A stretch of 64,000 bases of DNA from Macrostomum lignano (Eukaryota), in assembly GCA_002269645.1 (NCBI GenBank), contig NIVC01000140.1, positions 496,001-560,000 of the forward strand, written 5' to 3'. Shown here one piece after another: positions 1-64,000 of this stretch. A program made the translations under genes and the position numbers. A model generated the notes under the pieces. It was not told the origin of the DNA. It was given only the letters and a program-made list of their open reading frames with translations, and did no database searches. Positions within the stretch are counted from its first letter, which is position 1, and every line of letters starts with the position of its first letter.

Positions 1-1
1 G

Positions 2-523
2 GCGGCCATCGTGGCCGGACTGCGGCCCACCTGCATGCGCTGCAACTTCGTCGTCAGCGTCGCCATCAGCGGCATCGCCATCCTGCTGTGCTGCGGCGGC
101 GCCTTCTGGCTGGTGCAGCTGTTCCCGGGCAAGAACGAGAAGAACTACGTAGGCCCCGAGGGCAGCGTGAGTTCGCCAACGGCATTCCGGGTGCTGTACA
201 TCAGCGCAGTCCTGCTCTTGCTGGTCATCATTCCCTGCTTGCTGCAGCTGGCATTTGGCGTGAGTCACATCCGCACTGCCGCCGGCTGCGTCTCCCAGTC
301 CGACCGGCCGCGGTACCAGGTGCAGCTCGTGCCCCATGACGGAGCCGCGACCCAGCAGCCGGCCTTCCAGGTGCAGCTCGTGCCCCATGACGGAGCCGCG
401 ACCCAGCAGCCGGCCTTCCAGGTGCAGCTGCAGCCTCTTGGCGGCTTCCAGCAGCAGCAGCCGATAATGGCTCCGTATTACGGGGACAGCAAGCAGCCTC
501 CCCCAGCTACGTACTTGGTCTGA
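2..523 (+). CDS. MS4A/CD20-like tetraspan membrane protein, 5'-truncated by window edge (last two TM helices plus Gln/Pro-rich tail)
   Basis: Frame is open from base 2. Hydrophobic segments FVVSVAISGIAILLCCGGAFWLV and VLYISAVLLLLVIIPCLLQLAFGV are followed by a Q/P-rich tail, the same layout as the neighbouring paralogs. GC-rich codon usage; stop TGA at 521-523. Confidence 0.65.
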   Translation, partial: AAIVAGLRPTCMRCNFVVSVAISGIAILLCCGGAFWLVQLFPGKNEKNYVGPEGSVSSPTAFRVLYISAVLLLLVIIPCLLQLAFGVSHIRTAAGCVSQSDRPRYQVQLVPHDGAATQQPAFQVQLVPHDGAATQQPAFQVQLQPLGGFQQQQPIMAPYYGDSKQPPPATYLV

Positions 524-529
524 GCTACT

Positions 530-916
530 TGAGCTACCATCACGAGCATCACACACCTGAGCTACCATCATGAGCACCACACCTGAGCTACCATCATGAG
601 CACCACACCTGAGCTACCATCATGAGCACCACACCTGAGCTACCATCAAGAGTACCACACCTGAGCTACCATCATGAGTACCACACCTGAGCTACCATCA
701 TGAGTACCACACCTGAGCTACCATCATGAGTACCACACCTGAGCTACCATCATGAGTACCACACCTGAGCTACCATCATGAGTACCACACCTGAGCTACC
801 ATCATGAGTACCACACCTGAGCTACCATCATGAGTACCACACCTGAGCTACCATCATGAGTAGTACACCTGAGCTACCATCATGAGTACCACACCTGAGC
901 TACCATCATGAGCACC
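530..916. repeat. 26-bp minisatellite (CTGAGCTACCATCATGAGTACCACAC), about 15 copies
   Basis: Direct tandem periodicity starting immediately after the stop codon of the upstream gene. Confidence 0.95.
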
Positions 917-2429
917 ATGGTAGCTTTGCTATCGCCCTATCAAGACCTACTTTTCGGCCGCATCGGCTTCTCGAACTTACCAACAGGTTCAGCAGCATCA
1001 GCCAGAATCTCAACCTCTTCAGAAGGCAGTCTGAACTCTTACAGAGATGGATGTGTCCGAGTGTACATGAACATGTGCATACTAGGCTGTAGCCTGAATG
1101 TTATTTTATACTGTGCATAATTGCATGTACTCTGAATAAGCCATTTCTTTTCATAAGTAAATTTATATAGATGAAAAGAGTTTGGTCAACCTATTTAGTT
1201 GATACGAGTGATTTGGAGTGGCGTCTTTACAACGGATCCCAATCACAACATTGTGTTTCAATATCTAAAATCGCAGCTATTGATGTTATTTATCTAACAA
1301 CAGACGAAAAAGACGTCTTTTGAGCATCTTGAGCCTAATGAAAGAAAGGAAAATACATTGCCGTACATATTTCTTGTGTGAATAGCTTGCAGTGCATTGT
1401 ATCGTTTTTGCTTGTTTTTTTGTGTAGTACATTTAAAATATATTCATTGTTGCAATTCTGTACGATCCAATGTTTGTTTGATGCTCTTCAGTGCTTGATT
1501 GCTTCTGATGCAGATGTTATTAGCTCGTGTGGGGTTTTGTAATGACATTCGCGACAGTTCCATACCGTACGGTGATTATTTATTTCTAGAAAATTCTACA
1601 ATAGAGTCATATTCTAGAAATTTCTCTTTCTAGCTATTTACAATACCGTAGCAAATATACTCAATATTTATTTAATCACTGTTATTTATCATCATACATA
1701 ATATGAATACTGTACGAACAATACCAAGTGTAGACTGTTTTACTGTACTCAAATAATTGAGAAATTTCCGGAAGGCCAAAAATATATTATAAATAGCAGC
1801 AGCCGTCTAGCATTTTCTCTCGCTTACCCTCTTCTACACTCAAGACAACTCAAGCAATAAAAGAAGCAAAGCGAAGGCAAACCACTGACTGACTCTTCAT
1901 TCATTCATTTAACACGAAAGCCGTCTACAGTTTATACAAACCTATCTACATGTAGGTTATCCAATATACTAAAATGTTTTTTCTACTTACTAAAGATGAC
2001 ACCTGCATCTGTGGGATCGGGCGACCGCCGACCGGCCGGGTTTGTAACACATCTTATCGCTATAAATAGACATACCAAGCCAACTGAGCCTAGGAGCAAG
2101 CAATCTAATCCTTATTGGGAGAGTCAAGCTATTGAAGACTTGCTTTTCATTGTCAATGGCCCAAAAAGGGGGTCTATGGAGCAACCAATTTGAGATGCTG
2201 GGCGCGCAAATTAATCTTTTCCACAGTGCTCGTATATCCTTCACGAATAACTTCACTAAAATAACGTCTGCAAATAGATGGCATATCAAAAAACGATTGA
2301 CATTAACAATTTGATTTCAGAGAAACCAATCAAAACATGCGAATGCAAAACCATGGCATACAGTATATGCCGAGAACAATCGTTTCTCTCAAAACAGTGT
2401 TAAACAGATTAAAATCAAACCCGATCAAT

Positions 2430-2974
2430 GTGAGTGAGTGAGTGAGTGAGTGAGTGAGTGAGTGAGTAAGTGAGTAAGTGAGTGAGTGAGTGAGTAAGTA
2501 AGTGAGTGAGTGAGTAAGTGAGTTAGTGAGTGAGTGAGTGAGTGAGTGAGTGAGTGAGTGAGTGTGTGAGAGAGTGAGTGAGTGAGTGAGTGAGTAAGTG
2601 AGTGAGTGAGTGAGTAAGTAAGTGAGTGAGTGAGTGAGTGTGTGAGAGAGTGAGTGAGTGAGTGAGTGAGTAAGTGAGTAAGTGAGTGAGTGAGTGAGTA
2701 AGTAAGTGAGTGAGTGAGTGAGTTAGTGAGTGAGTGAGTGAGTTAGTGAGTGAGTGAGTGAGTGTGTGAGAGAGTGAGTAAGTAAGTGAGTGAGTAAGTG
2801 AGTAAGTGAGTGAGTGAGTAAGTAAGTGAGTGAGTGAGTGAGTGTGTGAGAGAGTGAGTGAGTGAGTGAGTGAGTAAGTGAGTAAGTGAGTGAGTGAGTG
2901 AGTAAGTAAGTGAGTGAGTGAGTGAGTTAGTGAGTGAGTGAGTGAGTGAGTGAGTGAGTGAGTGAGTGAGTGAG
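2430..2974. repeat. (GAGT)n microsatellite with GTAAGT/GTTAGT variants; probably fills a 5' intron (2430-3014)
   Basis: Begins CAAT|GTGAGT and ends about 40 nt before a pyrimidine tract and TTGCAG acceptor at 3014. Confidence 0.95.
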
Positions 2975-3016
2975 CTGTAGCTTTCATCTTTCCCTCGCTA
3001 CTTCTCAGTTGCAGAG

Positions 3017-4141
3017 ATGGTGGCCACCAGGACCTACATGATAAGAAGCATGTTTTGGTACGGGCAGCAGTTTATCGTGGCTTGGGTCCTGTTCGCCGCG
3101 TGCATCTGGGGCGCGACTGACGGCTCTGGCGTTCCGGCCGTCTACTGGAGCAGCCCCGTCATCGCGGTGACTTCGGCCTTGGGCATCGCGGCTGCGTGGC
3201 GAGTTTTGAAGCAGCGCAGCTCCATCCCGGCTTACTGGGTCTGCAGCCTGCTGCTCAACCTGCCGGCTATCGGAGTCTGCCTACCTGGCGTTGTCGGCGG
3301 GGGAGACTTAAGCAAGGTCCCTGCTGCGCTCTCCTTCGGATGCGGCCTGTTTCTGCTGCTTTCTGCTTTTGTGATGGTAATTTGCCTTGATGTTGCCGCC
3401 GCCCCAGCAGCTCAGACAGCATAAGTAGATTGAATAGGGCAGAGCAGTAGTTAATGCGTCTGAATCTGGAGTACCCAGGTTCGATTCGACCCTGGGATTT
3501 TTGGGATCCTCGCACATCAGGGCCACCTGTGCACTATCTGCAAACTATCTTACTACAAGTAACCAACAGGCTTGTTATCCCAGCAATTCGGGCAGACTAA
3601 ATATGGAAGCAGTATTAATTATATCTATTAATAATTGATTACACCTGCCCTAATAGGCAGATGAGCAACCGACAGCTCAGCCGCAGCCATTGCACGGCAC
3701 ATCTGAAGGCTGCGTGCGGCTGTTCAGTCCAAGGACTGGGGGGGGGGGGTCGCCACACACCCTCAATTACCCCAGCTAATGCTGGCACCCATTTTACAGC
3801 TGGATGAACTGAAGCAATGCAGAGTTAAACGTCTTGCTCATGGACACACACTGGTTCCAGTGGGATCGGGAATCGAACCCCCCACCTTCAAGTCGGGAGT
3901 CCGACACTGTAACCACTAGGCTGGCATGGAGGCAGGGTTCACTTGAGGTCACTGGCCAGAGCTAAATTGTGAATCGAGTTCTATCCGCACCCCCCTGCAG
4001 AGCCTCATATTTGCCATTTTCCTCTTGCTGCACTTCGCCTGCGGCTCCGAGTTTCTGCGGCTCTTCAGCGGCCAGCCGGCTGGCGAGGCCGAGGAGCGCC
4101 GGGGGCTGCTGGCCGGAGATGACGGCAAGCCGCTGACCTGA
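3017..4141 (+). CDS. Divergent MS4A-like four-TM protein, two exons join(3017..3376,4001..4141), 166 aa
   Basis: Phase-0 donor ATG|GTAATT at 3377 and acceptor CCCCCTGCAG|AGC at 4000. Exon 2 reads SLIFAIFLLLHFACGSEFLRLFSGQPAGEAEERRGLLAGDDGKPLT*, completing TM4. YWSSPVIAVTSALGIAAA resembles the MS4A TM2 motif. Confidence 0.75.
3620..3930 (-). mobile_element. tRNA-derived SINE with CORE-like central domain, intronic
   Basis: Minus strand shows A-box-like GCCTAGTGGTTA and B box GGTTCGATTCCC (3868-3879), then TGTGTCCATGAGCAAGACGTTTAACTC...CAGCTGTAAAATGGG resembling the CORE-SINE consensus, then an AT-rich tail. Confidence 0.7.
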
Positions 4142-4480
4142 GCCGGGCTGCTGTGCAGTGATGAAGCTTTACACTGAATCCAGTATTGTCAAATTCATAG
4201 CTTCAATACTCTTTGTATTTTCAATAATTTTCATATATTCATTCAATGCAATACCGGTCTTTGTACTTTTTCTCGCAACCAAAATCCCAAGAGTTTTTTA
4301 GAATATTTGATTATGCTGGTTTAGTTTTATTCTGAACATTTTTAGCAGTGCGAAATGAGACACGACTGTGGCGATTCCAGCTCTGGTATATTTCTCTTCA
4401 CTTAAAATATAGTAGCTGTGGGCATGCAGTGTCTGCATCTTCAAGCCAGCTTTGGTGCTCATTTGGTGCTCAGTTCCATA

Positions 4481-4760
4481 ATAGATCCCCAAGTTCCATA
4501 ATTGATCCCCAAGTTCCATAATTGATCCCCAAGTTCCATAATTGATCCCCAAGTTCCATAATTGATCCCCAAGTTCCATAATTGATCCCCAAGTTCCATA
4601 ATTGATCCCTAAGTTCCATAATTGATCCCCAAGTTCCATTATAGATCCCCAAGTTCCATTATAGATCCCCAAGTTCCATTATAGATCCCCAAGTTCCATT
4701 ATAGATCCCCAAGTTCCATTATAGATCCCTAAGTTCCATTATAGATCCCCAAGTTCCATG
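4481..4760. repeat. 20-bp minisatellite (ATWGATCCCCAAGTTCCATW), 14 copies
   Basis: Exact 20-bp periodicity. Confidence 0.95.
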
Positions 4761-5336
4761 ACAGATCCCGAAGTTCAGGATCCCGAGTATCTACATGCTA
4801 AGATCGTGAAGCCCTGTTTACAGATTCTAAATTCCCTCATGGAGCCTGAAGTATTTCAATAGACTCTGAAGATTTTAATAGCTCTCACCCCCCCCGGCAG
4901 ACTCTGTGGGCCGGCTGCAGCCGATGTGACGCTTTTTCCGATTTTACCGTTTAGCGGCTTTTTTGTTTTTATATGATTTAAATATAAAATAAAAGTTTCA
5001 ACATTTTCGAATGGCTAAAGTTGAGTTTGGTATTAATGTGGTAATATATTATAACCTTCTAGGCTTCTACCCGACACTCTAGCAGTGCCACGCGATGCTG
5101 CTTCAGCAATTTTACCTGTCCGTCAGAATCGTCAGTGCTAGGTACGAGTAGTCAGAATGGTAGATAGACGACCCGGTAGAGAGCTAGATAGAGGGTAAAA
5201 TAGAGGGGTAGATAGAAGGCTAGATAAGGAGCTAGATAGAGGGTGGATAAAGGGCTAGATAGGGGTAGATTGAGGGGTAGATAGAAGGGTGGATAGTGCT
5301 AGGCAGAGGGCAAGATAAGGGGGCCTACAAGACAGA

Positions 5337-5672
5337 GTGCTAGACAGAGTGCCAGGCAGTGTGCTAGACAGAGTGCCAGGTAGTGTGTTAGGCAGTGTGC
5401 TAGACAGAGTGCCAGGCTGTGTGCTAGACAGAGTGCCAGGCTGTGTGCTAGACAGAGTGCCAGGCTGTGTGCTAGACAGAGTGCCAGGCTGTGTGCTAGA
5501 CAGAGTTCCAGGCTGTGTGCTAGACAGAGTGCCAGGCTGTGTGCTAGACAGAGTGCCAGGTAGTGTTAGACAGTGTGCTAGACAGAGTGCCAGGTAGTGT
5601 TAGACAGTGTGCTAGACAGAGTGTCAGGCGGTGTGCTAGACGGAGTGCCAGGCAGAGTGCTAGGCAGAGTGC
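5337..5672. repeat. 24-bp minisatellite (GTGCTAGACAGAGTGCCAGGCTGT), preceded by degenerate TAGATAGAGGG repeats
   Basis: Tandem periodicity; source of the spurious VLDRVPGC ORF. Confidence 0.9.
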
Positions 5673-6160
5673 TATCAAACATTATCCAATCATTCCAGCC
5701 CCGTCCAGAATGGCTGAGGCCGGCTCCTCTATCGCGGAGATGCCGGAGAGGCCGACGGGCTCCCAAACTGCATTTTTTGAAATTTGAATCTCCTTTGGCA
5801 GCTGAACCAAGAAAATTGGACCGTATTCCGAGGTTTCTTCAACCTCTTATCACCAGCAATAATCTTTTAAAAGCAATCGGTTGTGTTGCTGAACTAAGTT
5901 TATTTAGTTCAGGTAACTGGCTAAAGCCATGGCAAGTTCAGGTTAAAGTCATATTCAAGTTCTGCGCAATACTCTCGCATTCATAGTAATTGCTAGCTGA
6001 CGAAAAGCTGCCTAATAAATACAATTGCAAAGCATGTAAGCCTTACAGTGCTGCAGGATGTGGTAGAGTTGCTCGCTTAATTTTCCGTTTTCAACTTGAC
6101 ACTTGAGATAGTACAATCGTTTGCTTATTTATATTGAGTGTTTCGTTCAATGATAAAATA

Positions 6161-6200
6161 TACCCTGACGACGGCCCTAGTGGGTTAAAACGCGTTGGTT
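6161..6200 (+). ncRNA. Degenerate minimal type I hammerhead ribozyme motif (Penelope-like element pLTR remnant)
   Basis: ACC-CTGACGA-C-GGCCC(TAGT)GGGTT-AAAA-CGCGTT-GGT. It shows the core CUGANGA, stem II with two G:U pairs, GAAA mutated to AAAA, palindromic stem III ACGCGT, and a 3-bp stem I (ACC/GGT). Confidence 0.6.
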
Positions 6201-6467
6201 TTCGCCATAAATGTTGATCTTAAGCTTTATTTATTAGCTGCAGGATGTTGCAGTGCGCATCGTTTATGATTATTCCTTTAACTTTTCTGCTTATTTGCTG
6301 TCACTCCATGACGGCCCAGATTAATCTGCTTGCCTTTGCCAGCGTATGATGCGGCGCAATGCTTTGCCTTTCAGCTGCTGGAATATTTGCCATTTTATGC
6401 AGTAAATACTCCAGCAGATGCTATTGCCGTACACGCGTCTAGCTCACATATCGCTGTTGGAAGCTGA

Positions 6468-6927
6468 GAGAATTGGCGATTGCAGTTTTGTGATGGCAGA
6501 GCCGGGCTTTGAGAATTGGCGATTGCAGTTTTGTGATGGCAGAGCCGGGCTTTGAGAATTGACGATTGCAGTTTTGTGATGGCAGAGCCGGGCTTTGAGA
6601 ATTGGCGATTGCAGTTTTGTGATGGCAGAGCCGGGCTTTGAGAATTGACGATTGCAGTTTTGTGATGGCAGAGCCGGGCTTTGAGAATTGGCGATTGCAG
6701 TTTTGTGATGGCAGAGCCGGGCTTTGAGAATTGGCGATTGCAGTTTTGTGATGGCAGAGCCGGGCTTTGAGAATTGGCGATTGCAGTTTTGTGATGGCAG
6801 AGCCGGGCTTTGAGAATTGGCGATTGCAGTTTTGTGATGGCAGAGCCGGGCTTTGAGAATTGGCGATTGCAGTTTTGTGATGGCAGAGCCGGGCTTTGAG
6901 AATTGGCGATTGCAGTTTTGTGATGGC
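6468..6927. repeat. 43-bp minisatellite, about 10.7 copies
   Basis: GAGAATTGGCGATTGCAGTTTTGTGATGGCAGAGCCGGGCTTT units at 6468, 6511, 6554 and onward. Confidence 0.95.
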
Positions 6928-6982
6928 CTTTGAGACTATACACTATAGCAATCCGGTCCGCTGAAGGTTTGTGCCTTCTCAG

Positions 6983-7500
6983 CTCTCCTCTCCCCTCTCT
7001 TCTCTTCTCTCGTCTCCCCTCCTCTCCTCTCTTCTCTTCTCCTCTCCTCTCCTCTCCTTTCCTCTCATCTCCTCTCCTCTCCTCTCCTCTCCTCTCCTCT
7101 CCTCTCCTCTCCTCTTCTCTCCTCTCCTCTCCTCTTCTCTCCTCTCATCTCCTCTCCTCTCCTCTCCTCTCTTCTCCTCTCCTCTCCTCTCCTCTCCTTT
7201 CCTCTCATCTCCTCTCCTCTCCTCTCCTCTCCTCTCCTCTCCTCTTCTCTCCTCTCCTCTCCTCTCCTCACCTCTCCTCTCCTCTTCTCTCCTCTCCTCT
7301 TCTCTCCTCTCATCTCCTCTCCTCTCCTCTCCTCTCCTCTCCTCTCCTCTTCTCTCCTCTCATCTCCTCTCCTCTCCTCTCCTCTCCTCTCCTCTCCTCT
7401 CATCTCCTCTCTTCTCTTCTCCTCTTCTCTCCTCTCCTTTCCTCTCATCTCCTCTTCTGTCCTCTCTTCTCTTCTATTTTATTCTCGTCTCTTCTCTTCT
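6983..7500. repeat. (CCTCT)n polypyrimidine microsatellite
   Basis: Pure pyrimidine pentamer tract abutting the 3' end of the LINE remnant. Confidence 0.95.
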
Positions 7501-7612
7501 CCTATTTCGTCTCTCTTCTTTCGCCTCTTTTTTCTCCTCTCTGCCCTCCTCTGGCCCGCAGTCATGCGTTAGGTTACTTATCTGGCCCTTTAGGTAAAAT
7601 GTTTGCCGACCC

Positions 7613-8330
7613 CTAGCCTAAGCCTATCCATAGGTAGCATATCCGGTCTCTGGTAAATGAAAGGTAAAAGAAAGAGCAGTGGCAGACAATGTTGCTGCGC
7701 ATCTTCGTTGCCGTAATTGAAAAAGGGCAAAGTTTACTATCGAGGTCGCCTCGGAGGAAGCAGTAACTGTCGAGGTAGCAATTATGGCCCGTAAAAGTCA
7801 TAACAATGGTGCGAATCCTTCCGCTTTGGTTTGGAAGGACTGAACCGCTGTGTGTGATTGCTGACGATCTGACGATTGATGACCGTAGAAGGGATATGGG
7901 CCATGGGCTCAGGGCCAAGGAAAGAGCCAAAAGCCGAACTTTTTGGCGAGGGTGTCTGCCAGCTCGTTCCCCGGAAACCCTGCATGCGTGCTATGGGATC
8001 CACTTCGGATGACAGTATTATTGCTACTGGCCATATAGGTTGAGCTGCCCGAGCGCAGCGACTTTCCAGGAGTTCTTAGTGGTGTGGCAAAGGCCGCCTA
8101 AGGCCGCTTGGCTGTCAGAATGGATGACGATAGTCTCTCTCCTCTCATACCCTTGGCATTCAGCTCTGCGGCGCAGGAGCTGATATAACAAGGACTTCTT
8201 TCTAGAAGACGGTGGAGAGTCCGCCAGTGTGCTGGGCATTAGACTCTGAAAGCTGGCGGTAATTGTAGCTGTCTTTGATGGATCCGTCCGTGTAACAATT
8301 TGAACCTCACAGCATCCCATAATGGGATAT
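7613..8330 (-). mobile_element. Decayed non-LTR retrotransposon ORF2 3' end (RNase H plus C-terminal Cys/His region; R1/Loa/I-group-like)
   Basis: Across shifting minus frames: YTDGS (8280-8294), STVF*KEVLVI, IVIHSDSQAAL, KWIP*H then GNELADTLAKK, FLGPEP, and TGHNCYL...DSKLCPF...CHC. These are the ordered RNase H and zinc-knuckle-region motifs, broken by stops and frameshifts. Confidence 0.85.
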
Positions 8331-10015
8331 GGAGACCCCTGTAAGCACTGAAAGAGGTTGAGAGTGCGGGCTTCAAATATTGATAAGATCATAACATCAA
8401 AAAACAAGAAGGTACTGCTCCCGCCGGCCACGCAGTAGCCAGAAAAGGGGGAGCAATCAGAAAAGTCAGTCAGCAAAGCAATGTTTAGTGTCGAATATCT
8501 CTGTATCAGAGCCGTCTTTTGCGGTGGCTGAGGTGTCATTTTAAAGCTGAGACATGCGTAGAAAGCAAATCGAGGCATTTTTTAATCCAGCATATGCTTT
8601 TAGGCTGCTGCTACGGTTGAAAAAACTTCAGTCAACGGTAAAGCGATGTCTAATCAGTGTTGCTAAGCAATTTTTGAATCAATGTATCTCCAAAAGATTT
8701 TTACATCATTACATGAATTAAAGCTCATTCGATGCAAAATTGCGTAAATATATGCTAAAAGATGGTTGAAGCAGGTCAATTTTGTTAAAGTTACAGACGA
8801 TCGTTTTGAATGTAGTCTCACTGTCTGAATAAATATAAATATATATATTGGCCAAACAGGCTTCTTGCCTGAGCCAAACTTACTACTACTTCTTCATTCT
8901 TACGTCTAAAGTTTTTATTTTAATGGACCTCCGACTCCGACCTATGCTGAACTCTTTGTGCTGAGGTCATGCTAGAAATTATTTAATCTAATGTCAATGA
9001 ATAGGCCTAGATTGTATTGTATGTGCTGTTCTGTCTCAGACTGTCTGGTGTATAGGGTAGGTCGTAGGTCACTAGGCCTAGTGTAGGTAGGCTTTGTAGC
9101 CTTTGGTAGAATAGCTACCTGTCCTTGGCCTATAATAGGGCCTATGTCATGGCGATAGAACTATTTCTATAAGTGATAGCTGTTATATCTATCATTTTAC
9201 ATAAGTCATAAGTTCATAGTTGTTAGGGACTCAAGTAGGATTTTGCAAATTGTTTTTGGTAGGCCTAAGGCTTAGGCCTAGCCTATACTAGGGCCTAGCT
9301 TGTTTTTAAGGCAATGCTTATTTAGCCAGCATTACTATTTGTCAAACAAGCTTGCTATTATTTAGCTAGGGCCTAGTAGTCTAACCCTATATTGTTGGTC
9401 AAACATTTTTGGACTAAAATGTTTTTACTAGGGGCCTATGTTATCCTATAGTCTGGATCATGCTAAGTGCATGCCCAAACAAAAATTGAATAATTTCAAA
9501 TGCATACAAAAAAATTGAGTGCACATCTACACTTTCAAATCTAGGCCAATATATATAGTATTGTGACAATAAATACCTTTTTTATGTGCAATAATTAATG
9601 ACCTTTTTGTGTTGCATAAAGCACCTTTTTGTCTCATAACTTCATTGATTTTTTTCATTTATGCTTATACTAGGGCCTAATTGCAATATAAAATGCTTTA
9701 GTTTGAATGCTTTAAAACTAAAAAGCTTAAAATGTATATTTAAAAATGAATTTTTTATTGTTCTTTTAATTTAACACTAACTCCTACATGTGATTTTAGA
9801 AAGTGCATACCAGGTATGCATGCATACTACTTTCTTAAGAGTAATGTATGCCAATTGTATATATCTAACTTTTGGTATGCAAGGCCAATTTTTGGGTATA
9901 TACTATATAATCCAGAGAGTGGGGCCTATGTACCCAAAGTTAAATGCTTTTTTATATTTGCAAAATCGTTTCTCTCAAAACAGTGTTAAACAGATTAAAA
10001 TCAAACCCGATCAAT

Positions 10016-10566
10016 GTGAGTGAGTGAGTGAGTGAGTGAGTGAGTGAGTGAGTAAGTGAGTAAGTGAGTGAGTGAGTGAGTAAGTAAGTGAGTGAGTGAG
10101 TAAGTGTTAGTGAGTGAGTGAGTGAGTGAGTGAGTGAGTGAGTGAGTGTGTGAGAGAGTGAGTGAGTGAGTGAGTGAGTAAGTGAGTAAGTGAGTGAGTG
10201 AGTGAGTAAGTAAGTGAGTGAGTGAGTGAGTGTGTGAGAGAGTGAGTGAGTGAGTGAGTGAGTAAGTGAGTAAGTGAGTGAGTGAGTGAGTAAGTAAGTG
10301 AGTGAGTGAGTGAGTTAGTGAGTGAGTGAGTGAGTGAGTGAGTGAGTGAGTGAGTGTGTGAGAGAGTGAGTAAGTAAGTGAGTGAGTAAGTGAGTAAGTG
10401 AGTGAGTGAGTAAGTAAGTGAGTGAGTGAGTGAGTGTGTGAGAGAGTGAGTGAGTGAGTGAGTGAGTAAGTGAGTAAGTGAGTGAGTGAGTGAGTAAGTA
10501 AGTGAGTGAGTGAGTGAGTTAGTGAGTGAGTGAGTGAGTGAGTGAGTGAGTGAGTGAGTGAGTGAG
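10016..10566. repeat. (GAGT)n microsatellite, duplicate copy
   Basis: Counterpart of 2430-2974 with a different internal variant pattern. Confidence 0.95.
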
Positions 10567-10608
10567 CTGTAGCTTTCATCTTTCCCTCGCTACTTCTCAG
10601 TTGCAGAG

Positions 10609-11735
10609 ATGGTGGCCACCAGGACCTACATGATAAGAAGCATGTTTTGGTACGGGCAGCAGTTTATCGTGGCTTGGGTCCTGTTCGCCGCGTGCATCTG
10701 GGGCGCGACTGACGGCTCTGGCGTTCCGGCCGTCTACTGGAGCAGCCCCGTCATCGCGGTGACTTCGGCCTTGGGCATCGCGGCTGCGTGGCGAGTTTTG
10801 AAGCAGCGCAGCTCCATCCCGGCTTACTGGGTCTGCAGCCTGCTGCTCAACCTGCCGGCTATCGGAGTCTGCCTACCTGGCGTTGTCGGCGGGGGAGACT
10901 TAAGCAAGGTCCCTGCTGCGCTCTCCTTCGGATGCGGCCTGTTTCTGCTGCTTTCTGCTTTTGTGATGGTAATTTGCCTTGATGTTGCCGCCGCCCCAGC
11001 AGCTCAGACAGCATAAGTAGATTGAATAGGGCAGAGCAGTAGTTAATGCGTCTGAATCTGGAGTACCCAGGTTCGATTCGACCCTGGGATTTTTGGGATC
11101 CTCGCACATCAGGGCCACCTGTGCACTATCTGCAAACTATCTTACTACAAGTAACCAACAGGCTTGTTATCCCAGCAATTCGGGCAGACTAAATATGGAA
11201 GCAGTATTAATTATATCTATTAATAATTGATTACACCTGCCCTAATAGGCAGATGAGCAACCGACAGCTCAGCCGCAGCCATTGCACGGCACATCTGAAG
11301 GCTGCGTGCGGCTGTTCAGTCCAAGGACTGGGGGGGGGGGGGGTCGCCACACACCCTCAATTACCCCAGCTAATGCTGGCACCCATTTTACAGCTGGATG
11401 AACTGAAGCAATGCAGAGTTAAACGTCTTGCTCATGGACACACACTGGTTCCAGTGGGATCGGGAATCGAACCCCCCACCTTCAAGTCGGGAGTCCGACA
11501 CTGTAACCACTAGGCTGGCATGGAGGCAGGGTTCACTTGAGGTCACTGGCCAGAGCTAAATTGTGAATCGAGTTCTATCCGCACCCCCCTGCAGAGCCTC
11601 ATATTTGCCATTTTCCTCTTGCTGCACTTCGCCTGCGGCTCCGAGTTTCTGCGGCTCTTCAGCGGCCAGCCGGCTGGCGAGGCCGAGGAGCGCCGGGGGC
11701 TGCTGGCCGGAGATGACGGCAAGCCGCTGACCTGA
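10609..11735 (+). CDS. Divergent MS4A-like four-TM protein, duplicate copy join(10609..10968,11595..11735)
   Basis: Exon 1 ORF translation identical to the 3017 gene; same donor (10969) and acceptor (11594). Confidence 0.72.
11212..11524 (-). mobile_element. tRNA/CORE-like SINE, duplicate copy
   Basis: B box at 11462-11473; same sequence as 3620-3930 apart from polyG length. Confidence 0.7.
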
Positions 11736-12074
11736 GCCGGGCTGCTGTGCAGTGATGAAGCTTTACACTGAATCCAGTATTGTCAAATTCATAGCTTCAA
11801 TACTCTTTGTATTTTCAATAATTTTCATATATTCATTCAATGCAATACCGGTCTTTGTACTTTTTCTCGCAACCAAAACCCCAAGAGTTTTTTAGAATAT
11901 TTGATTATGCTGGTTTAGTTTTATTCTGAACATTTTTAGCAGTGCGAAATGAGACACGACTGTGGCGATTCCAGCTCTGGTATATTTCTCTTCACTTAAA
12001 ATATAGTAGCTGTGGGCATGCAGTGTCTGCATCTTCAAGCCAGCTTTGGTGCTCATTTGGTGCTCAGTTCCATA

Positions 12075-12354
12075 ATAGATCCCCAAGTTCCATAATTGAT
12101 CCCCAAGTTCCATAATTGATCCCCAAGTTCCATAATTGATCCCCAAGTTCCATAATTGATCCCCAAGTTCCATAATTGATCCCCAAGTTCCATAATTGAT
12201 CCCCAAGTTCCATAATTGATCCCTAAGTTCCATTATAAATCCCCAAGTTCCATTATAGATCCCCAAGTTCCATTATAGATCCCCAAGTTCCATTATAGAT
12301 CCCCAAGTTCCATTATAGATCCCTAAGTTCCATTATAGATCCCCAAGTTCCATG
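12075..12354. repeat. 20-bp minisatellite, duplicate copy, 14 units
   Basis: Counterpart of 4481-4760. Confidence 0.95.
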
Positions 12355-12930
12355 ACAGATCCCGAAGTTCAGGATCCCGAGTATCTACATGCTAAGATCG
12401 TGAAGCCCTGTTTACAGATTCTAAATTCCCTCATGGAGCCTGAAGTATTTCAATAGACTCTGAAGATTTTAATAGCTCTCACCCCCCCCGGCAGACTCTG
12501 TGGGCCGGCTGCAGCCGATGTGACGCTTTTTCCGATTTTACCGTTTAGCGGCTTTTTTGTTTTTATATGATTTAAATATAAAATAAAAGTTTCAACATTT
12601 TCGAATGGCTAAAGTTGAGTTTGGTATTAATGTGGTAATATATTATAACCTTCTAGGCTTCTACCCGACACTCTAGCAGTGCCACGCGATGCTGCTTCAG
12701 CAATTTTACCTGTCCGTCAGAATCGTCAGTGCTAGGTACGAGTAGTCAGAATGGTAGATAGACGACCCGGTAGAGAGCTAGATAGAGGGTAAAATAGAGG
12801 GGTAGATAGAAGGCTAGATAAGGAGCTAGATAGAGGGTGGATAAAGGGCTAGATAGGGGTAGATTGAGGGGTAGATAGAAGGGTGGATAGTGCTAGGCAG
12901 AGGGCAAGATAAGGGGGCCTACAAGACAGA

Positions 12931-13266
12931 GTGCTAGACAGAGTGCCAGGCAGTGTGCTAGACAGAGTGCCAGGTAGTGTGTTAGGCAGTGTGCTAGACA
13001 GAGTGCCAGGCTGTGTGCTAGACAGAGTGCCAGGCTGTGTGCTAGACAGAGTGCCAGGCTGTGTGCTAGACAGAGTGCCAGGCTGTGTGCTAGACAGAGT
13101 TCCAGGCTGTGTGCTAGACAGAGTGCCAGGCTGTGTGCTAGACAGAGTGCCAGGTAGTGTTAGACAGTGTGCTAGACAGAGTGCCAGGTAGTGTTAGACA
13201 GTGTGCTAGACAGAGTGTCAGGCGGTGTGCTAGACGGAGTGCCAGGCAGAGTGCTAGGCAGAGTGC
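12931..13266. repeat. 24-bp minisatellite, duplicate copy
   Basis: Counterpart of 5337-5672. Confidence 0.9.
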
Positions 13267-13754
13267 TATCAAACATTATCCAATCATTCCAGCCCCGTCC
13301 AGAATGGCTGAGGCCGGCTCCTCTATCGCGGAGATGCCGGAGAGGCCGACGGGCTCCCAAACTGCATTTTTTGAAATTTGAATCTCCTTTGGCAGCTGAA
13401 CCAAGAAAATTGGACCGTATTCCGAGGTTTCTTCAACCTCTTATCACCAGCAATAATCTTTTAAAAGCAATCGGTTGTGTTGCTGAACTAAGTTTATTTA
13501 GTTCAGGTAACTGGCTAAAGCCATGGCAAGTTCAGGTTAAAGTCATATTCAAGTTCTGCGCAATACTCTCGCATTCATAGTAATTGCTAGCTGACGAAAA
13601 GCTGCCTAATAAATACAATTGCAAAGCATGTAAGCCTTACAGTGCTGCAGGATGTGGTAGAGTTGCTCGCTTAATTTTCCGTTTTCAACTTGACACTTGA
13701 GATAGTACAATCGTTTGCTTATTTATATTGAGTGTTTCGTTCAATGATAAAATA

Positions 13755-13794
13755 TACCCTGACGACGGCCCTAGTGGGTTAAAACGCGTTGGTT
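13755..13794 (+). ncRNA. Degenerate minimal hammerhead motif, duplicate copy
   Basis: Identical to 6161-6200; CTGACGA at 13759-13765. Confidence 0.6.
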
Positions 13795-14061
13795 TTCGCC
13801 ATAAATGTTGATCTTAAGCTTTATTTATTAGCTGCAGGATGTTGCAGTGCGCATCGTTTATGATTATTCCTTTAACTTTTCTGCTTATTTGCTGTCACTC
13901 CATGACGGCCCAGATTAATCTGCTTGCCTTTGCCAGCGTATGATGCGGCGCAATGCTTTGCCTTTCAGCTGCTGGAATATTTGCCATTTTATGCAGTAAA
14001 TACTCCAGCAGATGCTATTGCCGTACACGCGTCTAGCTCACATATCGCTGTTGGAAGCTGA

Positions 14062-14521
14062 GAGAATTGGCGATTGCAGTTTTGTGATGGCAGAGCCGGG
14101 CTTTGAGAATTGGCGATTGCAGTTTTGTGATGGCAGAGCCGGGCTTTGAGAATTGACGATTGCAGTTTTGTGATGGCAGAGCCGGGCTTTGAGAATTGGC
14201 GATTGCAGTTTTGTGATGGCAGAGCCGGGCTTTGAGAATTGACGATTGCAGTTTTGTGATGGCAGAGCCGGGCTTTGAGAATTGGCGATTGCAGTTTTGT
14301 GATGGCAGAGCCGGGCTTTGAGAATTGGCGATTGCAGTTTTGTGATGGCAGAGCCGGGCTTTGAGAATTGGCGATTGCAGTTTTGTGATGGCAGAGCCGG
14401 GCTTTGAGAATTGGCGATTGCAGTTTTGTGATGGCAGAGCCGGGCTTTGAGAATTGGCGATTGCAGTTTTGTGATGGCAGAGCCGGGCTTTGAGAATTGG
14501 CGATTGCAGTTTTGTGATGGC
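14062..14521. repeat. 43-bp minisatellite, duplicate copy
   Basis: Counterpart of 6468-6927. Confidence 0.95.
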
Positions 14522-14576
14522 CTTTGAGACTATACACTATAGCAATCCGGTCCGCTGAAGGTTTGTGCCTTCTCAG

Positions 14577-15085
14577 CTCTCCTCTCCCCTCTCTTCTCTT
14601 CTCTCGTCTCCCCTCCTCTCCTCTCTTCTCTTCTCCTCTCCTCTCCTCTCCTTTCCTCTCATCTCCTCTCCTCTCCTCTCCTCTCCTCTCCTCTCCTCTC
14701 CTCTCCTCTCCTCTCCTCTCCTCTTCTCTCCTCTCATCTCCTCTCCTCTCCTCTCCTCTCTTCTCCTCTCCTCTCCTCTCCTCTCCTTTCCTCTCATCTC
14801 CTCTCCTCTCCTCTCCTCTCCTCTCCTCTCCTCTTCTCTCCTCTCCTCTCCTCTCCTCACCTCTCCTCTCCTCTTCTCTCCTCTCCTCTTCTCTCCTCTC
14901 ATCTCCTCTCCTCTCCTCTCCTCTCCTCTCCTCTTCTCTCCTCTCATCTCCTCTCCTCTCCTCTCCTCTCCTCTCCTCTCCTCTCATCTCCTCTCTTCTC
15001 TTCTCCTCTTCTCTCCTCTCCTTTCCTCTCATCTCCTCTTCTGTCCTCTCTTCTCTTCTATTTTATTCTCGTCTCTTCTCTTCTC
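14577..15085. repeat. (CCTCT)n microsatellite, duplicate copy
   Basis: Counterpart of 6983-7500, 10 bp shorter. Confidence 0.95.
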
Positions 15086-15196
15086 CTATTTCGTCTCTCT
15101 TCTTTCGCCTCTTTTTTCTCCTCTCTGCCCTCCTCTGGCCCGCAGTCATGCGTTAGGTTACTTATCTGGCCCTTTAGGTAAAATGTTTGCCGACCC

Positions 15197-15914
15197 CTAG
15201 CCTAAGCCTATCCATAGGTAGCATATCCGGTCTCTGGTAAATGAAAGGTAAAAGAAAGAGCAGTGGCAGACAATGTTGCTGCGCATCTTCGTTGCCGTAA
15301 TTGAAAAAGGGCAAAGTTTACTATCGAGGTCGCCTCGGAGGAAGCAGTAACTGTCGAGGTAGCAATTATGGCCCGTAAAAGTCATAACAATGGTGCGAAT
15401 CCTTCCGCTTTGGTTTGGAAGGACTGAACCGCTGTGTGTGATTGCTGACGATCTGACGATTGATGACCGTAGAAGGGATATGGGCCATGGGCTCAGGGCC
15501 AAGGAAAGAGCCAAAAGCCGAACTTTTTGGCGAGGGTGTCTGCCAGCTCGTTCCCCGGAAACCCTGCATGCGTGCTATGGGATCCACTTCGGATGACAGT
15601 ATTATTGCTACTGGCCATATAGGTTGAGCTGCCCGAGCGCAGCGACTTTCCAGGAGTTCTTAGTGGTGTGGCAAAGGCCGCCTAAGGCCGCTTGGCTGTC
15701 AGAATGGATGACGATAGTCTCTCTCCTCTCATACCCTTGGCATTCAGCTCTGCGGCGCAGGAGCTGATATAACAAGGACTTCTTTCTAGAAGACGGTGGA
15801 GAGTCCGCCAGTGTGCTGGGCATTAGACTCTGAAAGCTGGCGGTAATTGTAGCTGTCTTTGATGGATCCGTCCGTGTAACAATTTGAACCTCACAGCATC
15901 CCATAATGGGATAT
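15197..15914 (-). mobile_element. Decayed LINE RNase H/3' end, duplicate copy
   Basis: YTDGS at 15864-15878; same lesions as copy 1. Confidence 0.85.
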
Positions 15915-18534
15915 GGAGACCCCTGTAAGCACTGAAAGAGGTTGAGAGTGCGGGCTTCAAATATTGATAAGATCATAACATCAAAAAACAAGAAGGTACT
16001 GCTCCCGCCGGCCACGCAGTAGCCAGAAAAGGGGGAGCAATCAGAAAAGTCAGTCAGCAAAGCAATGTTTAGTGTCGAATATCTCTGTATCAGAGCCGTC
16101 TTTTGCGGTGGCTGAGGTGTCATTTTAAAGCTGAGACATGCGTAGAAAGCAAATCGAGGCATTTTTTAATCCAGCATATGCTTTTAGGCTGCTGCTACGG
16201 TTGAAAAAACTTCAGTCAACGGTAAAGCGATGTCTAATCAGTGTTGCTAAGCAATTTTTGAATCAATGTATCTCCAAAAGATTTTTACATCATTACATGA
16301 ATTAAAGCTCATTCGATGCAAAATTGCGTAAATATATGCTAAAAGATGGTTGAAGCAGGTCAATTTTGTTAAAGTTACAGACGATCGTTTTGAATGTAGT
16401 CTCACTGTCTGAATAAATATAAATATATATATTGGCCAAACAGGCTTCTTGCCTGAGCCAAACTTACTACTACTTCTTCATTCTTACGTCTAAAGTTTTT
16501 ATTTTAATGGACCTCCGACTCCGACCTATGCTGAACTCTTTGTGCTGAGGTCATGCTAGAAATTATTTAATCTAATGTCAATGAATAGGCCTAGATTGTA
16601 TTGTATGTGCTGTTCTGTCTCAGACTGTCTGGTGTATAGGGTAGGTCGTAGGTCACTAGGCCTAGTGTAGGTAGGCTTTGTAGCCTTTGGTAGAATAGCT
16701 ACCTGTCCTTGGCCTATAATAGGGCCTATGTCATGGCGATAGAACTATTTCTATAAGTGATAGCTGTTATATCTATCATTTTACATAAGTCATAAGTTCA
16801 TAGTTGTTAGGGACTCAAGTAGGATTTTGCAAATTGTTTTTGGTAGGCCTAAGGCTTAGGCCTAGCCTATGCTAGGGCCTAGCTTGTTTTTAAGGCAATG
16901 CTTATTTAGCCAGCATTACTATTTGTCAAACAAGCTTGCTATTATTTAGCTAGGGCCTAGTAGTCTAACCCTATATTGTTGGTCAAACATTTTTGGACTA
17001 AAATGTTTTTACTAGGGGCCTATGTTATCCTATAGTCTGGATCATGCTAAGTGCATGCCCAAACAAAAATTGAATAATTTCAAATGCATACAAAAAAATT
17101 GAGTGCACATCTACACTTTCAAATCTAGGCCAATATATATAGTATTGTGACAATAAATACCTTTTTTATGTGCAATAATTAATGACCTTTTTGTGTTGCA
17201 TAAAGCACCTTTTTGTCTCATAACTTCATTGATTTTTTTCATTTATGCTTATACTAGGGCCTAATTGCAATATAAAATGCTTTAGTTTGAATGCTTTAAA
17301 ACTAAAAAGCTTAAAATGTATATTTAAAAATGAATTTTTTATTGTTCTTTTAATTTAACACTAACTCCTACATGTGATTTTAGAAAGTGCATACCAGGTA
17401 TGCATGCATACTACTTTCTTAAGAGTAATGTATGCCAATTGTATATATCTAACTTTTGGTATGCAAGGCCAATTTTTGGGTATATACTATATAATCCAGA
17501 GAGTGGGGCCTATGTACCCAAAGTTAAATGCTTTTTTATATTTGCAAAATATATTTTAAGGCATATCATATAACTTATACATATGTATCATCTATCATGT
17601 ATGACATATATCCCAGGACATACATTGATGTATACTAAAAAATAATAAGTATCTTTATTATATACCAGGAAATCTTAGCATATGTCACTTTCTAAACTAT
17701 GGCATGCTACAAGTGTAGATATCAATATAACATAAGTCATTATTATTTTAATAAATATAAAATATAGCAAAAATATTCATTATTCTACTTAAATCATAAA
17801 AATTAATTAAGTAAAAAGTAAACAAAGAATTAAGAATGGATATGAATAAAAGTCATCTTAATATTAGGGGATATCAAGTAAAAGCTAGGGGTTGCATAAA
17901 ATTCAATGGGCCTTTTGCAAATAACCTACATTGGCATATATATAGGTGGCAACAATTGTATATGCATTTTTAGCCTAGATAGCTATCCTAATTTACTAGT
18001 AGAAAGTGCCTTTGTGACTTCTGCTTGCTAGAATAGGCCTAGATTCAAGCCATAAGAGCAATAATAAGCTCTAGGGCATGGGACCAAAGGTACCTAGAGT
18101 CTATACTGACCAGTTGGGAGCTGTGGTAGTTGCCTAGGTTAGTAATCAGTATACTTGGCTGATTTGTAAGCCTTGGCTAAGATAGCAGCTACATGGGAGG
18201 TGACAGCAGGGATATGCAGATGACTTGAGGTGCAGATATGCATGATTGTTGCATCCCAAGCTAATAGCAGCTTGTGTTCTAAACTTAGGATCATGTCATT
18301 TATGCTAGAAATTTCTGGTAAACACTTGTAACAGCTGGTATACATTTGGTACACTTATGGCGCATACTTGAATTTTGTTAGATTTAATTATAAAGTAACA
18401 ATACATGCTATTCACCTATTCACTGCTTATATTGTCTGATGTTTCCTTTGCTTAGAGTCAATTTTTAGTGCCATCATTTCATTTAAGTTACACTATCTTA
18501 CTAACAGGCTCTCATTTCCTATAAATCTCTGCTA

Positions 18535-19249
18535 CCCAGTAGTCTCAGTGCTGTCCTGTGAGCCCCAGTAGTCTCAGTGCTGTCCTGTGAGCCCCAGTAG
18601 TCTCAGTGCTGTCCTGTGAGCCCCAGTAGTCTCAGTGCTGTCCTGTGAGCCCCAGTAGTCTCAATGCTGTCCTGTGAGCCCCAGTAGTCTCAGTGCTGTC
18701 CTGTGAGCCCCAGTAGTCTCAGTGCTGTCCTGTGAGCCCCAGTAGTCTCAGTGCTGTCCTGTGAGCCCCAGTAGTCTCAGTGCTGTCCTGTGAGCCCCAG
18801 TAGTCTCAATGCTGTCCTGTGAGCCCCAGTAGTCTCAGTGCTGTCCTGTGAGCCCCAGTAGTCTCAGTGCTGTCCTGTGAGCCCCAGTAGTCTCAGTGCT
18901 GTCCTGTGAGCCCCAGTAGTCTCAGTGCTGTCCTGTGAGCCCCAGTAGTCTCAGTGCTGTCCTGTGAGCCCCAGTAGTCTCAGTGCTGTCCTGTGAGCCC
19001 CAGTAGTCTCAGTGCTGTCCTGTGAGCCCCAGTAGTCTCAGTGCTGTCCTGTGAGCCCCAGTAGTCTCAGTGCTGTCCTGTGAGCCCCAGTAGTCTCAGT
19101 GCTGTCCTGTGAGCCCCAGTAGTCTCAGTGCTGTCCTGTGAGCCCTAGTAGTCTCAGTGCTGTCCTGTGAGCCCCAGTAGTCTCAGTGCTGTCCTGTGAG
19201 CCCTAGTAGTCTCAGTGCTGTCCTGTGAGCCCCAGTAGTCTCAGTGCTG
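18535..19249. repeat. 29-bp minisatellite (CCCAGTAGTCTCAGTGCTGTCCTGTGAGC), about 24 copies
   Basis: Exact periodicity; each unit contains GTGAGC. Confidence 0.95.
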
Positions 19250-19394
19250 CACAAGTCCCACCCAAAGTCCTCAGATGCGCCATGCACTTCTGGCGGCCGT
19301 CTTGCTGACTGGGGATGGACGCATTCCCTATTCCACTTCAGTTTTAGGGTTAGAAAAGATTGAAATAGAAATGTGAATCTTGCTTTTGCTGCAG

Positions 19395-20444
19395 CAGCCA
19401 CAGCAACAGCCTGGCCCCGTGGTGTCGCCAGTGCCGCAGGTGGTGACGCCACCCTCTGCCGCGGCCCCCGGCAGCTACGCGAGCCGCGTGCCGCCTTCGG
19501 TACTGCGGGCCCACCGCATCATGGGCTTCCTGCAGCTGCTGACTGGCGCTCTCGTCATCATCATCAACATTGCGGGCCTGGCCGTCGGATCTGGCAAGAA
19601 AATCAACACTCGGTACGGCCTGTCGACCCAGTTCAGCCTGGTCGGCGGCGGAGTCTGGTCCGGCCCGTTCTTCATCGCTGCCGGCATCTCTGGGCTCTCG
19701 GCAGGTCGTCCCGGTGGCGGCTGCACCCTGGGCTGCGTGGTCACCTGCCTGGTGTTCTCCATCATCGCCTCGATCTTGGCCTTCTCCGCCATGGTCACCG
19801 AGGCCATTGTGGCTGCTGAGAACCGCAGAATGTACGAGTACTCCAAGTCGTACTCAAGTAGCAGCTCTGAAGACGTCTTTCGGGCCGTGTACGGCACCGG
19901 CATCGCCTGTGTGCTGCTGTGCGCCTTCGAGTTCGTGCTGGCCATCGTGCACTCCGCTTTCGCCTGCCGCGCCTCCTGCTGCTGCGTGCCATCAGCTGTG
20001 AGCAACCAGCAGCAGCCGCACCAGCAGGTGTTCATGACCGGCCAGCGCGCCTACGTCACGGGGCATGAGGGGCCCTACCCTGGCCATGTCGTAGTCTACC
20101 CTGGTCAGCAGGTCGTCTTTGCTCCTCAGTCAGGCCACCCACCGCCACCCGGGTATCCTGTCCAGCAGACCGGGTATCCGGGTCAGCAGGCTGGGTATCC
20201 GGGTCAGCAGGCCGGGTATCCGGGTCAGCAGGCCGGGTATCCGGGTCCGCAGGCCGGGTATCCGGGTCCGCAGGCCGGGTATCCGGGTCCGCAGGCCGGG
20301 TATCCGGATCAGCAGGCTGGGTATCCAGGTCCGCAGGCCGGGTATCCGGGTCCGCAGGCTGGATATCCGGGTCCGCAGGCCGGCAGCAGCACAGCTCCGC
20401 CGCCCTATGGATCCAGCATTGAAGGTCACGCGGTGAAATTTTGA
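19395..20444 (+). CDS. MS4A/CD20-like four-TM protein with 11 GYPG(Q/P)QA heptads and a PPPY motif; start codon unresolved
   Basis: TM1 [22 protein letters not shown]2 [17 protein letters not shown] (CD20-family-like), TM3 [21 protein letters not shown]4 then CRASCCC. The frame opens after acceptor TTTTGCTGCAG at 19394; first in-frame ATG is 19521. Confidence 0.85.
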
Positions 20445-21039
20445 AACTGCTATCAAGGCGCGTACATTGGATGTTTAATTGGATTGGTTGTTTAAAAGAC
20501 ACCTACCTCCCACTTGAAAGCTGATCCGAATTCTAAGCCGTCAGCAAGATTCAGTGGGTCCAGACGCACTCTGATTGCCGAATATGGCGCGAACTTCTTG
20601 TTGCAATATTTTTCATTCTGTTTATTTCTGTAAGTTCTCTTTCTGCAGACGCTGTGTACGACCTCCTATTGACAGCTGAAATCATGCTTTTCGTGTTGAA
20701 CTAAATCAAGCGTGTCATCTCATGCGACTTCGGTCCTCATTCACTTTAGCTGCGGAGATTGTACTTTAATGGACTTTTATGACCGGCCTCAGCTGAAGTT
20801 GACCGGCATGATGCGGGCTGCATGAATGCGTGATATTTTATAGCGTGCGCTGCATCTTTCATACTACTATTAAAAAACTATTTTTTAAATAAAAAATGAA
20901 AATTCGAAACTTCTACTTACTCTCAAAGCATCCTGTAAAACTTTGTCGTCATGACCTTATTTGACTGGTTACCTTATTTAAATCTTCGTTTTAAATATTT
21001 AACCTGAGTTTGTAGCCCCCAGATCTATGAAACAGCATC

Positions 21040-21470
21040 CTCAGTCCCATCACGCCAGCACCCTCTCAGCCCCATCACGCCAGCACCCTCTCAGTCCCAT
21101 CACGCCAGCACCCTCTCAGTCCCATCACGCCAGCACCCTCTCAGCCCCATCACACCAGCACCCTCTCAGTCCCATCACGCCAGCACCCTCTCAGCCCCAT
21201 CACGCCAGCACCCTCTCAGTCCCATCACGCCAGCACCCTCTCAGCCCCATCACACCAGCACCCTCTCAGTCCCATCACACCAGCACCCTCTCAGCCCCAT
21301 CACACCAGCACCCTCTCAGCCCCATCACACCAGCACCCTCTCAGCCCCATCACGCCAGCACCCTCTCAGCCCCATCACGCCAGCACCCTCTCAGCCCCAT
21401 CACGCAAGCACCCTCTCAGCCCCATCACACCAGCACCCTCTCAGCCCCATCACGCAAGCACCCTCTCAGT
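21040..21470. repeat. 25-bp minisatellite (CAGCACCCTCTCAGCCCCATCACGC), about 17 copies
   Basis: Tandem periodicity ending about 45 bp before the next gene. Confidence 0.95.
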
Positions 21471-21514
21471 CCGCGAGATCAGGGAATGCTAGTATTTAAC
21501 CAATTCTTCGCTTC

Positions 21515-22600
21515 ATGCAGCAGTCACATCAGCTTCAACAGCCGGGCACGCGGGTGGCGACCCCCGGCAACTACCTGGACCGCGTGTCGGCTCGGGTGCT
21601 GCGCGGCCTCCGCATCATGGGCATCATTCAGGTGCTGGTCGGTATCTTCGCCATGAGCGTCAGCATCGCCGGTCTGGTCATCGGCACCGACAAGAAGATG
21701 GTGGACAAAGACAGCGGCGCCGAGAGCGAGCTGAGCCAGCTTGGCAGCGGCGTCAGGGCCGGCCCGTTCTTCATAGCCGCCGGCATCTCCGGCATCATCG
21801 CCTCCCGCCCAGGCTGCTGCTGCCCCCTGGGCTGCGTGGTCACCTGCCTCGTGCTGTCCATCCTCGCCGCCGTCTCCGCCTTCTCTGCCATCATCACGGA
21901 GGCGTTTGCGGTCGCGCAGAACCGCACCCTGTATGAGAATGCTGGCAGCGGCAGCGACTTCACCGCCTACCACGTCGTCTACAGCACCGGCATCGTGTGC
22001 GCGCTGCTCTGCGGCATCGAGCTGGCGGTGGCCAGCGTGCACTCCGCCTTCGCCTGCTGTGCCTCCTGCTGCTGTGTGCCATCGGCTGTGAGCAGCGAGA
22101 CACAGCAGCGGCAGCATCAGCAGCATGTGGTCACCAACCAGCCTGGAAGTTCCTCTGGCCCGCAGGCCGGGTATTCAGGTCCACAGGCCGGGTATCCGGG
22201 TCAACAGGCTGGATATCCGGGTCCTCAGACTGGGTATCCGGGTCCGCAGGCCGGGTATCCGGGTCCTCAGACTGGGTATCCGGGTCCTCAGGCTGGATAT
22301 TCGGGTCCTCAAGGCGGATATCCGGGTCCTCGGGCTGGATATCCGGGTCCTCAGGCTGGATATCCGGGTCCTCGGGCTGGATATCCGGGTCCTCAGGCTG
22401 GATATCCGGGTCCTCAGGCTGGATATCCGGGGCCTCAGGCTGGATATTCAGGTCCTCAGGGCGGATTTCCGGGTCCTCAGGCTGGATATCCGGGTCCTCA
22501 GGGCGGATATCCGGGTCCGCAGGGCAGCTCCACGGGCGGCCGGATCCCGGATGCGCCGCCATCGTACGAGGCCAGCATGGCAGAAGCTGTTCGGAAGTGA
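21515..22600 (+). CDS. MS4A/CD20-like four-TM protein with 17 GY(P/S)GPQA-type heptads and PPSY, 361 aa
   Basis: Clear paralog of 19395 ([44 protein letters not shown]); intronless ORF. Confidence 0.88.
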
Positions 22601-23192
22601 AGCTCTGAAGCGCCATCCTGTTTTGGACTTGCAGCTGTGATGTGAAACTTTTTCTACACGTTGTTTTACCTATCGCCAGTTTTTCTGCTGCAGGTCGGGC
22701 ATGCATCTTGTGGCCTTAGTGGCAGCATTTTTGCCCAACTTGCACACAAAGAAGTTTTATGTTCCGGCTTTAGTCCATGAACAAATTTGCCACCAAATTT
22801 TTACATATTTTTTCTGCTCCTTCGATCCGATATGCCCGGAAACTGCGGAAATTTTTATTGCAAAAATTTATTAAATAATTATTGAATCCCGACTTTACAT
22901 TCGCTCTGCCCATGAACTTTTATTCCACATGCCTTTGGCAAGCCTATAATTAAGCTGTATATCTATCAGACACTGTTTCAGCAAAACTTTTCAGTCTTTT
23001 TTAGCTTTGATTAGCAAACTATAACATTCGTCTGGCCTCGCAACTGAATGTGTAACCGCAAAATTGAAAATCTCAGGCTCTCTTAACTGTTTGTGATGAC
23101 TCGCCAGCTTAAAAGTTCAATAACTCAGAAATATAGATTTTTCTATGGAAGATTCCATACAGTTTGGTTCAGAGGACTTTTTTATTCTGAAC

Positions 23193-23790
23193 CTGCAATA
23201 GCCTACTATCAGTAGCCCAATAGCTAGCACAGCTGAAATAGCCTACTATCAGTAGCCCCATAGCTAGCACAGCTGCAATAGCCTACTATCAGTAGCCCCA
23301 TAGCTAGCACAGCTGCAATAGCCTACTATCAGTAGCCCCATAGCTAGCACAGCTGCAATAGCCTACTATCAGTAGCCCAATAGTTAGCACAGCTGCAATA
23401 GCCTACTATCAGTAGCCCAATAGCTAGCACAGCTGCAATAGCCTACTATCAGTAGCCCCATAGTTAGCACAGCTGCAATAGCCTACTATCAGTAGCCCCA
23501 TAGCTAGCACAGCTGCAATAGCCTACTATCAGTAGCCCAATAGCTAGCACAGCTGAAATAGCCTACTATCAGTAGCCCAATAGCTAGCACAGCTGCAATA
23601 GCCTACTATCAGTAGCCCCATAGCTAGCACAGCTGCAATAGCCTACTATCAGTAGCCCCATAGCTAGCACAGCTGCAATAGCCTACTATCAGTAGCCCAA
23701 TAGCTAGCACAGCTGCAATAGCTTACTATCAGTAGCCCCATAGCTAGCACAGCTGCAATAGCCTACTATCAGTAGCCCCATAGCTAGCAC
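23193..23790. repeat. 40-bp minisatellite (AATAGCCTACTATCAGTAGCCCCATAGCTAGCACAGCTGC), about 15 copies
   Basis: Units at 23221, 23261 and onward. Confidence 0.95.
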
Positions 23791-23867
23791 GCATCCATAT
23801 TTCATTCCACCTCGGTGAGCACCATTATCCATCTGTCAGCAATGTTCCGTCCGTCTGTCTTCTTCAG

Positions 23868-24232
23868 GAGCAGCCTGCGCCGCGGGTTGTGATGGTGGCG
23901 CCCTCAGACACGGAGGCGTCCGGCAACAATAGGAGCATCATCACATGGGCATCATCCAGTTGGTGACCGGCGCCCTCACCATCATCTTCAGCGAGGTGGG
24001 CCTGAGCATCGACACCGTCAAGAAGATGAAGCTCAAATACGCTGGAGGCGAGTTCAGCCTGTTCGGCAGCGGAATCTGGGCCTGTCCGTTCTTCATCGGC
24101 GCCAGCATCTCCTGATTCATGGCTTCAAGGCAGGCCTGCCGCTGCACCCTGGGCTGCGTGGTCACCTGCCTGGGGCTGTCCATCGTTGCTACCTGTCTGA
24201 CCGCCTTCTCCGCCATGGCTTCTGAGGGGTGA
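23868..24232 (+). pseudogene. MS4A-like pseudogene
   Basis: From ATG 23945: MGIIQLVTGALTIIFS...[54 protein letters not shown]. In-frame TGA at 24113 (Gly in paralogs), truncation at 24230 before TM4, and a frameshift between the acceptor (23867) and the ATG. Confidence 0.85.
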
Positions 24233-24625
24233 CCGCCGCAACACTTGAATGCACATTCGTGAGCAAAATGAGGGAACAAAAAGCAGTGAAGCTGAAGCCC
24301 AGTGGAAACTATTTTGGTTTTATGTTTCTTCAAGTTTTTAAATAGATATCGCTTTGTCACAGCAGCCGAACCAGTCTAAGTGCATTCAATCAAAAGTACT
24401 TTTGCTACTGTAAATCATTTTCTGCTACATTTTTGTTCATAACTTTTCTTTCAATTGTCTGAATTTTAAAACATGTTAAGATTTTATATAGAGAAGAGTT
24501 AAAGCTATAAAATTGTGCGAAATGATGTCACTTCGATCATCAAAACGAGTTATTTTGAAAAGTAATACTACTTTTGAGACAGCCCTCGTATTATAGAAGG
24601 GGCAAAGCTACGAGATACGCAGTTT

Positions 24626-24780
24626 TGTTTTATTGCATAATTGGATGCTGCTGTTCGCATCAGCTGATGTTTTATTGCATAATTGGGTGCTGCTGTTGAC
24701 ATCAGCTGATGTTTTATTGCATAATTGGATGCTGCTGTTCGCATCAGCTGATGTTTTATTGCATAATTGGGTGCTGCTTT
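24626..24780. repeat. 42-bp tandem repeat, about 3.7 copies
   Basis: GTTTTATTGCATAATTGGATGCTGCTGTTCGCATCAGCTGAT units. Confidence 0.85.
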
Positions 24781-25066
24781 GGGGGCAGTCCAGCAGGTTA
24801 TTTATGTCTTACCGTATTACATTGCATTCAAAATTTCGCCCACTCTTCCGAGAAGCCCTGTTCTCGCATTATTTATTCGCATTCATTTTGCTCAGCTGCT
24901 TTTAAGCTGCGCCCAATTTTAACTCAATTTGCTTTGCTTTCTGTTTATCAATTAATGTATCCTATTTTCAGCTGTTACTTCGCTGTTCTCAAGCATCATG
25001 TTCTATTAGACTCATATGACTCATGTATTATGCGGTTGAGATTGAGATCAAGTGCAACAATGAGAT

Positions 25067-26179
25067 ATGAGGTTTGAGATAGTGAGAGTGGGCGAGGTTA
25101 TTTGGGATTTTTACTTTAGGCAGTCACTGAGTCCAGAGGGCGGGAGGCGGCAGTGCAGATTCACTCAGCAGGTCAGCACCGCCAGTAGCGAGCCAACCCA
25201 GTCTATCCATGCTCCGCCCCATCTCCCGCAGCAGCAGCCACAGAGTCAGGCGGTGCCTCTCGTGACGCCGCAGGTTGTGACTGGGGCACCGGTTGCCCCG
25301 AGCGGCCCCACAAACTATGCCAGCCGACTGCCGCCCTGGGTGCTGCGGGGCCACCGCATCATGGGCTTACTGCAGCTGCTGACAGGCGGTCTGCTCTTAG
25401 TCATCGGCATTTTTGGCCTGGCCGACGGCTTCAGCATCGTGATGAAGAGGCGCGGGTATTACTACTTTCGGGTTTCCTCCGCCGGCCTCTGGACCGGCCC
25501 GTTTGTCATGGCCGCTGGCATCTCCGGAATGTCGGCTGCCCGCAATGGCTGCGGCTGCGCCCTGGGCTGCGTGATCACCTGCCTGGTGCTCTCCATCATC
25601 GCCTCTGTTGCGGCTTTCTTCGCCATGGTCTCTAGCTCTGTCACTTCGGTCTTCAATCAGCACCTGATGGATCAGTACACCGCGACCAGCGGCTCCCGCG
25701 ATGACGTCGATGTCGCCTTCCGCAAGGCCTACGCCATCAGCGTCGTTTGCGCGCTGCTGTGCGCCTTGAACTTTGTGCTGGCCATCGTGCACTCCGCCTT
25801 CGCCTGCCGCGCTTCCTGCTGCTGCGTGCCGCCTGTTGCAAGCTCCCAGCAGCCGCAGCAGGTCATCTATTTGGCTCAGCCCGGATATCCGGGTCAGCAG
25901 GCTGGGTATCCGGGTCAGCAGGCCGGGTATCCGGGTCAGCAGGCTGGGTATCCGGGTCAGCAGGCCGGGTATCCGGGTCAGCAGGCCGGGTATCCGGGTC
26001 AGCAGGCCGGGTATCCGGGACAGCAGGCCGGGTATCCGGGTCAGCAGGCTGGGTATCCGGGTCAGCAGGCCGGGTATCCGGGTCAGCAGGCCGGCTCAAG
26101 CGCCTATCAATTCGCGGATTGTCCTCCACGGTACGTACAGAGCGCTGGTGAGGCTGAAAAGGTCCGGCCGACTCCATAA
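25067..26179 (+). CDS. MS4A/CD20-like four-TM protein with 10 GYPGQQA heptads and PPRY; paralog homology starts at about 25232
   Basis: [66 protein letters not shown]. The residues from ATG 25067 to 25231 have no counterpart in the paralogs and may be UTR or intron. Confidence 0.85.
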
Positions 26180-27078
26180 TGCTTTGCCGGTGTGGCGTCC
26201 TCGGGTTGACCGCAGACCTCACTTAATCGTCTGCATGCCAAGAAATTTATTATTTTTTTAACTTCTGAATAATTTTATGCGAGCTTGGCAACTGCTCCCT
26301 GTGTTGCCTCTGCTTCAGCCTTGATATTGGCGCCATGCTTCTTCAAGGATGCACTTTTTAAACGGAATCTCTGGCAGTTCTGCCTTGTCTACATCGAATC
26401 TTTTCCCACAATATTTTTGTTTGTCTTTAGCTGTCATTTCAAGTCGCCGCTTCCAATGTTCCCTGTTATTCCGCTTGTCAATAGTTGCATTGTTTTGCTA
26501 TTCATATTTACTGGCTCTGCATGCCGAACTCAAATTAAGCTGATTTTTATTCAAGATATGCTGATCTGTTTTGCCGTCACCGAAAAAGCCGTCCAACAGT
26601 CGTTTTGTTATTACTAAACTGTCTACTGACCTTAGTAGACTGAATAGAGTTGTTAAAAATGTTCATAAAGTGACGCACCCGCGCAACACGGGCCAAGAGT
26701 GATTATAGAAGCACCGCAGAGTCACTTGCGTAACCCCAGAGTCGCAGGCACTAAAAAAGCTTCAAATTGACTCTTAGGCGACTCCAGGCGCAAGCTGGAA
26801 TGAGTTTGAAACGAGTCTTGGGCGCTTCTTGGCCTTGGCACCGTTTTTATCGGGACTTGCTTCTGCCCAGCTGCTTACCCGCTTTAATTAAGCATTACTT
26901 TTGCTAAATAAACAGTTTGCCAATGCGCACTGCCGTATGGTTGTTGATTTTGACCTGTCGTGCGGTTTCAAGCCTCCGATCCGAGTTCATCGGCTCTTGT
27001 TTATCATTTATGAATTTCCACAGGCAGAAATATTCAGCTGCTTTCTCTTCTTTGCAGCCACCGCAGGGAGGCTCCGTC

Positions 27079-28302
27079 ATGCTTGAGGAGCCGCAGTTCC
27101 CCGTCAGGCAGCGCAGCGCGCACAAGAATTTCGGCACCCTGGCGGTGCTCTGCGGCTGCTCGCTGGCCCTGCTGGAGGTCCTCGCCATCGTCATGCGCTC
27201 CGACTACGCCATCCGCGGCACCGGACTTTGGTGCGGCGCCGTCCTGCTGCTGTCTGGCGGCCTCGCCGTCTCCGCCGCCACCGCCCGCCACCGGCTGCGC
27301 CGGCGCTGCCTGGCGGCCGGACTGGTCGCCGCTGCGGCCCTCCTGGTGACGGCGGCTGCGGCCACCGCTGAGGCGGCCACTCTGGCCGAAAATCGGCGCC
27401 TTTACGAGCGAACTCGCATGCGGATGCGGGAGCAGGTACGAGTACGACTCGTTTTGTGCCTGTGATCTGCTTGAGCAGGTGTGATCTGCTTGAACAGGTG
27501 TGATCTGCTTGAGCAGGTGTGATCTGCTTGAGCAGGTGTGATATGCTTGAGCAGGTGTGATCTGCTTGAGCAGGTGTGATCTGCTTGAGCAGGTGTGATC
27601 TGCTTGAGCAGGTGTGATATGCTTGAGCAGGTATGATCTGTTTGAGCAGGTGTGATCTGCTTGAGCAGGTGTGATATGCTTGAGCAGGTGTGATATGCTT
27701 GAGCAGGTGTGATATGCTTGAGCAGGTGTGATCTGCTTGAGCAGGTGTGATATGCTTGAGCAGGTGTGATATGCTTGAGCAGGTGTGATCTGCTTGAGCA
27801 GGTGTGATATGCTTGAGCAGGTGTGATATGCTTGAGCAGGTGTGATATGCTTGAGCAGGTGTGATATGCTTGAGCAGGTGTGATCTGCTTGAGCAGGTGT
27901 GATATGCTTGAGCAGGTGTGATATGCTTGATCTGCTTGGTTTTGGCTGTTTGGGTCAAATGTGATCTGCAGCTTGAAACAAATGTGACCTACCAATCTGG
28001 CATGTTTGCAGGCCTATCTGGCGGTGTTCTACCTGGGCGTGGCCAAGACGGTCGTGGAGTGCCTGGCGCTGCTGCTGTCCACTGCGCAGCTTGTCTGCCT
28101 GCTCGGCTTCTACCGGCGGCTCCTCTCTGAACGGCGGGCTGGCGGCCTCAGCCTGGCGGCCGTCACGGAGGCGTCGGCCGAGCCGCTGTCGCTGCGGATG
28201 CCGCAGCCCCGGCCGCTGGAGCCGCCGCCGTACTCGCCTGTTGCCGACCCGCTGGAGCCGCCGCCGCCGCCGCCCTACTCCGAAGTGGCTGATGAAAAAT
28301 GA
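27079..28302 (+). CDS. Divergent MS4A-like four-TM protein, join(27079..27435,28012..28302), 215 aa, two PPPY motifs
   Basis: GTGLWCGAVLLLSGGLAVSAA (MS4A TM2-like) and AENRRLYE (compare AENRRMYE in the paralog). Phase-0 donor CAG|GTACGA at 27436 and acceptor TTTGCAG|GCC at 28011. Confidence 0.8.
27461..27930. repeat. 19-bp intronic minisatellite (GTGAT[C/A]TGCTTGAGCAGGT), about 24 copies
   Basis: Fills most of the intron; each unit contains GAGCAG|GT. Confidence 0.95.
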
Positions 28303-28900
28303 GAAGCTGCCAGCAAACTGAGCTGTGTGCATTCGGGCTGCCATTCGGGCTGCCTCAGTGATATAAGATAGGCCTACTGTATGATATGTCGCCTACTTAT
28401 GAGTAGCAAGTCAATAATATGAAGCAAATTTCTTTGTGTGTGCAAAAATTTTGCGAGCGTGTGTCCGCGGATTCCAATGGCATTCCAGCTATAATTAATA
28501 ATTTTGTGTCCAGCTGTACAAATATCGCCTTGCTCGCCTTTTTTGTAACTTCACTTCATTTTTTATCATTCGCTTCACGCGTCAGTTTTAATACCTTTGT
28601 TGTTTGTGATTTTCTATGCCAACCGCTTTTTATCAGGTAAGAGCGAATACCACTACTTTGGCTGTGATTTTTTAATTATGACTGTTGCTGTAGGCATTGT
28701 AATTAAACCTGGTCTTCCACGACCTCACTGGTTGCTAACCGGATGTCTGCTCAGCGCTCAGCGAATCAGTTATAACAAATTTTGAAACTGACAGTAAATT
28801 GAAATATATATATATTTACAGGCTGTTGCCATTGTGCCCAATAAGACCGCCTTCTCCGCCTCTTTGCTTCAAAACTCGCACCTGATATAGCGTAATTGCC

Positions 28901-29315
28901 TCAGCCTACCCCTGACCAACTCAGCCACTCCCTGACCAACTCAGCCACCCCCTGACCAACTCAGCCACCCCCTGACCAACTCAGCCATCCCTTGACAAAT
29001 TCAAGCCATTCCTTGGTCAACTCAGCCACCCCCTGACCAACTCAGCCATCCCTGACCAACTCAGCCACCCCCTGACAAACTCAGCCATCCCTGACCAACT
29101 CAGCCACCCCCTGACAAACTCAGCCTACCCCTGACCAACTCAGCCTACCCCTGACCAACTCAGCCACCCCCTGACCAACTCAGCCATCCCTGACCAACTC
29201 AGCCATCCCTGACCAGCTCAGCCATCCCTGACCAGCTCAGCCATCCCTGACCAACTCAGCCACCCCTGACCAACTCAGCCACCACCTGACCAACTCAACC
29301 ATCCCCTGACCAACT
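28901..29315. repeat. About 20-bp minisatellite (CCCTGACCAACTCAGCCAYC), about 20 copies, directly upstream of GRWD1
   Basis: Imperfect tandem array ending about 25 bp before the ATG. Confidence 0.9.
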
Positions 29316-29342
29316 TATCTACCTCCTGACCATTGCAGCCAG

Positions 29343-31144
29343 ATGACAACTGAAGGAGACGCGGAGCAGCAGCAGGACGCAGAGGGCAGTGATGACGAGG
29401 AGATGCTGGACGAGGAGGCAGAAGGGGAGGAGCCGCAGGAGCCGGCGCGGCCCTACCTGCCGAACAGCGGCGACCCGCAGCCCGGACCGGACGAGGAGCT
29501 GGTGATGGACCGCACGGCCTACAAGCTGTACTACCAGATGAGCGTGGAGTGGCCCTGCCTGAGCATCGATGTGCTGCCCGACCCGGAGAACGCAGCCAGT
29601 GGCGCCGCCTTCGACTTTGACGACGCCGAGCGGTCGCTGAGCTGCTTCCTGGTGTGCGGCACGCAGGCCCCCGAGGCCGGCCGCAACGCCGTCTGTGTGA
29701 TGCGCGCCGCCGGCCTGTTCCCCATGCGGCGCCGGCGCGCCGGCGAGGACGGCGAGGACTCCGACGACGACTCGGAAGAGGACTCGGACGACGAGGAGGC
29801 GGACCGACGCGGCGACGTATCCGTGGCACAGCTCCGCCACAACCGGACGGTCAACCGGATTCGAGCCTCGGACGTCACGGGCCGGCCGCTAGCGGCCACC
29901 TGGTCTGAGGCGGGCGCTGTGTACATCTTCGACCTGACCGAGGCCCTGACCGCCGTGGCCGACCACCACCTGCTGACCGAGTTCACCCGCCGGCCAGAGT
30001 CGCCCGCGCCGCTGTTCGCCTTCCGCGGCCACTCGGCCGAGGGCTTCGGGCTGGACTGGAGCCGTCTGGTGCCCGGCCGCCTGGCCAGCGGCGACTGCGC
30101 CGGCGCCATCCACGTCTGGCAGCCGGCCGAGGGCGGCGCCGGCTGGCGGGTGGACCCGCGGCCGCTGGCCGGCCACAGCGGCTCGGTGGAGGACCTGCAG
30201 TGGTCGCCCACCGAGGCCAGCGTGCTCGCCGGCTGCTCCGTCGACCGCAGCCTCCGCGTGTTCGACGTGCGCGCCAAGCCCGACAAGGCCTGCATGCTGA
30301 CCCGGCCGGACTGCCACGGCAGTGACGTGAACGTCATCGCCTGGAACCGGCTGGAGTCCCAGTACATCGTCAGCGGCGGTGACGACTGCGCTCTGCGCGT
30401 CTGGGACCTGCGCCGCTTCGCCAGCGGGGCGCCGCCTGCCTGCGAACTCAGGTGAGTGCAGCTTGGCTGCTGGGGTGCCCGAATCAGGCAGTGCCTCCCC
30501 AATATCAGGCAGTGCCTCCCCAATATCAGGCAGTGCCTCCCCAATATCAGGCAGTGCCTCCCTAACATCAGGTTGTGCCTCCCCAATATCAGGTAGTGCC
30601 TCCCCAATATCAGGCAGTGCCTCCCCAATATCAGGCAGTGCCTCCCCAACATCAGGTATTGCCTCCCCAATATCAGGCAGTGCCTCCCCAATATCAGGCA
30701 GTGCCTCCCCAATATCAGGTATTGCCTCCCCAATATCAGGCAGTGCCTCCCCAATATCAGGCAGTGCCTCCCCAACATCAGGTAGTGCCTCCCCAACATC
30801 AGGTATTGCCTCCCCAATATCAGGCAGTGCTGCTTATCCCTGTCTACCGGCATGTACCGCAACACCCCCGCCCCGCCCGCAGCTACCACAAGGGCCCGAT
30901 CACCTCAGTGCAGTGGCACCCCACGGACAGCTCGGTGTTCCTGGCCACCTCAGAGGACAACCAGCTGACGCTGTGGGACCTCGCCTGCGAAGGCGTCTCG
31001 ACAGCCGGCCTGCCGCCGCAGCTGCTGTTCATCCATATGGGCCAGCAGGAGATGAAGGAGGGCCACTGGCATCCGCAGCTTCCCGGCTTGGTGCTCAGCA
31101 CCGCGCTGGACGGCCTCAACATCTTCAAGACCATCAGCATTTAA
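29343..31144 (+). CDS. GRWD1: Glutamate-rich WD repeat protein 1 (Rrb1 ortholog), join(29343..30451,30883..31144), 456 aa
   Basis: Acidic N-terminus, [14 protein letters not shown]...EWPCLSIDV (CAF1C/H4-binding-type domain), WD40 repeats ([37 protein letters not shown]), and C-terminal [12 protein letters not shown]...[14 protein letters not shown]. Phase-2 donor (30452) and acceptor (30882) are compatible. Confidence 0.95.
30483..30830. repeat. 21-bp intronic minisatellite (CCCCAATATCAGGCAGTGCCT), about 16 copies
   Basis: Lies inside the GRWD1 intron. Confidence 0.95.
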
Positions 31145-31422
31145 CTGGCCTTAGTGGGGTGTTCTTATCAGTGCCATGTCCATCTGGAGTAAGCTGTGAA
31201 TACACTTGACCGCCTCTGGACTGGCGCCCAGCATTTTTCAACTGATTGGAGAATTTCTATTGAAGTTTGCCGCTGTATTTACGGATCTTTGTTAATTTGG
31301 CTTTAGGTGACGATTTTACTAGTCAGCCGGGCTCACAGAACTGCCTGGGCCACAAAGATGCTGCTGCTCAATGGTGATGGTCACGTCTCGTGAAATGAGC
31401 AAACAACTCATGAATTAAGCAT

Positions 31423-31990
31423 CATTCACAAACTGAGCACCATTCACAAACTCAGCACCATTCACAAACTGTGCACCATTCACAAACTGAGCTTCATTCA
31501 CAAACTGAGCACCATTCACAAACTGAGCATCATTCACAAACTGAGCTTCATTCACAAACTGAGCACCATTCACAAACTGAGCTTCATTCACAAATTGAGC
31601 ACCATTCACAGACTGAGCACCATTCACAAACTGATCTTCATTCACAAATTGAGCACCATTCACAAACTGAGCTTCATTCACAAATTGAGCACCATTCACA
31701 AACTGAGCTTCATTCACAAACTGAGCACCATTCACAAACTGAGCACCAATCACAAACTGAGCAGCAATCACAAACTGAGCACCATTCACAAACTGAGCTT
31801 CATTCACAAATTGAGCACCATTCACAAACTGAGCACCATTCACAAACTGAGCTTCATTCACAAATTGAGCACCATTCACAGACTGAGCACCATTCACAAA
31901 CTGAGCTTCATTCACAAATTGAGCACCATTCACAAACTGAGCACCATTCACAAACTGAGCTTCATTCACGAATTTGGAATCATTCACAAA
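31423..31990. repeat. 18-bp minisatellite (CATTCACAAACTGAGCAC), about 31 copies
   Basis: Tandem periodicity; source of the spurious QFVNGA ORF. Confidence 0.93.
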
Positions 31991-32589
31991 AAATTGATTG
32001 TGGCTTACAACTGCCACCCTCCACGCACAAGCCGACGGTTTTTCGCACTTCTTACTGCGAGTGACGCACAATTTACGGCACACCGAAGTGGTTGCGCAAC
32101 CAGTGGGTTGAGTTGGGAGTGAGAAGTGGTCTCTTAACTACGCACGATATGCGCGGGTGGCAATTGTGACTGTTTCTAAGCGTAGACCCGTCAAATGATA
32201 GATAGCAACAATAAATAGACTTACAGAATGCAGAGCAGCGATCGCTAAGCGAGAAGGTGCAACTGCACTAGAGTGACCTGCTGTTGAAGTTTGTCTCGTA
32301 AAAGTTCTTCATTTTGTGATCTCAGCGCGATTGCAAGATTCGAAGGTGTTGGTGGCAATAAGAGTTGGCAATTCGCTGTTTCGAAGTTGCGCATTTGCAG
32401 AAAATAACGAATCAAACAGCAGTTTTAGTCTAATACTAGCAATCTTCGCCCCCCGTTGGGGGACATCTGTATAGAATCTCTGCTCTCTACAAGTAACAAA
32501 AAGATAGCCAAATAAAGCATTCACAATCACAAAGAAAACAGACAAAATACTTAAATGAAGTGCAATGCAAAAAGAAATCATCCCAAGAC

Positions 32590-32815
32590 AGCAAGCATCC
32601 CCCAAATAGCAAGCATCCCCCAGATTGCAAGCATCCCCCGGATAGCAAGCATCCCCCAAATAGCAAGCATCACCCAGATTGCAAGCATCCCCCGGATAGC
32701 AAGCATCCCCCAGATAGCAAGCATCCCCCAGATAGCAAGCATCCCCCAGATAGCAAGCATCTTCCAGAGAGCAAGCATCCCCCAGATAGATAGCATCCCC
32801 AAATAGCAAGCATCC
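32590..32815. repeat. 18-bp minisatellite (AGCAAGCATCCCCCAGAT)
   Basis: Tandem periodicity. Confidence 0.93.
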
Positions 32816-32905
32816 ACCAGACAATAAGTAGCTAGTACGACAATTTCCTTAGCATTATAGTGGCTCCTTTAAAATTCGCTTACTTTTACGTTTGAAATTG
32901 TGTAT

Positions 32906-33770
32906 CTTTTATGTTTGACAGGGTGGCTCTTTATTGTTTGACATGGTGGCTCTTTAATGTTTGACATGGTGGCTCTTTAATGTTCGACATGGTGGCTCTT
33001 TATTGTTTGACATGGTGGCTCTTTAATGCTTGACATGGTGGCTCTTTAAAGTTTGACATAAAGTCACATATATGTTTGAGATGGTGGCTCTTAAATGTTT
33101 GACATGGTGGCTCTTAAATGTTTGACTTGGTGGCTCTTAAATGTTTGACATGGTGGCTCTTTAATGTTTGACATGGTGGCTCTTTAATGTTTGACATGGT
33201 GGCTCTTTAATGTTTGACATGGTGGCTCTTTAATGTTTGACATGGTGGCTCTTTAATGTTTGACTTGGTGGCTCTTTAATGTTTGACATGGTGGCTCTTT
33301 AATTTTTGACATGGTGGCTCTTTAATTTTTGACATGGTGGCTCTTTAATGTTTGACATGGTGGCTCTTTAAAGTTTGACATAAAGTCACATATGTTTGAC
33401 ATGGTGGCTCTTTACTGTTTGAAATGGTGGCTCTTTAATGTTCTACATGGTAACTCTTTTATGTTTGACACGGTGGCTTTTTAATGTCTGACATGGTGGC
33501 TCTTTTATGTTTGACATGGTGGCTCTTTACTGTTTGAAATGGTGGCTCTTTTATGTTCGACATGGTGGCTTTTTAATGTTTGACATGGTGGCTCTTTACT
33601 GTTTGAAATGGTGGCTCTTTTATGTTTGAAATGGTGGCTCTTTACTGTTTGACATAAAGTCACATATATGTTTGAGATGGTGGCTCTTAAATGTTTGACA
33701 TGGTGGCTTTTTAATGTTTGACATGGTGGCTCTTTTATGTTTGACATGGTGGCTCTTCTATGTTTGACAT
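32906..33770. repeat. 23-bp minisatellite (GTTTGACATGGTGGCTCTTTAAT), about 37 imperfect copies
   Basis: Tandem periodicity with interspersed variant units. Confidence 0.93.
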
Positions 33771-34254
33771 TGTGCTTCTTTTATGTTTAGCAGTTTTGTG
33801 TTTTTAAGGTGTTTTAATAAAAAAATCTTTTTGCACTACTAAGATTCGAACCCAGGTCGCTACATTAGCATTCCAGTCTGTTCGCATCTGGCTATCTCTT
33901 TTCAATTGGAGAACATGAATTGTGGCCCTTATAATTCAATTCTTACTGCAAGTCAATTGAAGTAAAAAGTTATGACATAATCAATTTCTCAGTCAGCCAG
34001 TATCAGTCTCAATTTAAGTTAGCAATATGGTTACGCAATTTTAATCAAGTTTTGTGTGCATTTCTTCGGCACTGTTTTCAACTTGTTGTGATGCAATCTT
34101 TATCACAATCAGAATTCAGCCAGTCAGTTTTTTTCTCTAGCATTCTTAAAATGCATTTCAGGTCGAAAGAGCTGCTTGACCTTTGCAAAAAAGCATGTTT
34201 TTCGAATATTTAATCCCTTTAACACTGAGCAATTTCTTAGCCAAGATGCATGTA

Positions 34255-34384
34255 CCGTCCCAGGAAAATTTCTGATCGAATGGTGCAAGTTTGAAGAAAA
34301 TCGGTTGAGCCATTTTTTCTGAAATCTATCGCATACCTACCTACCCACATACCTATATAGGATGTAGGATGTAGTATATAGGAT
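34255..34384 (-). mobile_element. Helitron/Helentron-like non-autonomous element 5' terminus
   Basis: Minus strand begins A|TCCTATATACTA, followed by a (GGTA)n microsatellite and AATGGCTCAACCGATTTTCTTCAAACTT, a layout typical of invertebrate Helitron-type non-autonomous ends. The 3' end was not located. Confidence 0.4.
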
Positions 34385-34609
34385 GTTTCAGCATCGATCG
34401 AGTCAGCTTGCAATTAAAACGAGGTCGAACACTCGACTCTGAAGTCGGGGCCGAAAGCCCGCTACTGTATTTCCGTGCCACTGATTAAAACTTAAAACCA
34501 AATTAAACACAAACTGCCTGTGGCTCCCCAGTGGGGACTGGCAGGCATTGCGTCACGGCTAAAGCCTTTTTAAAATTAAAAACTGCTGTCAGATGGGAGA
34601 TGGTCCGCG

Positions 34610-35479
34610 TCACGGCAGAGCCTGTTTCACCTGGGGAGCTCCGGAGACAGCCCCCGCATCCGGCTCTTCGTAGCCCGGCGGCTGCTGCGCGTAAGAATGC
34701 GGCAGCACCTGCTGGAAGCTCGGAAGCTGCTGCTGGAAGCTCGGAAGCTGCTGCTGGAAGCTCGGGTTAAAGGCCGGCTGGGGCTCGAAGTCGGAGGCGG
34801 TCTGCAGGTACACAATCTCGTGCTGCTGCTGCTGCCCGTCTGGGGACACGATGGTGACGATCTGAGGGCCCTGCGGCTGCTGCTCGCTGCTGTTGGCGGC
34901 TGCGGCGGATGGCACGCAGCAGCAGGAGGCGCGGCAGGCGAAGGCGCTGTGCACGATGGCCAGGAGGAACTCCGCGGCGAACAGCAGGCAGCAGAGGATG
35001 CCCATGGCGTGCGACACCTTGAAGTCGCGCTCATAGCGGCAGCGGTTCGGCATGGCCTTGAAAATCTCCCTGTTGGCTGACGTGATGACGGCCTCCTGAA
35101 TGAGGGCCGAGGCGCTGAACACGGAGGCCAGGATGCTGAACACCAGGCAGGTGACCACGCAGCCCAGGGTGCAGCGCTGCTTGCTCTTGCCAGCCACCAG
35201 GCCGCAGATGCCCGCCGCGATGAAGAACGGCGCTGACCAGACGCCGCTGGCGGTGACCACCAGTGCGGCGCCAACTCCTGAAACGGCGCCCGCGATGCTG
35301 AAAACGATGGCGAGCACCCCGACGCTGAGCTGCAGGGCACCGAGGACCACGTGGGCGCGGAGCACCCTGGCGGGCACCCGGCTGGCGTAGGTTGCGGGTT
35401 TCTCCAGCTTGGCGGTCAGAGTTATCGTGTTGCTGGGATGTTGGGGCAGGACGGCCAGGTGGGCAGCAGTGACGGGTTC
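34610..35479 (-). CDS. MS4A/CD20-like four-TM protein, inverted paralog with Gln-rich tail and PPGY; nearest ATG is out of frame
   Basis: [57 protein letters not shown]. The frame is open 35479-34610 and bounded by an in-frame TGA (35482-35480); the ATG at 35483-35481 is offset by one base. Confidence 0.75.
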   Translation of the reverse strand, partial: EPVTAAHLAVLPQHPSNTITLTAKLEKPATYASRVPARVLRAHVVLGALQLSVGVLAIVFSIAGAVSGVGAALVVTASGVWSAPFFIAAGICGLVAGKSKQRCTLGCVVTCLVFSILASVFSASALIQEAVITSANREIFKAMPNRCRYERDFKVSHAMGILCCLLFAAEFLLAIVHSAFACRASCCCVPSAAAANSSEQQPQGPQIVTIVSPDGQQQQHEIVYLQTASDFEPQPAFNPSFQQQLPSFQQQLPSFQQVLPHSYAQQPPGYEEPDAGAVSGAPQVKQALP

Positions 35480-35544
35480 TCATCAATTCCAATTCTATTT
35501 TTATTCAGCCACGCAGAGTGAGCGGGGGTTTGGTCTCCCCTTCT

Positions 35545-35917
35545 CTGATTGGCTGGCCGTGAGTGTACGGGCGTGTGGGACAAAGCTAGAGGCCAGAGTA
35601 CATTGGGTTGCTGCAGCACAACTGCAGAGCCTGTGCTTAATACTCGTAATAAAAGCTCACATCTACCTGCATGACTACACAGCCCCAGCTGCACCCCAGC
35701 AGTGCAGTTGGGTGTAGCTTATAGATGTGAGGCCCCCACACCCTGTTTACTCCTGCCTTCACCCCACTACGTGCACTCACTCAATTAAGTCAATTATTGA
35801 CAGTTTGATTCCAACGTGCCTCTCAATCTCAACGCACTGCTGATTTTCAGTCGCCAGCGTGCAGGAATTGTTCAGCACCAATTATCGCCACCCAAGTGTG
35901 CTCAGCCAGCCAATCAG
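35545..35917. promoter_or_regulatory. Putative bidirectional promoter with two outward-facing CCAAT boxes
   Basis: The 13-mer GCCAGCCAATCAG occurs on the minus strand at 35545-35557 and the plus strand at 35905-35917, between head-to-head genes, each followed by an AATAAA-containing TATA-like element. Confidence 0.5.
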
Positions 35918-35982
35918 CGCCGACCTCGGGTGCAATAAAGCAGCAGTGGCCGACAGCCCGCGAGCCGCCAGAAAGCACTGAA

Positions 35983-36414
35983 ATGCTGCAAGCCCTCGTC
36001 GCTGCCGCCATCGCCCTTCTCTGCCTCGCGGGCCGAGCGGCGGCCGCCGGCATCGAGTGGAATCCCGAGGGCTGGGCCCGGCGCTGCGACTTCAGCACTG
36101 AGGACATCGAAGTCCTTGATGTTTTACTGATAAACTGTCCTCGGTACTGTGCCCAGAAAAGCGGCTGCACCCACTACGCCTTCAAGATCGGGAACACCGA
36201 ATACGGCAAGCATTACGGCCGGTGCCATCTCAAAGCCGGCCCCCGTGCCAAGTCTGACGCCGTGTTCACCAGCCGGGCCTCTGACGTCTGCGGCCTGCTG
36301 CCTGGTGCTGCCGAGGTGAGCGAGTGCTCGGCGGTCTCCCAGCACGCCCGGCTGCTCACCATTGTGGCCTGCGCTGTAGTGGCGAATCCGCTTGTGCTGT
36401 CCCTGCTGCTCTGA
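35983..36414 (+). CDS. Small secreted/GPI-anchor-type protein with one PAN/Apple domain, 143 aa
   Basis: Signal peptide MLQALVAAAIALLCLAGRAAA. Cys pattern WARRCDF...C...C.....CTHY...GRCHLKAG...DVCG matches PAN/Apple. Hydrophobic C-terminus; AATAAA at 36465. Confidence 0.8.
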   Translation: MLQALVAAAIALLCLAGRAAAAGIEWNPEGWARRCDFSTEDIEVLDVLLINCPRYCAQKSGCTHYAFKIGNTEYGKHYGRCHLKAGPRAKSDAVFTSRASDVCGLLPGAAEVSECSAVSQHARLLTIVACAVVANPLVLSLLL

Positions 36415-36586
36415 TGCACTGGAATGAGTTTCATGCTGTTTTTTTAAACTGTTTTATCACAAGTAATAAAATTAATAAGTTGCTGAGTATTTTTACAACT
36501 CGCCATAGCCTTGTAGCAATAAATTGTCGGCCCTATAAACCTGCGGCACCTGCCTTCTTCAAACTGTGTTTGCAATTTTCCTGTAC

Positions 36587-37005
36587 TTTACTGACAGATC
36601 CTCAATTCTTTACTGACAGATCCTCAATTCTCTAGTGACAGATCCTCAATTCTCTACTGACAGATCCTCAATTCTTTACTGACAGATCCTCAATTCTTTA
36701 CTGACAGATCCTCAATTCTCTACTGACAGATCCTCAATTCTCTACTGACAGATCCTCAATTCTTTACTGACAGATCCTCAATTCTTTACTGACAGATCCT
36801 CAATTCTTTACTGACAGATCCTCAATTCTTTACTGACAGATCCTCAATTCTCTACTGACAGATCCTCAATTCTCTACTGACAGATCCTCAATTCTCTACT
36901 GACAGATCCTCAATTCTCTACTGACAGATCCTCAATTCTCTACTGACAGATCCTCAATTCTCTACTGACAGATCCTCAATTCTCTACTGACAGATCCTCA
37001 ATTCT
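36587..37005. repeat. 22-bp minisatellite (TACTGACAGATCCTCAATTCTY), about 19 copies
   Basis: Exact periodicity. Confidence 0.95.
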
Positions 37006-37516
37006 TTTCAGGGGAATCATCACCAGGCTCGGGGGGGGGGGAGTTGGCACACTCAGCTCACAGAGAAGGGTGAAGAGGGCGCGTTGCCCCCCCCCCCCTG
37101 ACCCCTGGCTTCACTGGGGCTGGGTTATCTCCAACGAGAACAGGCGAGCAGAAGTTCGAAAATAAATTCAGGCGCGGGTGCGGGCGAACTTCTCTTTTCT
37201 TACTCAAATGCCTTTTTTGTGTACGAGAGACTGTTTCTGTTTGGGGCATAATTGCGAGGTCGGCTTGAGAATGAGTCAGAGAAACTTGCTTGTGGGTGAG
37301 ACTGGTTAGCGTTTCTCATTGATGCGCTCTGGGTAAATCTGTATTCTGCATCAGAGCGACTGATGAAATGAGCTTCAATGCGAATGGAATTGGTTGATTT
37401 ACAAGAATGTACAAAACTATGAAAAATTCGCTAAAACATGAGCAATGGCGCTTTACATTGAGTTAAAAGTGACAAGATCAACGGGGAAATCCCTTGAAAG
37501 TGGCAGGCAGCGCGGC

Positions 37517-38179
37517 TCAGTAGCGATAGTCCAGCGGGTTGCGGTAGCCGTCGCCGTACATCCAGTTGGACGTTCGCTGCTGCCAGTGCTTTCGCCATTC
37601 GTATTCTCGCCGCTTGCCCAGCCTCCTCTCCAACCCGCTGTCGAAGTAGCTGTACTCGCTGTCTTCGCAAACATACGAGCTGGAGGTCCTCCTGCGCCTG
37701 CCAACCTTAAACAAGTCCACATCCTTCTGCCGTAGGCTGAGCTCCTCCTCTCTCTGCTTCTCCTGCAGCTCCTCAGCTTCCAGACAGTCCGCCACCCACA
37801 GGGCTTGGTAGGTGCGGCTCTGCTCCCGCAGCAGAGCGAATTTGATGCCGATGAGGTGCCGCTCGCTGTTGCTCAGCTGCTGGGCTTCCCGCCTCTCCGC
37901 TGCGGCTGCCTCCTCTTCCACCGCTTCCTCCTCCGCGTTGTCGACGCTGAGCTCCTCCAGCTCGTCGTGGCTGGGCAGCCTCGGCAGGCTTTGCTGCGAC
38001 GCCTCGTCACTGCCGGCGGTTCCGTCCAAGCTGTCGCGCCGCTGATCGTCGCTGCTGTAGCCGGAGTCGCTGCGAACCAGCCGGAGCTGCCGCAGTATCC
38101 TGGCGGTTGAGTCCGACAGCCGCCTGAGCCGAGAGCTCCGCCTGCCGTTCTCCTGATCTTGCTTCTCATGGCTGGACAT
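37517..38179 (-). CDS. Hypothetical acidic/coiled-coil protein, 220 aa, with DSGYSS motif
   Basis: Non-repetitive single ORF from ATG to stop with GC-rich codon usage like the real genes in the window. No family recognised. Confidence 0.65.
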   Translation of the reverse strand: MSSHEKQDQENGRRSSRLRRLSDSTARILRQLRLVRSDSGYSSDDQRRDSLDGTAGSDEASQQSLPRLPSHDELEELSVDNAEEEAVEEEAAAAERREAQQLSNSERHLIGIKFALLREQSRTYQALWVADCLEAEELQEKQREEELSLRQKDVDLFKVGRRRRTSSSYVCEDSEYSYFDSGLERRLGKRREYEWRKHWQQRTSNWMYGDGYRNPLDYRY

Positions 38180-38353
38180 TCCGGATTGCCTGTGCTCTGC
38201 TGTCTGCGGTTGGGTGTCTGCTGTCTGCCTGCTGTTGGGTGTCTGCTGTCTGCCTGCTCCCGGCAGTCATTTTCTTGTTTTTATCGCTTAGCCGTGCGCA
38301 AGCGCACAAATAGGGAACTTGCCTAACAGACGGCACTATACTGATGTCAAGTC

Positions 38354-38468
<115 letters not shown>

Positions 38469-41400
38469 CCTGCTTTGTTCGCGCTCTGCACAAATGTAGC
38501 TGGCCCAGTCGTGGCATTTTGGCAGCCGCTGTTGCACACAGGCGAATGCAGTAATGAAAGTTGAGTCATCCGCCTGCACTAAACTCGAGCTGCGTGGGGG
38601 CCGAGTTTGCTTTGGATTGCCGCAAAAGTTCGGCTTTGTTCGAATGTAACCTTCAAAAGCCTGCAGTAACTATTGCATCATTTCATGAACTTTGCGAGTG
38701 AGACTTGCCTGCGTGAGAACTTCTTTGGTATCCCAGCTGTACGTCGTAAATCAAAGGCCGAACAAATTTGTCAATAATTTCAAACTAATTTGAGTTCAAC
38801 TTTATCAGCCTTCTTGAGTATATTGAAAATCTTCCTGAAAAATATCGACGTTTTCCGTTCCGCTTCCAGCCCAGGCAGCTACAGAGAGGTCCTTGGTGTT
38901 ACTATAAATAGCCTAGAGTGATAAACGGAATCGAGAGTGCGGCAGCATGCACTTTCCTGTTATTAGCTGAAATTTGGGTGAAAAACAGGGACAACTAAAA
39001 CACTCATTTATTTTTGGTGTTTTATAGTTGTCCCTTGGGGTGAAAAATAGCACCAAAAAATTTCGTCTTGTCTCCTTTCGGAGATTTTATGCACCTGACA
39101 GCTTGCTGCCACTTGGCTCGCATTTTTTGGACTAAAGATTGTATGAGTTTTATTCTCATCGTCTGCTTTCTGATCAAATTATTCCAAATCAAATTTGTCA
39201 GCAATATTTGATTACTTAGATTTATGACCAGATGGAAAAAAAAGTTTTTTTAAGACGTAGTCTGTAAGCACCTCGCGGCGATCTTGCACCAGTCGCTCCG
39301 AGTTGCAGGGAAAGCTTCATTAATACGGATGCTGAGAAGTACAGTACGAGCAGAAAATATCTAAACGGCATCCTGTAAGGTCAAGTGCCGAATGCTGGGC
39401 TTAAGTACTGAAAATTGTTGCAAATTTCCTGTGTTTAACTGCATAGAAGAAACAGCGCAACTTAGATGCATGTTGCTGTAGTATCTGCAGCTCAACAGAT
39501 CATGATGGACTGGAGACTGCAGATTTGCCTATAATAACATGCGGACGAAGTAGGCAAAGAAATTTTGTACATCCTATACATGTATCTATACGTTCGTACC
39601 CAAATTATTAAGACTGATGTATACATTTTATTATAGTGGTAGCTCGAGCGAACACGGTATCGCGGTTTAAAACATACAAACAGACAAACTACACGTGAGT
39701 TTTAGTATTAGGATTTGCAATAAAAACATGAGAAAGGGAATTGGGAGGTGAGTAATACAGTGGCTTGAGTCACTGTCAACCCAGACAGATAGCGCCCGCA
39801 CCCGAGGGAAGGAATTGGACGCCTCGACCAGCCTCGCAACCCCTGCAAATTGCCGCGACAATATCAATTTTATTAGATCCCTCAAACGGTCATTTACGTC
39901 ATTTACAACGGACTAAAAAAAATCGATTTAGGTGACAAGTAAAATTTATTTTCAACTTTGGTGGCCAAATTAAAACTGTCTTTGATACATATACTTGTCG
40001 AGGACCTTTAGTCGTCCTATTTAAGTCGATGACACATGCATGTAGCTTCAACCCGGCACACGATTTTTACGCTTAATAAAAAAATAAACAAAACAAAAAA
40101 TAATTGATTACTTTTAATTTCCTCGGTTTCCTTTACAGGGCAATCTCGGACAGCTTTAACTGGTGTTATAGTTAATCTTTTTATTAAATTTTGTCGAAAA
40201 TTAAAATCGCAGTTTTTTTCAAAAAGGTTGTTAAATTCGCTGAAAGTACATTAAAAAATAGTTGTAGTCAGGGCTTTCCAGTGACTGGCTAAACTTGCGA
40301 AACCGGAGGATCTCAGTTCAGAAGCAGGATGGTTGAAATTAGAAAGCTGTTACCTGCACACATTACATAAGTAATTATGATGAGTTTCTGCCTATAGTGT
40401 TTGCAAAAGATTTTAATATTTCGAAATCTCACTGGAGTCCCTACCTTTGGTTTTTATCCTCTAGAATCTGCCCTTCCCCAATCCCTTAGGGGATAAATTT
40501 CTAGTAGTGGTACTACTAGGCCTAGTACTACTAATTCATTTTAATAATTAATTAATTCAAAAATGTATTCTTTATAGTTTTAACTACTAAAGCAAAGGCT
40601 TTTATTAAGAAAATTAAAGTTAAAAAATTGTTATTATTTTATATAATGATAGATATATTAGATTATATTTTCCTTTTTCCAAAAAGTCTTTACTTTTTTT
40701 GAATTTTGACTTGGTTAAATGTAAAACAGTTATAACTATTTTAGTGGCTACAATTTGTGTTATTTTTCAATAGATTTGTATATTACAGTTTGTGATCATT
40801 TTTTGTCAAAAAGTTAACTTTTTGTCTTTTATATAAAAAATCTCTAAAATGACTTTTTATAATTAATTTTTTAATAAATATAGTTAATGCTACATTTTTG
40901 ATATAAGCAATTTAAATAAATAAAAGTTCAAAAAAGCAATTGCAAAAAATAATAGTAAAAACATTGACAAAATAATTTTACTATTACTGTTTATTAGTAG
41001 TTCTTTTTTATTGTTTTATATTCAAAATAGTAATGCATTAGTTTTGCAAAAATGAATTAAAGCTGATTTGCTATACATTTGGCTAGGGAATATATCATAG
41101 CATATGAGCATTGAACTATCAAGTGCTAGAATAGAAACAAAAAAGTTAAAAGCAAAATAATATTTTCAATATAAAGAAGGATTTTCTAAATAAATTTTTA
41201 GAAATAGTATGCAATTTTTCTAGAATTTATTTTGCTAAAACATTGCTTAAAAATGTAGTTTTTATTTAACTTTTTATTTTCAAAAAATGTATCTATTTTT
41301 TGCAAAAAATCTTCAATTTTGACATTCTTTCAAAAGTAGGCCTATTTTAACTTTCTTTTTGAATAACTGCAACAATAATCCAATTGAGCTATATTGTATA

Positions 41401-41981
41401 TGTGTATTTAAAAATATATTATTTCTAATCTTTTAAAATAAAACAAATTTTTAATTCAAAGTAGTTTATATAGCACTTTTTTGTAATGTATGTCTTCCAT
41501 TTGAATGCACCCCACAGACAGCAACATTTCATTGTTAGCCAATGAGAAATGTAACTCCGATTGGATTGGTAGTTTGACACAAAGCAGTCAATGATGCAAA
41601 ACTTTCGCACCTCTTTCTTGCACCTATTGGACTAAGTGCTAAGCTCAATAGGCTAAATTTTAACTATAGTCTTCTAGCACCAACATGCATTAGCACAAAA
41701 TAGTATTGTGCTAATAGTCTTATAAAGAATAACTTGCATGTTGGAAGAAGACTATGCTTAAATAGTTTGCTTAATTACATATATTCTTGCACACACATTA
41801 TTCATACCTGTATAAAATATGCTAAGCTTTAAGAATACTGGCTTGAGTAAATCTTTCCCACATTTCACAATGTTTGCTAAAACTGCAACAATACATTTTC
41901 TTATAGGCTATAGCCTTTGACACAATAATGATGCAATAGCAAAGGCTATCAAATCAAACAAATCTTGCTAGCCAAACAGAT

Positions 41982-42532
41982 AGGCATGAAAGTGGGGGTA
42001 AAAGAGCAAGCAGGCATGAAAGTGGGGGTAGGGGAGCAAGCAGGCATGAAAGTGGGGGTAGAGGAGCAAGCAGGCATGAAAATGGGGGTAGGGGAGCAAG
42101 CAGGCATGAAAGTGGGGGTAGAGGAGCAAGCAGGCATGAAAGTAGGGGTAGGGGAGCAAGCAGGCATGAAAGTGGGGGTAGAGGAGCAAGCAGGCATAAA
42201 AGTGGGGGTAGGGGAGCAAGCAGGCATGAAAGTGGGGGTAGAGGAGCAAGCAGGCATGAAAGTGGGGGTAGGGGAGCAAGCAGGCATGAAAGTGGGGGTA
42301 GGGGAGCAAGCAGGCATGAAAGTGGGGATAGAGGAGCAAGCAGGCATGAAAGTGGGGGTAGGGGAGCAAGCAGGCATGAAAGTAGGGGTAGGGGAGCAAG
42401 CAGGCATGAAAGTGGGGATAGAGGAGCAAGCAGGCATGAAAGTGGGGGTAGGGGAGCAAGCAGGCATGAAAGTAGGGGTAGGGGAGCAAGCAGGCATGAA
42501 AGTGGGGGTAGAGGAGCAAGCAGGCATGAAAG
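41982..42532. repeat. 30-bp minisatellite (GCAGGCATGAAAGTGGGGGTAGRGGAGCAA), about 18 copies
   Basis: Exact periodicity within very AT-rich DNA. Confidence 0.95.
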
Positions 42533-43460
42533 CAAAGGTACCATACTGCATTTCATGTAGACAGCAAACCAAGTCTTATCATATCTAAGCTTTGAACTAT
42601 GATAAAAATACTGCTTCCAATACAAACTTGCTCATTTAAAATATTGCACTTGCTCTTGTTCTATTCTTGTATTTGTTAAAAAATTTGAAATGAATCTAAG
42701 AACAAAATGAATAACAAAAAATAACCTACTTTTTGAATACTGAATACAAATATGAATATTTGTTCCATCTCTAATATTTATTTAATATAGTACAACAAAT
42801 ATATATTATAATAAACTATACTTATTACTACTGGATTTAGTTTTGCAAAGAGTTGCATATATTGAGATTAAAAAGAAATATAAATTCAGTATTTGCTAAA
42901 TATCTATATATACTTGTACTTGTATAACCTATTTTGCTTAGTCTAAGATAAAACTATATAGTGCCTTTTTAAAATGTAATGCAGTTTTTTTTAAATAAAC
43001 TTAAGTATTAAATTATGATTATACAAACTGATTTTATTTTGGATACACTATGTTAGGTTTTAATAAGTTAAGTAACTTTTTCATAAATAAGATTGGTTCT
43101 GATAAAGTAGTTTGGGTTTTGGGTTTTTATATGACACTTGGTTTTGGATAAGTCAAGTAGGGTTTTAGATTATGTAATAGGCAAGGTTTTTGGTTGAGTC
43201 AGATTAGGTCAAAGTATTTGTCATCCAAATCAGCACCACATGGGCACAGTCACATGGGTGCAGTAGGGGTAGATCAGATATGCTGAGGTACAATTAGATT
43301 AAGCCAAGGTCAAAGCCTTATTGCTGGCTCTCATGTGCACAGAGTGACAGCGGGTGAACCGCAAATCTATATCACATCCAAGCTCGCTGCTCTGCTGCAG
43401 GCGGCTGCTCGCACTGCTGACTGGCCGCGGCGCCAGTCCTAGCCGTGAAGGCCTGGCCTG

Positions 43461-44657
43461 ATGGCGGACAGCCGCCACGCCTACGCGGCCCCCGTGAGCG
43501 CGCGCGGCCCTTCGCCAGGCGCGGCCGCGCAGTTCCGCCTTGTGGCGCCCGGCACAGGCCTGGCGCCGTCGCCGTCATCGCCGATGCCGCAGCCCGCCTA
43601 CGTTGGCGGCCCCGGCTACGCGCAGGCTGGATTCGGCGGCTTCCGCTACCCGCAGCCGGTGCAGCCCAGCAATTACGTGATTGTGCAGCCTCCTCAGCAT
43701 CACATTCCCCATCAACCCCATCCGCATCAGCAGTATCAGTATGTGCAGCGGCATCAGTTTCCGCCTGCGGCCTTGCAGAGGCTGCCGCCAACGCCCCCTC
43801 CGCCCGCGCCGCCGCCTGCGCCCACACCGTCAGAGCTGAGCGAGTCTGCGGCCCGCTGCTCCGGCTTCTTTGGCGCCCTCCTGCGCCGCTCGCGCACCGC
43901 CGGCAGCTCCGACGAGGACGACGAGCGCTGGCGCCGCATCTCCGGCCTGGTGCGCGGCCTCATCTCCGAGCGCATCGATGCGGCCTACTTTGTCTCCCAG
44001 CTGAAAGTGGCGCTCAACTCCAAGCAGGACTCCAATCAGCTCATGGACTTCTTCTGTCAGCACCTGCCCGAATATCGCCGCGCCCTCCGGCAGGGCCGCG
44101 TCCGCCTCGAGGGACTCGCGCCGCTGCCGCCGCCGCCTGCGTCCCGGCTGCCACCTCCCGCTCCGCCACTTTCGCCGCCTGCCACCAAGCCACCGCCGGC
44201 TCCTCCATTGACGCCGCCTCCTCCGCAACCGCGGTCCGCCGCGGCGTCCGTTTTCTGCCCGGCGGCGCTCCGGCTGCGCCTGCAGGATGCGGCGCGAACC
44301 CGCGGCCTTCCCGACGCTGCCGAATCGGCGGCCGCCCTCCTCGCCGCTGCGGTTGAGCGCCGCCTGCTCGACCTGCTGGAGGGTGCCGCCGCCGCCGCCG
44401 AGCACCGCCTCGAGCCCGCGTCAGCCTCCGCCTCCGCCACCGCGCCCGGCTCCCTCGCCGTCGTGGCCTTCACCGAAGGCGGCCGTCGCGGCCTTCGCTG
44501 GCGCCGGCATGATCGCGCCTTCGCTGCAGCCGCCGGCGACTCCGCGGAATCCCCGCAGGCGCCGCCGCTCCGGGTCGGCCTCGCGGACCTGGCGCGGGCG
44601 CTGGCCTCTGACCGGTCCCGCGAGGCGCGCAAATTCCTCTTCAAGGCGGCCAAGTGA
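43461..44657 (+). CDS. TAF4: Divergent TFIID subunit 4-like protein (TAFH domain plus histone fold), intronless, 398 aa
   Basis: Pro/Gln-rich N-terminus. TAFH-like RCSGFFGALL...ISGLVRGLISERIDAAYFVSQLKVALNSKQDSNQLMDFFCQHLPEYRRAL. Histone fold FCPAALRLRL...AVERRLLDLLE. C-terminal LRVGLADLARAL...FLFKAAK parallels TAF4 TRVNLRDL...LLYKA. Confidence 0.82.
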   Translation: MADSRHAYAAPVSARGPSPGAAAQFRLVAPGTGLAPSPSSPMPQPAYVGGPGYAQAGFGGFRYPQPVQPSNYVIVQPPQHHIPHQPHPHQQYQYVQRHQFPPAALQRLPPTPPPPAPPPAPTPSELSESAARCSGFFGALLRRSRTAGSSDEDDERWRRISGLVRGLISERIDAAYFVSQLKVALNSKQDSNQLMDFFCQHLPEYRRALRQGRVRLEGLAPLPPPPASRLPPPAPPLSPPATKPPPAPPLTPPPPQPRSAAASVFCPAALRLRLQDAARTRGLPDAAESAAALLAAAVERRLLDLLEGAAAAAEHRLEPASASASATAPGSLAVVAFTEGGRRGLRWRRHDRAFAAAAGDSAESPQAPPLRVGLADLARALASDRSREARKFLFKAAK

Positions 44658-44768
44658 GCCGCGAGTGGCTTGGCTGTGACTTTCATTGAGGATTGGTCAG
44701 GGCAATGCGTCCGTGCAAATCCTCACTTCAGGGAGCCTTTGAGGCCACAATATCCCACTCTGATCTCC

Positions 44769-45020
44769 CTCCCCATCTCCGCTCCCCAGCCTCTCCCCAT
44801 TTCTACTCCCCAGCCTCTTCCCATCTCCGCTCCCCAGCCTCTTCCCATCTCCACTCCCCAGCCTCTTCCCATCTCCGCTCCCCAGCCTCTTCCCATCTCC
44901 ACTCCCCAGCCTCTCCCCATTTCTACTCCCCAGCCTCTTCCCATCTCCGCTCCCCAGCCTCTTCCCATCTCCGCTCCCCAGCCTCTTCCCATCTCCACTC
45001 CCCAGCCTCTCCCTCCCCAT
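44769..45020. repeat. 24-bp C-rich minisatellite (CTCCCCAGCCTCTTCCCATCTCCR)
   Basis: About 10 copies, starting about 110 bp after the TAF4 stop. Confidence 0.92.
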
Positions 45021-45401
45021 CTCTATCTTAAGCCCTCAGACAAGCTTGTTTTTATCAATGCCAACAAAATTTTTTGCCTTCTGGGTTTCTAACTGCCGCG
45101 ATCTCCGCGATCTTCACCGGGTTCTGATGCAGTTTGCCTTATAAAAATTAGATTTTTATGATCGTTAAGCTGTCAATTTCTTTGTCTTACATGCTTAAAA
45201 TAGCTGTCTTTTGATGTCTCCGCCTTATTATTGTTGCTGTCGTGTCATTCCCAACTGTGCTTTTTATTCATACAGAATTCCTTTTTAAACGCTTTTTGTA
45301 GCCTTTTGGGATTTTACTATTGAGGATTTTGAAGTAGATTTTACTTATTGTATTAGTTTCACGTGACAGCGGCTGTTTTATCCCATGCTCCTCTCCTCAT
45401 T

Positions 45402-45741
45402 GCTTACTGAACAGCAGTAGGTAGCTGACACAGCCTACTGAACAGTAGTAGGTAGCTGACACAGCTTACTGAACAGCAGTAGGTAGCTGACACAGCCTAC
45501 TGAACAGTAGTAGGTAGCTGACACAGCCTACTGAACAGTAGTAGGTAGCTGACACAGCCTACTGAACAGTAGTAGGTAGCTGACACAGCCTACTGAACAG
45601 TAGTAGGTAGCTGACACAGCCTACTGAACAGCAGTAGGTAGCTGACACAGCCTACTGAACAGTAGTAGGTAGCTGACACAGCCTACTGAACAGCAGTAGG
45701 TAGCTGACACAGCCTACTGAACAGCAGTAGGTAGCTGACAC
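45402..45741. repeat. 31-bp minisatellite (CTACTGAACAGTAGTAGGTAGCTGACACAGC), about 11 copies
   Basis: Tandem periodicity. Confidence 0.95.
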
Positions 45742-46330
45742 TGCATCCAGCCGCATTTCACGTTGCAAAGCTGCGGCTCCTGAGATCTGTAGAGAGCTAG
45801 AATTGAGACCCTATTTGACTGTGCTAAAATTGCTGTACTGATCACTGATTGATTTTTTCGCACCTGTTGCAGCACCCTACCAGGGTCACTCCTGTTGTTT
45901 TGATAATTATCCTTTTCTCACGCTAAATATAGGCCTGACTTCCACTGTTGCTCATGCTTTCTGCACTACTCAATCCAGTAGTGTCACGCTGTGCATTAAC
46001 TTCTGGAATTTTGCTTCATATGTGATTTTTAGGTGCAGTCACAGCAGCATTCGCACTAAATGGCCTTGTCACCTTTTATTGTCTAATGTAAATTGAATTT
46101 CTGTCACGCCTCTTACACACCTGTCAAATTTTATTTTCAAGCTCAGAGTGCCATGGAGAGGCCAAAACACCGGCTTCTCGTGCGCGATTACCTGTTGGTG
46201 TCACTTTTGTGTGCAAAACTGACTTTCTGGCCAATGTTAACAATTATTGATTACTGTGATTCTCACTTTTTATTTCATTTTAGCCTTGCAGGGTACTTGT
46301 TCTGCGTTTTCGGTTGGCCTGCTGTTGTCT

Positions 46331-46855
46331 GGGGTCCTGGTCTTGGATACGGCACTTTACCATAGCAACCGGGGTTGGTCTTGGATACGGCACGTTACCA
46401 TAGCAACCGGGGTTGGTCTTGGATACGGCACTTTACCATAGCAACCGGGGTTCTGGGCTTGGATACGGCACGTTACCATAGCAACCGGGGTTCTGGTCTT
46501 GGATACGGCACTTTACCATAGCAACCGGGGTTCTGGGCTTGGATACGGCACGTTACCACAGCAACCGGGGTTCTGGGCTTGGATACGGCACTTACCATAG
46601 CAACTGGGGTTCTGGGCTTGGATACGGCACTTACCATAGCAACAGGGGTTCTGGTCTTGGATACGGCACGTTACCATAGCAACCGGGGTTCTGGGCTTGG
46701 ATACAGCACTTTACCATAGCAACAGGGGTTCTGGTCTTGGATACGGCACGTTACCATAGCAACCGGGGTTCTGGGCTTGGATACGGCACGTTACCATAGC
46801 AACCGGGGTTCTGGGCTTGGATACAGCACTTTACCATAGCAACAGGGGTTCGTGG
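46331..46855. repeat. About 40-bp minisatellite (TTGGATACGGCACTTTACCATAGCAACCGGGGTTCTGGGC), about 13 copies
   Basis: Tandem periodicity with 1-2 bp indels. Confidence 0.92.
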
Positions 46856-47369
46856 TCTGAGATGCGGCACTCTACCAGAGCAAGCGGAGTTTTCAGTTGT
46901 TTTGTACGTAAATCTCGGTTGCTATGGTAACCGTTCCTGCAGGTGCTAGTATTTTCCCATTATCCCAGCCAGTCAGTCGCGCCGTCATTCCCACGCTGCT
47001 AATTTCTGCATGCTCGCCTCAAGATCTCAAGCAATGCTGATCTCTCACCTGCCCGTGTATTAATTTGAGCATTCCGTTGGCATGGCAACGAGGGTTGCTC
47101 CCGCGCGGTAGAGGCGCTGACAGACGGGACAACCCCTGCTGCTGCAGCTGTCACTCAGTGTCCCTGACATTAGATTATTATTATTACTGAATCGCTAGAC
47201 TACACCGGAGCAGATCTGTTGCGATGTCTGCCTCGTTTGGCGGTAAAAATGTCTGCACGACCTGCCTTTGTTAATTTTATTTGCATGCAGCTTTGCTGCA
47301 GCTCGTGGGTTCAAATTAGTTTACTTTACTTTTTGAAAACTGGGCAGATATCCCTCCTAGCTTCGAATC

Positions 47370-48950
47370 CCACACCACAGTCCCCAACCACAACCCTAAC
47401 ATTCACGATCCCTAACCACAACCCCTAATCCCAATCCCCTAACCACTATCCTTAATCACAATCCCCAACCACAACCCCACCACAATCTCCAACCACAACA
47501 AGCAACTTGAGAATCCTCAACCACAATCCTCAAACAGAATCCTCAACCACAATCCTCAAACAGAATCCTCAACCACAATCCTCAAACAGAATCCTCAACC
47601 ACAATCCTCAAACAGAATCCTCAACCACAATCCTCAAACAGAATCCTCAACCACAATCCCCAACCACAATCCCCAACCACAATCCTCAACCACAATCCCC
47701 AACCACAATCCCCAACCACAATCCCCAACCACAATCCTCAAACAGAATCCTCAATCACAATCCCCAACCACAATCCCCAACCACAATCTCAAACCACAAT
47801 CCTCAAACAGAATCCTCAATCACAATCCCCAACCACAATCCCCAACCACAATCCCCAACCACAATCCCCAACCACAATCCCCAACCACAATCCTCAACCA
47901 CAATCCCCAACCACAATCCCCAACCACAATCCCCAACCGCAATCCCCAACCACAATCCTCAAACAGAATCCTCAACCACAATCCCCAACCACAATCCCCA
48001 ACCTCAATCCCCAACCTCAATCCCCAACCACAATCCCCAACCACAATCCCAAACCTCAATCCCCAACCTCAATCCCCAACCACAATCCCCAATCACAATC
48101 CCCAATCACAATCCCCAACCACAATCCCCAACCACAATCCCCAACCACAATCCACAACCCCCAACCACAATCCCCAACCACAATCCCCAACCACAATCCC
48201 CAACCACAATCCCAAACCTCAATCCACAACCACAATCCCCAACCTCAATCCCCAACCTCAATCCTCAATCCCCAACCACAATCACCAACCTCAATCACCA
48301 ACCACAATCCCCAACCTCAATCCCCAACCTCAATCCCCAACCACAATCCCCAATCACAATCCCCAACCACAATCCCCAACCTCAATCCCCAATCACAATC
48401 CCCAACCACAATCCCCAACCACAATCCCCAACCACAATCCCCAACCACAATCCCAAACCTCAATCCACAACCACAATCCCCAACCTCAATCCCCAACCTC
48501 AATCCTCAATCCCCAACCACAATCCCCAACCTCATCCACAACCACAATCCCCAACCACAATCCCCAACCACAATCCCCAACCACAATCCCCAACCACAAT
48601 CCACAACCCCCAACCACAATCCCCAACCACAATCCCAAACCTCAATCCACAACCACAACCCCCAACCACAATCCCCAACCACAATCCCAAACCTCAATCC
48701 ACAACCACAATCCCCAACCTCAATCCCCAACCTCAATCCTCAATCCCCAACTACAATCCCCAACCTCATCCACAACCACAATCCCAAACCTCAATCCACA
48801 ACCACAATCCCCAACCACAATCCCCAACCACAATCCCCAACCTCAATCCCAAACCTCAATCCCAAACCTCAATCCCCAACCTCAATCCCAAACCTCAATC
48901 CCCAACCTCAATCCCCAACCTCAATCCCCAATCACAATCCCCAACATTCA
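47370..48950. repeat. 13-bp C-rich satellite (AATCCCCAACCAC) with variant units
   Basis: About 1.6 kb imperfect array; source of the spurious PNHNPQ ORF. Confidence 0.93.
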
Positions 48951-50132
48951 GTCATTCACCATCTGCAAGCACCACAGCCCCCAAACCGCAATCTGGAATG
49001 CCCCATCAAAATGCTCAGCTTCAATTGCACAATTGAAGTACCAATTAAAGTTCCATGCCAAATATTTCCAAATTGCAGCCATCTTGCTTGTTGCCTTGGG
49101 CAATGAAACTGACTGTTTTAATTTACAGTGAGCTTGTGGGCTAGGTAGAACTCACGATGGCTTGGGTACCGAGAGGACGGAGATGTGCTCATGCAAAATG
49201 GGCACCAATTTCTGTGCCCGCACAAATGATGCAGTTGAAAGCGCAATGGACTGGCAGGTCTGGCATTCGCTCTCTGATCTCCCCGGCTTTTCAGCTCATC
49301 CTGCAGCCCTGAATTCTGCAGCCTGCCGCGCTCAACTCGAGAAAGAACTGCCGAAGTGGATCCCGAGCCTGGAATGGGTGAGCTGAACTGCTTGCTAATT
49401 TATTTGAATTCTATTTAAATGCCTGCGTGCTACTGTTGAAGCAGCCAGCAGTAGTATTGATAGTTTTTGTTCCTATTTAATGACAGAGTAGGAAGATTCG
49501 GGGAATTAATTTCGAGAAATGAAATCTTAGGGGCGTCCTCTGGTCGCGCCGCCCCGTCTGAGCAACTGGTTGAAGGGGACCAAAAAGCACAATTTGCATC
49601 TCCAGGGGAGGCAAAATCCTGCCAAAACAAAAGCGGCATGCAAAGCCTTTCTGGCCGGCCCTCTAACCAGCTCAGCAAACGGGGCTTCCTGGTGGCTTCC
49701 GGTTCAAGTGCCAATTTACTCTGCGAGGAAACTCACGGCTGTTTAATGCGATTTCCAAGGCTATCGAGTTGCTTCAGGACCGACTCACCTTTCCTGTCTG
49801 TAGCTGCAGCTCCGCTGAAGAAGCCTTGGAGAGCCGCTCCGCATGGCCTTATCTGCCCCCGCCCTGCGCCTCACTCATATCGAGTTTCAATGGGCCGCTC
49901 CCGTTGGACCCCGCGACCTCCCCACCCTCCCTCTGAGGAGGCTCCCCACCCGCCATTCCCACCGAATGCAGCGAGTTCCCTTATTTGGCCAAATTTGGGC
50001 CATGGAGCCCTGGAGTCTGCACTCTGGATTCAGGCAATCCTCTGTGTTTTCAATGAAAAGGAGCAAACAGTCTGGCATCCCGGTTTTCGTGCTTTTTTCA
50101 ACTCTGACTTGCTTGATAATTTTGCTTGATAA

Positions 50133-50760
50133 TCTCTAACTATAAAAATCAAAACTCTGTCTGTCTGTCTGTGGACAAATTACTTCGCTATGGACTCCCA
50201 AACCGCTCAACCAAATTACACCAAACTTTACACCCACCCTAAACTTACTACGGAGAATGTCTTAGGCTACCTTTAAATTTCCTAGACTCAAGTCTTCCTA
50301 CCTAAAAGTACAAAAAACTGCTCAAAATGCGCGATTTTTTCACTTAATCCTCCATAGCGCCGCTCCACTTCTACCGATTCTCTTCAAATTTGACACAGAT
50401 AATCTTCAACTATTTTGGCACAATCATGTAAAATTTCGAGTCTCAAAGTTAATCCTGAGCGGTGCTGTGCACTTTTAAAGTTAGGCTGTTTTTTTCAGCG
50501 TAGCAACCACCCCAACCTCCGCCCGCCTGCCTCTCTTTCCCGATACCGATCTGGGCCCAGATGTGTAAAAGGGTTTCAAAATTGACTGACTTTCAGCTGC
50601 CATAAGTTTGCTCCACGTAAAGCGATTGACTTCAAACTTGACACAATTCTTCATTGACCCATTCTCTATCTAAATGTAAAGTTTCAACTCTGTAACTCAA
50701 CCGAAAAAGAAACTGTAAGCATGTGAAGTTTGTCTGCTTTTTCTGTTGTTTGTGCCACTC
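50133..50760 (+). mobile_element. Helitron/Helentron-like non-autonomous element
   Basis: Starts A|TCTCTAACTATAAAAATC, then (TCTG)n and AAACCGCTCAACCAAATTACACCAAACTTT, with two internal CGATT...TTCAAA(T/C)TTGACACA modules. The 3' boundary is uncertain. Confidence 0.45.
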
Positions 50761-51334
50761 ACTCACTCATTCCCCCAGAGCCAGACGAAGGGTCAGGCGA
50801 TAGGGCTCAATGTACATAGCGAATGTACAGTGTTTTGGAATAACTTTTTAATAGCCTTCTCTGTACCCCGCGAGTGGAGAGGCTACGTTTAGCCATAACA
50901 GTTTAGTGAGAAATTCTAACCACTGCTCTCCCCTCTGTATAGGCAAACTCTGCAGCAGTTTAACAGTGGATGGCAATTGGCAAATCGAGGCAATCCAGCA
51001 TGGTTTGTAAAAGCGAAATATTTATGAAAAGGCGATGCGATGCAATGAAATACAACCCTACTAAATTAGGCACACCATGGAAATTTTAAGTTTCTCTTAA
51101 AGTTTCTCTTAAACTTTGAAATTTAAATGGCCTAAGAAATGCGTATTTCCTTGGTTGTTAGACTGATGCAGACTGCAGTGGAGCTGAAGATACACAAATT
51201 CCTTTCAGGGCTGCAAATTGGCAAGAAAGATGACGTGATCAAAGCATGAGAACAACCATGAGAGTACTACGTCCCACAAACTGGCTTTCCAAGCAGGGAT
51301 GGGCAGACTTTTACCTCAAAGGCCAGATAAAGAA

Positions 51335-51717
51335 TCCAGCTCATAGCTGATGGCAGATGAAAGTGGAAAGAAGAAGGAATAGACGATTCGAAGAGAGGAG
51401 AAGCGACAGAGGGGATAAAAGAAAAGATAAAAGATAATAGGAGAGATGAGGGAGAGAGGACTATGAGAGGAGAGAGTAGAGAGGAGCAAGTAAAGAGGAG
51501 AGAGTAGAAGAGCGAGTAAAGAGGAGAGAGTAGAGGAGCGAGTAGAGAGGAGAGAGCAGAGATGAGATAGGAGAGTAGAGAGAACAGAAGAGAGGTTACA
51601 GAGACGAGAGGAGAGAGGAGAGACAAAGGTAGAGAAGTGAGTGAGGAGAAAGGAGAGGAAAGAGGAGAATTGAGAGGGGAGAGAGTAGAGAGAGGAGGAG
51701 AGATAAGAGAGAAAGAC

Positions 51718-51790
<73 letters not shown>

Positions 51791-52510
51791 CAGAGCAGAG
51801 AGAAAGCGCAGAGCAGAGAGAAAGCGCAGAGCAGAGAGAAACGAGAAGAGATAAGAGAGAAAAGATAAAAGAAGAGAAAGGAGAGATGAAAGAGCGGACG
51901 AGAGAGAAGAGAGGTGAGGGAAGAGACGAGCGACGAGGGGAGAGAGAAGAGATAAAACAAGAAAAGATCGATGAGAGGAAAGAGAGAGAGGAAAGAGGTG
52001 AGGGAAGAGATGAGAGAAGAGGGGAGAGAGGAGAGAGAGAGGAAAGAGTAGAGAGGAGAGATGAGAGAGTAGAGGAGAGAGTTAGGAGAAGAGAGAAAAG
52101 AATAGAGAGGACAAGGAAGAGACGAGAGAAGAGGGGGAGAGAGGAGAGAGGAGAGGAGGGAGAAAACGAAAAAGTAGAGAGGAGAGGAGAGAGAAAAGAA
52201 GAGGGAAGAGATGAGATAAGAGATATGAAAGAGAATAAAGATGAGGTAATATACGAAAGAAGATGGGAGAGAGGAGAGAGGAGAGGAGAGAGAAAACGAA
52301 AGAGTAGATAGGAGAGAGGAGAGCAGAGAGAAAACGAAAAGTAGAAAGGAGAGAGGAGAGGAGAGAGAAAAGAATAGGGAAGAGATGAGATAAGAGAGAT
52401 GAAAGAGAAGAGAGATGAAAGAGAAGAGAGATGAGGGAAGATACGAGAGAAGAGAAGAGAGAGGAGAGACGAGGGATGAGAGAGAAGAAAGGAAACAGAG
52501 AGACGATAGA
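51335..52510. repeat. About 1.2 kb polypurine (A/G) low-complexity tract including (GA)n
   Basis: Plus strand is almost exclusively A/G. Confidence 0.95.
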
Positions 52511-53184
52511 AATTTCAAAGGATCCAAAGGACGTAGGGAGAGTCAGGGAGAGGCCAGAGTTTGCCAATACATGTTTTAGAGTCAGACAGACATTGCCTGG
52601 CATTCTGTGGAGTACCCCAGCAAACAATATCAACGTTTGCCTCAAACCCTAATTTTACACGAATGTGCTCCATTTTATTTCTACCTCTATCCTACTAACA
52701 TTAATTTGTTTGTGTATGGCCTTAGATTTCAGAATACATGCAAAAGTAGTTCCAGGTATTGGAATTCCCCGGGTTCAAAATCCGCGGGTTTCAACAGCTT
52801 GTGCACAATAAAAAAGGCCTAAGGCTTCCAATCTGGACTCTCGGTCTAGAAGTCCATGGCCGGGCCAGGAGTTCTGCTTCTGCCGGCTCCCACGCCTCTA
52901 GAGAATGCTTTGCTTTGAAGGGCCGCACTGGCCTGGCAAAACTGGCTGGCTGACTGCCAAGAGCGGAGGCTAATTGAATGGGGGCTGGGAGCTGAGCAGG
53001 GCTGGGAGGTGGGGAATTGGGAGGCCGGGACTGAAGCAGCGGACTGCCGAGCTTCGGGATGCTGCCGGTCTCGCCGGGACGCCACGGTGGCCGCTTTTAA
53101 TTAGCGACTGTCGGCTGCGGAATTTCTATCGGATGGGCCGCCCTGCTGCACGGATCACAGGTCATCTGCTCTGCGTGCTGGCCC

Positions 53185-53802
53185 CAGAATCTCCCTGTGT
53201 TGCCCCATCGCTCAGAATCTCCCTGTGTTGCTTCATCTCTCAGACTCTCCCATCCCCATCAGAATCAGAAGCAGCCCCATGTCCCAGAATCTCCCATCCC
53301 CATCAAAATCAGAAGCAGCTCCATGTCCCAGAATCTCCCATCCCCATCAAAATCAGAAGCAGCTCCATGTCCCAGAATCTCCCATCCCCATCAAAATCAG
53401 AAGCTGCTCCATGTCCCAAAATCTCCCATCCCCATCAGAATCAGAAGCAGCTCCATGTCCCAAAATCCCCCATCCCCATCAAAATCAGAAGCAGCTCCAT
53501 CTCCCGGAATCTCCCATCCCCATCAAAATTAGAAGCAGCTCCATGTGCCAGAATCTCCCATCCCCATCAGAATCAGAAGCAGCTCCATGTGCCAGAATCT
53601 CCCATCCCCATCAAAATCAGAAGCAGCTCCATGTGCCAGAATCTCCCATCCCCATCAAAATCAGAAGCAGCTCCATGTGCCAGAATCTCCCATCCCCATC
53701 AAAATCAGAAGCAGCTCCATGTGCCAGAATCTCCCATCCCCATCAGAATCAGAAGCAGCTCCATGTGCCAGAATCTCCCATCCCCATCAAAATCAGAAGC
53801 AG
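53185..53802. repeat. 44-bp minisatellite (CCAGAATCTCCCATCCCCATCAAAATCAGAAGCAGCTCCATGTS), about 13 copies
   Basis: Units at 53548, 53592 and onward. Confidence 0.93.
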
Positions 53803-56800
53803 ATTTCTGTGTTTGCCACCAGTTTTTGTCCCAGAGTCTAAGTCATGGACTTCCGCTCCTATAAAATGCCTGGATCGGAAGGGCATCTGCTGTGTGATAT
53901 TAGCATTTTATAAAACTGCCCGTCCATATCTTCAAGCGAATGCTCTTTCGTCTTTGTAATGCCCAGTGCATGTGATTTTCGGAAACTCTTAGAAATATGA
54001 AAAGCAAAATCCGTGCTCACTGTAGTTAATAATCTGAAAGCTTAATCAAAGAATAAAAGCTTATCTCTGAATTGTAATTGAGAGAATTTGAGATAGTTTT
54101 GATTTTTTGTCACATATGACTAATTAAAGACGTCCCCGATTACTTGCTTCCAGTCCAAGTTCCTAAACTAGTAGTCCCTGATCTAGCCAGGCTCGAAAAT
54201 AATCGATAAGGCTCGCGGCATCTGCCTGCGCTAGGCGCCAGTCTCAGTGGTGTCACGGGGAAATAAACAAAGTCGCAGGGCTGCACAGTGGGAAAAATGG
54301 TTATAGATTTATGACCTCCCACGCATGAACAAGCTTGGTTATTGTATCCCCGGGTCTTTGTTATTCAGCCCTCGGCTGGGAGAGGCAGCTGAAGTGGGCT
54401 GGGCTGACCAACTCCATGGCACTCCAGCTGTCTGTTTACTTGGTTTTTACTATGCGAACTGGAACCGTCATACATTCCTATATAGTACTCCAAGTAAGCA
54501 CATTCGCGCCACCGTACTGTTGCTAAGTAGCGTCAATTTCGGCCCCGATTTCACTCGCACCGCAGTCCCTATCAGGCCCGGCAATCTGCCGCCGCTGCCC
54601 GCTTCCTGTCGCCAGCAGCCAGCCAGTGAACTGTCTCGGCCTCGGCTTTCACGGCTTTCACACCGAAATTGGTCAGCGAGATGTCAAACCAAAGGCATCT
54701 CTCGCACAATTTGGGCCCAATTGGGGTGGCACTGATTTGAATCTGAGCGCTGCCGCTTCTGTTTACACAGATGGGCCTGCGGGGCCCTGCAGTCACGCGG
54801 CAGCGGCGTGGCGGCCCAGGGCCTGCGGTGGCCCGCTGAACTGCCTGCCCTCCCAGTCAGTCATGCTTGTGGGGGGGAAGGAATGTATGGGGATGGCGGG
54901 TCCGGAATATGGGTTAAATTGGGAGGGGGAATATTGGCCAGTTTTGCGCAGGGGATGCGTGGCAGCGCACAGACAGTGGCTGGCCGCTCGCACCCGAGTG
55001 CGCCGCATCCCGTATCGATCGGGGGGAGCGGAGGCCTCTGCGTGTTTTTTTGCTTCAAGACGAAGCTGAGGGGAGGGCACAGGGCAGGCATGCGTCACCG
55101 CGAGTGACCGCAGTTTTGGTTTCTAATTTCTACGGTATGCTCTGCAGTGCCAACCTGCCGACTGATTCGGCCTCACTGACTCTCTGATTCTTAATTCTCA
55201 ATCCCAGAGCCTCCGAGACCGCAAGTGGGATTGATGCGATGGGGAAGAGTCTGGGCGAGGGCCTCGCTGCTCAGCGCGGCCAGAGAACATACTTCTTTAC
55301 ATTCCATGGTCAGGTGCGCTGGGCTGGCGGCATGCGGATGCAAAGAAGCACGTCCCCTGGAGGCGGCGCTCCTCTGGCCGGAAGTGGGGGATCTGGGATT
55401 CGGGCCTGGCTGCTCTCTCTCCCTGGCGTCCGAGGCTTCGGTCCGTGGGCTTCCTCCGCTGTTTTATAGCCCGCTTCATCTCCTGCCCCTCTCCCGAATT
55501 CCCGGCCTGGGGTGGCGGAGTTACCTGCCGCCTTCCATTGGGCGGAATGCTACTGGCATTATAGGCATAGGTGTCTGCCTTGTCTGTCGCACTGCGCCCC
55601 AAAACTTCCCCTATCTGCTTCCTTCCCAGCCCAGCGCTTCCCCATTTTCCCATAACTTCCCAAACTAGTTTTACAAACTGTTCAGATAAGGTGAAGAGGC
55701 GGGCGGGCTGTGCGCGGGATCCCCTGGGGAAGGCAGCTGGCCAAGGAGGTTCAAGCAAGGACATTTAGAACTGGGTTGTGTCTGTTGCTGTCTTTGTTTC
55801 TGCTTTTGGTTTTATTATTATAGTGTAGCATAAGTATAGAGCAATTTGGCATCTCACAGCCGTGAGCAAGCAGCTCAGGAATTCTCTTACCGGTGCGGCC
55901 CCGTCAGTCTGCAGCGGCTCCATCCAGCCCGCCTGTCCGCAGCTGCCGCGTCCCAGCGAGCGCGCGTGCGTGCGTACAGCCCAGCCCGCCATGAGCAGCG
56001 GCGGGCTTTATAACACCGCCTGGGGGCATCCGGTCCCACCCTCTCTCTCTGGCCTCTATTCGCCCCCTGCTGCAGTTTCTGCTCCTACCAGAGTGCAGCA
56101 GCAGCAGCTCCGCCACCCCCTCCCGCTCGCCCCGAGTTATCGCGGAATCGCTGGCGCCTCCTCAGCCAGCCGCCTCCCCCCGGCCCCCAACCCCCGCTGA
56201 GCTGCCAATTCTCAGTCCAGAGTCCGCGTGTTTCCTAGAAATCAGTCTCGAGTTCTGATCGCTCTCGCGTCTGTTCGAAGCCACCTGCAGTTTTGAGCGG
56301 ACGTCAGAATGCCCAGCAGGGCCTGAACTTCTTTGAAAAGAGCTGGCAAAACTCCTCACTGCACAGGAGGTTTGCACTTTTATTGATGCGGCGACTTCAG
56401 AAATCGAGCCCGGGTCCTCCTTCAAGACCTGCGCACTTTAGTAAATATTAAGCTTAGCTGAATAGCAGTTCGAGCTTGCAGCAGCAGTACTGGACAGCAT
56501 GAGCCCGGGTCTCGGGCTTTGCCGTAAATTATTCAGCTCGGCCTGGTCATCTTCTGTTCCCTCCTCTCTTCAGCAACCGGCCTTGAGCTCCCCCAGCCTC
56601 CCTAACTCCCAGCTCCTCTCTGCGGCCCGATTTCTTGGTCAGAAAATCACTTGATCGATCAGCGAGGATGTAAGAGAGAGGGCGAGGGATTCGCCCGGCT
56701 CACTGATAAATTCATGCTGATGGCGCCGCTTAAGCCTGCGTAAATTGGAGCTGGGGATGGCGCTCTGGGACTGGCCTGGCATGCTCGGGATTTGCACTGC

Positions 56801-56812
56801 CGACTCTGCTTG

Positions 56813-57740
56813 TGTTCTGGGCCAGCCTGTGTGTTTCTGGGCCAGCCTGTGTGTTTCTGGGCCAGCCTGTGTGTTTCTAAGTCAGCCTGTGTGTTTCTGA
56901 GTCAGCCTGTGTGTTTCTAAGTCAGCCTGTGTGTTTCTGAGTCAGCCTGTGTGTTTCTAAGTCAGCCTGTGTGTTTCTGAGTCAGCCTGTGTGTTTCTGA
57001 GTCAGCCTGTGTGTTTCTGAGTCAGCCTGTGTGTTTCTGAGTCAGCCTGTGTGTTTCTAAGTCAGCCTGTGTGTTTCTGAGTCAGCCTGTGTGTTACTGT
57101 GTCAGTCTGTGTGTTTCTGGGCCAGCCTGTGTGTTTCTAAGTCAGCCTGTGTGTTTCTGAGTCAGCCTGTGTGTTTCTGAGTCAGTCTGTGCGTTTCTGA
57201 GTCAGCCTGTGTGTTTCTGAGCCAGCCTGTGTGTTTCTGGGCCAGCCTGTGTGTTACTGTGTCAGTCTGTGTGTTTCTGGGCCAGCCTGTGTGTTTCTGA
57301 GTCAGTCTGTGCGTTTCTGAGTCAGCCTGTGTGTTTCTGAGCCAGCCTGTGTGTTTCTGGGCCAGCCTGTGTGTTACTGTGTCAGTCTGTGTGTTTCTGG
57401 GCCAGCCTATGTGTTTCTGGGCCAGCCTGTGTGTTTCTAAGTCAGCCTGTGTGTTTCTGAGTCAGCCTGTGTGTTACTGTGTCAGTCTGTGTGTTTCTGG
57501 GCCAGCCTGTGTGTTTCTGGGCCAGCCTGTGTGTTTCTGAGTCAGCCTGTGTGTTTCTAAGTCAGCCTGTGTGTTTCTGAGTCAGCCTGTGTGTTTCTGA
57601 GTCAGCCTGTGTGTTTCTGAGTCAGCCTGTGTGTTTCTGAGTCAGCCTGTGTGTTTCTGAGTCAGCCTGTGTGTTTCTGAGTCAGCCTGTGTGTTTCTGA
57701 GTCAGCCTGTGTGTTTCTGGGCCAGTTTGTGTTTCTGGGC
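56813..57740. repeat. 20-bp minisatellite (GTCAGCCTGTGTGTTTCTGA), about 46 copies
   Basis: Tandem periodicity. Confidence 0.95.
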
Positions 57741-58337
57741 CAGCCCCAACCAGCAAAGCGCAGGCTGCAATGCTTTTGAAAACTTCATCAAAATTGAACG
57801 CCTTAGTAATTCAAGTTTCGCTTCTTGGCATCAATTAGTCACTTTGCCGCTGCGCTTCGGAGGTTCTGCTGCGCGAACAGCTTTGCAAGAGGCTGCAGTT
57901 GGCAAACTTTTTTTACAATTTGCCACTGGCAGGCAGAGTGTCCAAGATCTGCTGCCAGCCGCCTGCGGCACAGCCTGCAGCGGGGGCTGCGCAGAATTCG
58001 TTCAGCGCAAACTTGCCGCTTAATGCTGCTCCGTGTGTTTATCTTGCGGCAGATCTGCGAGCTTCACTTGTGTGTCACTGATACTGGCTTGCCTGGCTTG
58101 CCATTCCGCGGAGTCTGCGAGCGGCTTCGAACTTTTAGCCATGGCTTCATGGCCAGGGCTGGCCTTCTCAGTCCGTGTTTTACAGCTTTTATTGAATTCT
58201 CGGTCAGAGCTGCTCTGCTTCTGCAGCTCTCTCTCTCTCCATAGGGGTTGTGACAGCGGCATGTCTCTTGTGTTAGCTGAGGTCTTCAGCTCGATTTCTG
58301 AGCAAAATAAGAAGCAACGCTTTGATAGCCATTCATG

Positions 58338-58727
58338 ATTGAGACTCAAATTTGGCACAGTCCATATTGCCTGTTCAGGATTGAGACTCAAATTTGGCAC
58401 AGTCCATATTGCCCGTCCAGGATTGAGACTCAAATTTGGCACAGTCCATATTGCCTGTTCAGGATTGAGACTCAAATTTGGCACAGTCCATATTGCCTGT
58501 TCAGGATTGAGACTCAAATTTGGCACAGTCCATATTGCCCGTCCAGGATTGAGACTCAAATTTGGCACAGTCAATATTGCCCGTCCAGGATTGAGACTCA
58601 AATTTGGCACAGTCCATATTGCCTGTTCAGGATTGAGACTCAAATTTGGCACAGTCCATATTGCCTGTTCAGGATTGAGACTCAAATTTGGCACAGTCCA
58701 TATTGCCCGTCCAGGATTGAGACCCAA
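58338..58727. repeat. 42-bp minisatellite (GATTGAGACTCAAATTTGGCACAGTCCATATTGCCYGTYCAG), about 9 copies
   Basis: Tandem periodicity. Confidence 0.95.
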
Positions 58728-59165
58728 TTTTCAGGGGCGTCGTCACCGGGGGCAGGAGGACATGTCCCCCAGTAAAAGCTATGGGAGTGGCATGACAATG
58801 CTTTGTGCCCCCACCCCACCTTGTGAAGTTGATTGGTGATGGTGACCCGTTGTGGAAAGCGATAATCTTGTTTCCGGTCGCTAAAATATAGCACCTGCGG
58901 TACCAAAATGAGTGCCTGCGGTGCCAAAAAGCGCTGATAACACCGATTGTCAAAATAATGTACATGTAGGAATTTAGTATTCAGGTATATGAACGTGTAA
59001 AATTCTTTGCTTTGTCCCCCCCCCCATAAAATCCGTCAAGTTTGTCACAGTCAAGTTAGCGACAGTTGTGTGCGGAGGCCCAGTGACCAGAGCGTCACTC
59101 ACGTATCTCCGGGGCAGCCCTGCTCAGACTCAAACTCCCTCGCCGCCGCACCCGCAGAGTCGCAG

Positions 59166-61579
59166 CCGCAGCGCCAGTACGCTGAGCAGCTTCGGCAGAT
59201 GATGTTCGGCCTTGGCGACTTGCCCGAGCCCTGCGGCGGCAGCCTCGACCTGGTGGAGGATTTCCTCCGCCTGCGGCTCTCCCGCTGGGCTGCGGCCGCC
59301 GTGGCTGCGCACGAGCGGCGGGACGGCCCGCATGAGGCGGAGGTGTCAGCGGCGGACCTGGTGGCGGCCCTCCGCTCCAACAGGCGGGCGCTGGCGCACT
59401 GCATCCGCTACCACCGCCTGCTGGCCGAGAGGCGCGCTGCCTGCCGCCTCGAGAACGGCGGCGACGGGGCTGAGGAGGCCGCTGAGATCGACGGACCTGA
59501 GCTGGTTGAGCAGCTGGCAGAGGGCGCTGACTGCGGGTGAGTAGCGGGTGGCTGATGTGGGTGAGTAGCGGGTGGCTGCTGTGGGTGAGTAGCGGGTGGC
59601 TGCTGTGGGTGAGTAGCGGGTGGCTGCTGTGGGTGAGTAGCGGGTGGCTGCTGTGGGTGAGTAGCGGGTGGCTGCTGTGGGTGAGTAGCGGGTGGCTGCT
59701 GTGGGTGAGTAGCGGGTGGCTGCTGTGGGTGAGTAGCGGGTGGCTGCTGTGGGTGAGTAGCGGGTGGCTGCTGTGGGTGAGTAGCGGGTGGCTGCTGTGG
59801 GTGAGTAGCGGGTGGCTGCTGTGGGTGAGTAGCGGGTGGCTGCTGTGGGTGAGTAGCGGGTGGCTGCTGTGGGTGAGTAGCGGGTGGCTGCTGTGGGTGA
59901 GTAGCGGGTGGCTGCTGTGGGTGAGTAGCGGGTGGCTGCTGTGGGTGAGTAGCGGGTGGCTGCTGTGGGTGAGTAGCGGGTGGCTGCTGTGGGTGAGTAG
60001 CGGGTGGCTGCTGTGGGTGAGTAGCGGGTGGCTGCTGTGGGTGAGTAGCGGGTGGCTGCTGTGGGTGAGTAGCGGGTGGCTGCTGTGGGTGAGTAGCGGG
60101 TGGCTGCTGTGGGTGAGTAGCGGGTGGCTGCTGTGGGTGAGTAGCGGGTGGCTGCTGTGGGTGAGTAGCGGGTGGCTGCTGTGGGTGAGTAGCGGGTGGC
60201 TGCTGTGGGTGAGTAGCGGGTGGCTGCTGTGGGTGAGTAGCGGGTGGCTGCTGTAGGTGAGCAGAGCTGAGCTCTGAGCACCACGTTTTCAAAGTCAGCT
60301 TATTGTTAACTGGCTGTGGGTCATGTCCTCCCGCTTATAAATCCAACCAAGGCCATTAATGACTTTTAAATATTAATTTTTAGTATATCGGATTCGAAGC
60401 TTGGGGGTTGCAAGAGTTCAGGTTTTTGGTATTACCGATAGGATCATGCACGCTTATCTACTGCCAGTAAAGCGCTAAGCAAATTTTAGTGCACATGTTT
60501 CCAATAAACAGAAAATCTGAATGACGGCTGCTTCTCGAATAATAGCAGATTCTCTATTAGAACTGCAGATTCCCAATTAGAACTGCAGATTCCCAATTAG
60601 AACTGCAGATTCCCAATCAGAATGGCAGATTCCCAATTAGAACTGCAGATTCCCAATTAGAACTGCAGATTCCCAATTAGAACTGCAGATTCTCAATTAG
60701 AACTGCAGATTCCCAATTAGAACTGCAGATTCTCAATTAAAACTGCAGATTCTCAATTAAAACTGCAGATTCCCAATTAGAACTGCAGATTCTCAATTAA
60801 AACTGCAGATTCCCAATTAGAACTGCAGATTCCCAATTAGAACTGCAGATTCTCAATTAGAACTGCAGATTCCCAATTAGAACTGCAGATTCTCAATTAA
60901 AACTGCAGATTCTCAATTAAAACTGCAGATTCCCAATTAGAACTGCAGATTCTCAATTAAAACTGCAGATTCCCAATTAGAACTGCAGATTCCCAATTAG
61001 AACTGCAGATTCCCAATCAGAATGGCAGATTCCCAATTAGAACTTCAGATTCCCAATCATATCAGCAGATTCCCCATCAGAATAGCAGTTCCCCACTACT
61101 ACCCAACCTCAATTCCCCCGCCCCACTTTCACCCCCGCAGCGAGCGCTCCCTGCCGCCCTTCCTGGAGTCGGCGCTGCCGGAGGCGGCGGACGCCCTGGC
61201 GCAGCTGCAGGCGGAGCAGCAGCAGCGGCTGCAGCGGCTCAACCGGTGCTCGGAGGGCCTCAGCCCCGCAGACTACGCACGGTTCGCCCGCAGCCGCCGC
61301 TGCTGCCTTGTCGGTCACGGCGGGGGCTCCGCCAGCCGCTCGGATCTGCGCCGCTTCCGCAGCTGGCTGGGCCCGGCCGGCCACAGCCTGAGCTCCGCCG
61401 CCTGCCGGCTGCTCAGTTATCTGGCCCACCAGGCCGTGGCCGAGCTGCTGGACACTGTCAAGCTGCGCCGGGCGGAGACCTGGCCGTCTGAGGCGCTTCT
61501 GCTGGAGGCCGAGGTCTGCGCTTCCGCTGCTGAGCTGCGCGAGGCCATGCAGCTGCGCGCCGCCTCCGCTGCCAGATAA
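59166..61579 (+). CDS. SUPT3H: Divergent SPT3 homolog (SAGA histone-fold subunit), join(about 59166..59536,61141..61579); 5' end uncertain
   Basis: YAEQLRQMMFGLGD...DLVEDF...SAADLVAALRSNRRAL parallels the Spt3 N-terminal fold. LQRLNR...ADYARFARSR...FRSWL...LLSYLAHQAVAELLD parallels the second fold. Phase-2 donor GG|GTGAGT (59537) and acceptor CCCCCGCAG|C (61140) join in frame. Confidence 0.85.
59535..60256. repeat. 24-bp intronic minisatellite (GGGTGAGTAGCGGGTGGCTGCTGT), 30 copies, starting at the splice donor
   Basis: Unit starts at 59535+24k up to 60231. Confidence 0.97.
60548..61085. repeat. 20-bp intronic minisatellite (AACTGCAGATTCYCAATTAR), about 26 copies
   Basis: Second array in the SUPT3H intron, ending about 55 bp before the acceptor. 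Confidence 0.95.
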
Positions 61580-62882
61580 TTGGCCTGCACTTTTATAGTG
61601 CTCATGCACTTTTATAGTGCTCATGCACTTTTGTAGTGCTCATGCACTTCTATAGTGCATATGAATTATGTAAATTTTAGTGCACATGTACTTCTACGAG
61701 TTGCAAGCTCGGGCATTTTCTGTGGATGGCGATTGTAATGTGCATTGACTTATAACGTAATTAATTAACTTGACGCCGGCTTTTACGAGTATTGTGTACT
61801 TTGGACTGTGTTCATATTTTACATGGTAAGAATGTGCTGTGCTTTTAGAATCATTATATATGCTGCATTAGTTTCAGAATTTTGCTTTCATCCTCCTGTT
61901 GCATTTTGCCTTTGATTTTTGCATTCAGCTCTTAAATACAGCCAGTTCACGCCACAAGTTTCACATGCGCAGCTTCTAGAACTTACTGGTGCCTTTTAAA
62001 ACTTATTTTTCAACTCAGAGCTGTCTGTCGAAAGGAAAGAAGCAAATCCCTTGCGGTGTCTGCAAAAAGGTTGCATACTAATAGTTAAATCAAACTTTTG
62101 TCCTCAGGTGAGGTCCTGGCTCAGCGGTTGAGACCAGCTGACACCGAGTAAGAACTCGGGAATCGGTCCTGGCTTATCGCGAGAACCTTCAAATTAATTT
62201 TGGTAACCAAAGAAACTCGCAGTTGCGGTTCGTGGCAGAATTAAATTTTGTGCTTGCTAGATAATACCAAATATAGTGAGTCAGGTGTCCAGTCCGCAAC
62301 TATCTTATGCTTACATGATAGACCGTGGTAGATTTTGCATATATGGTTTTGGAGGTAGACAGAATATGTATAAATAATCATGATTCATTCTCTCGTGACT
62401 AAAATTAACCATTGTTTCATGGATGCATTTTTAGTAGCCTTAATGATTTCGAAGTGTTGAGTAATGGGCGTACAGCATGGGACAGTGATAGCTTACAGAC
62501 AGGCCTCTAAAGGCCGGCCGTATTATGAGTGAGGCTCATAGCTCAAACTCGCCATACCGTATTCAAGACTATTTCATAGTCAACGAGAACGTATAATGCA
62601 TAATTCAAAACAATTAATGGTTTGGGTTGGGTTAGCGCCCACGCAGTTTCTCTTTGTACCGTTGTTTAAATAACTATCAACCCCCCAAAACATTTGCTGC
62701 GAGTCTTCTGGTTTACGCGTTCGCAGGCTGCTGGCTTGGCCCTCAAACCTCAGCTTCTTTATTTTCCTTTGGGCATTGAGATCGGCTAGTCTAGAGCTGG
62801 TCTGTCTGGATAGCTGCGGTCGAGACGAGTAAAGGTCATTGTTTTTTACGCTCCGATGTAAGCACTTTTCCACTGCTTACAT

Positions 62883-62995
62883 TTCTCCTCTTCTCTCCTC
62901 TCCTCTGCTCTCCTCTTTCCTCTCCTCTCCTCTCCTCTCCTCTCCTCTCCTCTCCTCTCCTATTCTCTCCTCTCCTCTGCTCTCCTCTCCCCTCT
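62883..62995. repeat. (CCTCT)n microsatellite
   Basis: Pyrimidine pentamer tract. Confidence 0.9.
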
Positions 62996-63713
62996 CACCA
63001 GATCGAGCGTATTTCATCATTACTGTTGCTGCCCGGCCTCTATAAAATTGGTAACAAATGCCCAGCGCCATTTTCCGGTATTACTTTTGAAAGACCGGCT
63101 AGATCTTGGCTAGAACAGTCAAAGAGCTCCATTCATAACTGTGAAATAAAATAATGTATTAAATTTTACTGGAAATTGCTGAATTATGATTATAATCTAT
63201 ATTTCGCAGGGAGATACAGATTTGTACACACAAACATGCAAAGTTCTAATTGTGTTCTTAACGCCACTATACTACTGTTAGTGGGATTAGGAAAATTCTT
63301 AGAATTAAAGGAAAGTTTGAAATGGATCTTTGCATTAGCTTTCACAGAAATAGGTGCGTTATTAGGTAAATAAAAAACAAACCACTCTGAAGCATCGATG
63401 AACAAATAGCGAGTAGACGATAGAATAGCACATAGCGTGTGCTCAATACAGAACTAGGTTAGTGAAGACAACCATTTTTTTATTTAGCATGCACAACATG
63501 TTACTCTGCTGTATTTTATATAGTTATGCAGTAAAAGTTTCATTTCCTATTTTTTCTTTTTATAAGCCTAAAGTTGTACAATAAATACAAAACTGGCATT
63601 AGCTAACATTTTTATACTGCTAGTGGAAAGATTTATTTTTCAATGAGTAATTGGATTAATCCAGTTCTTAGTCTGTTGCGATCTTACTAAGGATTTCCTC
63701 GTTTGCACGGCGT

Positions 63714-63998
63714 TTACGAGTATTTGTCGAATAGTAGTAAAGCGAATCGCCGAGCCGTTTTGGGCACCTTGTTCATCAACTCAACCCTAGCGATCGCCGC
63801 ACTCGCGTTCTGCATGATTGGCTTCGCCGCCTCCGCAGCCAGTTGAGCAACTTGCGACTTCGTTGCCTCTTTTGCAGTGTCGGCCAGAGCTTCCTCCAGA
63901 ATATAAGTTGCAGACTTCTGGCCAAAAGTTTCCATCGCTTCTTTGGCTCCGTCAGCAGCCATGGACATGGCTGTGTCCTTCAGTACATCACTAGCACT
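63714..63998 (-). CDS. Partial hypothetical Ala/Glu/Lys-rich helical protein, 5' end beyond window
   Basis: Frame stays open to the window edge (SASDVLKDTAMSMAADGAKEAM...FDKYS*); non-repetitive; no family recognised. Confidence 0.4.
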   Translation of the reverse strand, partial: SASDVLKDTAMSMAADGAKEAMETFGQKSATYILEEALADTAKEATKSQVAQLAAEAAKPIMQNASAAIARVELMNKVPKTARRFALLLFDKYS

Positions 63999-64000
63999 CG

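Follow-up and report, generated by a model that had tools for sequence, protein, structure and literature searches.

Spliced-leader donation of the start codon is the probable origin of Met1 in two genes of a tandem MS4A-like array of Macrostomum lignano

Every flatworm spliced leader (SL) ends in an AUG from which translation can begin (Cheng et al. 2006, relayed by PMC9851317 and PMC12582326), and the Macrostomum genome paper terms the final ATG of the SL a "translation start codon". One of the closest systems is that of Cheng, Cohen, Ndegwa & Davis 2006 (J Biol Chem 281:733), with the same AUG-ending SL and in-frame acceptor as the locus presented here, and the same argument that Met1 must come from the leader where no genomic AUG lies upstream of conserved residues. 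That work was built on Schistosoma mansoni cDNAs and experimental translation tests, whereas the present case concerns a free-living macrostomid known from sequence alone and a lineage-restricted MS4A-like tandem family. The slORFs of slORFfinder (PMC9851317) express the same concept, a leader-donated start that becomes visible only after in silico SL joining, but were called from SL-read junctions and ribosome footprints, while our array was read directly from the genomic DNA. Wudarski et al. 2017 (PMC5730564) and Ustyantsev & Berezikov 2021 (PMC8629364) studied the same genome and the same SL, and neither analyses use of the SL AUG or the MS4A-like family of the array. Like the repeat-padded operons of M. 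lignano, the array has minisatellite spacers and a repeat-adjusted spacing below 1 kb, and its gene names likewise point to a single transcriptional unit that was divided into genes.

The analyzed window of 64,000 nucleotides came from Mlig_3_7 scaffold NIVC01000140.1:496001-560000, and GenBank model P0006 is identical to gene 1 of the window. The organism is an SL-using flatworm, as the earlier note had supposed; the 35-nt SL of M. lignano, CGGTCTCTTACTGCGAAGACTCAATTTATTGCATG, ends in ATG and is followed in the SL RNA gene by the donor GTAAG (PMC8629364). We found the same sequence plus GTAAG in an independent genomic contig, and the SL also on five SL-capped mRNAs from a metatranscriptome. 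In all five mRNAs a stop codon follows within 2 to 41 codons of the SL AUG, so that starts at the SL AUG are a minority case. The context of this AUG is weak, with U at -3 and C at +4.

The array occupies the forward strand; of its five genes, three are intact and closely related, one has decayed to a pseudogene, and one is a divergent paralog (Table 1). These genes encode small MS4A/CD20-like proteins that share with MS4A, CD20, and TMEM176 four predicted transmembrane (TM) helices, but differ from them in a C-terminal tail with PGQQAGY heptad arrays and PPxY motifs. The best matches of the predicted structure were the Fc-epsilon-RI beta chain (MS4A2; TM-score 0.77 on target) and CD20, and in profile searches Pfam CD20 matches were weak, with scores under the gathering threshold. 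Our searches recovered family members from M. lignano only. The label "receptor" that the family had been given goes beyond this four-pass, MS4A/CD20-like architecture.

Table 1. Coordinates of features in the window (slashes in motifs mark splice positions).
Feature	Position	Strand	Remarks
29-nt minisatellite, 24.7 copies	18535..19249		presumed outron, upstream of gene 1
ATG plus in-frame TGA, minimal uORF	19371..19376	+	frame closed 6 codons before acceptor
Pyrimidine-rich tract, tandem acceptors CTGCAG/CAG/	19377..19397	+	AGs end 19394, 19397, both phase 0
Gene 1, single-exon MS4A/CD20-like ORF	19395..20444	+	C-terminal PGQQAGY heptad array, PPPY motif
25-nt minisatellite	21040..21469		between gene 1 and gene 2
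In-frame genomic ATG (21515-21517), then tandem acceptors CAG/CAG/	21515..21523	+	AGs end 21520, 21523
Gene 2 ORF	21521..22600	+	GenBank model Mlig009926g1 (P0009)
40-nt minisatellite	23193..23790		upstream of gene 3
Candidate 53-nt cis intron GTGAGC...CTTCAG	23815..23867	+	proposed in the earlier note
Gene 3, pseudogene	23868..24232	+	state identical in 3/3 genome copies
Candidate 60-nt cis intron	25172..25231	+	proposed in the earlier note; poor donor GTCAGC
C-rich tract, triple acceptor CAG/CAG/CAG/	25215..25237	+	AGs end 25231, 25234, 25237, all phase 0
Gene 4 ORF	25232..26179	+	unannotated in this scaffold
Strong pyrimidine tract, TTGCAG acceptor of gene 5	27040..27057	+	phase 0
Gene 5 exon 1, divergent TMEM176/MS4A-like paralog	27058..27435	+	donor GTACGA at 27436
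5' end of WD40 (CAF1C/RBBP-like) gene, TTGCAG/C CAG/ATG	29333..29345	+	
g6, sixth family member, P0004-like	34610..35479	-	no in-frame ATG over 142 codons
SUPT3H candidate acceptors	59157..59177	+	AG 59157 out of frame; 59159, 59165, 59171, 59177 in frame
SUPT3H exon 1 core	59178..59536	+	donor GTGAGT at 59537

All coordinates of the earlier note held on re-check, including the AG ends at 19394, 21520, 23867, 25231, and 27057, each of which is exact and keeps phase 0 relative to the ORF that follows. At the N terminus, 5/5 paralogs have a pyrimidine tract and an AG, with a tract strength, ranked among all AGs of the forward strand, at the 81st, 91st, 99th, 98th, and 98th percentile for genes 1 to 5. 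The published trans-acceptor motif of M. lignano, [T/C]TNCAG (PMC5730564, PMC8629364), was matched at genes 1, 3, and 5 and unmatched at genes 2 and 4. Because the paralogs arose by tandem duplication, the five acceptor sites count as one inherited feature and not as five independent coincidences, and because the N termini are Gln-rich, their CAG codons are automatically phase-0 AGs. Repeat-adjusted intergenic distances of about 650 to 880 nt fall below the 1-kb threshold used for operons in this species (PMC8629364), which counts for operon-type spacing, and the names Mlig001419 g1, g2, g4, and g5 imply a single transcriptional-unit cluster spanning the array.

Comparison of the three genome copies of the array (the window, L001, and L003) separated the genes by their need for a donated start. 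The suggestion that the paralogs lack a good ATG was borne out for window gene 1, where none is usable, and for gene 4, where none is conserved across copies; it failed for genes 2 and 5, which have ATGs at 21515 and 27079, and gene 3 is a pseudogene. In gene 1, ATG 19371 runs directly into the in-frame TGA at 19374-19376, and the next in-frame ATG, at 19521, lies downstream of the conserved motif YASRVP..VLRAH. Position 19389-19391 reads CTG in the window and ATG in both L001 and L003, and pN/pS between window gene 1 and the ATG-bearing copies was 0.26. A start at a genomic ATG ahead of the conserved, structured N-terminal residues is excluded for window gene 1. In gene 4, every copy lacks a nearby ATG; the frame of this gene in the window is open upstream to ATG 25067, which a 2-nt insertion throws out of frame in L003, where gene 4 is intact and no upstream in-frame genomic ATG exists at all. 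Gene 2 carries, in 3/3 copies, an in-frame genomic ATG two codons ahead of the CAG run (PILRFMQ/Q) that had been missed. In gene 3 the frame from the acceptor stays open for 32 codons; the family frame is picked up again at ATG 23947 and meets a premature TGA after TM2, and TM4 and the tail are missing. The in-frame ATG of gene 5 lies 7 codons past the acceptor, and L001 and L003 have GCATG or TCATG in place of the CAG acceptor of the window, so that a genomic ATG directly before CCA occupies the exact position that an SL ATG would take.

The SUPT3H gene had been cited as a similar case, and its identity was confirmed. Its reading frame, open from 59001, has its first in-frame ATG at 59199; the alignment to the Pfam TFIID-18kDa profile begins 8 residues upstream of the first Met, and SPT3/TAF13 homology starts at least 8 residues upstream of it. 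The absence of a genomic ATG ahead of conserved residues is upheld, but the two AGs proposed as acceptors, 59165 and 59171, have weak tracts (55th and 41st percentile), and the first AG past the C-rich tract is 59157.

Public gene models lend indirect support to SL joining at the AGs. Genes 1, 2, 4, and 5 are represented over the three copies by nine GenBank models, all "partial" and without Met, which begin 0 to 3 nt from these AGs except for two gene-5 models. P0006 is 5'-partial with first base 19392, P0009 is 5'-partial and begins at 21518, immediately past the genomic ATG, and the gene-4 paralogous models P0002 and P0007 are 5'-partial with their first base at the CAG run. Gene 5 is unannotated in this scaffold, and a UniProt model of it bears the name TMEM176A. 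The model of the neighboring WD40 gene is also 5'-partial, beginning QMTTEGD at 29340. The 5' ends of these models come from the annotation pipeline TBONE, in which transcripts are cut where SL-containing reads peak (PMC5730564). Such 5' ends are noisy, however, and the support stays indirect for this reason: five public models begin directly after a genomic ATG and not after an AG, and three models of two unrelated genes start at non-AG positions. None of the public models of the array has an upstream exon, and no paper in the literature searched mentions the array gene IDs.

In our estimate, Met1 of genes 1 and 4 is best explained by SL donation, with a probability of about 0.7. It is unlikely that translation instead starts at a genome-encoded codon (ATG 21515 in gene 2, the homologous ATG in the gene 1 copies, or the near-cognate CTG 19389 of window gene 1) on mRNAs lacking trans-splicing at these AGs, with the Met-less models as annotation artefacts. 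From an unspliced 5' end the ATGs of gene 2 and of the gene 1 copies would give almost the same protein, gene 5 of L001 and L003 has its own ATG, and the five models beginning right after an ATG could be the product of trimming, if reads with ATG at their start were taken for partial SL matches. CTG likewise stands in g6, in good Kozak context, at the position of the ancestral ATG, the annotated start of P0004; the CTG of window gene 1 has T at -3 and C at +4, a poor context. Against such starts, gene 4 lacks a suitable ATG, unspliced leaders would hold upstream ATGs (the ATG-TGA of gene 1 and, ahead of gene 2, one out of frame at about 21479), and artefacts leave unexplained the CAG-starting models without a preceding ATG, namely those of the WD40 gene, P0002, P0007, and P0008. 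We consider it distinctly improbable that translation in fact begins at the conserved internal Met (RIMG; 19521, 21617, 25361), with everything upstream being 5' UTR whose apparent conservation reflects the youth of the paralogs. In genes 1, 2, and 4 the Kozak context of that Met is strong (A at -3, G at +4), residues 1 to 25 are predicted to be disordered, and Ka/Ks over the whole low-complexity N-terminal segment was 0.5 to 1.5, not clearly below 1. The motif YASRVP..VLRAH is nevertheless retained in two paralogs of roughly 50% identity, P0004, where it comes after the annotated Met, and g6, both of which lack the internal Met (VILG and VVLG); every paralog indel in the N-terminal segment is a multiple of three; and AlphaFold predicts a YASR helix and a beginning of TM1 9 residues before the internal Met (pLDDT about 85).

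The counter-hypothesis raised in the earlier note, a short conserved 5' cis intron ending at the same acceptor, with the ATG supplied by an upstream exon that is itself capped or SL-spliced, proved weak and is very improbable. The donor-like strings GTGAGCACC and GTCAGCACC do begin at 23815 and 25172, as noted earlier, 53 nt ahead of the gene 3 acceptor and 60 nt ahead of that of gene 4; with the 60 nt taken out, ATG 25067 and gene 4 still share a frame, and flatworm acceptors are often common to cis- and trans-splicing (PMC12582326). But GTCAGC deviates from the species donor consensus, GT[G/A]AG, and the gene 3 donor reads GTTAGC in L001. The gap between minisatellite and donor upstream of gene 3 measures 24 nt and contains no ATG, ATG 25067 is out of frame in L003 despite an intact gene 4, and substitutions in this upstream segment look neutral (4 nonsynonymous versus 2 synonymous). 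A comparable donor is missing in genes 1, 2, and 5, and neither the public models nor the copies provide a conserved ATG-bearing upstream exon.

SL donation would operate on a layout in which a minisatellite and a pyrimidine tract with a (C)AG acceptor precede each gene at a short distance. The array is probably transcribed as one or a few long, polycistronic precursors, and joining of the 35-nt SL (...TTGCATG) to each acceptor would create the mRNA 5' ends and remove the outron, including the minisatellite and the upstream ATGs. Because the usable AGs of the CAG runs all share phase 0, the terminal AUG of the SL would become codon 1 (in gene 1, Met-Gln-Pro-Gln...). On an SL-spliced mRNA the in-frame SL AUG comes first and no stop intervenes, so that the extension would be translated by at least some ribosomes; some leaky scanning to a shorter isoform is plausible, given the weak context of the SL AUG and the strong context of the internal RIMG Met.

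The SL AUG would be the only AUG able to open the conserved N terminus of window gene 1 and of gene 4 in L003. In gene 2 it would substitute for the genomic ATG two codons upstream, which falls within the outron, and in gene 5 it would be one among two or three possible starts. SL-donated Met1 is redundant or unproven for the genes other than 1 and 4, and its extension to a whole family, as first proposed, goes too far in view of the genomic ATG of gene 2, the Met of P0004, the decay of gene 3, and the genomic ATGs at or beside the junction in other copies of genes 1 and 5. Initiation at the SL AUG is already documented in flatworms, and the array is most likely a tidy example of it, not a new phenomenon.

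The starts of the genes in the five-gene array are best explained, as judged from their sequence, by a mechanism known from flatworms, in which the terminal AUG of the spliced leader (SL), joined in frame at the acceptor, would become Met1. The coordinates of the earlier note are all correct. At each of the five same-strand paralogs an AG is present in phase 0 with its open reading frame (ORF), and in gene 1 the ATG at 19371 runs at once into a TGA, the next in-frame ATG (19521, termed the internal Met herein, as are its equivalents in the paralogs) lying 3' of a conserved N-terminal motif. The pyrimidine tracts at the five sites fall at the 81st to 99th percentile, and the species acceptor motif, [T/C]TNCAG, is present at genes 1, 3, and 5 and missing at genes 2 and 4. 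An SL AUG would be in frame with no stop between, and every tandem AG in the CAG runs is phase 0, in Gln-rich N-termini whose CAG codons give in-frame AGs by construction. Because the genes are tandem paralogs, the five sites represent one inherited feature. The claim that no good ATG is available holds for gene 1 in the window, with none in frame, and for gene 4 in L003, one of two further genome copies of the array; it fails for gene 2 (ATG 21515), for gene 5 (ATG 27079), and for gene 1 in L003 and in the other copy, L001.

Coordinates of the array genes, the sixth family member, and neighboring features in the window (a slash marks the candidate junction; for genes 1 to 5 the position is the last base of the candidate acceptor AG).
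Feature	Position	Strand	Observation
Gene 1	19394	+	No in-frame genomic ATG; frame opens at 19377 and reads ILLLLQ/Q
Gene 2	21520	+	ATG 21515 two codons upstream of the acceptor (PILRFMQ/Q)
Gene 3	23867	+	Pseudogene (23868-24232), same breakage in all genome copies
Gene 4	25231	+	Upstream frame open for 58 codons, to ATG 25067
Gene 5	27057	+	ATG 27079 seven codons 3' of the acceptor
g6, sixth family member	35479-34610	-	MS4A-like; 64% core identity to P0004, a distant paralog with its own Met
Spacer minisatellite	18535-19249		Period 29 nt
Spacer minisatellite	21040-21469		Period 25 nt
Spacer minisatellite	23193-23790		Period 40 nt
Spacer minisatellite	24626-24778		Period 42 nt
Spacer minisatellite	28900-29332		Period 20 nt
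C-terminal heptad (21-nt) arrays	20149-20383, 22163-22523, 25877-26094		PGQQAGY units
Intronic minisatellites	59537-60250, 27461-27930		Units mimic splice signals
WD40 gene, 5' end	29333-29345		TTGCAG/C CAG/ATG
Upstream tandem duplication	2378-9500 / 9964-17084		99.6% identity, period ~7,586 nt

In M. lignano ~30% of genes receive, by trans-splicing, one and the same 35-nt leader, CGGTCTCTTACTGCGAAGACTCAATTTATTGCATG, and in the SL RNA gene the donor GTAAG directly follows the leader (PMC8629364). The same leader followed by GTAAG is also present in an independent genomic contig, and five metatranscriptome mRNAs carry it at the 5' end; together these bear out the premise that this flatworm uses an SL and that its leader has AUG at the 3' end. 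Use of the SL AUG as Met1 in flatworms is traced, in the relevant passage of PMC9851317, to Cheng et al. 2006, who are cited there for an in-frame SL AUG in 28% of S. mansoni trans-spliced mRNAs and for more than 40 S. mansoni cDNAs that need it. The five SL-capped mRNAs (VDAC-, GAPDH-, IDH-, and CNBP-like) belong to an environmental dataset (L007-L012; JGI contigs Ga0316592_*, Ga0302322_100095745) that also holds one SL RNA gene (the SL, then GTAAGACACC), all from a Macrostomum-like organism. In each of these mRNAs the frame opened by the SL AUG closes at a stop within 2 to 41 codons, and the ORF has its own ATG. None of the contigs matched in this metagenome and metatranscriptome scan for the SL tail belongs to the MS4A-like family, and a search across the window allowing up to three mismatches found no SL RNA gene.

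Comparison of genome copies revealed the five-gene array twice more, on NIVC01002325.1 (L001 and L003), at ~97-98% identity to the window including non-coding DNA. The gene 1 ORF matches GCA_002269645.1 proteins exactly (P0006) and at 96%. Its junction reads gATGCAG/CAG in L001 and L003 versus gCTGCAG/CAG in the window; gene 2 has ATGCAG/CAG and gene 4 CCGCAG/CAG/CAG/ in all three copies. A 2-nt insertion in L003 shifts the far-upstream ATG of gene 4 out of frame, leaving that copy without any in-frame genomic ATG. At gene 5 the window has a strong acceptor, TTCTCTTCTTTGCAG/CCA, versus GTGCATG/CCA in L001 and GTTCATG/CCA in L003, where a genomic ATG occupies exactly the position of the would-be SL ATG and could give the same Met-Pro-Pro-Gln-Gly-Gly N-terminus. 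The 5 to 6 differences between window 27040-27060 and L001 18030-18047 or L003 18250-18268 cluster within 16 nt. The CAG version of gene 5 is not an assembly error, since P0015, a UniProt model based on the earlier ML2 assembly and reading SSLQ/PPQGG, shares the window-specific residue D (MRSDYAIRG). Window gene 1 differs from the ATG-bearing copies by seven synonymous and five nonsynonymous changes, and the resulting pN/pS of 0.26 argues, at the level of sequence, against simple pseudogenization. The start codon may, tentatively, have been handed over between a genomic ATG and an SL-dependent start among these very young duplicates, which are only a few percent apart; we regard this as possible rather than probable. 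Gene 3 is broken identically in the three copies: its N-terminal motif is deleted or frameshifted, a TGA cuts it short past TM2, and it has lost TM4 and the tail. Its only annotation in the genome copies is a 56-aa ORF.

Public annotation shows the same absence of start codons. Each of the nine GenBank models of genes 1, 2, 4, and 5 across the array copies carries the flag 'partial' and has no initiator Met. Family models open with QQPQQQ (P0001, P0005, and P0006), QQPHQ (P0003), QQSHQ (P0009, window gene 2), SHQ (P0008), QPQSQ (P0002), PQSQ (P0007), PPQGG (P0011), or EPQF (P0012), starting inside CAG runs or beside an AG, 0 to 3 nt from AGs. Given the in-frame stop at 19374 and a CDS start at 19392, the transcript model of window gene 1 begins at 19390-19392, and that of gene 2 must begin at 21516-21518, because otherwise ATG 21515 would be called as the start. 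Exact ends of this sort are what the TBONE annotation pipeline makes, cutting transcripts at peaks of trimmed SL-containing reads (PMC5730564). The names Mlig001419 g1, g2, g4, and g5 point to assembly of the L003 array as a single transcriptional-unit cluster before it was cut.

Most models open with the NAG codon itself, 3 nt 5' of the junction, an offset that would be expected if the leader ATG stayed on the reads; it was left on them in the M. cliftonense/M. hystrix paper. A fixed-offset rule was rejected: 9 of 13 array and WD40 models open with NAG and three others follow an AG, and no single rule fits. Five Met-less models have their first base immediately 3' of a genomic ATG (L001 and L003 gene 1, window and L003 gene 2, L003 gene 5), either as a by-product of ATGCAG/CAG combined with the 3-nt pipeline offset or as a trimming artifact on reads merely starting with ATG, and three models of two unrelated genes have non-AG starts. 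With starts this noisy, the annotation supports SL joining indirectly and is not proof of it. Nor can it tell which AG is used; the CAG runs step by three bases, so that phase 0 is kept at any of them. Genes 4 and 5 are unannotated in the window's own scaffold. Descent of the genomic ATG in front of the CAG runs from a retroposed SL-bearing mRNA was also considered and discarded, because in local alignments the SL matched the 45 nt preceding nine junctions no better than it matched shuffled sequence (p 0.2-0.97).

Three other accounts of the array starts have to be weighed. Were translation to begin at the internal Met, the region before it would be non-coding, and several lines of evidence say that it is translated. 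The motif (T/S/N)YASR(V/L)P..VL(R/T)(A/G)H is kept in P0004 and g6, paralogs at ~50% identity that have VILG and VVLG in place of the internal Met, and in P0004 it follows that protein's own Met (MENPTYASRVP). Paralog indels in the N-terminal segment are multiples of three, and AlphaFold predicts a YASR turn and a TM1 helix that begins nine residues ahead of the internal Met (pLDDT ~85), with residues 1-25 predicted to be disordered. Ka/Ks between paralogs does not decide the point, at 0.5-1.5 for the whole low-complexity N-terminal segment versus 0.5-0.9 for the rest of the gene, in a family that evolves fast. A short conserved 5' cis intron, which the earlier note raised against its own proposal on the strength of candidate donors, makes a weak case: the donor GTCAGC is off-consensus, that of gene 3 reads GTTAGC in L001, no conserved ATG-bearing upstream exon accompanies them, and the segment upstream has a neutral-looking pattern of substitutions.

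Translation of unspliced mRNAs from a genomic ATG or CTG is plausible for gene 2 and a poor fit for gene 4. Under the preferred reading, donation of Met1 by the leader, the SL AUG would be needed by window gene 1 and by gene 4 at least in L003, would stand in for the adjacent outron-encoded ATG (in the discarded 5' part of the pre-mRNA) in gene 2, and would be optional in gene 5. The SL AUG lies in a weak context (U at -3, C at +4) and the internal AUG in a strong one (A at -3, G at +4), such that leaky scanning may yield a shorter isoform.

The earlier note's label of a receptor family is loose. Four transmembrane helices are predicted in the family proteins, and the Pfam CD20 domain (PF04103) scored 26.7, 17.5, and 21.2 bits, below the gathering cut-off of 27.9, with no match for gene 1. 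The AlphaFold model has a four-helix transmembrane fold (pLDDT 78, pTM 0.70) whose best Foldseek matches are 8k7t_B and 8y81_B (MS4A2, the Fc-epsilon-RI beta chain; TM-score 0.71-0.77, probability 1.00) and 6y90_A (CD20). By this modeled fold and the weak, sub-threshold Pfam signal, the family is MS4A-like, of predicted four-pass proteins; a UniProt model of gene 5 carries the name TMEM176A. Searches with single sequences and with profiles found no relatives outside M. lignano. The C-terminal tails carry PGQQAGY heptad arrays, whose copy number varies among genome copies (gene 1 has 350 aa versus 329 and 322 aa), followed by PPxY motifs that read PPPY or PPSY, with PPRY in window gene 4 versus PPPY in the other copies.

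The sixth member, g6, is missing from the protein database. Its first 142 codons contain no in-frame ATG, and 429 nt are ATG-free in all frames (P ~0.02 by shuffling). A CTG (35407-35405, context gccaagCTGg) lies exactly at the position of the P0004 start ATG, the ancestral start. In-frame AGs are limited to AAG (35408) and GAG (35402), the AG with the best pyrimidine tract (35433) is out of frame, and CCAAT-like and TATA-like boxes lie upstream. CUG initiation, an SL start at a weak acceptor, and a young pseudogene are candidate explanations.

At the SUPT3H gene the extension of the proposal stood in part. Exon 1 scored 28.3 bits against PF02269 (cut-off 27) and aligns with human SUPT3H residues 22-101 (the N-terminal TAF13-like region), and the ORF at 61001-61576 matches residues 160-242 (the C-terminal TAF11-like region; E = 4e-4). 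As claimed, phase-0 AGs end at 59165 and 59171 (others at 59159 and 59177), and homology begins at least eight residues before the first ATG, 59199, with no in-frame ATG back to the stop at 58998-59000. Against it, both of these AGs have weak tracts, and the first AG past the C-rich tract, 59157, is out of frame; SL joining there would create a 15-codon upstream ORF closing at the TGA that overlaps ATGATG. A protein search for a public M. lignano SUPT3H model gave no match. Copies of a ~24-nt unit fill intron 1; the unit includes GGGTGAGTA, which matches the 5' splice-site consensus perfectly, so that the real donor is the first of ~30 tandem donor-like sites; the minisatellite unit in the gene 5 intron, GTGTGATCTGCTTGAGCAG, has GT at its start and CAG at its end. 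The WD40 (CAF1C/RBBP-like) gene has a 5'-partial public model (QMTTEGD). SL joining at one of its AGs would put the AUG in frame before the genomic ATG (Met-Met-Thr-Thr), and at the other would produce a 6-codon out-of-frame upstream ORF.

In M. lignano, operons are defined as same-strand trans-spliced genes with a repeat-adjusted intergenic distance below 1 kb (Ustyantsev & Berezikov 2021). The array spacers (raw minus repeat length: 1076 minus 430, 1267 minus 598, ~999 minus 153, and 878 nt) come within this distance, and the array would qualify provided that its genes really are trans-spliced. The spacer minisatellites all differ in period, and four of the five stop 6-145 nt 5' of the next gene's acceptor; their presence fits the repeat padding already reported for M. 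lignano operons. Upstream of the array, each unit of the tandem duplication, which spans at least 7.1 kb, holds an identical 147-codon ORF (2981-3421, 10573-11013).

The array shows no new mechanism: SL donation of a start codon is already established, its bearing on Macrostomum has been recognized in print, and it is implied by the Met-less models of this genome. Literature and supplement searches for the array gene IDs found no mention of them, and what appears mildly new is the interchange of genomic and SL-donated ATGs among very young duplicates. The g6 gene, with CTG at its ancestral start, may be a related case. Genes with a leader-derived Met1 are deposited as Met-less 'partial' models, as with the nine of this family, which in silico addition of the SL AUG would complete. 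The family offers a compact natural series (ATG present, ATG lost, acceptor turned to ATG) for studying SL AUG use and start-codon turnover in a species in which transgenesis works. Should the young duplicates be functional alleles, genomic start codons would be under relaxed selection owing to the SL AUG (or a near-cognate CUG), and small sequence changes would switch a gene from SL-dependent to SL-independent initiation or back.
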